Below the pieces are notes generated by a model, which saw only the letters and a program-made list of their open reading frames with translations, had not been told where the DNA came from and made no database searches. Made by a program: the position numbers and the translations under genes. A DNA stretch of 63,999 nucleotides, filler included, from Asterionella formosa (Eukaryota): assembly GCA_002256025.1 (NCBI GenBank). It is 13 parts of 13 records of this genome, joined end to end, with 100 filler letters (N's around TTAATTAATTAA, not from the genome) between each part and the next. Parts side by side here need not be neighbours in the genome. Positions count along the whole stretch, not along the records: positions 62,589 to 63,999 come from NKIB01002546.1; 12 more parts are not named here. One strand, 5' to 3'. Shown here piece by piece: positions 1-63,999 of the stretch (its first letter is position 1; the number at the start of each line of letters is the position of its first letter).

Positions 1-581
1 AGCGTGTTGCGCGCCAGGCCGAACCTTCCTACTACCAAACTCTTGTAGCTTTCAGGTAGGTTGTTGATCATGTGTGCCACATAGGCACCATCCTAAACGG
101 CGGAGCTTGTATTGCCCAATCGTTCCCAGATACGATCCAACTCCACATACCAGCTGTTGGGGTTCTCGTTTTCCCCTAGAGTGCACTTCGTCCATTGGTG
201 GGACAAAGCAATGACATTTGCCATGTTGCCTGACTCATACGTAGAAATGAGCTTGTCCCATGCTTCTTTAGCATTGCCGTTAGGAAAATCGGCACTTCTT
301 GCATTATTTACATGTCCGAATGGCCCGCTCTGGCATGCCATTATCAGACTTGCGTAAGCAACTGTGTTGCTCCTTCGGATGTGCCTCTGGTCAGCATCCG
401 ACAACACGATTGTATCGCCCTTTAGGTCTTTCTCTCCTCTTGGTAGTTCGTCACTGTTAAGTATTCCTTGAAAGTTCTTGTAGCACGCGTATGCGAGAAA
501 CTTCGCTTTCCACATGTGCCATTTAGCATCTTGCCCATTGAATGTCGGCAACCTCACTGACGTGTCTTCGTCACTTCCCAT
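1..581 (-). mobile_element. Ty1/Copia LTR retrotransposon gag (UBN2-type), with in-frame stop at 95-93, running off the window edge
   Basis: ORF 581-93 begins LPTFNGQDAKWHMWKAKFLAY, a typical Copia gag start. The frame continues past TAG as DGAYVAHMINNLPESYKSLV, matching the LxxLPxxY gag motif. Confidence 0.85.
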
Positions 582-700
582 TGTTCCTGAGTTGCCTGTG
601 GCCTTAAAAGGTGCGCTTTAAAGCGTGTTTAAAGGTCTTGTACTCCTTCCCGTCTGACGGGTTCCTCTTACGTAGGACTTACCTGCTATACCACTAGTAT

Positions 701-1004
701 TGTTATCTTCTTTCTGCTGCTAGCCTTTGTGCTAGTTTTCGCTATTGACCTTACTCTGTCAATTCTCACTGTTTCTTAATTATAAGATTAAACTAAAACT
801 AAGTTTCAATCCCATTCATCACACTTCGAGAACCTGTTCTTCGTGTTCCCTTTTCGTTGATGTAAAACTTCTTCTGATTGATCTAAGACATCAATCTCGT
901 GAGCAAGCTTCTTGACATGGGAACGCACCATTTGACTCATTGGACTATAGTCGAGTCCACAGTCCTTGTGACTCATTTTAGCCATTGATGCTATATTCTT
1001 GACA
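701..1004 (-). repeat. Putative 5' LTR of the Copia element
   Basis: Minus strand reads TGTCAAG...GATAACA (TG...CA, 304 bp) about 120 bp upstream of the gag ATG. A TGG-starting PBS-like stretch (TGGTATAGCAGG, 693-682) follows a few nt later. The second LTR is not in the window. Confidence 0.45.
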
Positions 1005-1356
1005 TTTTACTACATAACGTAGCCATCCTCCAAAAATATATCAAGCAAAGCTTTCATCGCGTCAGCATCATTTTTTTTATTATTCTGGTCTATTAATACA
1101 TACCGAGACCTATATTACTATTTGGTGCAGGACGAGAATGATGAATTTTGATGGGGAGCATCAATCAAGATGAGAATTCTATAGATTTAGCGAGGCAACC
1201 TGCGGTCGTGTCATCAAACAGGACACAGCCATTGCTGCTTCGTTAAACAATTGATCAATCGCCTACACTTTTGCATATTAGTGCACCACTTCCGAGTCTA
1301 CTTCCACAAGTAACGCACTCTCGGTCGTACGAATACTGTTCCATCGTAAAGTCAAA

Positions 1357-3953
1357 ATGAGATCTCATTGCGCCATTCTCGTCGTGGCTGCTGCCGTTGA
1401 TTCAATAGAAGCTTTCTCAACATGGCCGAGAAGTTGTCAGCAGAACCCAAGGTGCACACGGACAAGCCTCTCATTATCAACTTCTAATGATATAGACGCA
1501 CCTACACACTCCAGCAAGTCATCGTTTCAGCTAGCAACGGCTCTCTTTTCTGCCGGCCTGGCGTTTGACGCATATGTGGAACCACCCAGCAACAGCAGTC
1601 GCTGGGAACGGGGATCGAAGGGAATGTCAGTCGCCTTTTGTTCTCAGGCGTTCACTAGAAATCTATACAAGGGTTTGGTGGAAATTAAGGTGGAAAAGAT
1701 CACTGATCTACCTGACGATGACAATGGAGCAGAATCACTCCTCACTGGAGGAGGCGTCGATGCATATCTTCTCGTCGCAGCCATTGAAGGTCAATGGACG
1801 GAAGACGTACGCTTGATAGAAAAGGAAGCCTATAATGATGGGGTAGTAGGCTTAGTGGGAGCTGCTCATGTTGGAAGGTCTAGGACGGCGTGGGCAAATG
1901 TCAACGAAAACAAATCAAAAAATGCAAAACGAAAGGATGGACAAGCTCTGGCCTATCATATAAAAAGTAGTTGGGGAAGTGGAGGCCAAGCCATCTTTGA
2001 TGATGAGCCGTCTTTTTATTTGTATGTGCAAGAACCCGCCAAAGTTAGATTGGTATTTACTGTCATGGACGACGATATTGTGGGAGACGGCGATCCTGTC
2101 GGATCTGCACACCGCAAGTTGACAGAACTCATTCCAACCGCAGCATTTACTGGGAAGACACTCATCGATAAGCTCAAAGCTAATGTCATTGAGAAATACA
2201 AGCGTGGAGAGGTGCAAGACCTGGACGAGTTACTTCCCGATGATTTGGGTCTTAATGAAATGTGGGACGGCGAGATCAAGTTAACTTCAAAACCAAGAAT
2301 CAAGGACAAAAAAGGAAATATGGCAATTGGAGTGGCAGCTGGTGCTGTCATTGCTGGCCCAGTAGGAGCTGCAGCTGGTGCCTTCCTCAGTCAAATGTAT
2401 GAAGGCCAAGTTCGGGGTCGTATTAAATTGAAAGTCAGGTATCTTCCAATACCACCTGTTGATGTAGCGAGGCGCGAATATGTTGTAAGTTGGCCCGAGA
2501 GGTGTCGATTCTAATCGCTTTCGCCAATTTAATCGAGACTTACATCATGTCATATCACATATCCATAGGTAAGGGGTGGCCTTCCTGGTATTGAATGGGG
2601 TCAAATGTACAATATGCTTATCAGACGTCAGGTAAATGGGAACAGTGGAACCCTAGAACACTTGGCTGTGACAGATTTGGAACATTGTTTTTTTATCAAC
2701 CACGACGAGACTGGAGCCTGTTGTGCGGTCTATCGTTCACTCGAAAAGAAAATCATTGTCATTTCCTTCAGAGGAACGTGTGCTCCTAAGGATCTCATTA
2801 CTGATGCTACGATATTGCAGGACGCATGGGTAGAAGGTGAAGATGTCACAAATCGAGAAATCGCCAAAGTACATGCTGGATTCAGGTACGTAGTAGCACG
2901 CCAATAAGCCATTGGTTGAACTATGCCTGATTGCTCTTTGACTTATTATTATTCTGAATTCCCCAAAGGAACTCGCTTAATTCGATTTCGCGGCGATTAA
3001 AAGAATTGGTCTTGGCAACGCCTGCTCGTAATGATGACATTTCGCAGTACGATATGCTTGTCACCGGTCACAGTTTAGGTGGAGCGCTTGCGACTCTTTT
3101 TACACTGGACATTGCAGAATATGGAATTGATGCTGGGCGTGCGTTGCCACAACTGAAAGAATCTGATGATTGGTGGAAAAGTATTGCCACCACTCTCATG
3201 GGAGATAATGCGAAGTCAAGTTTCAAGCCACCTCCACCGCCACGCCCCAAGACACTTCGTATGTATAACTTTGGTAGCCCTCGAGTGGGAAATAGTGCTC
3301 TTGCTGCCAAGTTTTCTCAGTTGCAACAAGATGGCTTCATCAACGAAGCCTATCGTATAGTGAATGGTGACGACTTGGTCGCTCGAAATCCGAGAACGAT
3401 CAACGCTTTGGCCTTCGGTAATATTGGATATGAGCACTGCGCCTCGACGGTCCTGATTTCGAGTTCTGACACCAATGACAATGAAGAAGGAAATCCAGTT
3501 ATCAATCCAAGAATCTGGATTGAAGGTGAAAGTGACGACCAGAAATGCCCTGTTCGCGATGGCACTCCGCTTACTTCGCCTTTGGCCGATGGAAGTTTAT
3601 TGTCTGATATTAGCAATGCTATGAAGGAATCATTTGCATCAAAGAGTGAACAAGAAAAGAAGAACGTGGTTGAAGATTATGCTGCTAATATTCGGAACTT
3701 GGCAACTAGAATCGGAGACCGAATTCAAAATGTTTCAGCAACGGATCTCACCAGCGTCCTGGGAATCAATAAGAATTTTACGGAACGGGAGGTACGAATG
3801 ATTAAGAGCATCATGGAAGGCAAAGCCTTGGCTCATCACATGGAAGATGAGTATTATTCAGCAATGGGTCGGGCCAGTGGTTTCTTGGCAAAGCCTGGTG
3901 AGGAGTTGGAACATATCGTGCAGGAGAGTTCCCCACATGATTTTAGTAAATGA
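1357..3953 (+). CDS. Class-3 lipase with N-terminal C2-like region and probable plastid presequence; exons 1357-2484, 2569-2885, 2969-3953
   Basis: GT..AG introns 2485-2568 and 2886-2968 join three ORFs in frame. Lipase_3 motifs: ISFRGT, VHAGF, TGHSLGG, YNFGSPRVGN, RIVNGDDLV. The N-terminus is a signal peptide followed by EA|F and an S/T/R-rich stretch. Confidence 0.9.
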
Positions 3954-4007
3954 CTTGAAAGGTAGACTCATCAAGCAATTCCCTCTCCAGCTATCATCTT
4001 GCCATTT

Positions 4008-5599
4008 GGGTACTTCAAAGTAATTTTAGGCTCTAAGTAATTTTTATTTAAGGGCAATATGGGGCACATTGAATTTTTTGTCATTAAATTGCCGATTTTA
4101 GCAAGACAGCCAGAATAATGGTAATATGCATAGAGATGATACAACAAGCATAAATCACACGAGAATGATGGTAACATGCAACATCAATGAAAATTGAACA
4201 TGATGTTTGGAGCAACCAAAGTCTGAAATGCGATGTAATAATTAGCATCAAATAAGAAATAGAAAAAACTGTTTTGGGTTAGAAATGAAGTAAAAAAGAG
4301 GATTCAATGGAGACATATGCATTGACATTGTACTACTTACACAGGCAACATTGACTTTCCATTACCACACAATCAAAGACCGAAATAAGAAGAAAAAAGC
4401 TGAACCTAATTTAGACCTGTATTGTTATGTAGTTTTAATGATCTGGTTGCTGCAACCATGAACATTGCTGTAGTCGCCTGACACTAGAATAAGTCTTTCC
4501 GCCACAGTCATTCCTCCCACCAAACAACCCTGATCATTCCATTCCATTCCATTCTGAGCGAGTGCGATCGCCAGGCTGCTCCAGCAGCAGTATCAACTCC
4601 CTCTAGCTGAGTTCATAGCTTGTGATACAAAGTTGTAGTAGAAATGTAGGAAAGCGCATTAGTAAATGAAAAGCATTGCTTGGCAAGAATATTGACATCG
4701 TTGTCAACAACTATACAAATCAACAAATACAATCAACAATGGCACAATACATCTTAAAAGAGTAGGCATTGATACATGTATTGACCCTTTTGAAGATATT
4801 TACAATTGAATCAAAACGACAGCATGGAACAACAAAGAACAATAAAAGCGATCAAAACAGACCATAGAAGCAATCAAGTAGGAAATTCGACAATCGTATC
4901 TGTGATCACATTCAGTGTTTCACTGTTGCTTGTACTCACCGGTCCGCTCTAACAAGCGTAACACGCAGCAGTCAATGGGCTCATAAGAAAGTCGAAAGTT
5001 CCTGTTGCAAGCCCGAATTGAGCAACGGCAGGCAGGATAGAGTGAGAATTATAATTGTGAGGACGAAATCGGGCATACGTTACATAAAATCAATCAATAT
5101 GTGAACAATATGATTTAACATTCTGGTCTCGTAAAAAAATACCAAGTCTACAGAGATAATATTATAATGTGTTCAAAGTAAGCATTAAAGTTTAGGGTAA
5201 ACCATGCATGGTTGTTTTCAGTACCACGTAAGTATGTAGACTAGATGACTACCATTAAGGCAGCATCATCACATGCATGACAGGAGCAAAAACTTGACGC
5301 CAACATCAGATGTATCACTATCATCATTTGTCCAACGAAATATGGATGATGCAACTACATGAATCCCTCAAGAAGACAAGCAATCAAGCAACCAACTGCA
5401 TCTGTTTGACAACGAATTGTTACTGGTGTCATCACTGAACTGATTTCACTTCAAACCGGTAATGATGAACGACGATCGGCACAGTGAAAGGTGAATTGCT
5501 GGAGTCCACTTTTCAGGAGACGAACGAAAACGAGGTGAATTCTAGATATAAATTATTCAAATCTGTATAGTATATAAAATGGTTTCCTTAAGTAGACCC
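4008..5599. mobile_element. Putative non-autonomous MULE-like DNA transposon
   Basis: Flanked by near-identical direct repeats CTTGCC-ATTT (3998-4007) and CTTGCCGATTT (5600-5610), with GGGT-starting, weakly inverted ends. The left ~75 bp is similar to the reverse complement of 22755-22830. Confidence 0.45.
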
Positions 5600-5855
5600 C
5601 TTGCCGATTTCGGCAATCCCAGGGCTGGAAAACCGAGGGGCAATTGGCAAATGTTGTCTTGCCAAAATGCGAACATATGAAATATTCAAAATATATTTTA
5701 ATGATGGGCAATATCGGACCTTTGGCAATTTTCGAGGTGAAGATAGGAAATATTCGATATATACTTTATATAATGGGCTATAGTAAGCTAAAATTGATAT
5801 TTATGCTTAATTTGTGGGCAGTAGGTAAGCGAATGACGCGACAATAGCTAGAGCG

Positions 5856-6065
5856 GGAATTGCGTCAACAATACCCTTCTCGGTGGCCACTTGCCCTCTC
5901 GTATACATGTGTAGTCGCCTGGGATGGCACTCGTAGGATGACGTTCTCACAGCGCCGGGGGCACCAATCGTACGGTCAACCTACTTGTGCCACCCAGCCT
6001 CGTAAACATGTATACTCGCAGACAAGAGACCACCTCGGGCGTGTATTGCCTTCAGCTCAAATTCC
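5856..6065. other. Long imperfect inverted repeat (fold-back), about 210 nt
   Basis: Colinear complementary blocks: GGAATT/AATTCC, CAATAC/GTATTG, GGTGG/CCACC, GTATACATGT/ACATGTATAC, CTGGG/CCCAG, TGGCAC/GTGCCA, GTAGG/CCTAC, TGAC/GTCA. Confidence 0.75.
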
Positions 6066-6102
6066 TTGCCTACTGCAGCATCGTTGTCCCACCTGAAGTA
6101 TA

Positions 6103-6139
6103 GTACCAGGTACCAGGTACCAGGTACCAGGTACCAGGT
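6103..6139. repeat. (GTACCAG)n heptamer tandem, about 5 copies
   Basis: Direct reading: gtaccaggtaccaggtaccaggtaccaggtaccaggt. Confidence 0.95.
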
Positions 6140-6699
6140 TCTGATAACTGAGCATTCTTTCTCGAAATTTTTTTAACCTAGTTTGGGCTGTAGTGGACCA
6201 TTCATCCAAATTGATTCCAAGTATCGGTACTGGTAGTCAAGGCTTCTACATAAATACCGGTAGCGCTCATAAAAAATCACCTTTTGTCCATGATAAGTTC
6301 AACTCACCATAATGCGAGCTCCTCTCCCCGAAAATATCCTGATTGGGCAAGAAGACAAACTTTACACTCCCATCATCAGCCATGATGTGAAAAATGAGAA
6401 GTGCATTCCAGATGAATTCAGTCCACTAGACTTGATTCTCTCTATATTTTCAATCCATTGCCACTTGTTAAATTCATTGGATATTTCATTTTTGAAAAGT
6501 GAATCTATATCTACAGAACTGTAAGTTTCTGGAGGTGTGCATTGCATTAAGTGTCTAAGGCTAACAAAAATTTAGATGCATGAGGAGTCTGCTAAAAAAT
6601 ATCATCTCAAAAGTGTCTTTGCAAAATGGTGCAAAAATGAATATTGGCAATGGGCAAGGTGCTGTCATTTTATGCTTTTCCAAGTACAATCATCCATCA

Positions 6700-7400
6700 C
6701 TGTGGGTCTAAAATCATCATGTGAATATTGCGAAGGTTCACTAATTGAAAGAGTAACAGTGCTGCAGGGGAGCCCAAGAAAATCAGAGACAAAGAGGTGA
6801 TGGCCACACCTACTGGGCCTGTGGATGTTGCTGATACAATTGAGATGGATGCTCTCTAAACGCACATCAAGATTATTCCAAATTTGATATAGGCTACTAC
6901 CCTTACTATGGTGAAGTTGATAATATAATTATTGAGGCAGTAGAAGATAAAGGTATGCCTTCAGAGCTCCTCAAATTTGTAAAGAAACTTATGATACTGA
7001 CAATGTTGCCCTTGCAGCTGGATTTGTTGCTATTGATTATGACAATGCCCCAGCACCTGAAAATGTTCTTACCAATGAAGATGTGACAATTCTATTGATA
7101 GTAAAGAGTGAGAAATTCATGAATTTGCTACCAGAGACAGCTGAAGGCATCCTATATCATTCCAAGATTTTCATCATTTCCAATTCAGTTCAAGCTGGCT
7201 GTCTTGCAGTTGTTTGAATTATTTCCCCTTCTGTTTCTTGAAAGATAGCCATTTTTCATCATTAAACAAAAGATAGAGGGAATCCTGTGAGCCATGGTGA
7301 ATATGGATTACAGTTTTTAATGGCAACAACACAAGGAAAAAATTGGCACAATTTTTGGTCAGTTGCACCTACTAACAATTAAGCCTAAATCATCTCATAT
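6700..7400 (+). pseudogene. Degenerate piggyBac-like (DDE_Tnp_1_7-type) transposase, N-terminal part
   Basis: Frameshifted remnants AAGFVAIDYDNAPAPENV (~7013-7067), LQLFELF, and SHGE..GL.FLMATTQG...NFWS (~7290-7361). These resemble the DDDNxPAPEN / GxWFxMAT / DFWS motifs of stramenopile piggyBac-like transposases. Boundaries are approximate. Confidence 0.6.
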
Positions 7401-7886
7401 CTAGTGATTGATTTGATGACATTTTCAAGGAAGCAGTCTACACAAATTGGCCAGCACCTGGGTGTTCTGATTGCTTTCATGAAGTAGGGGAAATGATTGA
7501 AGAATGAATGATGACCTGTAGAGCAATTTTCAGCCAGCCAGAAATTGATGTCCATATGGACAATCATGCATACAAAAACCTTGCCCATTTGGAAATTAAT
7601 ACCACACAGTTTGTGTCCCTAATGACAAAGGTAGCCAATACTAGGTCATCCTTGTTTTGAAAAATTACTTTTCCCCTTGAATTGGATTCCAATACAAGGT
7701 ATTTTTGTTTCCTGTGTAACTACTCCAAATTAACTAATCATATGAATGGGGAATATATATAGGTGCTACAAGGTAAAATGACTAATACTTGTATTCCATG
7801 GGGGTGTCCTATGCCACACAATTCTTCTTTCCTTTGTTGCGTTGCACTAAAATGAAAGAACACCACAAAACATGCTTCAGACCCCC

Positions 7887-10800
7887 CTAAAAATCAAGGG
7901 CCTGGCCAACTAAGGCAACCTTTTTGACAACAGATTCTGCAATTCTCTGTTCTCGTGCCACTTCGGCTTCAATACCTAATCCAATCCATGATGGAGGAGT
8001 GTGATCTGGTAGTGTTCCAATCCATGCAAAAAGAGATGTAGCATCTGAAGCATCTGGAAGTGTTGGAGCATCTGATGCTTCACCCAGTTTGAAGTCGACA
8101 TCAAAGCATTTCGGGTGGAACACACTATCTACTATGCTGTCAAGGACAGCTTGATCGTCAGCTTTGGTGACACGGCCACCGAATACGCCTTTGCATAGAG
8201 TGGCTCGAATGGCATCCCATGGTAGTTTTTCTGGGTCTAGGTGCTGCCGGCCTCCGGCTGGGTGACCAACCAAAGCATCAATGACATCGAGACCGTGCGT
8301 AGCATCAGCCTCAGTGAATTCGTATTTCTCTGTCCAGCCCATTGGAACGTATGCAAGGCGCTCGTGAACAACAGCATGCACCCAGGCCAGAACCAAATAC
8401 AGCCTGTTTTTCACTGTATTGTGGAGCCTGTCAGTTGATATACCAGACAGAAAACGTGATAGTGATGCTTTGACCCCTGTAGGAGCTTCTGCAACAATAA
8501 CATCACTGAGTCGCAGCAAAGCAGTAGGGAGTTTGGAGTTTATCTCACTAGTAATGAAGAGGCGGAAATCAGGGTGCGTACTGGAACCAAGTGATTGCAA
8601 CTTCTTTACGAAATGATCATTGAGCCATTCACTGCACAAATGAACATTCTTCAACATTACCCAAGTGCCACGTTTCGAAGCCGCTGCAACGAATTTGTCG
8701 GCAGTGACGAAACCCTCTTCACTTCCCATCGCTACAGCAGCAAGCTCCTTTTGTAAGTCTCGAGACATCGACTCAACTCTACCGCTTACATCATGACCAG
8801 GTGCAGACACGAGCATCAGAGGGACAGACGAGGTAGCCTCCATTTCAGTTATTTGCCTGAGATAATTCAAACCGCGACCACGCCAAGGAAAATCCTCACC
8901 AAAAATATCGTTAATAATATAGATAAGACCTTCGGTAGTCGGAGGAGCATTTCCCGACGCAATGTCTTTGTCACCTGTGTATAGTCGGGCCAAATGCAGA
9001 CAGAATACAATCTTGTCCTCTGCTTGCAAACCCCGCCCGACACGAGCAGCAATTTCTCGGAACAAAGTGACTTTAATGGATACGATTCTTTTGTCATCAG
9101 ACTCACCGGCAACACGCGGCGTTCTTTCCAGAGCATCTTGCAGAATGGTGGCGAAGAGGCTCGGACTAAATTCATACAAGAAAGAAATCTCTCTCATGGT
9201 AGAGAATAGCACAAAGAGGTCGCGACAAGCATTTGCCAGTGGCTCAAATTCACCAACAGCACTTTGAACTTGCTTCATTACTTCGGCACTCTTTGAAATT
9301 TGCTCTTCAACCTGCCCACCTTCCTGCATCAGCAATTCCATACCATCGACAACACGGTCATCATCAAGGATACTTCCTTCCACTGCACTAATTTTGGCAA
9401 GCATTTGGTCTTCAAGTTCCCTAAGTTTGACATTTTGTTCACCCTGGATTTTCAGAAGGATTGCGCGCTGACTCTCCAACTCAGGTTTCTCGGATTTCAC
9501 AATACAACTTAAACTTTGACTTTGGAGACTGGCAGGAGTAACGGTAAAATTGACCAAAGTAACTCGAGAGCAAATATCCGGTGTAAGCTGCACAGCGGGG
9601 TTCTTTGTACTAAGGATGATGTAGAACTTCGGACTGTAGTCGACATCTTCGGTTCCAATGCGCACAATGGATCTACCACCGGTCCTCTGGATTTCCTTAT
9701 TTAAAACGGGGTTGAGGACTGGATCTATCGTTTCTACGTTTTCGACAAGGAGGGTAGTCCCAAAACGAACGGCTCCGGCGAGGGTTTTCATGAAAGCCTT
9801 GTCAAGAAAGCTACTTCTTTGGATCTTTTGATCTACGTGTTTCTTCATCAAGAAATCAATTGCTTGTCCCGATGGATCTATCACAAGAGGAAAACGGACG
9901 CACCTGTCTAAGATCACACCGTTCTCTAGACTGAGCTGGTCTCCATTAAGGCCTTGCAACTGCCAATGAAGTCTATCTGCAGCCTTGCTGAGACTTTCCA
10001 GCATACCAAGATCGTCGCGGAACTCAATCCCCAGTTCATCGAGGGTCCGCTTCCATTTGGCAATAAGAGCAATGCGGGTTTTGAAATCGAAGAAACCTGC
10101 GTAGGTCAAGAAGGCAGACATCAGCAGACCGTCTCCGACAAGGTTTCTGAGGATAGATTGGAAGCCTTGTGAACTTTTTGACCAACGTTCGCTCTCATGA
10201 CTAAGACTCTTAAGCAAACTTTCTGCTCGCTCCACTTTGGTAGTTACGACTTTCATTTCAGCCTTCAGAGTCTCAACGTCTCTAATCAGAGTCGCGTAGT
10301 CAGTCTTGTATTGACCAATCGACTCCTCAAGAGTTGTCACCTCGTTTTCGATCGTCATCTTGTTATCCATTGCGACTTGTGCTTGTTTCTCTAGTTGTTC
10401 TACCTCGTCACGAAGCGGCTGCACTCTATTGTAGACAAGGGAATATCGAATCTGTGACTCTGCCCATGAATACAGAGGCCCACACGCTTTGCTACTTCTA
10501 GTAACAGTTTCCACCGTGAGATCTGGATTTCCCAAGTAGTTGGATTGTATCAAGTTGATTTGCTTGTCTGACAAAGTGTCAGCATCGAAATCCAAGACAT
10601 TGGCGATAAAGTCGCTCTTGCCTAGCATTTTGCGAACGTCTGCCCATTCCCATTTTTGTTCACCCATCATAATTGCGACACATTCCAGTGTTAGCTTCAC
10701 ATTATTTGGTGGTCTTGCTAGATTCCGAACCTCATCTAGATGAGCTTTCTTGATCCCTCGGACGCTGGCTTGGGCACTTTTAAGAGCTGGCTCTGCCGAA

Positions 10801-13800
10801 TCCAAATCGCGTTGGGCCTCTTCCTTTCGAGCATTAATCTTGACTTGTTGTTTCTCGACTTCAACGCTCATTTTCTCAGCTTCTTCCTTCCTCTTTTCAG
10901 CTATGTTTTGATCTGCAACCATCTGCTGGAGCTTTGTGTTCGCAAGAGTCTCTTTCTCGCGAAGTTCTGCCGTTTTGGCTCCAAGGGCTCCCTTGAGTTC
11001 GGCTACGTTTTCTTGCGTTTGTTTTAGTTTCGCTAAGCCGGCATTGACATGCAGTTGCTGATCTTCGACTTCCTCGCGTCTCGTATTGAGGCAAGCTACA
11101 AAATTCTGGATGAGGGCCAGGTAATCGCGTGGCGATAAATACGTTCGACAGGCGCTGCTTTGAGTTGCGCCAACATCATTTGCAGTCGTCTTGGTAACTT
11201 GGTGAAGCTCAACTAGAGCAGCGACGACAGCTTGATGCAAGCCTCCACCTGCAACACTTTCAAAAGCATCACCAACGCGAGACATGAGCTGTTCCCCTTC
11301 ACCGATACCCCATGATCCCCCGACAGCTTCAGCATCACCCATGTCAAGCTTTAAAGTGAATTCCCTTCCAACCTCTCCCATAGCCTTTGCACTCCAAGTT
11401 CCAAACCAATCAACAACGCAACGGTTGAAAAGAGCAGGACTGGTGGTGGATCGATTTTTCCACTCACCGCCCGATGGATTCATGGTAAATACAACATGAA
11501 GGTTGCGCTGTACTATGCCAGTAAAGCGACGCCACAACTCTTCCTCGCTGCCTAGAATAATTCCATCACGAGAAGCACTTTCTCGGCATGCACTCATCAA
11601 AGCATTGTACTCATCACCTTCAAATAAACCGGGCACTTCCCCGCTTGCGAGCAAAGCATTCATTGCTTCTAAGAAACCAGAGCCAAGCACATTGCCTTCG
11701 TCGAAAATAAAGCAAACTTTCTCGCCATCAATACCCACTCGACGCATGACAGTCCTCAAATCTTCGTTGAAATCCTCTAAACTGTAACGGGAGTGAGCCT
11801 TGATCTGAAAAATGCTAAGGCCATTCATCCAGCTCACAAATTTACTTAAAACAGTTTTGCCCGCACCGCTATCACCGACGAGGAGGCAGTGCCCCATTGG
11901 CTGCCTTAACACTCTGTCGATGCGCAAGATATGGTCCAGGACTTCATCGAAAACTACCAAAGGAACATCGAGCTCTTCCTCATAAAATACTCTCAGACGA
12001 GCGGCGAGAAACTTTTTTAAGTCATCGCGCTCGACCCTTTTTGTTTCTTTACTCATCCATGAAGTGTAGAATAGAGGGCGTTGGAGAGCAATATCAAAGT
12101 CACAACCTGCAAAGTGCTTTCTTGCAATGCTATCGAGAGTGCCTTCGCACCACTTACGGTCATCCGCTTCAACAAGTCTATCATTAAATAGTCGCAACGC
12201 TTCATGGGCCCAAATGCGCACAAACTCCTCCCGAGTTAGACCCTGGTCGAGGTTTACAACTGCCTCATACATACCTCTGACCCATCGACTTAACTCTCGT
12301 GGCGAGTAGAAATATTGCGGTTGCATTGTCGGCTTGAATCTTTTCTGGTTTTCAAGGTACATCTCAACCATTGCTTCAGTGAGAGCATCAGTCTCGCCTT
12401 TGAGGTTGGGAAACAACTTCATCATTCCACCATTGAAAGTGCGATAGATCTGCAACAAGGAGTCTTTAGCAGGGAAATCAACCAACAAAAGAGGGACGTG
12501 ACGAAGGAACCGATGCGACATAGAGACTCGACCAGCATCAGTTGGTGGGTTGCACGCACCCACAAACTGAATACGATTGATTTTAATCCACGTATTATCC
12601 TCCCGCCAGAACCCTCCTTGTTCTATAAGCTGCCGCATGAACATAATCACTCTCTGTGTTCCATAACTGTCTTCTTCAGGAAGATTGATCTCATCACAGA
12701 AAACCACAAGCCAACTTTCAGCTCCTAGATTATCAGCTGGCTGCAGAACGATGTCTTTACCCTTTCGAACATACGTGCAGTATTGAGCAAAGGTTTTCAG
12801 AATAATCTCTGGTGTAGTGCGACTGGAAAAATTTAGGCTGGCCAAAACAACACCTTGAACAGATTGCAGTACACTAGTCAGAGTCATTGTCTTTCCTGAG
12901 CCAGGAGGGCCACAGAGGATAAGTGGTCTTCTGCTATTCAACCAGGCTCCCAGTACATCTGAGTGCCGCACTGTGTCCGTAGTCGTTATAACAACATCAG
13001 TTGCGGAGACGCGATGACTCTCGATGTCCATTCTAGGAACACTGTCACTCCAGAGCTCATATTCTCCGTTATCAACACGAACTCTATAGTCAGAGACAGT
13101 CCCCTCACCTTCGGGCAGTACAATGCCACTTGTTCGCAGTAGCATTTCTCCAAACAACCTTCGCACCTCCCAGGATGCACTGCCAGCGAACGCCCACATG
13201 AGCGAATGGAGCAGCCATCGCTTCGCGAATTTCTCCATATGTTCACCTATCATTGGAAAGTCGGGATGGTTCTCGTCGTATTCTATCGCCTGCGTCATAC
13301 CCTGCACCAGAAGTGCTTCGAGCGTTTGCAAAAGACGATCGCGGGAGGGCGGCATGACATGGGGCTGAGTCAGCGTAAATTCGAGAGAATCAATTACCAG
13401 TGACGAAGTTCGGCCCGAGATTATAAGTGGCTTGATTGAAGCCAAAAAATGGGTCTGGGCAGCGGGCGCTTCGTCCCCAGTACTGCGATCACCTAAGAAG
13501 TCAGCCTTTCGGAGCTTTTCGACCAAATGCTCCAGGCACATTTCAGTTGTCACCGTATCGACGCTGAACCATACCATGCCACACCGAGAGACAGTAGCTG
13601 GAGTTGCATGCTGGAGACTATCAACTTCAAGAATGATTCTCACGTTGTTAGGTATTGCCAGACGCTCGCCGCTAGGAAGAGTCAAAAGTTTGTTGTCATC
13701 CAGAACGCTACAAAGATACAATGCGTGAGAAAGATTTCAAAATCAAGATCCAACATAGACAAAATACATACCTGTTCAAGTTCTCCGCCCACTCGGGATC

Positions 13801-16800
13801 GACGTCTCCGTCGAAAACAATCCAGTGACGTCGATCAGATTCGCCTTTTTGGTTATCAAGTATTGTTCGCAGCAGACTGGTGAAAACACCATCAGTCCAT
13901 TCCATGGTTGTTCCATCGAGTGTTCCATAGAGACTATCTTTATTCATAGCCTTGGGGTCGATTACATAGGTTTCACCTTTCGTTCCGTCCACTTTTTCCA
14001 TAGCCTTCAACAACGTGTGAATGGCAGCGGACTTAAGGAAAAACAAAAATGAAATGAGAAAACAGCAACTATCACAGTTCAAACCCAAACCGACACAATT
14101 CACACATACCTTGCCACCCCCGACGGGCCCAACAAGCATCACACCATGGCGCATCCCAGAAACTTGGTTAAGTTGAAGAATCTTTTGGACAAAACTTTCA
14201 TCAGCTACGAAACTCTTTTCCTTACATATTTCTAGAATCTCAGCTCGAAGACTTTCGTCTTCCATTCTAGCCACCTCTGAACCAGGAAACGTTTCTTTCA
14301 GCACTTCGTCGAAAACGATCAAATCTTCCGCAATGAGCTTCGGCACGACATTGTTACAGGCACCTCGAATCAATACATCTTTCTCCACCAGAGCCAACAT
14401 TTCTCCTTCCACAGGTTCCTTTCCTTCTAGTGCCCCCCGTTTTAACGCACCCACACTAACAAGGAGAGTCTTGAGTGCACGTAAACCAAAATCATAGTGA
14501 CTCTGTTTGGACATTCTAGACTGGCACTTCTGGAAAAGATCAACAACCAGCCCCGATAATTGTTCAGCCGTCACAATGCCTTGACTGTAAAACATCACCT
14601 GTGCGATCAGTTTTCTGTCAGGCACGACCATCGCAACCGATCTGAACAAAGTCTTAAGGTTATCTGGAAGATTGCTACGGCCTGCATAACCAGGATTCAT
14701 CGTGACGAAGATACCTACGTTTTCGTGGAGTCGCACGGATCGACCGAGCAACTCAATATTGCTTTGGCGTTCAATGAGCCCTCGCTGGATGGTCAAAATC
14801 TGTTGACTCACTGCGCTTAGGATTCGCTCTTCGAGTCGGTTGAATTCGTCGAAACAACCCCAAGCTCCGACTTGGCAAAGGCCACAAAACAGTCGTCCCA
14901 TCGCCCCGAAATCAAAAGTCTCGTCACAGTTCATAACAAAGACAAATCGGCCGAGCTGTGCACCGAGTGCCTTAACACTTTCTGTCTTTCCCGTACCAGC
15001 GGGGCCAAAAGGGTTTCCACCCATCCTAAAATGCAGCGCCTGAGTCAGTGTTAGATAGCACCGATCCGTCAATGGTGTTTGTACAAGGCGTTCACCAATG
15101 CCCAAATACTCGAATCCGTAATAAAACGTAGCATTCGAGAGACTGATTTGAAGCTTTTCTGTAAGTTTTTCAGCTATTGGGTTGTACGTGAATCTGAGAT
15201 GATAGAGCCACCGGAAGTCTGACGGATGCGAAACTCCCTCATCGATTAAATTTCTGGTAACGTCACGCTGATGCACGAGCTCAGTTATAAGTTGCTCGAA
15301 CTTCTTCCTTGATTCCGAAGGCAGGTCTAATAACACAGTGTGTGCCATCACCTCCAATTTTTGTTCTAATCCAGCAAGGACCGCGCTGAGGGCACCAACA
15401 CTGTCTCCCACTTCGCGAAGTGCACTATCCACTCCCATACTCCAGTTAATCGAAGTCGCAAGAATCATTACTTGAGCGGGAAACTTCGTAGCCCAATTCA
15501 CGAAAGCGTTCCTGCCCTCGCTACTTATGGTTAACACTTTCGACGACGCGTCATCAGAAACAGCTTGTTCAAGAAGCAAAGCTAGGGTAGACTGCATCCT
15601 CTCCTCAAGCATTTTTAGCCAATCCTTGACGCTCATCTGCTTCTTGACGTCAATCGGTTGACTAAAAGGCACAACTTCACCATCCTTGCTAACCATGGCA
15701 TCAAGTCTGGCAATAACATCTTCTGGAAGCTCGTTCTCGGTATTGTTTCGAGCCCCGGCAATACCAGCAAACATTTTCGCAACGTGTCCAAGAACCTTTC
15801 CGGGTTCACCGGAGTTTCCAATGATCTCCAGCAGGTCATCATCGCCAAGGAAATAAAAACGACTGAAATCGCTTCTCTGCTTCTCCAGATACTCTCCTAA
15901 GGCACGCTGAATCACACTCATTAGATTTCCAAGCCTTTCAAGTGTTCGTTGCAGGTTTTCAACGTTTAATGCCTCCATGGCAAATGGCCGATTTCCAATT
16001 CGTCTCATGAGTGTCACAAATTCAGAATCAACACTTTTAAACCGCGACCATTCAGCAGGCAGTTGGGCCTTAATATCTGAGCTTCCAAACAGAATGGATT
16101 CCAGGTAAACCCACCTACGCTGAACATCAACCCAAGCATCGAAGGCAGCACGAAGCTTTGTCAGTCGATCTTCCCATAGATTCCCTTCCTCTTGGAATTC
16201 CCTGACGGATCGATAGTAGGGAGAGCTCTTCATCAAAACGAGGCCGCCCATATGATCGTCGAGGGTTGCAAAAAGATCATCCCATCCTCGAATCAATCTG
16301 ACTCTGTTTTGGTAAAGGACAAGTTCAAGTTCTTGTTTCATCCAACGATCTCGGACTTGCGCCAGGAAGACTTCAAGAGCCATTTCGCCCTGAGCTACAG
16401 TAAGTATTTCGGTAATCTCTTTCTTCCTATTCAGCACACCATGGTCCCACAATAATCCCACAGTGAGTTCCGAAAAGGAAAAATGGACACCAAGCCGCTG
16501 GAGAATCATTTTCCAATGTCGCTCTTTGAGAGCTTCTGTTTTTAAATCAGAAAGTATACTTTGTCCGCTAATATAACCCTTTACTGCATCATGCAGGTGT
16601 GTGAAGGCATCATATTGACGAATACGGTTGGGAAGGGACCTCATCTCGGCAAGGAGGTCGTCGAGGGCACGCCGGACCTTTCTCATAACAGCAGATGCCC
16701 AAGTTGTCTCCTTAATTTGATCGAGAGTTGCATGCGGTTTCATGACAGCTTTCCATACCTCCTTTAACTCCTCAAGCTCGTCAAGACACTCAGAAATAGA

Positions 16801-19800
16801 GTTACCGTCAACAGAATGCTCAATACTCAAAGCATCCTTGGCTTTGAGTAGATTCTCATGATCAAGATTTGCTTTCTTCATCTCGAAGCCAAACGTCGTA
16901 AGCAGCTCAACCGCGTCGACTGGCTTCATATTTCCACGGAGCGGCTTGTCTTGTTCCCACTTGCGTTGCAACACGACAACTCGTTTCGAGCAGGCTTTAT
17001 CTTCGGCAATAACGCGAGCCTGCAAAATCGGCATCTGCTGTCCCATCGTTCTGCCACGGCGATCAAGTATCTGTTCCATGTTTTCAAGCTGCCCAAGTAA
17101 TACACTAGTTTCCGTCCAATCTCCGCGAAAATGATGACGCTGTTGCTTCAGCAGTTTTTCGGATGCTATCAACTTCTCTACATCCTTGGTCCAAGGAGCT
17201 TGTTTTTGTTTTACTTCCTGAATAAAAGTGACCCCCAAAACGATATCATTTGTGTTCGAGGAACTTTCAAGGGAAACAGCCTCGAGTTTCGTCTTCGCAT
17301 CGGTAATCTTGTCATGCATATCAATGATATGTCGGGACAAGACCGATGCAAACGATAACTGTAGCTCCTTCTGCCATGAATCATACTTGAGGTTTATCTG
17401 GGATTGGACCTTATCGTACTTCACCGTAACTGGTCCAAACTCAGCGATTGTTGCAGATGAGTCCAACGTGGACCTTGCATAAGTTGCATCAATAAGTAAC
17501 GACTGCCATACATCGATATCATCTCCGACAGATGTGGACACATCGGATACCCGTGTGTCCCATAAAGTCTGATAAGAAAGCCACTGGTTAACAAAAACGT
17601 TCAAATTTTGAGTGTGCTGCTCCAACGTGGCATACGCGCTCGAGATTGTTTCGTTCTTGACAACATGAATCAAATTTTTGAATGTGTCCACTACTACTTC
17701 GTCGTCCGTTGTTTTGCCGGTTCTGTTGTCAAATACCTCAAAACGACCACTTCTAGGGCGAGGAAGTTGGCAAACCACTCCGATGAAGTCATGCAATGAC
17801 TTGAGAAGAAGCGATCGAACGATTGGCACGGCAGGGACTGCAGATATCTCTTGATTTCTCAGAAGGATCTCAACAAGAATAGGAGGAACATGGATTTTTG
17901 GGAGTGGAGGGGCAGCGCCAACGCCAAAGTCTGAGTCTTGGATTTGTTCTCTCCCCTCCTTTTCATCATCCATTTTATAGGTTAGGCACCAAGATTGAAG
18001 TGCTATTTCCAAGCGGTTGGCTAGGACCAACCCCATTCGATCGTCCACAACAGCCACCCATGACGCAAGATCAGCGTATCCGCTAAGCGACATTTCATCG
18101 ATTGCTTTCTGAATACTTCCCAAAATGCCCTCGAATTTCGCGGCATCGAAGTCGACGCGCTCTAGCAAGTTCAATGCAATATGGACCTTATCGCAGGCAC
18201 GGAGCAATTGCTCCACGCGCTCTTCAAACTTGGTCACTAAATCTGTCAGTGAGGCTACCCAGGTGACCATCTCCTTTGTATCCCAGCGTACGCGCCGCTT
18301 CTTTGCAATCGTGGTTGACTTGTCCAACTTCACGTCGAACGATTCAGAAATGCACTCTCGAATCGCCAATAGTTGTGGCATGACAAGCGGCTCGAGTTCC
18401 GGGGAAATCAGCGCTCGCACAGCTGCATATGACCTAAGAGCAGTTTTCAACGCAATAGCATGAGGGTATCTCGCCATCGCTTCGTCCGAGATCAACATCA
18501 ATGTTCTCGGGATATCACGCTCGTATCCTAACCATTTTAAGTGTCGGATTTCCCTGAAAAGCAGTTCCTGTTTCTCTTCGAAGTTAACCTTTGCAACAAG
18601 CGTACCCTGCCGACCTTCAGATTCGATTGTAATTGGGTAAGATTGAAGACGAGCATTCGCAGAAGTCAACTCCTTTTCCCACTCAGAGACCCAAGTCCGA
18701 AAATATGCCCTTGCATCAAGCTTACTAAGCAGCTCGTCACCACTGCGTCGCAGCTGTCGACCTTCCAATTGCTGACCCCAGTTCGGACCGAGAACATCAC
18801 CCATGCGCTGCATTAAAGTATGAACCTGGCGCTCCATCTGCTTCGCCCACAGAATCTTACCAGCAACTGGAGGGATTCCTCGAAGGCGGGAAATTCGAGC
18901 TGCAGGACTGGCTTCGTACTTGAGGGTAAACTTTGATTGCAATTGTTCTACTGCCTGTGTGACAGTTGCAATAAGTTGTATCTGGAATTCCTTGACAGCA
19001 GCTCGGACACGCGTTCGTGTCAACAAAGGATTGAAGCGGGCAAACACGCGGAACATATCTTCTGCATCTTTGCAGGAAGTCAACTTGTCACGAAGCAACT
19101 TCGCCAAACGTTCCTCCAATGCATCCATTTGGTGCTCATACTGTTCCAGAGCTTGTTCAAGGGCTGCAGAACCTCCAGGAGATAGATCCAGTACATCTAA
19201 AGAAGCAAAGATGTTGCGTGGGGCTGACTCGACTTCACGGATTGCAGAGCCATCTTCTTCTTCTAAAACTTCCTTCAAAACGACACGTAGCTTTTCATGA
19301 GACTGGCGGAATTCATGCAGAATATCCAGACGGTCTTTCAAAGTAGAGTGATAGAGGTTTAGACCATTTATGACCTGCAACGGTGTCTTCCCCGAAGCAA
19401 TACGTCGACGACGTCCTTGTTCGAGGAAAAATTCCTTGAACTCATCAAAGCGATCATCAAACTGAACAAAGACATCTTGCGATGGATAGCGAATAGAGGA
19501 TTCATACTCTCCATACTCCAAAAAGAGTATGTTTGGACCATCCTTTAGTACTCCTAGGATTCGACGCCTCAAAGTCAAGGTAGTCGCTTCCATCAACTTG
19601 GCACACCGCTCCAAATCATAGTACCGCGACGAACGAATCTTTGGCAAATGATCAAAGACAGCATTCACAGCAATCGACATCTTGTCCCAATCACGTGCCG
19701 CTTCCAACTGAGTAGCAGGATACTGACGTAGATAGTGAGCAATGTCTTGGGTATGTGAGAGAGCTTGCTCGAGGCCGGTGTTGTTGTCTAACGCAATTGT

Positions 19801-20775
19801 AGCCAGAAAACGTTTCGCTGCTTTCAACAAGTTCAGTGTTAGCTCAACATCCGGCCTTTTGAGCTCATTCGGGATACCTTTCAGTGACTCTTCAAGCTGC
19901 AACCAAAAGCTAACTTCCTCTAAGTCCGCTGCGTTGGAACTGTCAACAGAGGGAAAGGCAGTCGTTGTCGGCAAAACAGTTACCTTGCGAATCTGTACAA
20001 TCCACTGGCTCACTCCCGACTGGATTTCGTTCAAGAAGTTATCGTCATGGACCTTTTCACCCAAACCAAGGCCTTCCAGGTCGTTCAATGCTTTTCCAAG
20101 TTTTTCGGCTTCTTTGGCGGCCTTTTCAATGATAGGGTTGACCACCAAACGGACCTGAGGGATTTTACTCAACGCACTTCGTCGACACTGACCAAGGGCG
20201 ACATCAAGTTCACGGAGTTTATCCTCCAGCCCTACCAACAAACGACTTGAAGTTTCTTCTTCCTCTGTTGATAGAGACTGAACAGCAGGGACAAAACAAT
20301 GACGAGCAAACAACTGCAATGCTTCCAACGTAGAACCTGTTCCAGACACTCCCTGCTGAGCAGCGTTGTCCTCCTCAACATCGTCTTTCTTCTCCTCGTC
20401 CGGATAGGTTCGGGGCTGCAATGTCATGCATTGAAGCTGCTGACCTGACGAAGAGTGAAGAAATGCCAGCGCTCCAAGCGAATTACCTTCCAAACTACTT
20501 GTCGACGCTTTGGCAACTTCATCGTTGCGGCTAACCCACACGAACAACCTAGGGGCTAATTCAGTATCGCCTTCCGCCAAGAACGCATCGATCGCCTTCA
20601 GCCCTTCCTCCTCTGTTACAACTGCATCCAAATGGAGCTCACATGCCAACCTGGGTTCAATACCATTTTCGAAGCACAGTCAAATAAGATCATGGAGACG
20701 TGATGGAATCTAACGTTCAAGGTAAACTTACCGGATGTAGTCCTTCGGGGACTGCTGACGGCGATCCTTGCCCAT
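7887..20775 (-). CDS. DYNC1H1: Cytoplasmic dynein 1 heavy chain, about 4221 aa; exons 20775-20732, 20650-14110, 14031-13772, 13707-7887
   Basis: Four P-loops: GPAGTGKT, GPVGGGK|S, GPPGSGKT, GDSGAGKT. Stalk coiled coils and a cytoplasmic-type tail (MFRVFARFNPL, KILWAKQMERQ) are present. Three GT..AG introns (81, 78, 64 nt) restore one frame. Exon 1 (MGKDRRQQSPKDYIR) is inferred from splice signals. Confidence 0.96.
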
Positions 20776-20913
20776 GCTTACCGAACTCTTTCCTTCTTGC
20801 TTTTTTCTCCTGCGGCTTCGTATCTATTGGCGGCAATGTACTTTTTGACCGCTCCACCGAAAGCACTTCTGTGCCGATGGTGTTCACTTCTCGCTCATCA
20901 CGCCAGGGTATAT

Positions 20914-21085
20914 AACCAGGTACCTGGTACCGGTACCAGAAATTCTGGCTATGTAGGCGTAGATAATATTCTTTATTAGTATATCTTCTTAGAAAATATA
21001 CAGTACTTGTACCTGGTACCAGGTACATGGTACCAGACTGAGGGTAGGAGTACCTGGTACCAGGTACCAGGTAATCAGGTACCTA
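20914..21085. repeat. Cluster of TA-CCWGG-TA / TA-CCGG-TA / TA-CAG-TA motifs upstream of the dynein gene
   Basis: Examples: accaggtacctggtaccggtaccag (20915-20939) and tacagtacttgtacctggtaccaggtacatggtacc (~20999-21034). Confidence 0.85.
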
Positions 21086-22754
21086 TGGCTGGTTGTAACC
21101 TGAAGATCAAAAGAGTACCGCTAAGATACGTAGGCCTTGCACAGATTTTCTTTTGCATTTAAATAGTAAAAAATTGTGACGCATACAAAAATGGATGCAA
21201 ATTCTTTGATATATTTATATTGCCCTCTTCTCATTTCCCCTGAAAAGGTATGTAACATTGATCTGTTGTCATCAGGCATGTTTGTTGATTTTGCTGCTTG
21301 CTTCTTGTTTGCTTCGTTGTTCTGTTGTTTGCTATTGTCATGTTACTCCTCCACTTCCTGACGATGCAACAAATCAGTATCCACTGGTCAAACCAGCTTG
21401 TCCAATGAGGTGAAATATGTTGCCAGTTGATTGTTGTTTTACGAGGTATAATTTACACACACTAACATTATTCTTTTCCTGTTTACCAAAGCTAGCAAGC
21501 CACTTTTATCGAAACTTGCACGAAGATTGCAAAGTCTCCAGGTCACAAACAATGTGGGCAATGTATCTCGCCAGCACCAACAACATATCACTCCATTGCT
21601 CCCTATCAACCTAATCAAAGCTGTCCTCCTCAATTTTTCAAGCCACAAACGTCCACATCAGCCAGTAAATTTTCGACGCATCTTGTTCCTCCTCCTGCTG
21701 GATACTGCCACAATTCTGCACCGCCAGCACCAAGAAACCTCTGCTATCAAGCTGTTGCTCCTCCAACACCTCCGCAACCACAAGTCCAAATCAATTCATA
21801 AACCAGCGTTGCCTCTTAATCCATTCAGGCATCGGTTTCTGCTCCTCCAGGCCCGATCTGAAAAATTTTGAAATTTCGTTGCAACGACAAAAAAGTGTGA
21901 GTTGACAATTGTTAATGAATATGCGTTGACAAAATTTCACACGATTTTTCTGCTGACCCATTTTCTTTTTCATTTTTTACCCTACTCCCTGCTTGTCATT
22001 TTCACGTCTTACCTTTCGATTTCCATTTCATACTTTGGTTGCTTAACAACATTGTGTCGAATTTTCGATGCTTGTTACAATCATTCTTGTGTGACTATTT
22101 TTTTCATGCATTTACCGGTACCTCGATAGCGAGATGACCAATTCGAACCAACTTTACTACAGGTGTACGAACATACTTCTGTAAGTCGACCGAATGTCCG
22201 GAGTCGTGATCGAGCATTGCTGGAGCAATAGCTCAGGTCGGCTTCTTAAGCCGAAGACGCCAGTCGAAATTATGCACATCCAGTGCCCTCTTTCTTGTCA
22301 GACGCTCGCGATTTTATGGTTATCAGGTCGCAATGATCCCATTGCGGTCCTGACGTTTCTTTGTGGTTTCTCAAACTCGTTTCTTTCTTTTTCCATCCCA
22401 CCCACCCCCCCCCTGCGAGTCCGAGTTTTCGAGCCTCAAAGGCGCGACTAGAAATTTAGCCTGCCTTTGATACTGGCGAATACTAAGCTAAAGCTTCGTT
22501 TCTCCCATACTCAGATATTGCTTTGTCTACTCTTATTAGGCAATTTCTACTAGTCTAGTACAAATTACCATACTGCTCTATACTTTTGTCCCGCGTGTAC
22601 AAGCGTGAGGATTGAAGACAATGCATGTGAATTCCCATGAATTCGGTATATTCGGTGGTCCATGCATTTTTGATGCCTCTAAACTTCTTCCCATGAAAAT
22701 TCTACTCTTGACGTTGCTCGATGGTCCCTGCTGCTCAAACCTAAAATTGACTGC

Positions 22755-22830
22755 CGAAAAATCCAATGTGCCCCATATTGCCCCTAAATAAAAAAATTAC
22801 TTAAAGAAACCAAAAATTACTTAGACACCC
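22755..22830 (-). repeat. Transposon-terminus-like repeat shared with 4008-4080
   Basis: Reverse complement GGGTGTCTAAGTAATTTT...TTATTTAGGGGCAATATGGGGCACATTG matches GGGTACTTCAAAGTAATTTT...TTATTTAAGGGCAATATGGGGCACATTG at 4008. Confidence 0.7.
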
Positions 22831-22987
22831 ACAGTTCTCATCGAAAAGCAAGACGATAGCTAGGGTCGGGATTGCTCACCTGGTATCAGTCTCACCAGGT
22901 ATCTTGATGTACCGGTATGTATTGGTATATTAGTATCATACATCACTGCAGACAACAGGCTCGCAGCACCAAGAACGACGAAGATAA

Positions 22988-23528
22988 GGGCCGTTCTTAT
23001 CATTCTGTTATTTGTTGTCATTGGTGTATCATCGCCGAAATATGATACAAAAATGGCGGTTTGGTTTTTTTTTGTGTATCACCAACGGTTTTTTTGGTCT
23101 GATCACCGGTGTATCATGGGTGTATCACTGATACAGTTTTTGGACCCCTGACCAATGCTGTATCACTGATCAAGCCGTTGATCACTGTGTATCACGTCCG
23201 TTGCCACTGATAAAATAACTGTAAATACGCAAGCACAACACTATTAAATATTGCGCCAACTATTTTTTGTTATATATATACTACGGTACTCTGTATACAT
23301 TACCTTTCAGCTTCGTGAGTCATACAAGAATCAGTAGTCCGCTCATCTCTATACCAATCTTCCGACATCGACTATATCTCGATTAATTGGCGCAATGAGC
23401 AGCAAAGTAGTGGGTACGGCTGAAACTTCTGATGCTGCCTCTATTCGCATTGATTCGGAAGAGAAGCAATGCGTTGTAGCTGATGAGGACGTCGAAGATA
23501 TTGTTGAGTTGTCTACTGCTGATCCAAC
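22988..23528 (+). mobile_element. PIF/Harbinger element end (TIR and subterminal region), cut by contig end; ORF from 23395 may be the start of its Myb-like gene
   Basis: TAA + GGGCCGTTCTTATCATTC is identical to the TIR at 40662. About 8 TGTATCA subterminal motifs follow, and 23200-23228 resembles 40866-40894. Confidence 0.8.
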
Positions 23529-23628
23529 NNNNNNNNNNNNNNNNNNNNNNNNNNNNNNNNNNNNNNNNNNNNTTAATTAATTAANNNNNNNNNNNNNNNN
23601 NNNNNNNNNNNNNNNNNNNNNNNNNNNN
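23529..23628. other. Artificial contig linker (N44-TTAATTAATTAA-N44); also starts at 25066, 48675, 50212, 51748, 53283, 54818, 56353, 57887, 59421, 60955, 62489
   Basis: Same 100-nt spacer with stops in all six frames occurs 12 times. Confidence 0.99.
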
Positions 23629-25065
23629 ACTGTCCCCAGTTGGTACCAGGGCACCGCTCTCCTCCGTCCCCACTGCCAAGTCATCAATGAAGATGTTGAA
23701 CAGTATAGGCGAAAGAGGGCAACCCTGCCGCACACCTCGCAACAGTCTGCAGGGGTCCGAGTACAGGGCAGTCAAGCCACCCCCCACTCGTACCCTGATT
23801 GTACTGCTGCGATAAAGGGCACGTAGAAAAGCAAGGCAACGTCCCCTGATCCCAAACCTGGATAGTTTCGCAAAGAGCGCCTCGTGGGGCACCGTATCAT
23901 ATGCCTTCTTGAGGTCTACGAATACCACGTAGGTCGGCTCTCCCACTATCCTCCGGCGTTGTATGATTTCCATGACACAGGCTACCTGGGTTACACATTC
24001 CTCTCTCTGGCGAAAGCCAGCCTGGGCTCGGCTAAACAGCCCTCGAGATTCCGCTTCCACATTTATCCTGGTACCAAGGATCACACACACCACCTTGAGG
24101 ACAGTGGCCATGAGCGAAATCCCCCGATAGTTGTTCATATCAGCCAAGTCCCCTTTCTTAGGTATTGAGACGACCAGTGACTCAGCCCACGACTGGGCCA
24201 CCAGTCCCCTCTCATACGCAAAGTTGAGTAGGGTTCCTAGTGAGTCCGTCATTGGAGCGGATGGTGGCGGGGCGGGCTCCTCTTCCCGATAGTTTTGAAG
24301 GTGGGAAAGTAGGGCCCGTTCCTCCGCCAAACATGCCTGTAGCAGTTCAGTGGGTATCCCGTCACCGCCCGGAGCACGATGGCTCTTCATCTTCCTCAGG
24401 GCAGTCCAAATATCGGAGGTTGTGAAGGGTTCGTCCAGCGAACGGATCCCCTCATTTGCCTGTGGGTGCGGGTCAAATTTCTCCCAATATTGGGCCTCCT
24501 GGCTATGACCGGTTTCATCTGCTGCTAGAGAGGCATAGTGCGCTCCCCAGGCCTGATGAATATCAGTCAAAGCTGTCAGCAGGCGTCCGTCCGGGCCAAG
24601 GACCGGTTGGACACCTGCGATGCTGCTCTTCTGGCGCCATCCTGCAGTCGCTGAGGCCCACCGCCAATAGTGGCGAGGTTTCTCGCGCATATTGACGTGA
24701 GCCTCCCTAATTGCCTTATACCATGCCCGCCTACCCGAGAGGCGGATCACCTTCCGCGCCCTCTCTTTGGCAGCCTTGTACATGTCCCCAAGCCGTGCTA
24801 CATCTTCACGGTCTCCTCGCGACTCCGCCCTCCGGGTTTCCCGGAAGATCCTCCTTCGGGTCTCAATCGCCCGACGTACCTGTCCTGTCACTCTTGGTGG
24901 GGTTAGTCCCGCCACCCGTTGGTGGAGGTTCAGGTCCTCTGCCACCTGGTGACATGTTGTAGTGAACTTCTTGGCCATACCATCCAACCTTTCCTGGTGG
25001 TAACTGGTGGGGTTTTCGAGTGAATGTGAACACTCGATTACATCCTCCAGGTCCTCCTCCAGCGA
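23629..25065 (-). mobile_element. Non-LTR (LINE) retrotransposon reverse transcriptase fragment
   Basis: RT motifs RAPGGDGIPTE, IPKKGD...NYRGISL, QAGFR, FVDLKKAYDTVPH, GVRQGCPLSPILFNIFIDDL. Noticeably GC-richer than the rest of the window. Probable frameshift or stop near 25040. Confidence 0.93.
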
Positions 25066-25165
25066 NNNNNNNNNNNNNNNNNNNNNNNNNNNNNNNNNNN
25101 NNNNNNNNNTTAATTAATTAANNNNNNNNNNNNNNNNNNNNNNNNNNNNNNNNNNNNNNNNNNNN

Positions 25166-27318
25166 AACTCGTTGTCACAGTGGATTGTTGTAATTTTAAA
25201 TCCTCCGGTATTATAAACACGGATTACCTGAATCAAAGCATCTCGATAGACTTCAGCTGTCTGATTCTTGACCCATTGCGCTGTCCTATACAAAAATTTT
25301 CGAGAAATTGTTGTGAGAAATGATTGTCCATTCACTTTCATTCCATCCATGCAAAGAATCACTTCGCAGTGAGCTTGAATAAGCTCCTTAGGGATCTCGA
25401 TGTAGTCATTCACGACTGGCAGTGGCTTGCGACGAGTTGTCTTGCCTTTTAGTGTTCCGATGTCAGGTCCAAAAATTTTCTCTGCAATTTTGATATCATC
25501 AGTAGTCACTGGATTATTGTTGATCATATTCATACAAATCATTGCCTTGAAATCATTAATTGATGGCGTACCCAAGGCATGAAATAGATCATGAGCTCGC
25601 TTGGCTCTTTCAAATTGACGCTCAGTGTAGAATGTTTTGTTCTCTTCAACTGAATAAACATATGAGCATTCTCCGCCTTAATTGCTGGAGGAGGTTTGAA
25701 GACATATAAGTTCATCCTAATTCTTTTTAATCAAACTGGCTTGTCAGGCAAATGAACAATAAATGCATCTTCTTTCTCAGAGTCATAGGTAATTCTGTAC
25801 CTATCTGCCATTTCGGCATAACTGAAGATGTTTGTGATTGCCTTCTCATTAAACCATACTTCTCCCCATTGTGGAAGATCAGCCTTCATATTTGTGACTA
25901 TGGATCCACCATTTGTGACCAGATGCATGCTTCCATTGGCTGGTTGACATTCGAATATTTTCAACCATTTTTGGAATGCAAAAGACTGTGACACTTGATT
26001 GATTATCCAATAGTATCAAGTCATGCATCTCAGATGCTTGGTAAAATTGTAGTTTCATATGAGCTCCCGTCCATCCAAATTGATTGACATTTGCTTGTTG
26101 TGAAGCTTGTGATGATGGCGGGTTTTTGGAATTAACAGAGGTAACTGTACTCGTGTTGGATGTATTAGCCTGTGCCTGTGCATGACTTTGTGCCCTGTTG
26201 ATAGCCCATTCCTCTTTGGGTTTGTTCTTGTCTTGGCACAAAGGAGATTTGTGGTCTGCTTTTCCGCAGCAGTAACATTTTCCTTTTAACTGTGCAAATG
26301 ATAAGTTCACATCTTCGTCTTCCTTCCCTGCATCCTTTTGTTTTCTTTCTTTATCATTATCTCCTGGTTTCCTGTGACTGTTGGGTTTATTTATTATGTC
26401 AAACCAATGGTTGCTGAGAACATTATTTGATTCGGTGATGGTCTTCGGGTATTGATTGTTGCTGAGTGATTGTTGAGTGTTCAGCCCAGTCATAATTTAT
26501 CCATATTTGACTTCATCAGCATTATCAAGATATAGATAGGCCATAAATTGACTGGAAGCTTGTTGGCGAAATTTATCTTGTAGCTTGATGTCGGTCTCGT
26601 TGTATCCATCCATGGCTTCAACAAACTTGGTGAGGATAATGGGTCCTCCCATGTGTGACTTGAGCACATCTCGTGCCACACGAAATCTTTTGGTGTAGTC
26701 TTGTAGACTTTCTTCTTCCTTTTGCTTTGTAAATAAAAGCGTTCTCATCGCATCTATAATGATTGACATAGAATATTGATTTTCTTGAAAATTTAATGCA
26801 TGTTCTTTAATTGCCATAAGCAATGTTATTGGGTTATTTTCGATCCTATTGTAATCAGTTCTCGCTTTGATCTTGTTCTTCATGGCTTTGTTGCATCTTT
26901 CCCAGAGCAATGCATATGCTTTGGTATACTTATTTTCGTAGGCCTGTACCCTTTTACTGTAGGTGTCATAGTCAGCCTTGAACTCACTCTCATATTGTCG
27001 ATTCTCTGCAGCGCGATCTTCTTCTGTTGTTGCAATGCTCACTTGCATTCTTGGTTTCCATGCTGATGTGTTGATTGGTTCTAACAACTTGAGCGCAGTT
27101 CCTATGTCGTTACCATAGTCGAACACTTTCTTGATGTGATTGATGAGGTACTCAGCAGTAGTCTCATAATCAGATGCCTGCTTCAATGATCCACCAAGGT
27201 AGTAGTTATAGTCATTAACTGACTTCTTGATGGAGTGAGAAGCATTCATGCTCCCTCCCTTGGCTTGAAACTTGCCCTTGGCCTGAGCCTTCTTGGTAAA
27301 CCTTCCTTTGCCACTCAT
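25166..27318 (-). mobile_element. Degenerate diatom-type Ty1/Copia (CoDi-like) gag-protease-integrase
   Basis: Gag 27318-26497, an in-frame TAA, then IMTGLNTQQSL...QYP. Zinc knuckle CYCCGKADHKSPLC, protease LLDNQS, and integrase region FERAKRAHDLFHALGTPS...AEKIFGPDIGTLKGKTTR...ILCMDGMKVNG. Frameshifts near 25960 and 25650. Confidence 0.9.
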
Positions 27319-27598
27319 GATGCGCCTTGTGCGACTTCTTCAGACTCTGGATGGTCTGGTGCCCTCAGATCTTGTCTCCGGACTCTCAACGGTCCACCTG
27401 TTGTTGATTGTGATGTACGGCTCTCTCTGGCCGGCTAATTCTACTAAAACTGTTGAAATTGCGTCCCGAAGCACTCTATGCTTTCTTGTATCCTGTAAGG
27501 ACACGTCAGAGACCAAATAGGCTGTAGATACGAACAACGATGTATCCGTAATCGATTGTAATCATTCCTAAGAGTTTTAGTAGAAATATGGGTTTTAC

Positions 27599-27725
27599 TG
27601 TTGGCGTAGATTGTTTTCGAATTCTGAATTTTCTCTGGTACCATATTCTATTTGATTCACTCGATTCAATATGTAATAGGTAATTTATACCGGGATTCTT
27701 CTTTCCTAAAATAATTTCTCCAACA
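27599..27725 (-). repeat. Candidate short LTR (127 bp) upstream of the Copia gag
   Basis: Bounded by perfect inverted ends TGTTGG...CCAACA, about 280 bp upstream of the gag ATG. Partner LTR is not in the contig. Confidence 0.45.
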
Positions 27726-27907
27726 TCAGAGAGGCAGAAGGAGAGTGAATTTATCCATTCATCCGGCACGATGATACCGAACTACTTATCCATAAGTACA
27801 ATTATTTATCGGTAAATTTCATCGAACACAAATTAACAATTACCGGTAGCAGAAATATAGGTAAAAAAATAAGTGTGGATAAAATACAAAAACCAAATAG
27901 CCCCAGC

Positions 27908-28412
27908 ATGACGACGGTTTCAAGTGGCGGTGCTATGCTGCAACGAGAGGAAGAAAACGAAGCTGATGTCCGACGAGAAGATCAGGACAAGATCAATGAG
28001 TTTGCCAGCTTGAACGCCCGATTGCATGAAATTCGAGACGAAGCAGAGAGTCTCAAGGTGCGTCGGATATCGAACGACGTGGGCGGCTATGTGTTCTTCA
28101 GAGTTGATCCATCGCATTCTCACCGTCCTTCCACCGGATTATTATTTACAGAAAAAGTTACAAGGCATTGATGATGCATCGACGGAGCTAATGATGGGCA
28201 ATGGGGACAAGGTCTTGATCATGTTGGGCGAAGCCTTCTTTGAATCGTCAGAACAGGATGCTACTGAGCTTTGCGAGGAGCAGGTAGAGAATTTTCAAGC
28301 AACTATAGAAGTTCTCAACGATGAGGAAACGACAATAGTCGAGAGGCAGTCGCAACTGAAAAAAGATCTTTATGGTCGCTTTGGAAAGTCGATCCAACTG
28401 GAAGATTCATAA
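27908..28412 (+). CDS. PFDN4: Prefoldin subunit 4; exons 27908-28057, 28152-28412
   Basis: Motifs DVRREDQDKINEFASLNAR, LGEAFF, LKKDLYGRFGKSIQLE. GT..AG intron 28058-28151 is phase 0. Confidence 0.93.
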
Positions 28413-28597
28413 AGTGGAATCAAGGGTGAGCTAGTATTATGTTTGTGAGCGAAGTAACGCCGTTTTCTTTCTGGGTAGACGAAAAATATTAACTGTTATC
28501 GATACTAATAAATCCTATGCTAGCAATATAAAATTAAAGATCCGGCCTAAGACACGTGAATGAGACAAGTGGTTGCGTCAAAATGGGAAACATCCCC

Positions 28598-30145
28598 TTA
28601 CAGCTCATCCAATTCGTCAAAGAATCCAATTGCATCAAGCTCTAATCGACGCTGCTCCGACAGTGAATTTTTCACACCACGCAGCATTCCTTTGTAAAAG
28701 GATTTTTGCTTGAAAACCCAATTACCCAAAGTTGGATGATCCCGAGGAACGTCGAAATCGCCGTGCTTAGCAAAGTATCCCTTTAGCAGTGCGAGCTTTC
28801 GGTACCACTGCAAATCCCACTCAATCTGCTTTGTGTCTCCTCGGTCCCAGTCAAAACCAAGTGCATTTAATCTAGACACTCGTTGAGCTGTCAAATTACT
28901 CCTTATATTCCGTTGATACTTTGAGAATTCTACTCTTTGCCGCTCGCACCACTGGCCAAGTGCTCCAATGCTCTTTGGAACATTTGTGTGCCCGTTCTCT
29001 TTGTGATAAATGGTAAGGGCTTCCAGCCTTTTGTCCCACAACCACGTGTGAGTGTTCCAGACAAAATCAATCTCATTCAGTCGTTGTATACGTTCTAGCG
29101 AAGTTGCTCCAACCTTGTCATCTGGCTCGAAAACATGGGGTCCAAGCTTATAGCGTTGGGCGTTGACCCATGTACCCAGCCGACCGTAACCCCTAGCAAC
29201 GCGGGTATGGCCATATTTCATTTTAAACTCCATGAGTTCTTCCAAACGTTCCTCCCATTCGGAGTCAACTCGCCTACTTTTTCGGCGCCTTTTGAGACTA
29301 GCATCAAATCCGATATCTTCCAATGCCAAGCGGTGAGATTCTGTTAATGTAGAGTTCCCACCGCGAAGCCAGTGCAAATATTCTCGTCGTCGACTGTAGA
29401 ACCAGCTTCCTATGGATCCTTCAGTGACCTTGGGCCATTGTCCGTTGTTCTCCATTTTGAATTCCTGGAGCTGGCGGAGTCCCTCTTGGAACTGTGTTTC
29501 TGCCACATCCCAAATGAATCCAAGCTCGTTGAGGCTGTCTATTCTGGACTGAGTCATTTCACCGTTGTTGTACTCTCGCCGCTGTTTGGTACACCATTGA
29601 CCCAAGGTAGCGTACTTCATTTGCACGTTGCAGTGTCCAAATTCGTTCCGAAAGTCAGCCAGGTCTTGTAGACGTTCCAGCCATTGAGCCTCGTGCATGT
29701 CCCAAAGAAAGTCAATCTCATTCAAAAGTTCAATTTTGTCAGCAGTCAGGAACGTCTCTTCTCCTTTCTTCCACTTGTTGTATTGCTTCCGCTGTCGTTG
29801 TACGAACTGTCGCAATCCGATCCAATCTGGGTCCTCCTGCCTAGGGGCCGCCGTGTGGCCATGGATTCGATGGAATTCTTTGAGTTGCTCGTACCGCTGT
29901 TCCCACGTGTATGTTTGGGATGGATAGTTCTTGGACTTTCTCAGTTTCCTGCTAGTATTCGCACTCATGGATGTCGACGATTCTGCCATGAATCGCCAAG
30001 AGCGCGAATGGTGCGCCCTGACCTTGGAAGGATCATTCTTGGGTGTTGTGACGGTGAAGCTATTGGTGGATTGGATGTTCTCAAAGACAACAGCCAAACA
30101 CCAGCAGCACACAAAGAAGCGCAAGGTGGTGGCTTCTCGCCTCAT
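28598..30145 (-). CDS. Helicase-associated (HA) repeat protein, six HA domains, probable plastid presequence
   Basis: Six repeats of W..R...L..(F/Y)...GH..V....LG.W...QR......R...L..IGF.W. Hydrophobic N-terminus followed by TNS|FTV and an S/T/R-rich region. Confidence 0.9.
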   Translation of the reverse strand: MRREATTLRFFVCCWCLAVVFENIQSTNSFTVTTPKNDPSKVRAHHSRSWRFMAESSTSMSANTSRKLRKSKNYPSQTYTWEQRYEQLKEFHRIHGHTAAPRQEDPDWIGLRQFVQRQRKQYNKWKKGEETFLTADKIELLNEIDFLWDMHEAQWLERLQDLADFRNEFGHCNVQMKYATLGQWCTKQRREYNNGEMTQSRIDSLNELGFIWDVAETQFQEGLRQLQEFKMENNGQWPKVTEGSIGSWFYSRRREYLHWLRGGNSTLTESHRLALEDIGFDASLKRRRKSRRVDSEWEERLEELMEFKMKYGHTRVARGYGRLGTWVNAQRYKLGPHVFEPDDKVGATSLERIQRLNEIDFVWNTHTWLWDKRLEALTIYHKENGHTNVPKSIGALGQWCERQRVEFSKYQRNIRSNLTAQRVSRLNALGFDWDRGDTKQIEWDLQWYRKLALLKGYFAKHGDFDVPRDHPTLGNWVFKQKSFYKGMLRGVKNSLSEQRRLELDAIGFFDELDEL

Positions 30146-30312
30146 AATATGATATAGACTGTATTCCTTGCTGTGTGCTCAATGCCGAGACCTTTATTTT
30201 GTTTCCAGGGTGAGGAATGGTAGACTATGTCACTATTCCTATGTATCCAAGCTGTGATGACCAGCTTCTTTGTTTAGATACAAAGAAATTGGGGAGAACA
30301 GTTTCAAATCAG

Positions 30313-30845
30313 CTACCGGTATGTACCAGTACCAGGTACCTGGTACCGGTGGTAATAGCAACACCTCATCATCATTAACCACACATTTTTCCAATGTGTG
30401 CGTACCAGGTACCAGGACTTGTAGTACCTGGTACATACCAAAAGTCTTCATTGTTTTTAAAGAAGTATCCTCAACCTAAAGAAATCATAGCCACCACGCA
30501 CAGCAGGATCTACATACATGACAGAAATAAACGCCATGATGCTTCGTCACTGCCTCGCTGTCAGTCAGCAGCAGCCGAAGAATTTCATCAAGGCAGCCAG
30601 GCAGCAGCGACGAAAGAATTGTTTGGTCGCCCCACCCCTAGGCGTGGGTGCGTTTTAGCTGGAGTGACTCCACAATGTATATACATAGAGTTTATGGAGT
30701 GGACAGCCCGGTATGCTACTTGCATGATGGACAATTGTACCTGGTACCAGTACCTGGTACTGGTACCAGAATCAGTACCAGTATAGTACCAGTACCAGTA
30801 CCGTAACAGTACCGGTACCAGTCAAAAATTGCTTACCAGGTATCG
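30313..30845. repeat. Two GTAC-rich motif clusters (30313-30435, 30737-30845) upstream of the HA gene
   Basis: Examples: taccggtatgtaccagtaccaggtacctggtaccggt and gtacctggtaccagtacctggtactggtaccag. Confidence 0.85.
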
Positions 30846-31529
30846 TCAGGTTCCTTGTTCATTTGAACCCTTACCGGTGGCTCGATTTAGGGTTTCAAAA
30901 CAATATAGATTCAGACTACATACCCGGTAGACTACCGGTACTGTATTTAAAAAAATACTTCTGACGTGTAAAATGAATATGTACTTGGAGTATATCCCTA
31001 CTGGTGTATTTGGAGCTTTCACCATTAGACTACCATATCTTTTTATTCAATATATGCTTAGGGTCATTCTTATCATTTTCGATATGTATCATATTTTTTG
31101 AAAAAGTATCATGCAATGAATACTCGATTTTAACCGAAAAATCCATTCTCTACAACAATAAAATTGTATCACTGAAAAGTATCACGAAAATTCAACGGTT
31201 ACAGGCTTGCTACAATCATGTCCAAATATCCCTCCAGGCTTCCCTCCAGGCTCTTTTTGATAATTTTCTAAAGCCATGTAGATAATAAAAAATATAATAC
31301 CATGTGTGTGGTATTATGACGCACATTATTTTGGTGATTTGATACATAATATCATTGTTGCACTCTGATAATCAAGATATTTTAAAATGACTTATCTGAC
31401 ATCAAATATATGTTTAACTTTAATTCACAACAGTTGAATTATCAAAGTGATGCATCCTCTTGTATTTATGCCACCTCTTGTTCATGATATGTATGAGTTC
31501 AAAAATTCACCATTATCGGAAACTGACCA

Positions 31530-32750
31530 TGTCGGCTTTCATTTCATCTCATGATGATGATGACATTATCATCACATTTTTATTGCTACCAGTATGTGAT
31601 ATAGAAATAGCTAACCAAGATGCCATCGTGGAATGACAGTTTGACTGTTGACAAGGAGGACAGAAGTAGAAGCAGCAAAATCCGTCACCAGGCACTAACT
31701 ACAGCAGCCATCCATTGTTTAGTCCATTCTCGTCTTTGTTCAATAGCAAGTATGATAATGCTCTCATCACATTGTGTGGGTTTGACCATGCTGCCTTCGA
31801 TCTCCTACACCAACTAATCAAGCCCTGTTTTGATTCCTTTACTCCCTGCAGGAAAAATACAGATTCCATTGTTCAAAGTTCATCAATCAAAAAGGGTCGG
31901 CCCAGATTCCTCTGTTCCATCAGTTGTCTGGACTTGAGATAACATGGAGCAAGACTCGTGGTTACTATATGATTCCTCAAACCATTTTTGGATTAACTCA
32001 TGGTTCCTTGAGTGTTTGGTAGAGGTTTCAAAGTGAATGATTAGAAAAGTGCTTCTTACAAATGAAGATGACAATGTGTAACTGCCTACTGAAGACGAAG
32101 CCACCTTATTTGCAACCATGATCAATCAGAAATACCCCCTAATAACAAATTGTTGAGGAGCAATAGATGGTCTTAAAATCAACCTGCAACAAACTGGAAG
32201 TGAAATACAGCAGAACAATTTCTACAATGGGTGGACTCCTCATGAACACTATATGAGAAACTTATTTCTTTTTTCGCCTGATGGCAAAATCGCTTTGCTG
32301 CTCTTATTTCAATGCACCTGGGGTTCTCCATGAAACCAACATGGCAATTTTTTGGCCATCGGTCTTTGACCAAATTCAAACAGTTTACAGGAATTCGTCA
32401 GGTCAAAAATAAGTTGTGGATTCAGCATTTTCATCTAAGAAATCAAATGCAATACGAAAATCCAATCAAAATAACATTGATGCCAATGATGATCCTTGAC
32501 CAAAATGTGGTGTAAGCCGTCAAGCAACTTTATTCAGACAGTTGTCGGAATGGGTAATGCGATGTCTTCAGTTGTTTTTTCCAAGGATGAAAGAGAACTT
32601 TCGTTATGAAGAGAAAGGTGAAAGAAAACTAATCCTGCAAATGATTGCATTGCTTGACAATTTTCGAGAAATTAAAGTTGGTCAGAATCAAATTGCTTCT
32701 GTTTAGAACATTCCTTATAAGAAAAGAAGTGCTCACAGGTATGCATTTTA
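31530..32750 (+). pseudogene. Harbinger (HARBI1/DDE_Tnp_4-like) transposase pseudogene
   Basis: Remnants DNALITLCGFDHAAF, KKGRPR, IFGLT, GAIDGLK, QNNFYNGW, LFLFSPDGKI, VVDSAF, RQLSEW.MR.LQ.FFPRMK, VGQNQI, broken by stops and frameshifts. Confidence 0.85.
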
Positions 32751-32789
32751 ATTGTTAGATCTAATTGATTTAAAATTTATTCAAAATTA

Positions 32790-33830
32790 TTTTTCATCAC
32801 TACTTTCATTTTTATCATTAGGTAGTTGAAATTCTATTGATGCACTAGACAAGAAAGGGTGGGTTGCATTTTTGATACTTGGTGCTGTTGATGACATTGG
32901 ACTCATGACAATTGATTTGTACTTTGTATTTACTGCTGCATTGATATCATATTTGAAGCCATGGAGTTCACCATTGCCCAAATGTATTCAATGCTGGCAG
33001 TGGAATTTCTTCTTGCTTTCTGGTGCCCCACACCAGTTCAATATGGATGACATGATCAACATCATCATCATGTTCATCATGTTTTGTTGCTGTGCGTTGC
33101 TGCCGTTTATCTGAATCGGCTCCTCAGTATCACTCTTTCCAGCTCTTGGGAGGAGTTTAGAAACTAGAGACACAGGCTGAGGTCCATCATAATTGTCTTT
33201 ATTTTCATCAGAAATTGCCATGAAGTCATCAACATCTATACCAACAAGGTCAGTTGAATAACCTCTCCACTTGCTTTTTTGCGTACCTGACCTCGGCAGG
33301 ACAAGTTAGGTCACCTGATGATTTTTGACCATGTGGAGCTGAGAATTTTTTTCTGAATTGAAAGTCCAGTTTGATCCTTGTCTGGATATTTTTCGTTGTG
33401 TTCAGCAGCAACACACCATTCCAATTCGTGGAATCCGATTGGCAAATGATTCAAAACATAATCTAACAATGAAATAACCTCATTGAGTCGAAACTGTTGA
33501 CCCTGACTCTGTAGGTTGCGGCGTGCCCTTGGAAAAACTGGTGGAAGCTTTTTGTTTCTGATGTTGACGCCACCACATGCTCTTCCCGAAACTCTTTGGC
33601 TGCTTGCATACCACTTTTATGGCATGAGTAATCATTGCCATTTCCTGTTGATGAAGAGACACCAATCTGAGAGACACTGGACCACCCAAAATTCTGTCAT
33701 TGTCACTGGCTGTGTCATCTCCATCCTCTTCCTCCTCCTTCTTCTCTGCTTCTGATTCTGATCGTTGCTAGTATTTCCGGAGATGGTGACGTTCTAAGAG
33801 CCTTGAAGAGGAAGGGAAACCCTCTCTGGC
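32790..33830 (-). pseudogene. Myb/SANT-like (DUF6818-type) Harbinger accessory protein pseudogene
   Basis: About 33510-33270 reads EVISLLDYVLNHLPIGFHE..W.VAAEHN..YPD....SIQKKFSQLH...SGDLTCPAEVRYAK across frameshifts, followed by the MMNMMMM tail. Boundaries are approximate. Confidence 0.7.
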
Positions 33831-35076
33831 TGGCCTCCTTTGATCGGAAAAGGATAAGGACATCGTCGAAATCTAAAAGAGATGACAATCGATGTATGGA
33901 GGAGATTGATTGATATGCAACGATATGCATATGTATATGCATACTTATTTTGGTGATAGCAAGACAATTGTCAGAGAAGTAGAAGCTACAAATGCTAGCA
34001 ATGGAGTAGCTTCACCATATGGTTCTATGACTAGATATGTTGCGGAAAAGTTAACACAATTATGTGGCTAGCAAAGATATGGTGAAGTACTACCGTTTGA
34101 AATAATTGAATAACGACAAGGGGCTAGTAGTACTAGGGTAAATTAATTCTACATCGCTAGTGGTTGATTCCCAAGCAGAACAGATCGAAACCAGCAGCAC
34201 ACTTACCTTTGCAACCAGACCCTACAATATGTCTGTGAGTGAATTAAGTGTTGGGCCCAATACTTTTTATCTATTATCGACTGTCTCAAAATTCCATTTT
34301 AACAATCACAATCACAATCACAATGATGATGATGATGTTGATGATGGCTAAAATGATATTAGAAAATGATGACGATGAGGGTGAGGATGATGATGGATAA
34401 AATGATAATAGGAAAATCAATGCATTAGCATCATTGCTTGATACATATACATGTATCTGATGTTTATTTGTTTGTTAAATTGGTTTTAATTTATTTATTT
34501 AGATGTTGATTATTTATGAACATAAACAGAGTTTATGTTCACATCTATGTAACTCATAAAATCAGGATTTTTCAAGCAAGCTGACCCTCACATAGAAAAA
34601 TGGTATGTCGTCTATGTAATCCGTCCTAAAATAAGCTGCTTGGCACTTGGGGTTAGGAGAATCAATGCAACTGTTATTGGACGAAGGGAGTACCAGGTAC
34701 TGATGTATATTTTATACTGGAGTACAAGATTCGATATATTGCGGCTTCGCCCAAGATCGACCTTTGGTGAGAAAGTTAATATCCATGATATTAGCACTCC
34801 CAGTATCATGCAGGTAGCTAGACCACACTGCTCAGTAAATTGTAAACCATGGTACGCTTGTGCGGGGAGGAAATAAGTTGGCATCAGCTGATTAGAACTA
34901 TAACATATAGATCTAGCTTACTGTATGTTGACTCTGTGCATACTGACTATAGTACCGGTTGATGCGGGCTTTAAAAATCCTGTCGAAGTTTGCCAATCTA
35001 ACGTTCTAGTTCAATTTCAAGTACCGGTAGGCATAATCAAATAGAGGGAGATTTGAAATCTTGATCCCTTTTGTGA

Positions 35077-37486
35077 CTAAACCGTTTCTTCGACCTTGGC
35101 TTGAAGCCAAGGTTTCCGTTTCATTTGTTGAAGTCGCTGGCGGGAGGCCTCATCTCTCAACTCCTTCCGCTTTCGTTCGTTTTGGCGCTCTACAAGGGCC
35201 CTCAGCTCCTTATGAATGGCATCCCCCGCGACCGAATCATTCAACATTGACCCCAACTTCTTGGCAGTTTTTAGAATCAATGTTTGCCCCGCTGTTCGAC
35301 CAGCATGTTCACCGGGTTTTTTGCCAGAAATGGTGCGACCAGAATTTCCAACGCCACCCTTGCCTCCTGACCCTCGTTCGTGTGCGTGTTGCCACTTTAT
35401 ACTGAGATGCGCCATGTCGCCAACTCGAGGCGTGATTGATTTTTTGCAATTCACGGCATCACGACTCATCAGTTCCCCTTCCAATTGATCACATAGAGAG
35501 AAAGAAAGATCCACAAGCTGGCCTTCTAATTCCTCCTTTGACCCTTTGGGAATATTCGTCGAGCCGTCCTTTTTCGCTTGCATCCACTGTTCGGCAATTT
35601 TTCGGGAGGACTCCAATAACCAGGACCGACAGTCATCGAGATCCCAAGTTGTGGCAGGCTTATGCTCCAATACATTTGCTGAGATGATGACTTTGTCAAC
35701 ATCCACCTTTGACATGTCTAGCTGCGTTCCCCCTTTCCCGGCCATACTTGCATTATGCAGTTCATTTCGTCGGTTAGCTCGAGAGCTCATGAGCGCTTCA
35801 CTGTCCTGTGCCTGGCGTGCTTTCATTATCTGCATGCCATCTTTGGACAATTGATCAAAGGCCACGCAAAGACAAGCAGCAATCACACCTTTGAACTGCT
35901 GGACTAACTCGCGATCGTCTCGGAACCCAGCAAATAATTCCTTGGAACGCTGAATTACCGCTTCATGCAAATGCAAAGCATCCCCTACATGCGTCATTTG
36001 CACAAAAGCGTCCTTCTTTTGCCGATCCTTGTATCCAACTATTTTGGAGCAACGCCACATTAGGTTAGTTACTTGGGATCACGACCTCTATCTGCGGTTT
36101 CTTTCAACTTACTCCTCGTCTTTCGCTCTCCTTTTCCAAACTGAGATATATTTAGTTCAGTGTAGGCATGCGCATTTCTCAAAACCGTTTCCAGTCCCTT
36201 ACTTTGAGTACCAAATCCACCTCCTCCGGCAGCCGACATGACTTGTACTCCGCCCAAAGTCGTTGCCATATTGTGTGAATTCGAGTAGAGTCTATTCGGA
36301 ATATCACCGTGGTGATTACGATCAATTTCACCTTTTGAAGCATACACGGATCAGATATGGGTGGAATTCACTCAAGATGGACATGAAAACAACATCAGAA
36401 GGCCAAGTCTCTCACCTTCGAATTTTCGAAATTGAGAACCTTCGTGCATAAGTGATTCAATGACTACAGCGCCACAGTTCTGACAAATAATATCACCATT
36501 CTTTGCATCCATGATAAAATCAGTTTGTTCATTGTTTCCGCAGTTGGTACATTTTTTGTCTACATAGATCAGTGTCAGCAAGTGTCTGAGATAGTTTCGA
36601 CAAAAGTTCATGATAGACACAGTCCAAGCCACGTACCTCGCTCAATATCATGTTCCGCAACTCTAGCAGCCACTGGTGTATCGTCCCCATCTTCTCCTCC
36701 TAAGTTTCTTCCTCTACCCTCAATAACCGTCTCGTAGACGCGCTTCCTGGTCGACCTGAACTCCTGGTCCGACAGTTCCGGACAAAGCATAGTTTGGATC
36801 CTAGAGGGAGTCGTTGCCAGAAAGTCTCCTTCCACTCTAGTCTGTATCGCTCTATGCATCGCTAGAGCAAAGTTCCTAAGTTTCCCCAATGTTGTGGTTG
36901 CCGTCGGAATCATCGTTTGCCGTTCCATAGTCGACATCATTTTGGCATCCACAATCCCCCCGGCTTGTCCTGCGAGTGCATTGACGAGTCCCGCAATCGT
37001 GAGCTGCACCAATACGCTGCCTTCACATTTAGGTACTTCTTCCGTCTGTCCGATCCAAATGCCATGAGGATCTGGGATTTCCGGCAATTCTTCCGTCTTT
37101 TGACGCTTTGTCGGTGGGTCCTCCGTCGGCGATTGCTGTTCACTCATGAGGGTCTGGACGGCTTCCAAGAGGTTCTGAAGCAGGCGCTTACCAATGGAAA
37201 CTTTTTCTGAATATGCGCCGTCGGAATTGTTGGGGTTTTCGGCTGTTACACGAGATTTGAAATGAAAGTAATCATGAGAAATCTCTTGTTGTTGCACTTG
37301 TACAAATTTCCATAAGGAGGAGAAGCGAAATCCCAACAATCGTGCGTCCCGTTCCATCCTTGCGAAACGTTTTATTTACTCACTTTTTGGAATAAGCACA
37401 TTTATTGATTGGAGCCATTCACCTATTCCCTTTGTGTCCATGTCCCAGATAGGGGTGGCCGCTACAGCAACAGAAGAAGTTGACAT
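35077..37486 (-). CDS. TFIIB-related protein with internal zinc ribbon, about 677 aa; exons 37486-37384, 37242-36637, 36559-36416, 36331-36113, 36038-35077
   Basis: CTNC-x17-CQNCG ribbon followed by the B-reader-like EGSQFRKFEGEIDRNHHGD and a cyclin-fold-like segment (ALHLHEAVIQRSKELF...VIAACLCVA). Four phase-compatible GT..AG introns. Confidence 0.8.
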
Positions 37487-37949
37487 GATGATTTTATTTT
37501 ATAGAATCACCATCAGTTTCTAAATTGATGGGAATCCATATGGCCGTACCGTCACATTTATAATACTTTCGACCGTCGGTAATTTAATCAATAGATAGCT
37601 ACCGGTATACCGCTTGCATTGTTTTAGTTATACATGTATATGGAAAATAAACAAAACACGCACAGCAAAATTAGAACCTACATACTACGTCGCATATCTA
37701 TGAAGAATAGTACCAGGTACCTGGTACCTGGTACTACATATGTATGGACTAGTACGATATTACCTTCAGTACCTGGTACTCAGTCACCCTCATCAACATC
37801 ATTCATATTATCGAATCATTATGTAGTAAACATACCGGTAGTCTGTTACTGCCTTCATTCCTTCTGTGTCAATCGCCCTCCTGACATATCCACTAGACCT
37901 ACCATCAACAGAGCATTGTATAGTGTATATATAGAGAAAAACAATAGCA

Positions 37950-38843
37950 ATGGCATCATTAGCCAATGTCGAACACAGAAACCAAGATGCGACGTGTTAC
38001 GTCGGAAATTTGGATGCCCAGTGCACTGAGCAACTCTTGACGGAGCTCTTTACACAAGTCGGTAGAGTGCAATCAGTGCACATGCCTAGAGACAAAGTTA
38101 CGCAGCAACATAACGGCTTTGGATTTGTTGAATTCCTTGACATTGTCGATGCAGACTATGCCATGACAGTCCTCAATATGATCAAGCTATTTGGTAGACC
38201 CATTCGTGTCAGCAAGTCGTCCCTGACCAGCAAGACGGAGCTTTCTAGGGATGTGGGGGCGAACATTTTCGTTGGAAACCTCGACCCAAATGATGTAGAC
38301 GAATCCCTGCTGTACGAGACATTCTCTGCCTTTGGCACTCTCATTCGGCAGCCGAAAATTAGCCGTGACCAAAACACTGGGGAAAGCAGGGGCTTCGGCT
38401 TTGTCAATTTCGATTCATTTGAAGCCTCGGACATGGCCATTGACTGCATGCACAACCAGTATCTCTGCAATCGACAAATTGTGGTCCAATATGCATTAAA
38501 GAAACAAGAAGATGGCGAACCATCGAACGAACGACATGGCAGTCGAGCCGAGCGAATGTTGGCAGCCCAGAGACAAACTCAGCTCAAAAATGCAACTGGA
38601 GGGATTACTACCTTCAAGCCAAACACCAAATTCGCGACTACTATTATCACGAACGGGTCTATTCTCCCACCACCCCCTCCCCACATCATGCCGCCCATTG
38701 CCTCGCAATTGCTTCCTCCGATGCCTCCTCAAATGCCTCCCCCTCCGCCGCCGTTACCTCACAATAGTTTTGGTGGTGCCTTTCTTCCGCCACCACCGCC
38801 ACCTCCTCCTCCATTGCCTCCTCCTCCTCCTCCTCCTCGGTGA
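37950..38843 (+). CDS. SF3B4: Splicing factor 3B subunit 4 (SAP49)
   Basis: Starts [14 protein letters not shown]. Two RRMs ([15 protein letters not shown]), [13 protein letters not shown] and a Pro-rich tail. Confidence 0.95.
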
Positions 38844-39295
38844 TCAAGTACATCGTACACAGACTATAGTGTGGAAAGGAGTAATCATACGTATAGTATA
38901 CCTACCAAGGAGAAATGACGAGTGCACGTTTTCTTTTCACAGGGAAAGTAATTATTATATACCTTCAATTGAAACATGAATAGATTTAACTACCCGGTAG
39001 GCATTTTCTCTGCTTGATTTGATGCTAAATAAATAACAAATAAGGATATCGAGGTTTCAGTGGAGAAAATGTAGTGTGACAGTGCCGTCATATACGTGTG
39101 CATTGAATCATTGTTTAAGTGAAATAAGTTTCAGGTCAATACAATTCTGTTGACTTACTATTATGAAAACCCCGACAGCATTGAAGAATCAACGCGGACA
39201 ATCAAACGGCTTGAATTACAAATCCATCGGAAAATTTATATTGGATAAAAATGCCCAATGATAATTGTTTTGAATATGTTTTGAGTAACAATGGA

Positions 39296-40426
39296 TCAAA
39301 CACATGATTCCAGAAAGGCACGCTGTTCCAGGATCTGCGGCGCGAGAAATGCTTCAAACGTGCTGGCGGACATTGCAGGATAGTCGCTGCCATAATCGAC
39401 TTGTTTGAAAAGAGTCAAAATTCTTTTTTCTGTAACCAAGATTTCCCCACTGATGTTATCTACACTGTTGCGAAGTCGTTCCCCTCCATGCCAGCATCGG
39501 GGATCGTCCATCCCATCGGACGTTCTAGAAAAGAATAGCAAGAGTCGTCCCACCTTGGGCTGCACCCGAATCGCAGTCTGAGTGCCTGGGTTTTCGAAAT
39601 AATTGCTTCCTACTCGAGTCTCCAATAACTTGGCATCTACCTCACGCCGTATACCATTTCGCCGAACAAGACCGCAACTTCTGGTGTGGCTTATTTTCTC
39701 CTCCAAGAGACGACGTGATGCAAGCAAGGCAGGGTCACTCTCTAGTGCACGTGCAAGAGGAAACATTGTCGCTCCGCCACATTCAACAGGGACATTATTG
39801 AGATACAGAATTGCTGTCGCGTGACGAAATATACAGTCGTTGTTGGTGTCCATGTGTATCCCGTCAGGAAAGGTAACGTCTGCTGATGAATTGTTGTTGG
39901 GATCACTTGAGGACGCACTGTTGAATCGCAGACCATCCAAAAGGCTTGTTTGCCCTTTAAACAACACATCTGCAACCTTTTGCCTAAAACTGAGCTGGAC
40001 AGACTCTGAAGTTTCGGCCCGAGAGCACGATTCAGCGTCGACAAAGTCGTCCATGGTAAAAATAAGGGGTGTGCTAGAGATCTGTACAAGGCGTTTCCTC
40101 TTGTGAAATGGAAGCTTCTTTCCCTCATTCTCAAAATATCGTGTAAACCCGATAAACTCATCGTAGTCATCGTCATGGGATGAATCATCATCTGCCTTTA
40201 TTCTCGATTTCTCATTCATGCCAAATCCGTCACCTCCACTGCTTTTGTCGGATCGCTTTTGACCATTCTTGTTCGCTTTGGCAGCGAGACCGGCGGATGA
40301 AGCAATCAAATTGTGGTGAGACGAATGTACAGGTATCGTCGCCTGAAATCCAAGTGCCAGCATTACTCTGCTGAAACCAAGGCCATTGTTCAGGCAGAGA
40401 ATGATCAGGGCCACATGGACTTTCAT
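39296..40426 (-). CDS. 2OG-Fe(II) dioxygenase (prolyl 4-hydroxylase-like) with signal or plastid presequence
   Basis: HxD (IHMDTN), ATAILYLN...GGATMFP, RVQPKVGRLLLFFS, CWHGG. Likely start MKVHVALIILCL at 40426; the ORF extends to 40489. Confidence 0.8.
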   Translation of the reverse strand: MKVHVALIILCLNNGLGFSRVMLALGFQATIPVHSSHHNLIASSAGLAAKANKNGQKRSDKSSGGDGFGMNEKSRIKADDDSSHDDDYDEFIGFTRYFENEGKKLPFHKRKRLVQISSTPLIFTMDDFVDAESCSRAETSESVQLSFRQKVADVLFKGQTSLLDGLRFNSASSSDPNNNSSADVTFPDGIHMDTNNDCIFRHATAILYLNNVPVECGGATMFPLARALESDPALLASRRLLEEKISHTRSCGLVRRNGIRREVDAKLLETRVGSNYFENPGTQTAIRVQPKVGRLLLFFSRTSDGMDDPRCWHGGERLRNSVDNISGEILVTEKRILTLFKQVDYGSDYPAMSASTFEAFLAPQILEQRAFLESCV

Positions 40427-40661
40427 TTTCAGGATGATGCAGGCAGCAGAAGTATTTTTGAGAGTGATGAGCGTCGATAAAATATTCATCAGAATTGATT
40501 TTTCACTATCGGGTAATAATAGGCAGCTAGCTAGATATGATGATTGTTACCTAATCAATGGATGAGTACTTCGCTCCTGATGCATGTCCGTCTGTTTTTA
40601 TATTGTTCTTTGATGGCTGTTGGACGCGCTTTTCTGTTTCGAATCCCCTCGGACAACATAA

Positions 40662-41768
40662 GGGCCGTTCTTATCATTCGTCCGAATTTGCTGTATTATT
40701 TCCGGGTTGCGGGTAAAAAGTGACGGTTGGTGGTATCAAAACACGGTATCAGCAACAGTAACTTGATGGTTTCAATTTTGTATCATTAATAGAAAATTGA
40801 TACCTTTTTTGTCCCCTCCAAAACGGTATCAGTGATACTGACGTATTCACGCAGGTATCATTTCCGTTGTCACTAATAAAATAACCGAAAATACTAGATC
40901 TTTCAATGTCAATGAATCAGACATAGCTAGAATTGGATAGTGATCATGATAATCACGAACATGGTTCAATTAATGATGAAGAATTCAAATTCGATGAAGA
41001 TTACGAAGATGATGATAGGAACAACAAAGTTCAAGAGGAGGCAAAGGCTCGAAGGGACATTTTATAAGTCTTTTCAAAAGCGTCCTCATTACACAGCTTC
41101 TTGACATGAGAATGCCATCATGACATTCTCTCGTGCTCCCATTTCGCCTTCCTTTTTTAACTGTCATTTCAGTCGCCGGAGCTAGATGACGAAGGATACA
41201 TAATTGATGATGGTCATCATCATCAAAGAATTGATGGTTGTTTTCATTACCAAAAAAAAGATTACTGAGGCGATGACATCGTCACCATCATTATCATTGC
41301 AATCATTGATGTTCATGGCACCCTCAGTCCAATATTGATCCACTTGTTCGTCGTTGGGCACTGATAATGCTGACATGGTGCTGATTGCTTGTAAACCTGG
41401 AAGGGGATCACAAGCGGAAGTGTAAGGAGAAGTGTAAATACAATCTTGCATGTCTGTTTCGATTCATTGCTAATCAAGAATTTAGCAGGTGTATCAGCTA
41501 TAGATTCTATACTGGTACACAATACGCGTAGTTTTTCTACATGGTTTTAGAACTGGAAAATCATCAAAATAGTCTGGAGGGAAGCCTGGAGGGATATGCA
41601 CATGATTGTAGCAAGCCCATAACCGTTGAATTTTCGTGATACATTTTGGTGATACAATTTTGTTTTTGTTTTTGTGGAGAATGGATTTTTTCGGTTTAAA
41701 TCAAGTGGTCGTTGCATGATACTTTTTCAAAAAATATAATACTAAATCGAAAATGATAAGAACGACCC
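40662..41768. mobile_element. Complete non-autonomous PIF/Harbinger element (1107 bp)
   Basis: TIRs GGGCCGTTCTTATCATT / AATGATAAGAACGACCC with TAA target-site duplication on both sides (40659-40661, 41769-41771). GTATCA subterminal motifs are present. Confidence 0.92.
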
Positions 41769-42886
41769 TAAGGCAATCTGCTTCATCTGATTATGTCCAG
41801 GTGGTTTGATCATAGTAACATGTTATTTATATAATAGTCTAGTATGTATATATGAATAATAAAAAATAACATAAATGAAAAGCTTACCAGGTATTGGAAA
41901 GTATTATTATGCATACCAGTAGTATGCTATTGAGCATGCAATTATGTACGGAGTACATTTTTACGAAATAAAATTTTGTTGACAATCATGGTTTCACTTG
42001 TGTGTTTTCGAAAAGAGTGAGCTAAATAAAATAAATGTGAATTGAAATGTAGCTTTGATTAAAAAATGTAAACTCCAACATGTTTCTCAAATGAATAGCT
42101 CATTGTTCATAAGAGGCAAGTTGCTTTGTTCCTACAGGCTTAGCAAATACTAGAGTACTTTCTCCTTTTCTTCCCTTGTCATATATTTGATATTTATCCA
42201 TTTAGCCTGTTTTGATCCTAGGACATGGATGCTCCTTGAATGAATACTTCTTTCAGGTATCTCCAATAAAATAATTTGATTGCTTCTCAATCCCTTGGAA
42301 ATAACTGATAAGTCGCTTCAATTACTCTTAGTAGTTTAACGTTGTTAGAAACTAGCTAAGTGAACCTGTTTGGTAAATGTAGGTTCAACATCTCAGATTT
42401 ACTATCAGTAAACTCACTTTCTTGCATGGAGTTCAACCCTCAACATCGTTTGTTACCAAATGTCTGAAGGTCAACAGTCTTGGTACATTTTAGTGCATTG
42501 TTCCATCTAACCTGATGACATGACAAATGGAAATTATATCTTCACACAGCATCAGTCGAAACCTCATTTAGGAATGAGGAATCATGAATCAAGAAACTTT
42601 CCGTGTTTTAACTACCATCATACATCATCTATTGTACCAGGGGTACGGAGTACCAGGTACCGTATCATCAAATGTCATCCTCTATTGTACTCGACAAGCA
42701 CTGGAATACTGCTCTAATTTGAAGTGAAGCAATGATTGCTCTATCTATTTATCGGTACTGGTACCTGTTACCAGGAACCTGGTGTACCGGTGTTAATGTT
42801 CATGGAATAAAACCTGTTCTTCCACTTTTATTTCATAGATACACATGTTGTAGTCAGCTTTCACCTACATACAAAGTGTGGCCATC

Positions 42887-44086
42887 ATGTCATCTAAATT
42901 AGCATATCTCTCGAAATACACACAAGCAGTATGCGATACTACTGCTATTGCAAAGGAGAAGAAAAAGAGCAAGAAGCACAAGAAGAAATCATCAGAAAGG
43001 AAACGTAAAAATACCGATTTGGTCCTAGAGTTTGACGACGATGCTATTTTGCCTCCACCTCCCGATGACGACAATGAAGAGAACGAAGAAGAGAATCTTC
43101 CGACGATCGTAGACATTGGTTCTAGCGTATCTCCGTGTCGTTCTAACGAAAACTTGACTGACAAGACCCTGACGGTGGATACTGCTAGTCAAGCCAACTA
43201 CCGTGATTCTGATGGTCATAGAAGGCGACAACTCCATTCTGACCGCAATGATCCACCAAGAAGAAAACGATACGATTCTGGTTTAGAGGAAAGAAAAGGT
43301 GGTGGACGGAGATTTGATTCTGACGAAGAGGATTTACCTGAAACAAAAAGCAAGAATGCAAACCATGAGCCACCATCCGTAAGGAGACATTTACATGATT
43401 CTGATGATGAGGAAAGCGCGATACAAACAAGTCGAAAGCATAGGTACGATTCAGATGACGAACAACGACCTACTCAACGAAACAAACGCTTCGATTCGGA
43501 CGACGAAGACACTCGAAGTCGTATGTCATCAGGTCATAACGCTGGCCTCCAACATGCTGGTGACTTCCGCGAGGCGGAAATTATGATACAAGAAATAAAG
43601 AAGGAAGCTACTCAATCCATGATAGACCGTCAAGGAGTGGGAGAAACTGTCTATCGAGATGATCTAGGCAGAAAGGTTGATGAAGTCAAAAACAAGAAAC
43701 AACCAAAAATGGACCAGAGGGAACAATCACTCCTAAACAAAGGCCGAGCTCAAAAAGAGGAGGAGGCTCGCATCATAATGGAATTAAACACCCTAAAAGA
43801 AAGTAGCTTTGCTCGTCATGCCGACGATGAAGGCATGAACGACATGTTCAGGGATGAGCTTCGTGACGGTGATCCCATGGCAGCGCATTCAGAGGCAAGG
43901 TCGACAATCGGAAGACCAGTTTACAAAGGTCCTCCACCGAAACCAAATCGCTATGGCATACAACCAGGGTATCGTTGGGATGGCGTGGACCGCGGCAATG
44001 GATTCGAGGACAAGGTGCTGGCTCGAAAATTTAGTTCACAGCGAAAGACAGAAGACTCTTATCGATGGAGCTCTGCAGACATGTGA
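42887..44086 (+). CDS. BUD13: Pre-mRNA splicing factor BUD13/CWC26 (RES complex)
   Basis: N-terminal KLAYLSKY, RRxDSD repeats, ETVYRD..GRK, DPMA, PNRYGIQPGYRWDGVDRGNGFE, YRWSSADM. Confidence 0.95.
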   Translation: MSSKLAYLSKYTQAVCDTTAIAKEKKKSKKHKKKSSERKRKNTDLVLEFDDDAILPPPPDDDNEENEEENLPTIVDIGSSVSPCRSNENLTDKTLTVDTASQANYRDSDGHRRRQLHSDRNDPPRRKRYDSGLEERKGGGRRFDSDEEDLPETKSKNANHEPPSVRRHLHDSDDEESAIQTSRKHRYDSDDEQRPTQRNKRFDSDDEDTRSRMSSGHNAGLQHAGDFREAEIMIQEIKKEATQSMIDRQGVGETVYRDDLGRKVDEVKNKKQPKMDQREQSLLNKGRAQKEEEARIIMELNTLKESSFARHADDEGMNDMFRDELRDGDPMAAHSEARSTIGRPVYKGPPPKPNRYGIQPGYRWDGVDRGNGFEDKVLARKFSSQRKTEDSYRWSSADM

Positions 44087-44150
44087 AGCCAACATGATTA
44101 TAGGCATTGTATTAACATTTAATAATCTTTGAACCTTTTCATTATAAATC

Positions 44151-47100
44151 CTAGAATTTTGCCATGATCTCTCCATCTTTACTTGAACCGTCACCTTTCA
44201 CCAGCACGGGTACTCGAATAACTCTCCCGATGCACACCGCCACTTTCATGGCATCTGGCGTGTTACCAACTGATTTCCACTGAGCTTCCACTCCAGCAAC
44301 AGTTACGGTGAGTTTGTCAAGTTTTGTCGATGGAATATATAGAAACACGAAACCAGCTCGGTCACAATCTTTTCTCATCTGAATAGCCATACTCGTCGGT
44401 GTTGATTCGAAATATTTCACTTCGTAACCGCAAGAAAAATGGAGATTGCTTCCAATGTAGTCCGGCATCGTTGGGTTCACCCTTTTGAAGTGAAAGATTT
44501 CCGTCGCGTGGGCAGCAAGAGTTTTACTCAACGCGTGATCTTGCGTATTTTCTCTAGGGTCCGGCCTCCATGTATACTCTGATGACCAAAATGAAAAGAT
44601 ATGAAACCCATGTTCACTAATTGGGCCGTGGTCATGACTGTCAATAGTCTCACCAGCATTCCAACCCGTCGAGGGAGATTGTAGCAATTCAAGGGCTTTG
44701 GCAGGAATACGAACTGTTGTAATCTGATCCGTCCAATTGCTAACGGAAAGGAGTGTCCACGTACCAAGTCCCTTGGCAACCCGGACACAGTTTCTACGAC
44801 GATCGGATGGCGCTTGGGCAGGCCCATCGGGAGAAAACGACGCATATCGAGCGAGCAAAGTCGACTCGCGGTTGTGATCAGATTCTTCTGTTCCATCAAT
44901 CGGCTGGTATCGATCAGAGCACCAAAGCCGCAACAAACTTGGAAGACCATCAGTAGCACTATGCAAGTCCAAAACAACAGCAGTGGCTCCAGTCATAGGT
45001 AATATCTTTGTTGCAATATTCATTCTTCCAGCGCTCACTTTCATCAAATCATCCGACAATAAAAGCATTCCACAAGTCATGGCAATAATTGACGCAGCGC
45101 TGGCGACTTCTATATCAGTCAATCTGGTTGTTTCTCCGAGTAGGAGGCAGTCTGGATCGTTGTGCCACCATCTATGGCCAAGTGGAGCTCTCGACATTGA
45201 GTTTCGAATCATTGCTCGAAGTGCTGGGAGGGTGCCGTTATCCCAATACGGAAATGGCAATGCAGGATACCAAGTAGGTCCGGTATCAGCACTGACGCGC
45301 ATACCATCAACGTAGCCAATTCCGGGTCCAATAGGGCACCCACATCCAATCAAAAATACATGAGGTCCAGCAGCTGCCCGAACAGTCTGAAGGGCCAAAT
45401 GCATTGCTTCCGCCCTTGTCATCGATAAATCATATTTACCATTTCCCGATAGACAAGCGGAGTACATAAAGTCGATTTTGAGAACTTCGAATCCCCAATC
45501 AAAGACGGCTCGTCGAACGCATCCATATACATACTCCCGTACGTTGGGGTTCGTGACATCCAGCCCGTAGAACCACTTGCCACAATTACCTGAATTAGCG
45601 ATACGACCTTCATCGTTGTGAATAATCCAATCAGGGTGTTGTTTTGCGATCTTGGAACCTTTGTCGCAGGCAAAAGGAGCCAGCCACAGACCTGGCTTCA
45701 TTCCGTTGTTTCGGATATCACTAGCCACTGCTTTCAAGCCATCCCCAGGAAACTTTCCTGGCTTCAACGAATCCCAGTCGCCCCAGGCCGTCATGTAGCC
45801 ATCATCAACAACCGCCACGTTTGTGGGAATTTTCGGTTTCATCACAGCAAGTTTTTTGAAATTCTCCTTGAGAGTGGCAGCGGTTATTTTTTCATAGTAG
45901 TGATACCACGAACACCAGCCTGTCAAAATCGGTCCATTTTGTAAGGGTCTTGCGACGTTGTGAGAGGCAACAGCATGTAAAAAATGCACCATGGGCTCCT
46001 CGTCGTAGCAGGTCGGAGAAACCAATTGAAGATATGCCCAGTCAGACTGAGTGGACATTTTCAAAATTTGCGCGTCGCCAGATGCATGCATAGTGACACG
46101 TTCAAGACAGTGATCAACCAGCACAATCCCAAAGTGGTGATGTTGTGACAACCAGCCCGCGACGAGTGCAGGGCCTCCCATTTCATCCAGTGCTTTCTGT
46201 GGCAAATTCCGCAGTAAAGTATCATTTTGACCATGTGTCATTCCATCAGACGTAATGCAAGTGAAAAATTCTGACTGGTAGCCATGGTCTTTCTTTCGGC
46301 CCAGGACGGAGTTAAGACTGTCACAGTGATTGATACCATTAATGTTGGCCGTCGGTGGAGGTGATCCACCATTATTAAAAGCCCAACTAGCAAGATTTGG
46401 CATGGCAGTTGACGGTTGTGGCTCCCCTTTGGCAACACTTCCACTGAATGACCACGATTGGTATCCGTTGATGTAGACATGTGTCGGTGAGCTTTCATGC
46501 TTGGACGCATCAAGCTTGCCATCCAGGACCGTTATGGTTTCCAGAGCTACACGAGAGCAGGCTGGCAGCTGAATTTTCCATAGCACCGGTGCTCCGTGCT
46601 CGGCAACCACATGAATCGGCATGGCAAATGTAATTACGATACCAATATGATCAGTAACTTCCAACGAATCTGGTTCCTCCTTGATGCGGTCCCAATTGTG
46701 TGACCGATGATGAGGTAGAGCCCATTGCTTAGAAAGAGCCTGGTGATCAACTCTTAGTATGCATGAATTAGTTTCCATCTTCTTCCTCTTCAAAAACAAT
46801 CGAATACCTCGGCAAGCGCCAACTCCTCGAATAGACAATGTGTCCAGTTCCTGGACTCTTTGAATATCATTCGTAGTGTAGACCTGAGATATGATGTCAA
46901 CATATTTCTTATTTGTGCCGCACGCTCGTCGACAATAATCCCTTGTAGCACTTATATTGGTGTATTCAGGAAGGCTTTGCCACGCCGGCCTGTATGTGAT
47001 CTTGAGAAGGTAATCTGAGCTAATCGACCAGTACGGCCCGTGGAAGTTCCAACCAGAGCTTGCCTCCAGCAAAGAAGCAGTTTCCGAAACATGAGATCCA

Positions 47101-47201
47101 TCTGTTGTTCCAAGACACTCGGTATGGTTGTTCGTTGATCGAAGTTCCATAGACTCCCCGGTCGGGCGCTTCAACGAAAACACCCAATCACAGCTGTTCA
47201 T
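44151..47201 (-). CDS. Alpha-galactosidase, glycoside hydrolase family 36
   Basis: GWCSWYHYY, VVDDGY...WGDW, GLWLAPF, LKIDF, MRVSADTGP, WHNDPDCL in an uninterrupted 1016-aa ORF. Confidence 0.92.
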   Translation of the reverse strand: MNSCDWVFSLKRPTGESMELRSTNNHTECLGTTDGSHVSETASLLEASSGWNFHGPYWSISSDYLLKITYRPAWQSLPEYTNISATRDYCRRACGTNKKYVDIISQVYTTNDIQRVQELDTLSIRGVGACRGIRLFLKRKKMETNSCILRVDHQALSKQWALPHHRSHNWDRIKEEPDSLEVTDHIGIVITFAMPIHVVAEHGAPVLWKIQLPACSRVALETITVLDGKLDASKHESSPTHVYINGYQSWSFSGSVAKGEPQPSTAMPNLASWAFNNGGSPPPTANINGINHCDSLNSVLGRKKDHGYQSEFFTCITSDGMTHGQNDTLLRNLPQKALDEMGGPALVAGWLSQHHHFGIVLVDHCLERVTMHASGDAQILKMSTQSDWAYLQLVSPTCYDEEPMVHFLHAVASHNVARPLQNGPILTGWCSWYHYYEKITAATLKENFKKLAVMKPKIPTNVAVVDDGYMTAWGDWDSLKPGKFPGDGLKAVASDIRNNGMKPGLWLAPFACDKGSKIAKQHPDWIIHNDEGRIANSGNCGKWFYGLDVTNPNVREYVYGCVRRAVFDWGFEVLKIDFMYSACLSGNGKYDLSMTRAEAMHLALQTVRAAAGPHVFLIGCGCPIGPGIGYVDGMRVSADTGPTWYPALPFPYWDNGTLPALRAMIRNSMSRAPLGHRWWHNDPDCLLLGETTRLTDIEVASAASIIAMTCGMLLLSDDLMKVSAGRMNIATKILPMTGATAVVLDLHSATDGLPSLLRLWCSDRYQPIDGTEESDHNRESTLLARYASFSPDGPAQAPSDRRRNCVRVAKGLGTWTLLSVSNWTDQITTVRIPAKALELLQSPSTGWNAGETIDSHDHGPISEHGFHIFSFWSSEYTWRPDPRENTQDHALSKTLAAHATEIFHFKRVNPTMPDYIGSNLHFSCGYEVKYFESTPTSMAIQMRKDCDRAGFVFLYIPSTKLDKLTVTVAGVEAQWKSVGNTPDAMKVAVCIGRVIRVPVLVKGDGSSKDGEIMAKF

Positions 47202-48774
47202 TATTCTTCACTCACAGTTGTTCCGTTCCCTTATTTTGCCAAATTGCAATGCAGTGCGGGGTTGCGCTGTTTCTTTTGCTTGATTTCTTTATTATACGTG
47301 CAAGATGCTATCTATACAGATTGGCGGATTCATTCATATGTTGGTCCAAGGGTGGTGAAGCTGTTCCCGTCGTCACTCCCTTTCCTTCTTGATTTTTGCA
47401 GCTCCTGGTTGTCATCACCAGTATTTTACCAACATACGACCCGGACGGACCACTGGTATATACGTAACTAATAATACCCTACATAAAATAAAAATTATTT
47501 TGCACTCCGGTTGTAATCATATTTATTATTTACTGATTGATGGTAGCTTTGTGAGTTGAAACACAGAAGAATTCTTGATTTCTGATTCCCAATTACGTCT
47601 CCACTTCTGTGTGAAGACAACATTTCCCTACAAGTCGTTGTGTTTGATGAAACAACACACAATTAGGTACCATGATTGATAAACTTCAGACATTTGATAA
47701 AGAACAATGTTGAAGGGCGAATTCTATCAAGTTTTCCTTATGTTTACCAAACAAGTTTGGTAAACCCTAAACTACAAATGACTGGAGAGACAAATCATTT
47801 CTGTCCAAAGGATTGAAGAACAATCAAATCATCCTATTAATGAATTTATTTCATACCCTGCTGTTGAATATACTGCTGGTAGCAGTTAAATCCATTGGTT
47901 CAAGTTCCAGCACATACCTACATACATATTGGTCACAGCATGTATCTCCACCACACTGCATCTGTTAACCATAGAATGACTCCACCAGAGGTATTTTGTA
48001 ATAATCCTCTGCTACTCCCCTTCATTCAAACTGTTAAACAAGGTATGTGTGCCACAAGATTACCCAGGTTTGCTGTGGAATCATAAAATATTGAGCAAAT
48101 ATCAAGCATTTTCTCATCAATTCATGTGCTGGGTTACTGCTGTGATGCAATAATCTCCCCTTTCTGCTATTCTGCTGCCATGGGACATATCTCCCCTATC
48201 TGTGGTGCTCTGAGCATCTTTGTAGGCTAGATCTACAATTGCAGGATACATCCCCCCATTTGAGGAATCGGCAAGCCAGGGGTCAGCGATGCTTGAAAGA
48301 TGGGAAGACATGGTGGGGTAGCAATCAAGGAAGGTGGGTGGGAGATGTGGAGGCTGACCATGGAAAGAAGGGTATGTATCAGCAACGAGATGGAAAGGAT
48401 GGTAATCCCAGGTGTAGGTGGAGAGAATGCGTGCCCCTTGTTAGACTCTTATGGGCATAATGAGTGCCCCTGGTTAAACTCTTATCATCAGTCTTCATGC
48501 CGATTTTTGCAACAACGACGAAATACTGGCGATGACGATTGGAAAGATTGTTTGCAAAACCGTCTTGAATCGTCTGCAAATAAAATCTATCATATTCCCA
48601 TGATGCATCATAGGATTGTGATCATCTGATCATAATTTTTCGTTATATCATCTAATAATTTTGATAAATGCCCTNNNNNNNNNNNNNNNNNNNNNNNNNN
48701 NNNNNNNNNNNNNNNNNNTTAATTAATTAANNNNNNNNNNNNNNNNNNNNNNNNNNNNNNNNNNNNNNNNNNNN

Positions 48775-50211
48775 GCATTCTGGTGGTACCATTGGACTTG
48801 GGAAACAGCGAGGAAGGTTGTATCCCGACGTATCAAACAGTTTCGAATAAGAGGAGTTGGAACGAAGAGATGTGACAAGAACTGACCTGACACTTCTGTC
48901 CGACTTGGTCGATGGATGTCTCCCACCTATTTGTGACTTCCTGCGCAACACAACAAAACTTGCCACAACGACGAATCAAACGGGTTTCGAATATGAGGAG
49001 TGGTTGGAACGAAGAGACTTGTCATAAACATGACACTTTTGTCCGACTCGGTCGATGGAGCAAAAGAAACGACACCAGCGTCCGGTTATTTGCAAATGGC
49101 TGTACTTGATTAAAAACAAATAACCATTTTGATAGTAACTATTTATGAGTAAATAAAAATTCTTACTTCCATCTTTCCCCATAGGAATCAAGCAAAAACG
49201 CATTCGTCTCACAGTAGCCGAAAAGGAGCGTATCTTTCTGGACGCGCTTCAGTCCTACGATGCCACTGGAAGGCAAATGCTCAAGGATGACGAGTTTGAC
49301 CTATTGAAGGAAGATTTGCAATGGAACGGATCTGAACATATATATAGCTAAAAAAAGGAAAGACGACACGACAATGAACGTGATGGCTGGTTGTTGAGGA
49401 TACCGGTATGTGATATGCATCAATCCATATCAAAAATCATATTATAGTGATGTACATATCAACGCATCCGTATACTTAGATCCTATCCACTGTATAATAC
49501 TATCATATTAACTGTTGACTTTAACTGTATACTTTCTTAAACGACAGACATATATATTAATTAACATACTTTATGATTGCTTGATTTATTTTCTATGATT
49601 TCTTGGTAACACTTGCTTGCATACATATTTTATTGTATTTTTTTGTCATTGTATTAGTTTTACATGATCATATTTTGATCAAAATTTTATCATAAACATT
49701 TTATAAAATCATCATAATTTTAGGATCAATGTATCATAGCTCTGTGATATTTTTTATTCAATATTACGTATCATACTTCGGTGATGTATGCATCGATGTA
49801 ACCTTATCATGATATCACAGTATCATCTTATCAATCATGATGAGATGATTGGGAAGCAACTGTATTCTGCATCGTGCTACAGGGTATATTATTATATCAC
49901 GCAATTTAGTAGCGAAGTCACTCCGCCTGTAATGTACTAAAGTCGACAGTGCACATTCCGGGTACCAGTACTCAAACGCTAATCAGGTTTGAGGCAAAGG
50001 ACAGTGGTTCGAACGAGCGAATGATGATACGGTACCAATTTTTCCAACGAAAGAACTTGTCTCTCTATTGATGAGGATGACACGGACACGGACACGGACA
50101 CCGACTTTTTCAGGAGCAAACAACAATGAAGAGACCCACTTGTCGCTCTATTGATGGTAAAAAAGATGCAGACAAGTTCAACAGTGAATACAAAGAACAA
50201 CATACCATTGA
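48775..50211 (+). mobile_element. Mosaic gene-fragment-carrying repeat, copy A
   Basis: Highly similar to 63300-63999 and to 50312-51230. Confidence 0.85.
49185..49336 (+). pseudogene. PGRL1: Captured PGRL1-like exon fragment with internal 52-nt deletion
   Basis: IRLTVAEKERIFLDALQSYDATGRQMLKDDEFDLLKEDLQWNGSE. Confidence 0.8.
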
Positions 50212-50311
50212 NNNNNNNNNNNNNNNNNNNNNNNNNNNNNNNNNNNNNNNNNNNNTTAATTAATTAANNNNNNNNNNNNNNNNNNNNNNNNNNNNNNNNN
50301 NNNNNNNNNNN

Positions 50312-51747
50312 GACGAGTTTGACCTATTGAAGGAAGATTTGCAATGGAACGGATCTGAGCATATATATAGCTAAAACAAGGAAAGACGACATGACAATTA
50401 ACGTGATGGCTGGTTGTTGAGGATAGCGGTATGTGATATGCATCAATCCATATCACAAATCATATTATAGTGATGTACATATCAACGCATCCGTATACTT
50501 AGATCCTATCCACTGTATAATACTATCATATTAACTGTTGACTTTAACTGTATACATTAAACGACAAACACATATATTAATTAACATACTTTATGATTGC
50601 TTGATTTATATTCTGTGATGTATCGATAACACTTGCGTACATATTTTATCGTATTTTATTGTCATTGTACTATTTTTACATGATAATATTTTGATCAAAA
50701 TTATATCATATATATTTCATAAAATCATCATAATTTTATGATCAATGTATCATAGCTATGTGATGTACTTTATTCAATATTACGTATCATACTTTGGTGA
50801 TGTATGTATCGATGTAACCTTATCATGATATCACAGTATCATCTTATCAATCATGATGAGATGATTGGGAAGCAATTGTATTCTGCATCGTGCTACAGGG
50901 TATATTATTATATCACGCAATTTAGTAGCGAAGTCACTCCGCCTGTAATGTACTAAAGTCGACAGTGCACATACCGGGTACCGGTACTCAAACGCTAATC
51001 AGGTTTGAGGCAACGGACAGTGGTTCGAACGAGCAAATGATGATACGGTACCAATTTTTCCAACGAAAGAACTTGTCTCTCTATTGATGAGGATGACGCG
51101 GACACGGACACGGACACCGACTTTTCCAGGAGCAAACAACAATGAAGAGACCCACTTGTCGCTCTATTGATGGTAACAAAGATGCGGACAAGCAAGTTCA
51201 ACAGTGAATACAAGAACAACATACCATTGAAAACAAGTCGACAGTGTGTGCACGCACACGCCAAGCAAGTTTGAGGCAACGGACAATTCCAACAAGCAAA
51301 TGACGATACTGATATCAAATTCTTCCTACGAGCAAACAAAAATGAAAAGAGCCACTTGCTTTCGCTCTCTTGCTTGTTGGTATCAAAGATGCGGACAAGT
51401 TCAATACTTAATTCAAGTACAGTATGCCAAATGCAGAAACGAGCAAGCGATATGAAAATGAAATGCGTTCTAATCAGAATCATTCTATAACTATAGCTAT
51501 GTGGACAGTAGTCTGTTACGCACATTTTCGTATCTCCTTCTATGCTGAATCTCAATAGTAGATGTAGTATCATGTGAGAATTGAAAATGTCAACGAGAAC
51601 AAGTACCGGTAGAATGTGTCTGTTTACGGGTTGATTGGCGAGATTGTCATGCTGAAGTGGACGAAACGGATATACTTTGTGCGCAAAATCGGAAGTTGGT
51701 AGGGTTTATAATGTCGTTTATTTCTCCGTTCTGAATGATTGGACCAT
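50312..51747 (+). mobile_element. Mosaic repeat, copy B (downstream part), with internal diverged duplication of ~50960-51230 at ~51237-51430
   Basis: Starts inside the PGRL1 fragment (DEFDLLKEDLQWNGSE) and is colinear with 49288-50211. Confidence 0.85.
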
Positions 51748-51847
51748 NNNNNNNNNNNNNNNNNNNNNNNNNNNNNNNNNNNNNNNNNNNNTTAATTAAT
51801 TAANNNNNNNNNNNNNNNNNNNNNNNNNNNNNNNNNNNNNNNNNNNN

Positions 51848-52630
51848 AACCGTTTGAAATGGCGGGATACAACCTTCCTCGCTGTTTCCCAAGTCCAATG
51901 GTACCACCAGAATGCAGCAAAGTTTTCTTCCCATTCATGATCCTTGGGACTTCGTCATGTTGTGGCGTTCTACCGTTGCAACGCACGATAATGGGTGATG
52001 TACCAAATTTTTCCGGTATACCGGTAATAGAGGGGGGCGGGGGGCATCGCTTTGACTTTCACAGCCTCTCTACAGAGCTGCGACAGAAAATAATAGGGAA
52101 AAACATAGTACCACCATAACCGTAGGTGCTACTTAAAGGTGCTGATAAAAGATGTAAACGTTCTACCTGGTACCGGTAGTAACTCGTCAGCCTGGCTAAT
52201 TATCGCGCCAGTTAAATTCATAAAAGCAATATTATGATAACTACCGGGTAGGTATGCCAGAACATATGGTTTTCTGTTGCTCGCTTATTACTCCGACTAT
52301 TGGTTTTTAGTTTTACAATCATACAATCCTAGAACTATGATGATTTATTGTGCCACAGTAGTAGCAACAGTCCTGAATATATGGTATTCCATTGGTTTTT
52401 GGTTTTACGATCATACGATCCTAAAATTATGATAATTTACTGTCCCGCTGCAATAGCAGCAGTCATAGACATTTCGTGTTCTATTGGTTTTTAGTTTTAC
52501 GATCATACAATCCTAAAACTATGATGATTTACTGTCCCACTGCAGTAGCAACAGTCCTGAACATATGGTGTTCTGTTGCTAGTTTTCTACTCCGACTACC
52601 CCCAGTATATCAGTTACTACCTGCTACTGG
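51848..52630 (-). mobile_element. Mosaic repeat, copy C (upstream part, inverted)
   Basis: Reverse complement is colinear with 62589-63368. Confidence 0.85.
52297..52575. repeat. About 92-bp tandem repeat x3; also at about 62640-62925 on the opposite strand
   Basis: ATTGGTTTT recurs at 52299, 52391 and 52483, with the whole unit conserved. Confidence 0.9.
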
Positions 52631-53155
52631 TACCCTGTATATATATGATACATTGTTATTGTCATATGATGTCCCGGTACACATGAAGAGCTCCCGCCCA
52701 AAAAAGGGGCTTGAACAATTTGCTACCAAAACCCTTGCGGCATTTGAACGGTCTAAATAATTAGTTTCAACGGACGTAGAAAATATCGATGCAAACAAAT
52801 TTCAGAGATAATACCGGTACACGTACCGGTAGTCGTGAAAAAATGGAGGACTCTGGAAAAGGATGTGATGTCTGACGTGACAGTTGGCACGCAGTCGGAA
52901 ATGTCAACAGCCAATGAGAGCGAAGGTCGAAGAATCTAAGCCCAACAGATTTTTAAAACGGCTCAGGACCAACATACCTTAATATTTTTAAGGTCGATTC
53001 TTTTTTAACAAACCTGCAAGGCTCTAATGATGAAGAAATGCCGGAACTTTGATTGTCAAACACGACTCATATCTGAGGTTGCATGCCACAGGAAGAATGA
53101 ACGATGATTTCCATCACCCACAGAATCTCCTGCTTGAATTCAAAGAATCATCTAT

Positions 53156-53282
53156 ATGAGGATTTTTTCCCTTTCTCTCCTTCTTGTTTTGCCTTGCATT
53201 GCTGAAGGCGGCTTCAACAAGACTGTGCCTGGAAGTCGTCCTAAACATGACAAACCTCTATCAGCAAAGAAGGGAACTGGAG
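53156..53282 (+). CDS. Possible 5' end of a secreted protein gene, truncated by contig end
   Basis: MRIFSLSLLLVLPCIAEG looks like a signal peptide; only 42 codons are visible. Confidence 0.4.
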
Positions 53283-53382
53283 NNNNNNNNNNNNNNNNNN
53301 NNNNNNNNNNNNNNNNNNNNNNNNNNTTAATTAATTAANNNNNNNNNNNNNNNNNNNNNNNNNNNNNNNNNNNNNNNNNNNN

Positions 53383-54817
53383 ATACACGGTCCCTTTATT
53401 GGAGAAGTTGAAGAAGGCGTGACACAGTCAGGATTGATTACCAACATGTTCGCGGCACCCATTTTTCGGCATGAACCGGAGTCGTCAGACTTTTTAATGA
53501 TCCTCGGCCGTAAGCCTATCACCGCCTCACGAAGTACAGGTCTACTTCAACAGATGAGCGTTGTGTTGCGTCCAATGCCGGCAAGTGTATTTTGCGTGGG
53601 TCAAGTGGAGCCGAGAGAACGAGGCATGGTGCATGCTCCTCAAACATCCGGCGAACGAACATTTACTGCGATATTTTTGTCGTATCTTATTGCGAAGACG
53701 ATAACGTGGTATGAACGGAATGAAAACAGAGGTTTGCGCTTCGATGAAATTAGCGATTTATTTCACCATACCGGCATTCAAGCAAATGCACTTCGGCAGC
53801 GCATCAAATCTGTGGCGCATTATGACAAGAATTCACAAATTTGGGACTCAAAACCAATAACAGATTATGATGATTATCCGGGAGTTGAAGCCTTAGGGCG
53901 AAAGGTGGCACCTGAAGGGGTCGCTTGTTACGAAATGGCGTGTGCTACGGCCCGTCGCTTGTGTGACATCGGGCTCACTATTCTATATTCAGGGTCTAAT
54001 AATGTGACGACAGTTGGGGCTGCTATTGCATACTTGACCGGGGATTTGAATTCTTCCCGTGACATCTCGCGTAAATTAAAAAAAATGCTGGAGTTTGCCA
54101 GGTCATCGAAAACCTCAACGCAAGCGCAAATAGCTTTCTATGAGAAGGCGGCTGAAAAGCTGGACGAGCACTGGAAGGATATCCGGCGAAAGCACGAAGT
54201 GGCAAGGTTCATTTATGAAGAGCTTCAACTAGCTTCTTGGAACTTGACATTTGAGTTTATTGACGTTCACAAGCTTGGACATGGTACCGGCATGATGAAA
54301 TTGACTGGAATAGGGGATCCTTCTGGTCTTGGCGAAGCATATAACTATATTCGTGAAGTTGACACCAAGCCTCATAAGGTTTCTGCTGCTGCTAACGATG
54401 GTGCGCTAAATGCTCAAATCAAGAAAATTACAGGAACTGACAATGATTTGCGTAAGCTTACCATGAAGCAAATGGCTAGTCTGCTTCGGTCATACGGCAT
54501 GGCTCAAAAAGACATCGACAGGCTTAAGCGTTGGGATCGTGTACACGTTATTCGTGATTTGTCAACGAAAGCAGCAAGTGATGGTATGGGCGATGGACTG
54601 GAACGTTTCGCTCGTGGCGAAAAGCTTAAGCTAAGTGAACAGAAACAAATGTATCGGGACCGTATCCAAGAGATTTGGCGTCGTCAACGCAGCGCTTTGT
54701 CAACAGATGTTGGTGATTTACGAACAGTTGGGCAAGAAGGAAGTATTGTGACTGGTGATGTCGAGAGCAAAGTTGGAGATCCTGCTGAGAATGTTTCTCC
54801 TCAAAAGAAGTCAAAAG
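53383..54817 (+). CDS. TAF1: TFIID subunit 1, central DUF3591 region (partial)
   Basis: NMFAAPIFRH...DFLMI, GIGDPSGLGEAYNYIR, TGTDNDLRKLTMKQ...LKRWDRVHVIR. Frame is open across the whole contig. Confidence 0.92.
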
Positions 54818-54917
54818 NNNNNNNNNNNNNNNNNNNNNNNNNNNNNNNNNNNNNNNNNNNNTTAATTAATTAANNNNNNNNNNNNNNNNNNNNNNNNNNN
54901 NNNNNNNNNNNNNNNNN

Positions 54918-55782
54918 ATCCCGTGTTAAAATAGCGGTGATATCCAACCTGTAATTATCCTGTAAATAACAAAAGTTATTCAGGTAATGATTGACGTAAG
55001 ACATATTCAATGTGCTGTCGCTCATAAATATATATATATATGTATATTATTAAAATCATAGCATTGTTGCTATTGTCGCACATAATTCTGTTAAGGCGAT
55101 ATGTTCAGCATTCTGCTGGTTTTTTATTAGGCACATCGGCCACTAACTGACCAACAGGAGGGTTCATGACCACTAAAATGTCCTCGTCTACCAAAACTGG
55201 AACGGCCATATCCATTATGACGACCAGTCATGTGACCTGCTCGACCACCTTGAGTACGAGGATTCTGGAAACAATTGATGTTAATATATCCTTAGAAGTA
55301 AAACAGGAAACCGGAATTGGGCCCTGATATGTATATGGAACATCATGTCCATCAATGCAGTTATATATATCCCGCGTAACATTAACCGCGGTATTCATAG
55401 TGTATTCAACCTGTAAATAAACAATATTATTCAGGTGATGACTAACGTGAGATATACTCAACGAGTCATTATAAATAGCATCGCTATTATCGCACATACC
55501 TCTGTAATGGCGATCAGCAATCTGCTGTTGTATAGTAGGGACAAAAGTCACTATCTGGCCAGCAGGAGGGTTCGTGACCACTGAAATTTCCTGGGCAGAT
55601 GTATTCTCGGTAGGATCGGCACGTGGCACGGTACCCCAACCGGATGGACGAGTATTATGACTCCATGTATTTAACATACGAGCATGTGGAACAGGCACAG
55701 GATTCCGAACAGGAACAAGGTTAGTAGTGTTAGTAATGTTAACTCCATGAATCTTATGTTTGACCGTTGTTTCATATCCCAT
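54918..55782 (-). pseudogene. Degenerate unknown coding sequence with a diverged ~450-bp internal repeat
   Basis: 55371-55462 resembles 54920-55011, and EISVVTNPPAGQIV resembles DILVVMNPPVGQLV. Confidence 0.45.
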
Positions 55783-56994
55783 GCGTGGCCGGCTGCACTA
55801 AAATGCATGTGCCCTGCCATCACCACTGAGTATAAAATTATCATGTACAAATTTACGCTTGAAATGGAGTTTGTATTCTTGATACATCACAGGACTGCAT
55901 TTAGCAATGCGAAGACGATCTTTTGTTAAAATTGACACCAGTCACGCTTATTTTCTTGATGCGTCATGGAATTGTCTTCAACTTCAACTATTTATTTACG
56001 ATTTTGTGTTAGAAAATCGACACCAGGCATGCGCGTTCTCTCGACATAACACGATTGCCTTCAACAAGCGATGCGAAGTCGATTTCGGCTTATGGTAGAA
56101 CTCATGCTTGAGGATGTGCTCGAGTTGATCTTTTAATGATTGTTGACTCTCGAAGTAAGTCAAAACCAAGCAAATCAATTATTTTGTGTTCTTTTCATTG
56201 TTCCATTCAAACATTTGTTGCCACGCATTGTTGATCAAGTAAAATGACAATCAACCTCAAATCTTCCTTGGCGGAAACCTCTTGATCTTCTGGATGAGTT
56301 ATCATGAGTTTTAGGAGCTTCTTTAAGGTCTTGAGACAGGCAGCAAAGTCGANNNNNNNNNNNNNNNNNNNNNNNNNNNNNNNNNNNNNNNNNNNNTTAA
56401 TTAATTAANNNNNNNNNNNNNNNNNNNNNNNNNNNNNNNNNNNNNNNNNNNNGTCTGGTATTGTTGAGATGATGACATTTGAACTGTGACTCTTTATGAA
56501 TAGAGTCTTCAACCACGAAGAACAACTGTTTGGGTTTCCTTGGCTCTTCGAAAGCAATCTTTCCTTCTTTTCAATCTCTGCCACTATTGTATCGGCATAA
56601 TTGCTTCATTTTTCTTCTTGAGTATTATGAATCTGTTCAAATTCATTTGTTATTTGAGTGTATTCAAAGGAATCTTCGATTGATTTCATAAGTTTCTTCA
56701 TCTTCTTTTCCGAAAACATTAAATCGTGTAGTGTAAACAATGGAAGTAAGTCAGGTTTCTTGTTTGACTGATCCTTTGCATGAATTCCATGAAATGCCAT
56801 TTGGAAAGTTGTCAAAGGGCCAGAAGACTATGATGTAAAACAGTGGAAGGGAAACTCGGAGCTTTTTGCGGCGCTTGTGGAGGTGCAGCTGGTGTGATGG
56901 TAACCGAGTGTAGTAATTGTTGAACAGAGCACAGCAGTGTAATATGCATGTTCCGCCAGCTTAGTGTTTACACAATACACATGCTGGCATAAAT

Positions 56995-57152
56995 ACAGCT
57001 ATAACAAGGAAAAACGACATGACAATGAATGTGATGGCTGGTTGTTGAGGATACCGGTATGTGATATGCATCAATATATTTCACAAATCATATAATAGTG
57101 ATGTACATATCACTGCATCCGTATACTTAGATCCTATCCACCATATAATACA
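56995..57152 (+). repeat. Mosaic repeat fragment (segment just downstream of the PGRL1 piece)
   Basis: Matches 49345-49500. Confidence 0.85.
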
Positions 57153-57986
57153 GTCAGTATATCACTTGATGATGTAGTGATATATATAAGAGATTGAGTC
57201 TTAAATGGAAGGTAATGAAAAGTAGAAATTTCCAGAAGATTACAGATTGTAGAAGGATCCAAGGTTGTGTAGAACTTAAGTGACAAACTGTGTGAAAGGT
57301 CAAGAAGAGTGAATCTTGTAGGGATTTAGGGTGGTGGATCTTGTAGGGATCCAAGGTGGTGGATCTTGTAGGGATCCAAGGTTGGTGAAAGAAAGGAATG
57401 AATGTAAGTTTGGTTGACAAAACTGATGTTTTCAATTATATGAGCTTAATTCTATTTGGCAAAATGAGGAAGGTGAGGAAGTGCCAGAAGCAACTAATGA
57501 AGTGCTGGCATCATGGAATGAGTACTGAATCTACAGAATCCTAAGGGAAAGGTAGAGAAGTGCCAGTAGCAAGATCAGAGGTGCTGACAGTAAGCTGTGT
57601 ATGAATGTACAGCCTGGTACCATAGACCTGCCTACTTGGTACCAGCAGCATTGTGCTGGTGCTGTTATACCAGTACTACTATGCATAAAACCTGGTAGCA
57701 TGACTAAATTCCCGCCGGAAGTATCATCATGGTACCTGGTGCCTGGTACTAGGTACCACAGAACCATTTTCTGGTGTCCGGTACTAGGTACTACCGGGTA
57801 CCAGGTACAAAACCTGGTACTGCTAAGCATCACTAAATTCCTGCCGGCAGCTGGTGTGCAAACCAGTAGTACCTGGTAGTAAAGTGNNNNNNNNNNNNNN
57901 NNNNNNNNNNNNNNNNNNNNNNNNNNNNNNTTAATTAATTAANNNNNNNNNNNNNNNNNNNNNNNNNNNNNNNNNNNNNNNNNNNN

Positions 57987-58458
57987 GAGGCATTAGTTGA
58001 AGTAGCCTGTTTAAAGTTTTAATACGAGCTCCGTAATCCATTACCAACATGGAAAAGGGTTTAGATAAATAACGTAGCATCCATTGTCGTTGATGTTGAA
58101 AACTCTCATTTGGTAAACGATCGTCTAACCATAAAGCCATCGCTTCTTCGAAACTATCGTAAGATTGATCTTCTGGGTGTACTTCCACATTCAACCAATC
58201 CGATAAGGCAATGTCTGTCAAACACCTTTTAAAATAGGAAAAGGTATCTGCAGGGCTAAAGTCACATGTGTTAGCCATATCACGAAATTGACTCACTCCA
58301 ATTAACAATGCTTCCACTGAGCTTCCATCGATCATATCTTGATCAAACGATTCAAACCTTCCACCGGTTAAAGCAACTCTGAACGTTTTAGTTTTGATAG
58401 TCAATACATTGTAGTCTTTGATCAAAGGAATCACAGGAACCCTTGAATACATTGCCAT
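57987..58458 (-). mobile_element. Ty3/Gypsy-type gag-like ORF, truncated
   Basis: F..FKRCL...A..DW and QRQWM...LSKPFSM.V..Y.ARI..LN..L..MP resemble the KPxxMxVxxFxxRxxxLNxxL motif of stramenopile Gypsy gags. Confidence 0.6.
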
Positions 58459-59115
58459 GTTTGTTGTCTTCTAATTCGACTCTTTTTGAATTCAAAGTGA
58501 AGTATCTAACTAGAAGTAGTAGTATTTGTTGAATATATGAGCTTATTAATTAATCCTTATGTATAACTCATTTCCTGAACTGACATCAAAGTATAGAATG
58601 GGTGTTAGTCGAGTTCTCTCATTATTGAATTCCGATATATTTGACATAACCCCAACTCTATATATATCTGTATCGATGTGCAGGATTGCTCACAAGGTAC
58701 CCTGGTACCTACGCACAGTGTACTTTCCTCGTGCTTACTATCTGGATAAAAGGGACTTCCTGATGGTACCAGGTAGTAGGAGACCGAAGTAACTTCGACA
58801 CAATTACCGTCTTGTCCATTTCGTCTTTCTCCATATTTAGTCTGTGTTGTAGCTTCGTAGATACATCGCTGGAATATATGAAAGCGATCCATAGAATAAT
58901 AGAATAATGAGCCAGGAATACATCTAAGCCGCGTATTACGTGAAGTGACCATCACGTAAATAAGCCTAGTTGATTTTGAATGCATCACATGAATTAGTTG
59001 AATACATCAAAATACGTAGTTGAACATGTCTATATATTATCTGAATACATCACGTTAAATATTTGATCAAAGTATCATGCATGCATTCCTGATCATCACT
59101 ATATTATGTGATCAC

Positions 59116-59215
59116 CTTCACATAATTATTTGAAATACTTCACATAATTATTTGAAATACTTCACATAATTATTTGAAATACTTCACATAATTATTTGAA
59201 ATCCTTCACGTAATT
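59116..59215. repeat. 22-bp minisatellite (CTTCACATAATTATTTGAAATA), about 4.5 copies
   Basis: Direct reading. Confidence 0.95.
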
Positions 59216-59521
59216 CTGTAATTTCGTTCACATAATTGTAGAATAAAGTTCACTTAATATGTTAAATTTGTTTACGTAATTTTCTGGAGCTCATTCAACT
59301 AAATTGAAGAGTTTCATTAATGAAATAAAGCCTGCTCATTCGGAACGGCATGCGAATGCTCCTGCACTGAAAGGGTTTGCTGCAATGTCAATTGAATGTA
59401 GAGGAAGATCAGTGTGAGTTNNNNNNNNNNNNNNNNNNNNNNNNNNNNNNNNNNNNNNNNNNNNTTAATTAATTAANNNNNNNNNNNNNNNNNNNNNNNN
59501 NNNNNNNNNNNNNNNNNNNNA

Positions 59522-59957
59522 CATACAGAATATTCTGGTGAATGTGATCATGTTGGTGGTGATCATCAAGTTTGTATTTGGTTTTGGGAGGTTGTTGGTG
59601 AATTTGATCGGGAAACCAAGGCGCGATTGTTGCAATTTGTGACAGGGACCAGTGGTGTTCCAAGTCGAGGATTCGGAGGTTTGCAAGGAAATGATGGGAA
59701 TATTCGGAAATTTACCATTCATGGAGTAGGAGTTGATGTTTGTCTTTATCCTCGAGCTCAGTAAGTCTCTCATGTATTGTTGTTGCACTCGCCTTGCTGA
59801 ATGAGTGTACCTTTTGCTCACCTCTCTCTCCCCTTTCTACTGCTGCAGCACTAGTTTCAATCGAATTGATTTACCAATGTATGAGACACGACAGGATTTG
59901 AAGGAGAAGTTGAAGTTGGCAGTCCCTATGGCTTCCACTGGGTTTGATATTGAATAG
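59522..59957 (+). pseudogene. HECT E3 ligase (NEDD4-like) C-terminus with catalytic Cys replaced by Ser; exons ..59760 and 59849-59957
   Basis: WFWEVV..FD.E.KARLLQFVTGTSGVP..GF..LQG, LYPRAH|TSFNRIDLP.Y, GFDIE*. GT..AG intron 59761-59848. Confidence 0.85.
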
Positions 59958-61055
59958 GTCGTATGGCTGATGGAGGACAAGGATGTTTCAGCATGTCTTT
60001 AGGAACCTTGGTACACATAAAACCAACAATGCCTGTTTGGTAGCAGTGGTTTTGAAATGGTTCATTAGTTTTCAGTATGGTTAATATCTAGAAGATTGTA
60101 AAGTTTCTAAATGTAAACCTGTGTGTCAGAATGTGTCTGTCAGGCTGTTGATGTTGACAGGTGTCCGAAGACTAGATGTAGTAGGAATTGGAATATACGG
60201 GTATGCTATCACAGCATCAGCAGTTGGTTGCGTTTTGTTAAATACAGGCAATGTCTTGTATTATGACAGAAAGTATTCAATTCCTGGTAAAGGGCGGGAG
60301 GAGTTCACTCACTACGAGCCATGATTGTATCCTTTGGTGTTGGTAGTAGCATATCAAACCTTCTTTTGGGAGGAAGACATACTTGCCACAAGGAATTACT
60401 TTTTGAAAGTCTGGCTGTGCCAGCCATAGAACAACAAATGACACTTGTGGTCGGATTTTTCAATTTCTTGTGATCAAGCACTGTTCAATCAATGCAAATG
60501 TTACATTTTCGAAGAGATTTTCGGCATTGAAGAAATGCAATCTCATTGAAACTTTTCTTCAAAAGAGTACCTTTCCCTTACTAATAGATACCCATCCCTC
60601 CAATGTGTTGCCAGAAATCATGAAAAAAATGGAATTAATGTTTCCCGAAACTCCAATTTTTCTGTACTAATTGATCTGATCTGGAAGTGTGGTGACCATA
60701 GTGTGTTGTGTGGTGTTCAGGTACATATTTCCAAACACCACAATGTACTGAAAAAGTTTGCAGAAATGTGTAAAAAGGCGAGATGGCTTGAAAAATTCAA
60801 AAAGATTTATTTGCTATATTCAAGTCCTGAACAATGTGCAGCTAATTCCGTTCAATGCCTTAGTATTCCTAAAACACAGGGACAACAAATCACAGTTGTT
60901 ACACTAGTATATCATGCAAAAGCAGTATACCCTGTCTCAGCCAAGTCTCTGCAANNNNNNNNNNNNNNNNNNNNNNNNNNNNNNNNNNNNNNNNNNNNTT
61001 AATTAATTAANNNNNNNNNNNNNNNNNNNNNNNNNNNNNNNNNNNNNNNNNNNNA

Positions 61056-61491
61056 CATACAGAATATTCTGGTGAATGTGATCATGTTGGTGGTGATCAT
61101 CAAGTTTGTATTTGGTTTTGGGAGGTTGTTGCTGAATTTGATCGCGAAACCAAGGCGCGATTGTTGCAATTTGTGACAGGGACCAGTGGTGTTCCAAGTC
61201 GAGGATTCGGAGGTTTGCAAGGAAATGATGGGAATATTCGGAAATTTACCATTCATGGAGTAGGAGTTGATGTCTGTCTTTATCCTCGAGCTCAGTAAGT
61301 CTCTCATGTATTGTTGTTGCACTTGCCTTGCTGAATGAGTGTACCTTTTGCTCACCTCTCTCTCCCCTTTCTACTGCTGTAGCACTAGTTTCAATCGAAT
61401 TGATTTACCAATGTATGAGACACGACAGGATTTGAAGGAGAAGTTGAAGTTGGCAGTCCCTATGGCTTCCACTGGGTTTGATATTGAATAG
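61056..61491 (+). pseudogene. Second near-identical HECT C-terminus (Cys to Ser); intron 61295-61382
   Basis: Contig 61055-62488 duplicates 59521-60954 with about 7 visible substitutions. Confidence 0.85.
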
Positions 61492-62588
61492 GTCGTATGG
61501 CTGATGGAGGACAAGGATGTTTCAGCATGTCTTTAGGAACCTTGGTACACATAAAACCAACAATGCCTGTTTGGTAGCAGTGGCTTTGAAATGGTTCATT
61601 AGTTTTCAGTATGGTTAATATCTAGAAGATTGTAAAGTTTCTAAATGTATACCTGTGTGTCAGAATGTGTCTGTCAGGCTGTTGATGTTGACAGGTGTCC
61701 GAAGACTAGATGTAGTAGGAATTGGAATATACGGGTATGCTATCACAGCATCAGCAGTTGGTTGCGTTTTGTTAAATACAGGCAATGTCTTGTATTATGA
61801 CAGAAAGTATTCAATTCCTGGTAAAGGGCGGGAGGAGTTCACTCACTACGAGCCATGATTGTATCCTTTGGTGTTGGTAGTAGCATATCAAACCTTCTTT
61901 TGGGAGGAAGACATACTTGCCACAAGGAATTACTTTTTGAAAGTCTGGCTGTGCCAGCCATAGAACAACAAATGACACTTGTGGTCGGATTTTTCAATTT
62001 CTTGTGATCAAGCACTGTTCAATCAATGCAAATGTTACATTTTCGAAGAGATTTTCGGCATTGAAGAAATGCAATCTCATTGAAACTTTTCTTCAAAAGA
62101 GTACCTTTCCCTTACTAATAGATACCCATCCCTCCAATGTGTTGCCAGAAATCATGAAAAAAATGGAATTAATGTTTCCCGAAACTCCAATTTTTCTGTA
62201 CTAATTGATCTGATCTGGAAGTGTGGTGACCATAGTGTGTTGTGTGGTGTTCAGGTACATATTTCCAAACACCACAATGTACTGAAAAAGTTTGCAGAAA
62301 TGTGTAAAAAGGCGAGATGGCTTGAAAAATTCAAAAAGATTTATTTGCTATATTCAAGTCCTGAACAATGTGCAGCTAATTCCGTTCAATGCCTTAGTAT
62401 TCCTAAAACACAGGGACAACAAATCACAGTTGTTACACTAGTATATCATGCAAAAGCAGTATACCCTGTCTCAGCCAAGTCTCTGCAANNNNNNNNNNNN
62501 NNNNNNNNNNNNNNNNNNNNNNNNNNNNNNNNTTAATTAATTAANNNNNNNNNNNNNNNNNNNNNNNNNNNNNNNNNNNNNNNNNNNN

Positions 62589-63999
62589 GTAGCAGGTAGT
62601 AAGTGATATACTGGGGGTAGTCGGAGTAGTAAACTAGCAACAGAACACCATATGTTCAGGACTGTTGCTACTGCAGTGGGACAGTAAATCATCATAGTTT
62701 TAGGATCGTATGATCGTAAAACTAAAAACCAATAGAACACGAAATGTCTATGACTGCTGCTATTGCAGCGGGACAGTAAATCATCATAATTTTAGGATCG
62801 TACGATCGTAAAGCTAAAAACCAATAGAACACCATATATTCAGGACTGTTGCTACTGCAGTGGGACAGTAAATCATCATAGTTTTAGGATCGTATGATCG
62901 TAAAACTAAAAACCAAAAGAACACCATATGTAGGACCAGGCTGACGAGTTACTACCGGTACCAGGTAGTACGTCTACATCTTTTGTCAGCACCTTTAAGT
63001 AGCACCTACGGTTATGGTGGTACTATGTTTTCCCTATTATTTTCTGTCGCAGCTCTGTAGAGGCTGCGATGTACGGTTATGGTGGTACTATGTTTTCCCT
63101 ATTATTTTCTGTCGCAGCCCTGTGGAGAGGCTGTGAAAGTCAAAGCGCTGGAATCTATTATACCGGAAAAATTTGGTACATCACCCATTATCGTGCATTG
63201 CAACGGCCCGCGACAGGGTGGCTGTGGTTATGGAGCAGGGGGTAGAACGCCACAACATGACGAAGTCCCAAGGATCATGAATGGGAAGAAAACTTTGCTG
63301 CATTCTGGTGGTACCATTGGACTTGGGAAACAGCGAGGAAGGTTGTATCCTGCCGTATCAAACGGTTTCGAATAAGAGGAGTTGGAACGAAGAGATGTGA
63401 CAAGAACTGACCTGACACTTCTGTCCGACTTGGTCGATGGATGTCTCCCGCCTATTTGTGACTTCCTGCGCAACAAAACTTGCCACAACGACGAATCAAA
63501 CGGTTTCGAATATGAGGAGTGGTTGGAACGAAGAGACTTGTCATACACATGACACTTCTGTCCGACGCGGTCGATGGAGCAAAAGAAACGACACCAGCGT
63601 CCGGTTATTTGCAAATGGCTGTACTTGATTAAAAACAAATAACCATTTTGTTAGTAACTATTTATGAGTAAATAAAAATTCTTACTTCCGTCTTTCCCCA
63701 TAGGAATCAAGCAAAAACGAAACTAGTCCTGATGAGGAATACTGTGTTGTCGATCCGGAAATTGGGGAACTCATTCGTCTCACCGTAGCCGAAAAGGAGT
63801 GTATCTTTCTGGATGCGCTTCAGTCCTACGATGCCACTGGAATGCAAATGCTCAAGGATGACGAGTTTGACCTATTGAAGGAAGATTTGCAATGGAACGG
63901 ATCTGAGCATATATATAGCTAAAACAAGGAAAGACGACACAACAATGAACGTGATGGCTGGTTGTTGAGGATACCGGTATGTGATATGCATCAATCCAT
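62589..63999 (+). mobile_element. Mosaic gene-fragment-carrying repeat, copy D
   Basis: Contains the 92-bp tandem, a duplicated acceptor-like segment (63007-63066 / 63073-63133), gene-like pieces and the fullest PGRL1 fragment. Confidence 0.85.
63704..63907 (+). pseudogene. PGRL1: Captured PGRL1-like exon fragment preceded by an intron acceptor
   Basis: ttccccatag|ESSKNETSPDEEYCVVDPEIGELIRLTVAEKECIFLDALQSYDATGMQMLKDDEFDLLKEDLQWNGSE. This matches the PGRL1 pattern YC...E.E..FL.ALQS.Y..G......EFD.LKE.L.W.GS. Confidence 0.85.

Follow-up and report, generated by a model that had tools for sequence, protein, structure and literature searches.

The analysed window, 63,999 nucleotides (filler included) of the Asterionella formosa assembly GCA_002256025.1, is not one chromosomal stretch: it consists of 13 separate contigs chained by N44-12mer-N44 spacers, two of them of 23.5 kb and eleven of 1,411-1,437 bp. 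The large contigs carry ordinary eukaryotic nuclear genes, namely those for a dynein heavy chain (two huge ORFs), an HA-domain protein, an RRM protein, Bud13, and a class-3 lipase, and the window contig at 23629-25065 contains a reverse transcriptase gene (RVT_1). Pieces of a repeat family bearing a segment of the photosynthesis gene PGRL1 (PGR5-like photosynthetic phenotype 1) were found on 5 of the 11 contigs of ~1.4 kb. A scan of 48775-63999 against Rfam yielded no family above threshold, and a miRNA-like match at 57730-57803, scoring 31.7 bits against a gathering score of 89, was taken as a chance hit.

The PGRL1 fragment and its flanks

The last contig of the window (c62589, from record NKIB01002546.1) harbors an open frame of 72 codons at 63704-63922 that matched 62 of 95 candidate proteins at E ≤ 0.001, with P0002 as the top match (E 2.3e-32, 85% identity) and with P0029, named 'PGR5-like protein 1A [Seminavis robusta]', also among the matches; a further protein search gave 243 representatives at the same threshold. 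Pfam produced no match for the fragment, nor for P0222, a transcript-derived, full-length PGRL1 protein, so that the PGRL1 identity rests on named and unnamed homologs. By tblastn with P0222, the PGRL1-derived pseudogene fragment occupies 63728-63906 on the plus strand (179 bp), that is, 59 codons and 2 nt (P86-S144 plus 2 nt of D145, in P0222 numbering). Thus, homology to PGRL1 proteins is significant, but the coding sequence is incomplete, with residues 86-144 of 330 only. The initial annotation had described a PGRL1-like segment of 68 codons, for which the homology is genuine, but the first 8 codons (63704-63727) are not PGRL1 and come from the adjoining upstream module.

Three contigs carry the segment, as originally proposed. 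The fragment on c62589 is 95.6% identical in DNA to positions 186-365 of the metagenome locus L072, from which it differs by 8 changes over 180 positions (4 synonymous, 4 non-synonymous), a ratio that neither shows nor excludes constraint. The second copy (49201-49336, plus strand, contig c48775) covers I101-S144 and has Y120D in common with the first, and the third (50312-50358, plus strand), at the edge of contig c50312, retains the last 47 nt of the fragment, with no differences from L072 over that length. Overall, the copies are 95.6-100% identical to the nearest PGRL1 coding sequence over 47-180 bp. When compared with each other, c62589 and c48775 are 89.5% identical over 706 columns, a 52-bp deletion included, c48775 and c50312 are 94.3% identical over 927 bp, and c62589 and c50312 are 97.1% identical over 140 bp, with c50312 cut by its own contig end.

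Upstream of the fragment lies a module, here denoted U (62936-63727, plus strand); its homologous counterpart in locus L078 (positions 2668-3421, 95.8-98.4% identity) separates two genes on the minus strand, A and B. In the window, U contains a 65-bp duplication (63007-63133) and two internal repeats of ~90 bp (63354-63441 and 63492-63578), and is preceded by 3.2 copies of a 92-bp tandem repeat (62638-62931, plus strand). The U module of the second copy (48775-49200, plus strand) is 98.8% identical to L078 2975-3400; the 52-bp deletion in c48775 removes the last 8 nt of U together with the first 44 nt of the PGRL1 fragment, so the U/PGRL1 junction is lost from this contig, and the same deletion joint ('706 to 759, skips 52') is also present in sequencing run X1. 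A fourth contig, c51848, carries the left part of U in reverse orientation (51848-52258, minus strand; 88.8% identity to L078 3042-2605 and 99% to L072 2900-2710), flanked by the 92-bp array, likewise reversed (52297-52578), and by 655 bp without a match elsewhere in the window.

The minus-strand ORF at the tail of U ends in ...LVSFLLDSYGERRK and the C terminus of proteins P0234/P0235 reads ...LVSFLLDSYGERWK; accordingly, the tail encodes, on the minus strand, ...LVSFLLDSYGER(W/R)K-stop, a remnant consisting of the last 14 codons and the stop of gene B (63682-63726). The gene B product, P0235, is a protein of 457 residues that belongs to no known family, and its homolog P0242, at an identity of only 32%, can be aligned to the whole query (100%) and hence up to the C terminus, which indicates that the tail of U is the end of a real coding sequence. 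In the repeat copies, U switches to PGRL1 at ...CTAGT|CCTGA..., corresponding to 63727|63728 in the window and to codon P86. Locus L072, which encodes a protein 100% identical to P0222 over residues 38-150, continues uninterrupted (alignment A2) where the repeat copies change to U, as does the native gene model P0059. A second copy of U in L078 (L078b) proceeds beyond ...CTAGT into gene B and not into PGRL1, so that the 24 nt following the AG belong to U; furthermore, the loose ends of X1 contigs at position 714 of locus L043 lead into native upstream PGRL1 coding sequence (49 contigs, agreement 1.0). It had been suggested that the segment begins right after a polypyrimidine tract and AG and represents an exon captured with its splice acceptor. 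The tract and the AG are present in the sequence, but they lie in U, 24 nt upstream of the true junction, and, as judged from these alignments, they are the antisense of the last codons of gene B and not a PGRL1 splice acceptor; the fragment itself starts in the middle of exon 1, through which L072 and P0059 read.

At the other side, PGRL1 homology stops at 63906 (...GGATCTGA, two bases into D145), and a 165-bp module begins, of which c62589 retains the start (63907-63999, plus strand; cut by the window end), including a stop codon 5 codons past the junction. The abrupt end noted originally is therefore genuine: the same module follows the fragment in c48775 (49337-49500), c50312 (50359-50523), and the metagenome locus L079, and also occurs alone, in an unrelated context, on contig c56453 (56987-57151, plus strand), which identifies the 3' end of the fragment as a module boundary. 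For the copies at 49337-49500, 50359-50523, and 56987-57151, identity is 90-98%. In c48775, the module is followed by AT-rich sequence (49337-50211, plus strand), and this whole downstream part is 94% identical to 50359-51230; its ORFs matched no protein family. In the third copy, the downstream module and a further 1.2 kb extend behind the fragment (50359-51747), and a 236-codon ORF on the minus strand in this region (50998-51705) was rejected as a gene, given its internal repeats and the lack of a family, and looks non-coding. Taken together, these parts amount to ~3.4 kb or more of patchwork sequence. No circular or tandem unit could be assembled from the window contigs; of the 92-bp array, a 22-nt motif is all that reappears downstream.

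The exon 1-exon 2 junction and the decay of the copies

The fragment crosses the parental exon 1|exon 2 junction, Q117|S118 (63823|63824 in the window), without interruption, its 5' end lying inside exon 1. The structure of the parental gene was inferred from public metagenome loci and proteins. In 16 of the 28 loci listed, the PGRL1 match is split at residues 117/118 (...LDALQ|SYY...), and among 12 relatives' loci in which the boundary bases were read, GT directly follows the Q117 codon in 11 and AG is found at the other boundary in 8. The closest gene model, P0059, encoded on a 7.3-kb genomic contig, is identical to P0222 at 114 of residues 1-117, signal peptide included, and its match to P0222 ceases exactly at Q117. 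By contrast, all repeat-borne copies are continuous at Q117|S118, in the window as well as in L043, L072, L078, L079, and L080. The presumed parental intron, indicated by this 97%-identical gene model, by the relatives, and by the start of protein P0218 at M126, is thus absent from the fragment, and because the junction is crossed without an intron, the fragment most likely derives, so far as the sequence tells, from spliced PGRL1 mRNA and not from DNA-level capture of an exon. The latter, with intron sequence included, was the original interpretation, which is not supported, given the lack of the intron that 16 relatives' loci carry.

Some relatives' loci, however, show no such split. In locus L025 (64% identity, on a 3,971-bp contig), residues 56-330 are matched without a break, and a further three loci of several kb, L032, L033, and L040, likewise yield one high-scoring segment each. 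The uninterrupted match in L025 implies that a native PGRL1 without the Q117 intron is possible, and DNA-level copying from such a gene, which is possible too, would look the same as an RNA origin. Another break, after N150 in L072 (AAT|GT...), was considered as a native intron, with L043 as the spliced form, and rejected: P0218, a protein of the same 90% cluster as P0059 that starts at M126, as well as all relatives' loci, are continuous across N150|R151. The N150 break in L072 is a rearrangement point.

Sister copies have accumulated disabling changes. L043, in which the PGRL1 part behind the same U junction extends further (at least to residue 262), contains W141stop, R151stop, and an 11-bp deletion; P0125 is the frameshifted reading of a copy and has its end in the 165-bp downstream module; and a copy with a 16-residue deletion is represented by P0080. 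The fragment in the window is truncated on both sides, and all copies end before the 3' UTR, those in the window being cut at S144 by the other module and L043 by its contig end. On this evidence, the segment is to be regarded as a non-functional, truncated piece of a PGRL1 pseudogene.

Related metagenome loci and abundance of the repeat

Scanning of metagenome contigs with P0002 yielded 80 loci, 5 of which (L043, L072, L078, L079, and L080) have the repeat in common, at 93-99% DNA identity. Three of these, L072, L078, and L080, display one order of elements over ~4 kb, with a PGRL1 retro-fragment (A38-N150) followed by gene A, U, and gene B, and this longer retro-fragment likewise lacks the Q117 intron. 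Gene A (P0231-P0233) is a multi-exon gene on the minus strand without a known family, and Pfam had no match for either gene A or gene B; in viral contigs, neither an exact 30-mer of U nor the gene B query gave any match. At its start, L078 has the tail of U joined to P86, continues with 99.8% identity to L072 for 2.7 kb, and reaches the tail of U again 3.33 kb further on. This start could be a short-read assembly chimera, given that the U|PGRL1 junction lies 73 bp from the contig end and that the core of ~120 bp is identical to L079.

The arrangement of these loci suggests how the junction might have formed. In L072, L078, and L080, 2.3 kb separate U from the longer PGRL1 retro-fragment within a segment of ~3.3 kb. 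Were this segment, which reaches from P86 into gene B by 14 codons, duplicated in tandem or circularised, the U|P86 junction common to the high-copy copies would result. Sensitive blastn and tblastx comparisons of the rest of the window-type unit with the gene A region and gene B revealed no similarity, which indicates that the window unit is not a decayed copy of the gene A/B locus beyond U and the PGRL1 piece and that additional rearrangements must have taken place afterwards. Divergence from the respective counterparts is equal for U (95.8% identity) and for the PGRL1 piece (95.6%), as would be expected had both been amplified together.

The repeat is far commoner than could be seen in the window itself. 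Besides the five independent metagenome loci, part of c62589 is present in 20 of the 24 sequencing runs listed, from 18 studies, which include freshwater, riverine, estuarine, marine, and sediment data sets; run X1, with 94% of the c62589 words, is probably the source of the window's own sequence and hence not independent. Such detectability across freshwater to sediment data sets implies that the repeat could serve as a sensitive marker for the source diatom lineage. Six rows among these runs are RNA libraries, with 28-45% of the c62589 words.

Abundance was gauged by placing the contigs of four runs (X1, X4, X15, and X20) on L043 at ≥88% likeness, X1 contributing 60,755 contigs. Depth is the summed word depth of contigs and not a copy number, and the assignment of X1 and X4 as DNA is a guess. 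In X1, U and the fragment had a depth of 1.1-3.1 million and the longer PGRL1 part one of 0.26-0.78 million, and in X4 the corresponding ranges were 104,000-484,000 and 7,000-169,000. In the RNA run X15, U and the fragment reached 1,000-9,300, and the longer PGRL1 part mostly 15-33, rising to 400 at the end, whereas coverage in X20, which is poly(A) RNA of the sample that also gave X4, was confined to part of U, at a depth of up to 791, and did not include the fragment. For comparison, the depth is 1,174 in the one X1 contig that includes the deletion joint of c48775; should this variant represent one or few copies, the family would comprise, by rough inference, ~10^3 copies. Variants at ≥10% were found at 28 positions in 1,333 bp, which points to few major subfamilies. 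Among the loose ends listed (21 of 154), all had a consensus, with agreement of 0.84-1.0, implying few fixed junction types in the 1.3 kb examined and not many insertion flanks.

In X15, one RNA contig joins the fragment to the module behind it (loose end at position 893), a hint of transcription, although RNA libraries may contain DNA. In the same run, the remainder of the PGRL1 message has ~1/100 of the depth found for U plus the fragment, a difference that is compatible with transcription of the repeat without proving it.

Origin of the repeat and comparison with known systems

We consider it probable that the segment is an intron-less PGRL1 pseudogene fragment that originated from a spliced message, was welded to U and the 165-bp module, and was amplified as DNA within this patchwork. 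Reverse transcription of spliced PGRL1 message would have generated a truncated processed pseudogene, a piece of which would then have been joined on its 5' side to U (the region downstream of gene B together with its antisense end) and on its 3' side to the 165-bp module. Amplification of the resulting unit of at least 3.4 kb, which would have occurred at the DNA level, either as a satellite-like tandem array or through a non-autonomous mobile element, would have brought it to very high numbers in the nuclear genome of a diatom, with the PGRL1 piece as a passenger.

An unlikely alternative is that, through template switching, a retroelement acquired a portion of the PGRL1 message and that the copies were spread by repeated retrotransposition. 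The intron-less state of the fragment, the presence of reverse transcriptase genes in the genome (RVT_1 at 23629-25065), the c62589 words in the six RNA rows, and the X15 contig with the fragment/downstream-module junction would all agree with this scenario. The unit itself speaks against it, with no LTR, primer-binding site, poly(A), or reverse transcriptase/gag remnant in the ~3.4 kb of it examined and with U consisting of ordinary intergenic DNA and the antisense end of a host gene; moreover, the poly(A) RNA depth over U in X20 compares with ~250,000 in the DNA run X4, and part of the signal in RNA libraries may come from DNA.

Similarly doubtful is DNA-level capture of the PGRL1 piece by a non-autonomous transposon, of the Pack-MULE/Pack-TIR or Helitron type, followed by transposition. 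A patchwork of the antisense 3' end of gene B, a PGRL1 piece, the 165-bp module, and the 92-bp array is typical of fragment-capturing transposons, the copy number is high, and an intron-less parent is conceivable in view of L025. The fragment, however, includes neither intron sequence nor a splice site of PGRL1, begins within exon 1, and spans a junction at which 16 relatives' loci and the closest gene model are interrupted. U does end in ...CTAG followed by T, as a Helitron 3' end would, but this position falls within genuine gene B coding sequence, with no hairpin upstream by eye. No target-site duplication or Helitron-type end was found at the junctions read in these incomplete units, an inverted-repeat scan of the family's contigs, a set without a complete unit, gave 18 inverted pairs, none of them terminal, and Pfam detected no family and no transposase-like domain in 29 ORFs of these contigs. 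The few fixed junction types among the loose ends listed (21 of 154), in place of many flanks, also argue against transposition. A DNA-capturing transposon is possible for the amplification step only, and only if its ends lie outside the sequence examined.

Two wider readings appear very unlikely: that a transcribed, possibly still amplifying repeat carrying PGRL1 sequence feeds small RNAs or chromatin marks acting on the real PGRL1, or that a circularised, extrachromosomal 3.3-kb amplicon re-entered the genome. If the former were true, sense and antisense RNA of the repeat would affect the real PGRL1 and hence cyclic electron flow; such a regulatory effect is speculation. Most improbable of all is a tandem exon duplication within a working PGRL1 or a short-read assembly artefact without an independent repeat family: the ~3.33-kb periodic arrangement in L078 and the ~180-bp identical core of the short-read contigs, which could make combinations of 5' and 3' junctions chimeric, are outweighed by the occurrence of the same junction pair on two window contigs and independently on L079, by a fragment depth that equals that of U and exceeds that of single-variant contigs by orders of magnitude, by the lack of PGRL1 sequence on either side of the fragment, and by the 3-10% divergence of the window copies. 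The initial view of a multi-copy repeat bearing a PGRL1 fragment is firmly borne out; PGRL1 is matched, and the copies are not duplications of the native locus with intact flanking exons.

If the origin from a spliced message holds, the repeat provides a clean example of a host gene message copied back into diatom DNA and subsequently amplified as a passenger within a patchwork repeat. A full-text literature search of limited scope found no such case in diatoms, which does not prove absence. One practical aspect concerns diatom metatranscriptomes and metagenomes, in which reads from the thousands of near-identical PGRL1-like pieces can lead to inflated or distorted counts for PGRL1; repeat-borne pieces are already present in public collections as predicted 'proteins' (P0058, P0080, and P0125).

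The targeting peptide, the two membrane helices, and the C-terminal CxxC pairs of the parent gene PGRL1, all visible in P0222, are absent from the fragment. The repeat resembles Pack-MULEs, Helitrons, and CACTA elements in being a patchwork of unrelated host gene pieces that are amplified together as passengers, often in mutually antisense orientation. Captures by these elements consist of genomic DNA with introns and have defined ends (terminal inverted repeats with target-site duplications, or TC...CTRR with a hairpin). The PGRL1 fragment differs in being intron-less, so that genomic-DNA capture with introns retained, as in Pack-MULE/Pack-TIR elements, does not describe it, and such ends are missing from the incomplete units examined. 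With long-monomer satellites, the repeat shares very high depth, few major variants (both by a rough, contig-based measure), the short tandem arrays inside it, and the apparent 3.33-kb periodicity of the related locus L078, but its window contigs do not close head-to-tail. The closest likeness of the PGRL1 piece itself is to processed pseudogenes: it is intron-less, 5' truncated inside an exon, and non-functional, and its sister copies carry stops and frameshifts. It departs from them in that a poly(A) tail or target-site duplication is not visible in the fragment, the 3' part of which is replaced by another module, and in that, whereas processed pseudogenes occur as one or few dispersed copies, the fragment is present in roughly thousands of copies within a larger unit.

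Permuted and possibly rearranged PGRL1 sequences

A permuted organization was noted in connection with the PGRL1-type proteins P0224 and P0058 and with L072:399-500, in the 3' flank of the PGRL1 retro-fragment of the metagenome locus L072, where the fragment itself covers residues A38-N150 of full-length PGRL1. In P0224, a transcript-type protein of 322 aa, the N-terminus corresponds to the sequence located directly downstream of this fragment, and the PGRL1 frame is intact from A38 to the stop codon. The arrangement of P0224 is a circular permutation, which suggests either that a ~485-bp retro-fragment unit exists in tandem copies or that a retrocopy devoid of the targeting peptide is expressed. 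An RNA contig of 871 bp from the public sequencing run X15 contains a PGRL1 match that begins at position 970 of L043, another locus sharing parts of the repeat, and continues onward, preceded by more than 255 nt of unrelated sequence. Either PGRL1 gave rise to one more rearranged copy here, or the transcript is chimeric.

Genes adjoining the PGRL1 retro-fragment

In L072, the PGRL1 retro-fragment lies on one side of gene A and U, the repeat module found 5' of the PGRL1 fragment, on the other. Gene A is a multi-exon gene (L072:580-2600, minus strand; ORF pieces P0231, P0233, and P0232) that matched no Pfam family; almost identical copies are present in loci L078 and L080, and none was found in the window. 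Gene B, the source of the U tail, is encoded on the minus strand of L078 (3366-4277) as a 457-residue protein, P0235, for which no Pfam family was matched. Its homologs are few and all unnamed, and its 90% cluster includes 116 member sequences. A language-model look-up matched gene B to 2OG-Fe(II) oxygenase-like clusters at a score of 0.93, with just 132 shared features, providing a weak lead to an oxygenase-like identity; an H-x-D ... H pattern was discerned by eye.

Other contigs and host genes in the window

The 1,437-bp contig at 23629-25065 consists of a single open frame of 479 codons on the minus strand, containing a reverse-transcriptase domain (RVT_1, E = 2.5e-22). Its G+C content is 56.8%, compared to 35-46% in the other window contigs; the contig either belongs to a retroelement or stems from another organism in the sample. 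Two 1,434-bp contigs, 59521-60954 and 61055-62488, are 99.5% identical end to end. The pair could be haplotigs, or one contig a duplicate of very recent origin; the single ORF tested from this pair matched no protein family. A 478-codon open frame spanning an entire short contig (53383-54816) encodes DUF3591 (E = 1.3e-39), the TAF1-type domain. The dynein heavy chain is encoded on the minus strand at 7890-20679 by two giant ORFs (1,949 and 2,323 codons), the lack of interruptions fitting an intron-poor genome, and the gene would also fit a diatom with flagellated gametes.
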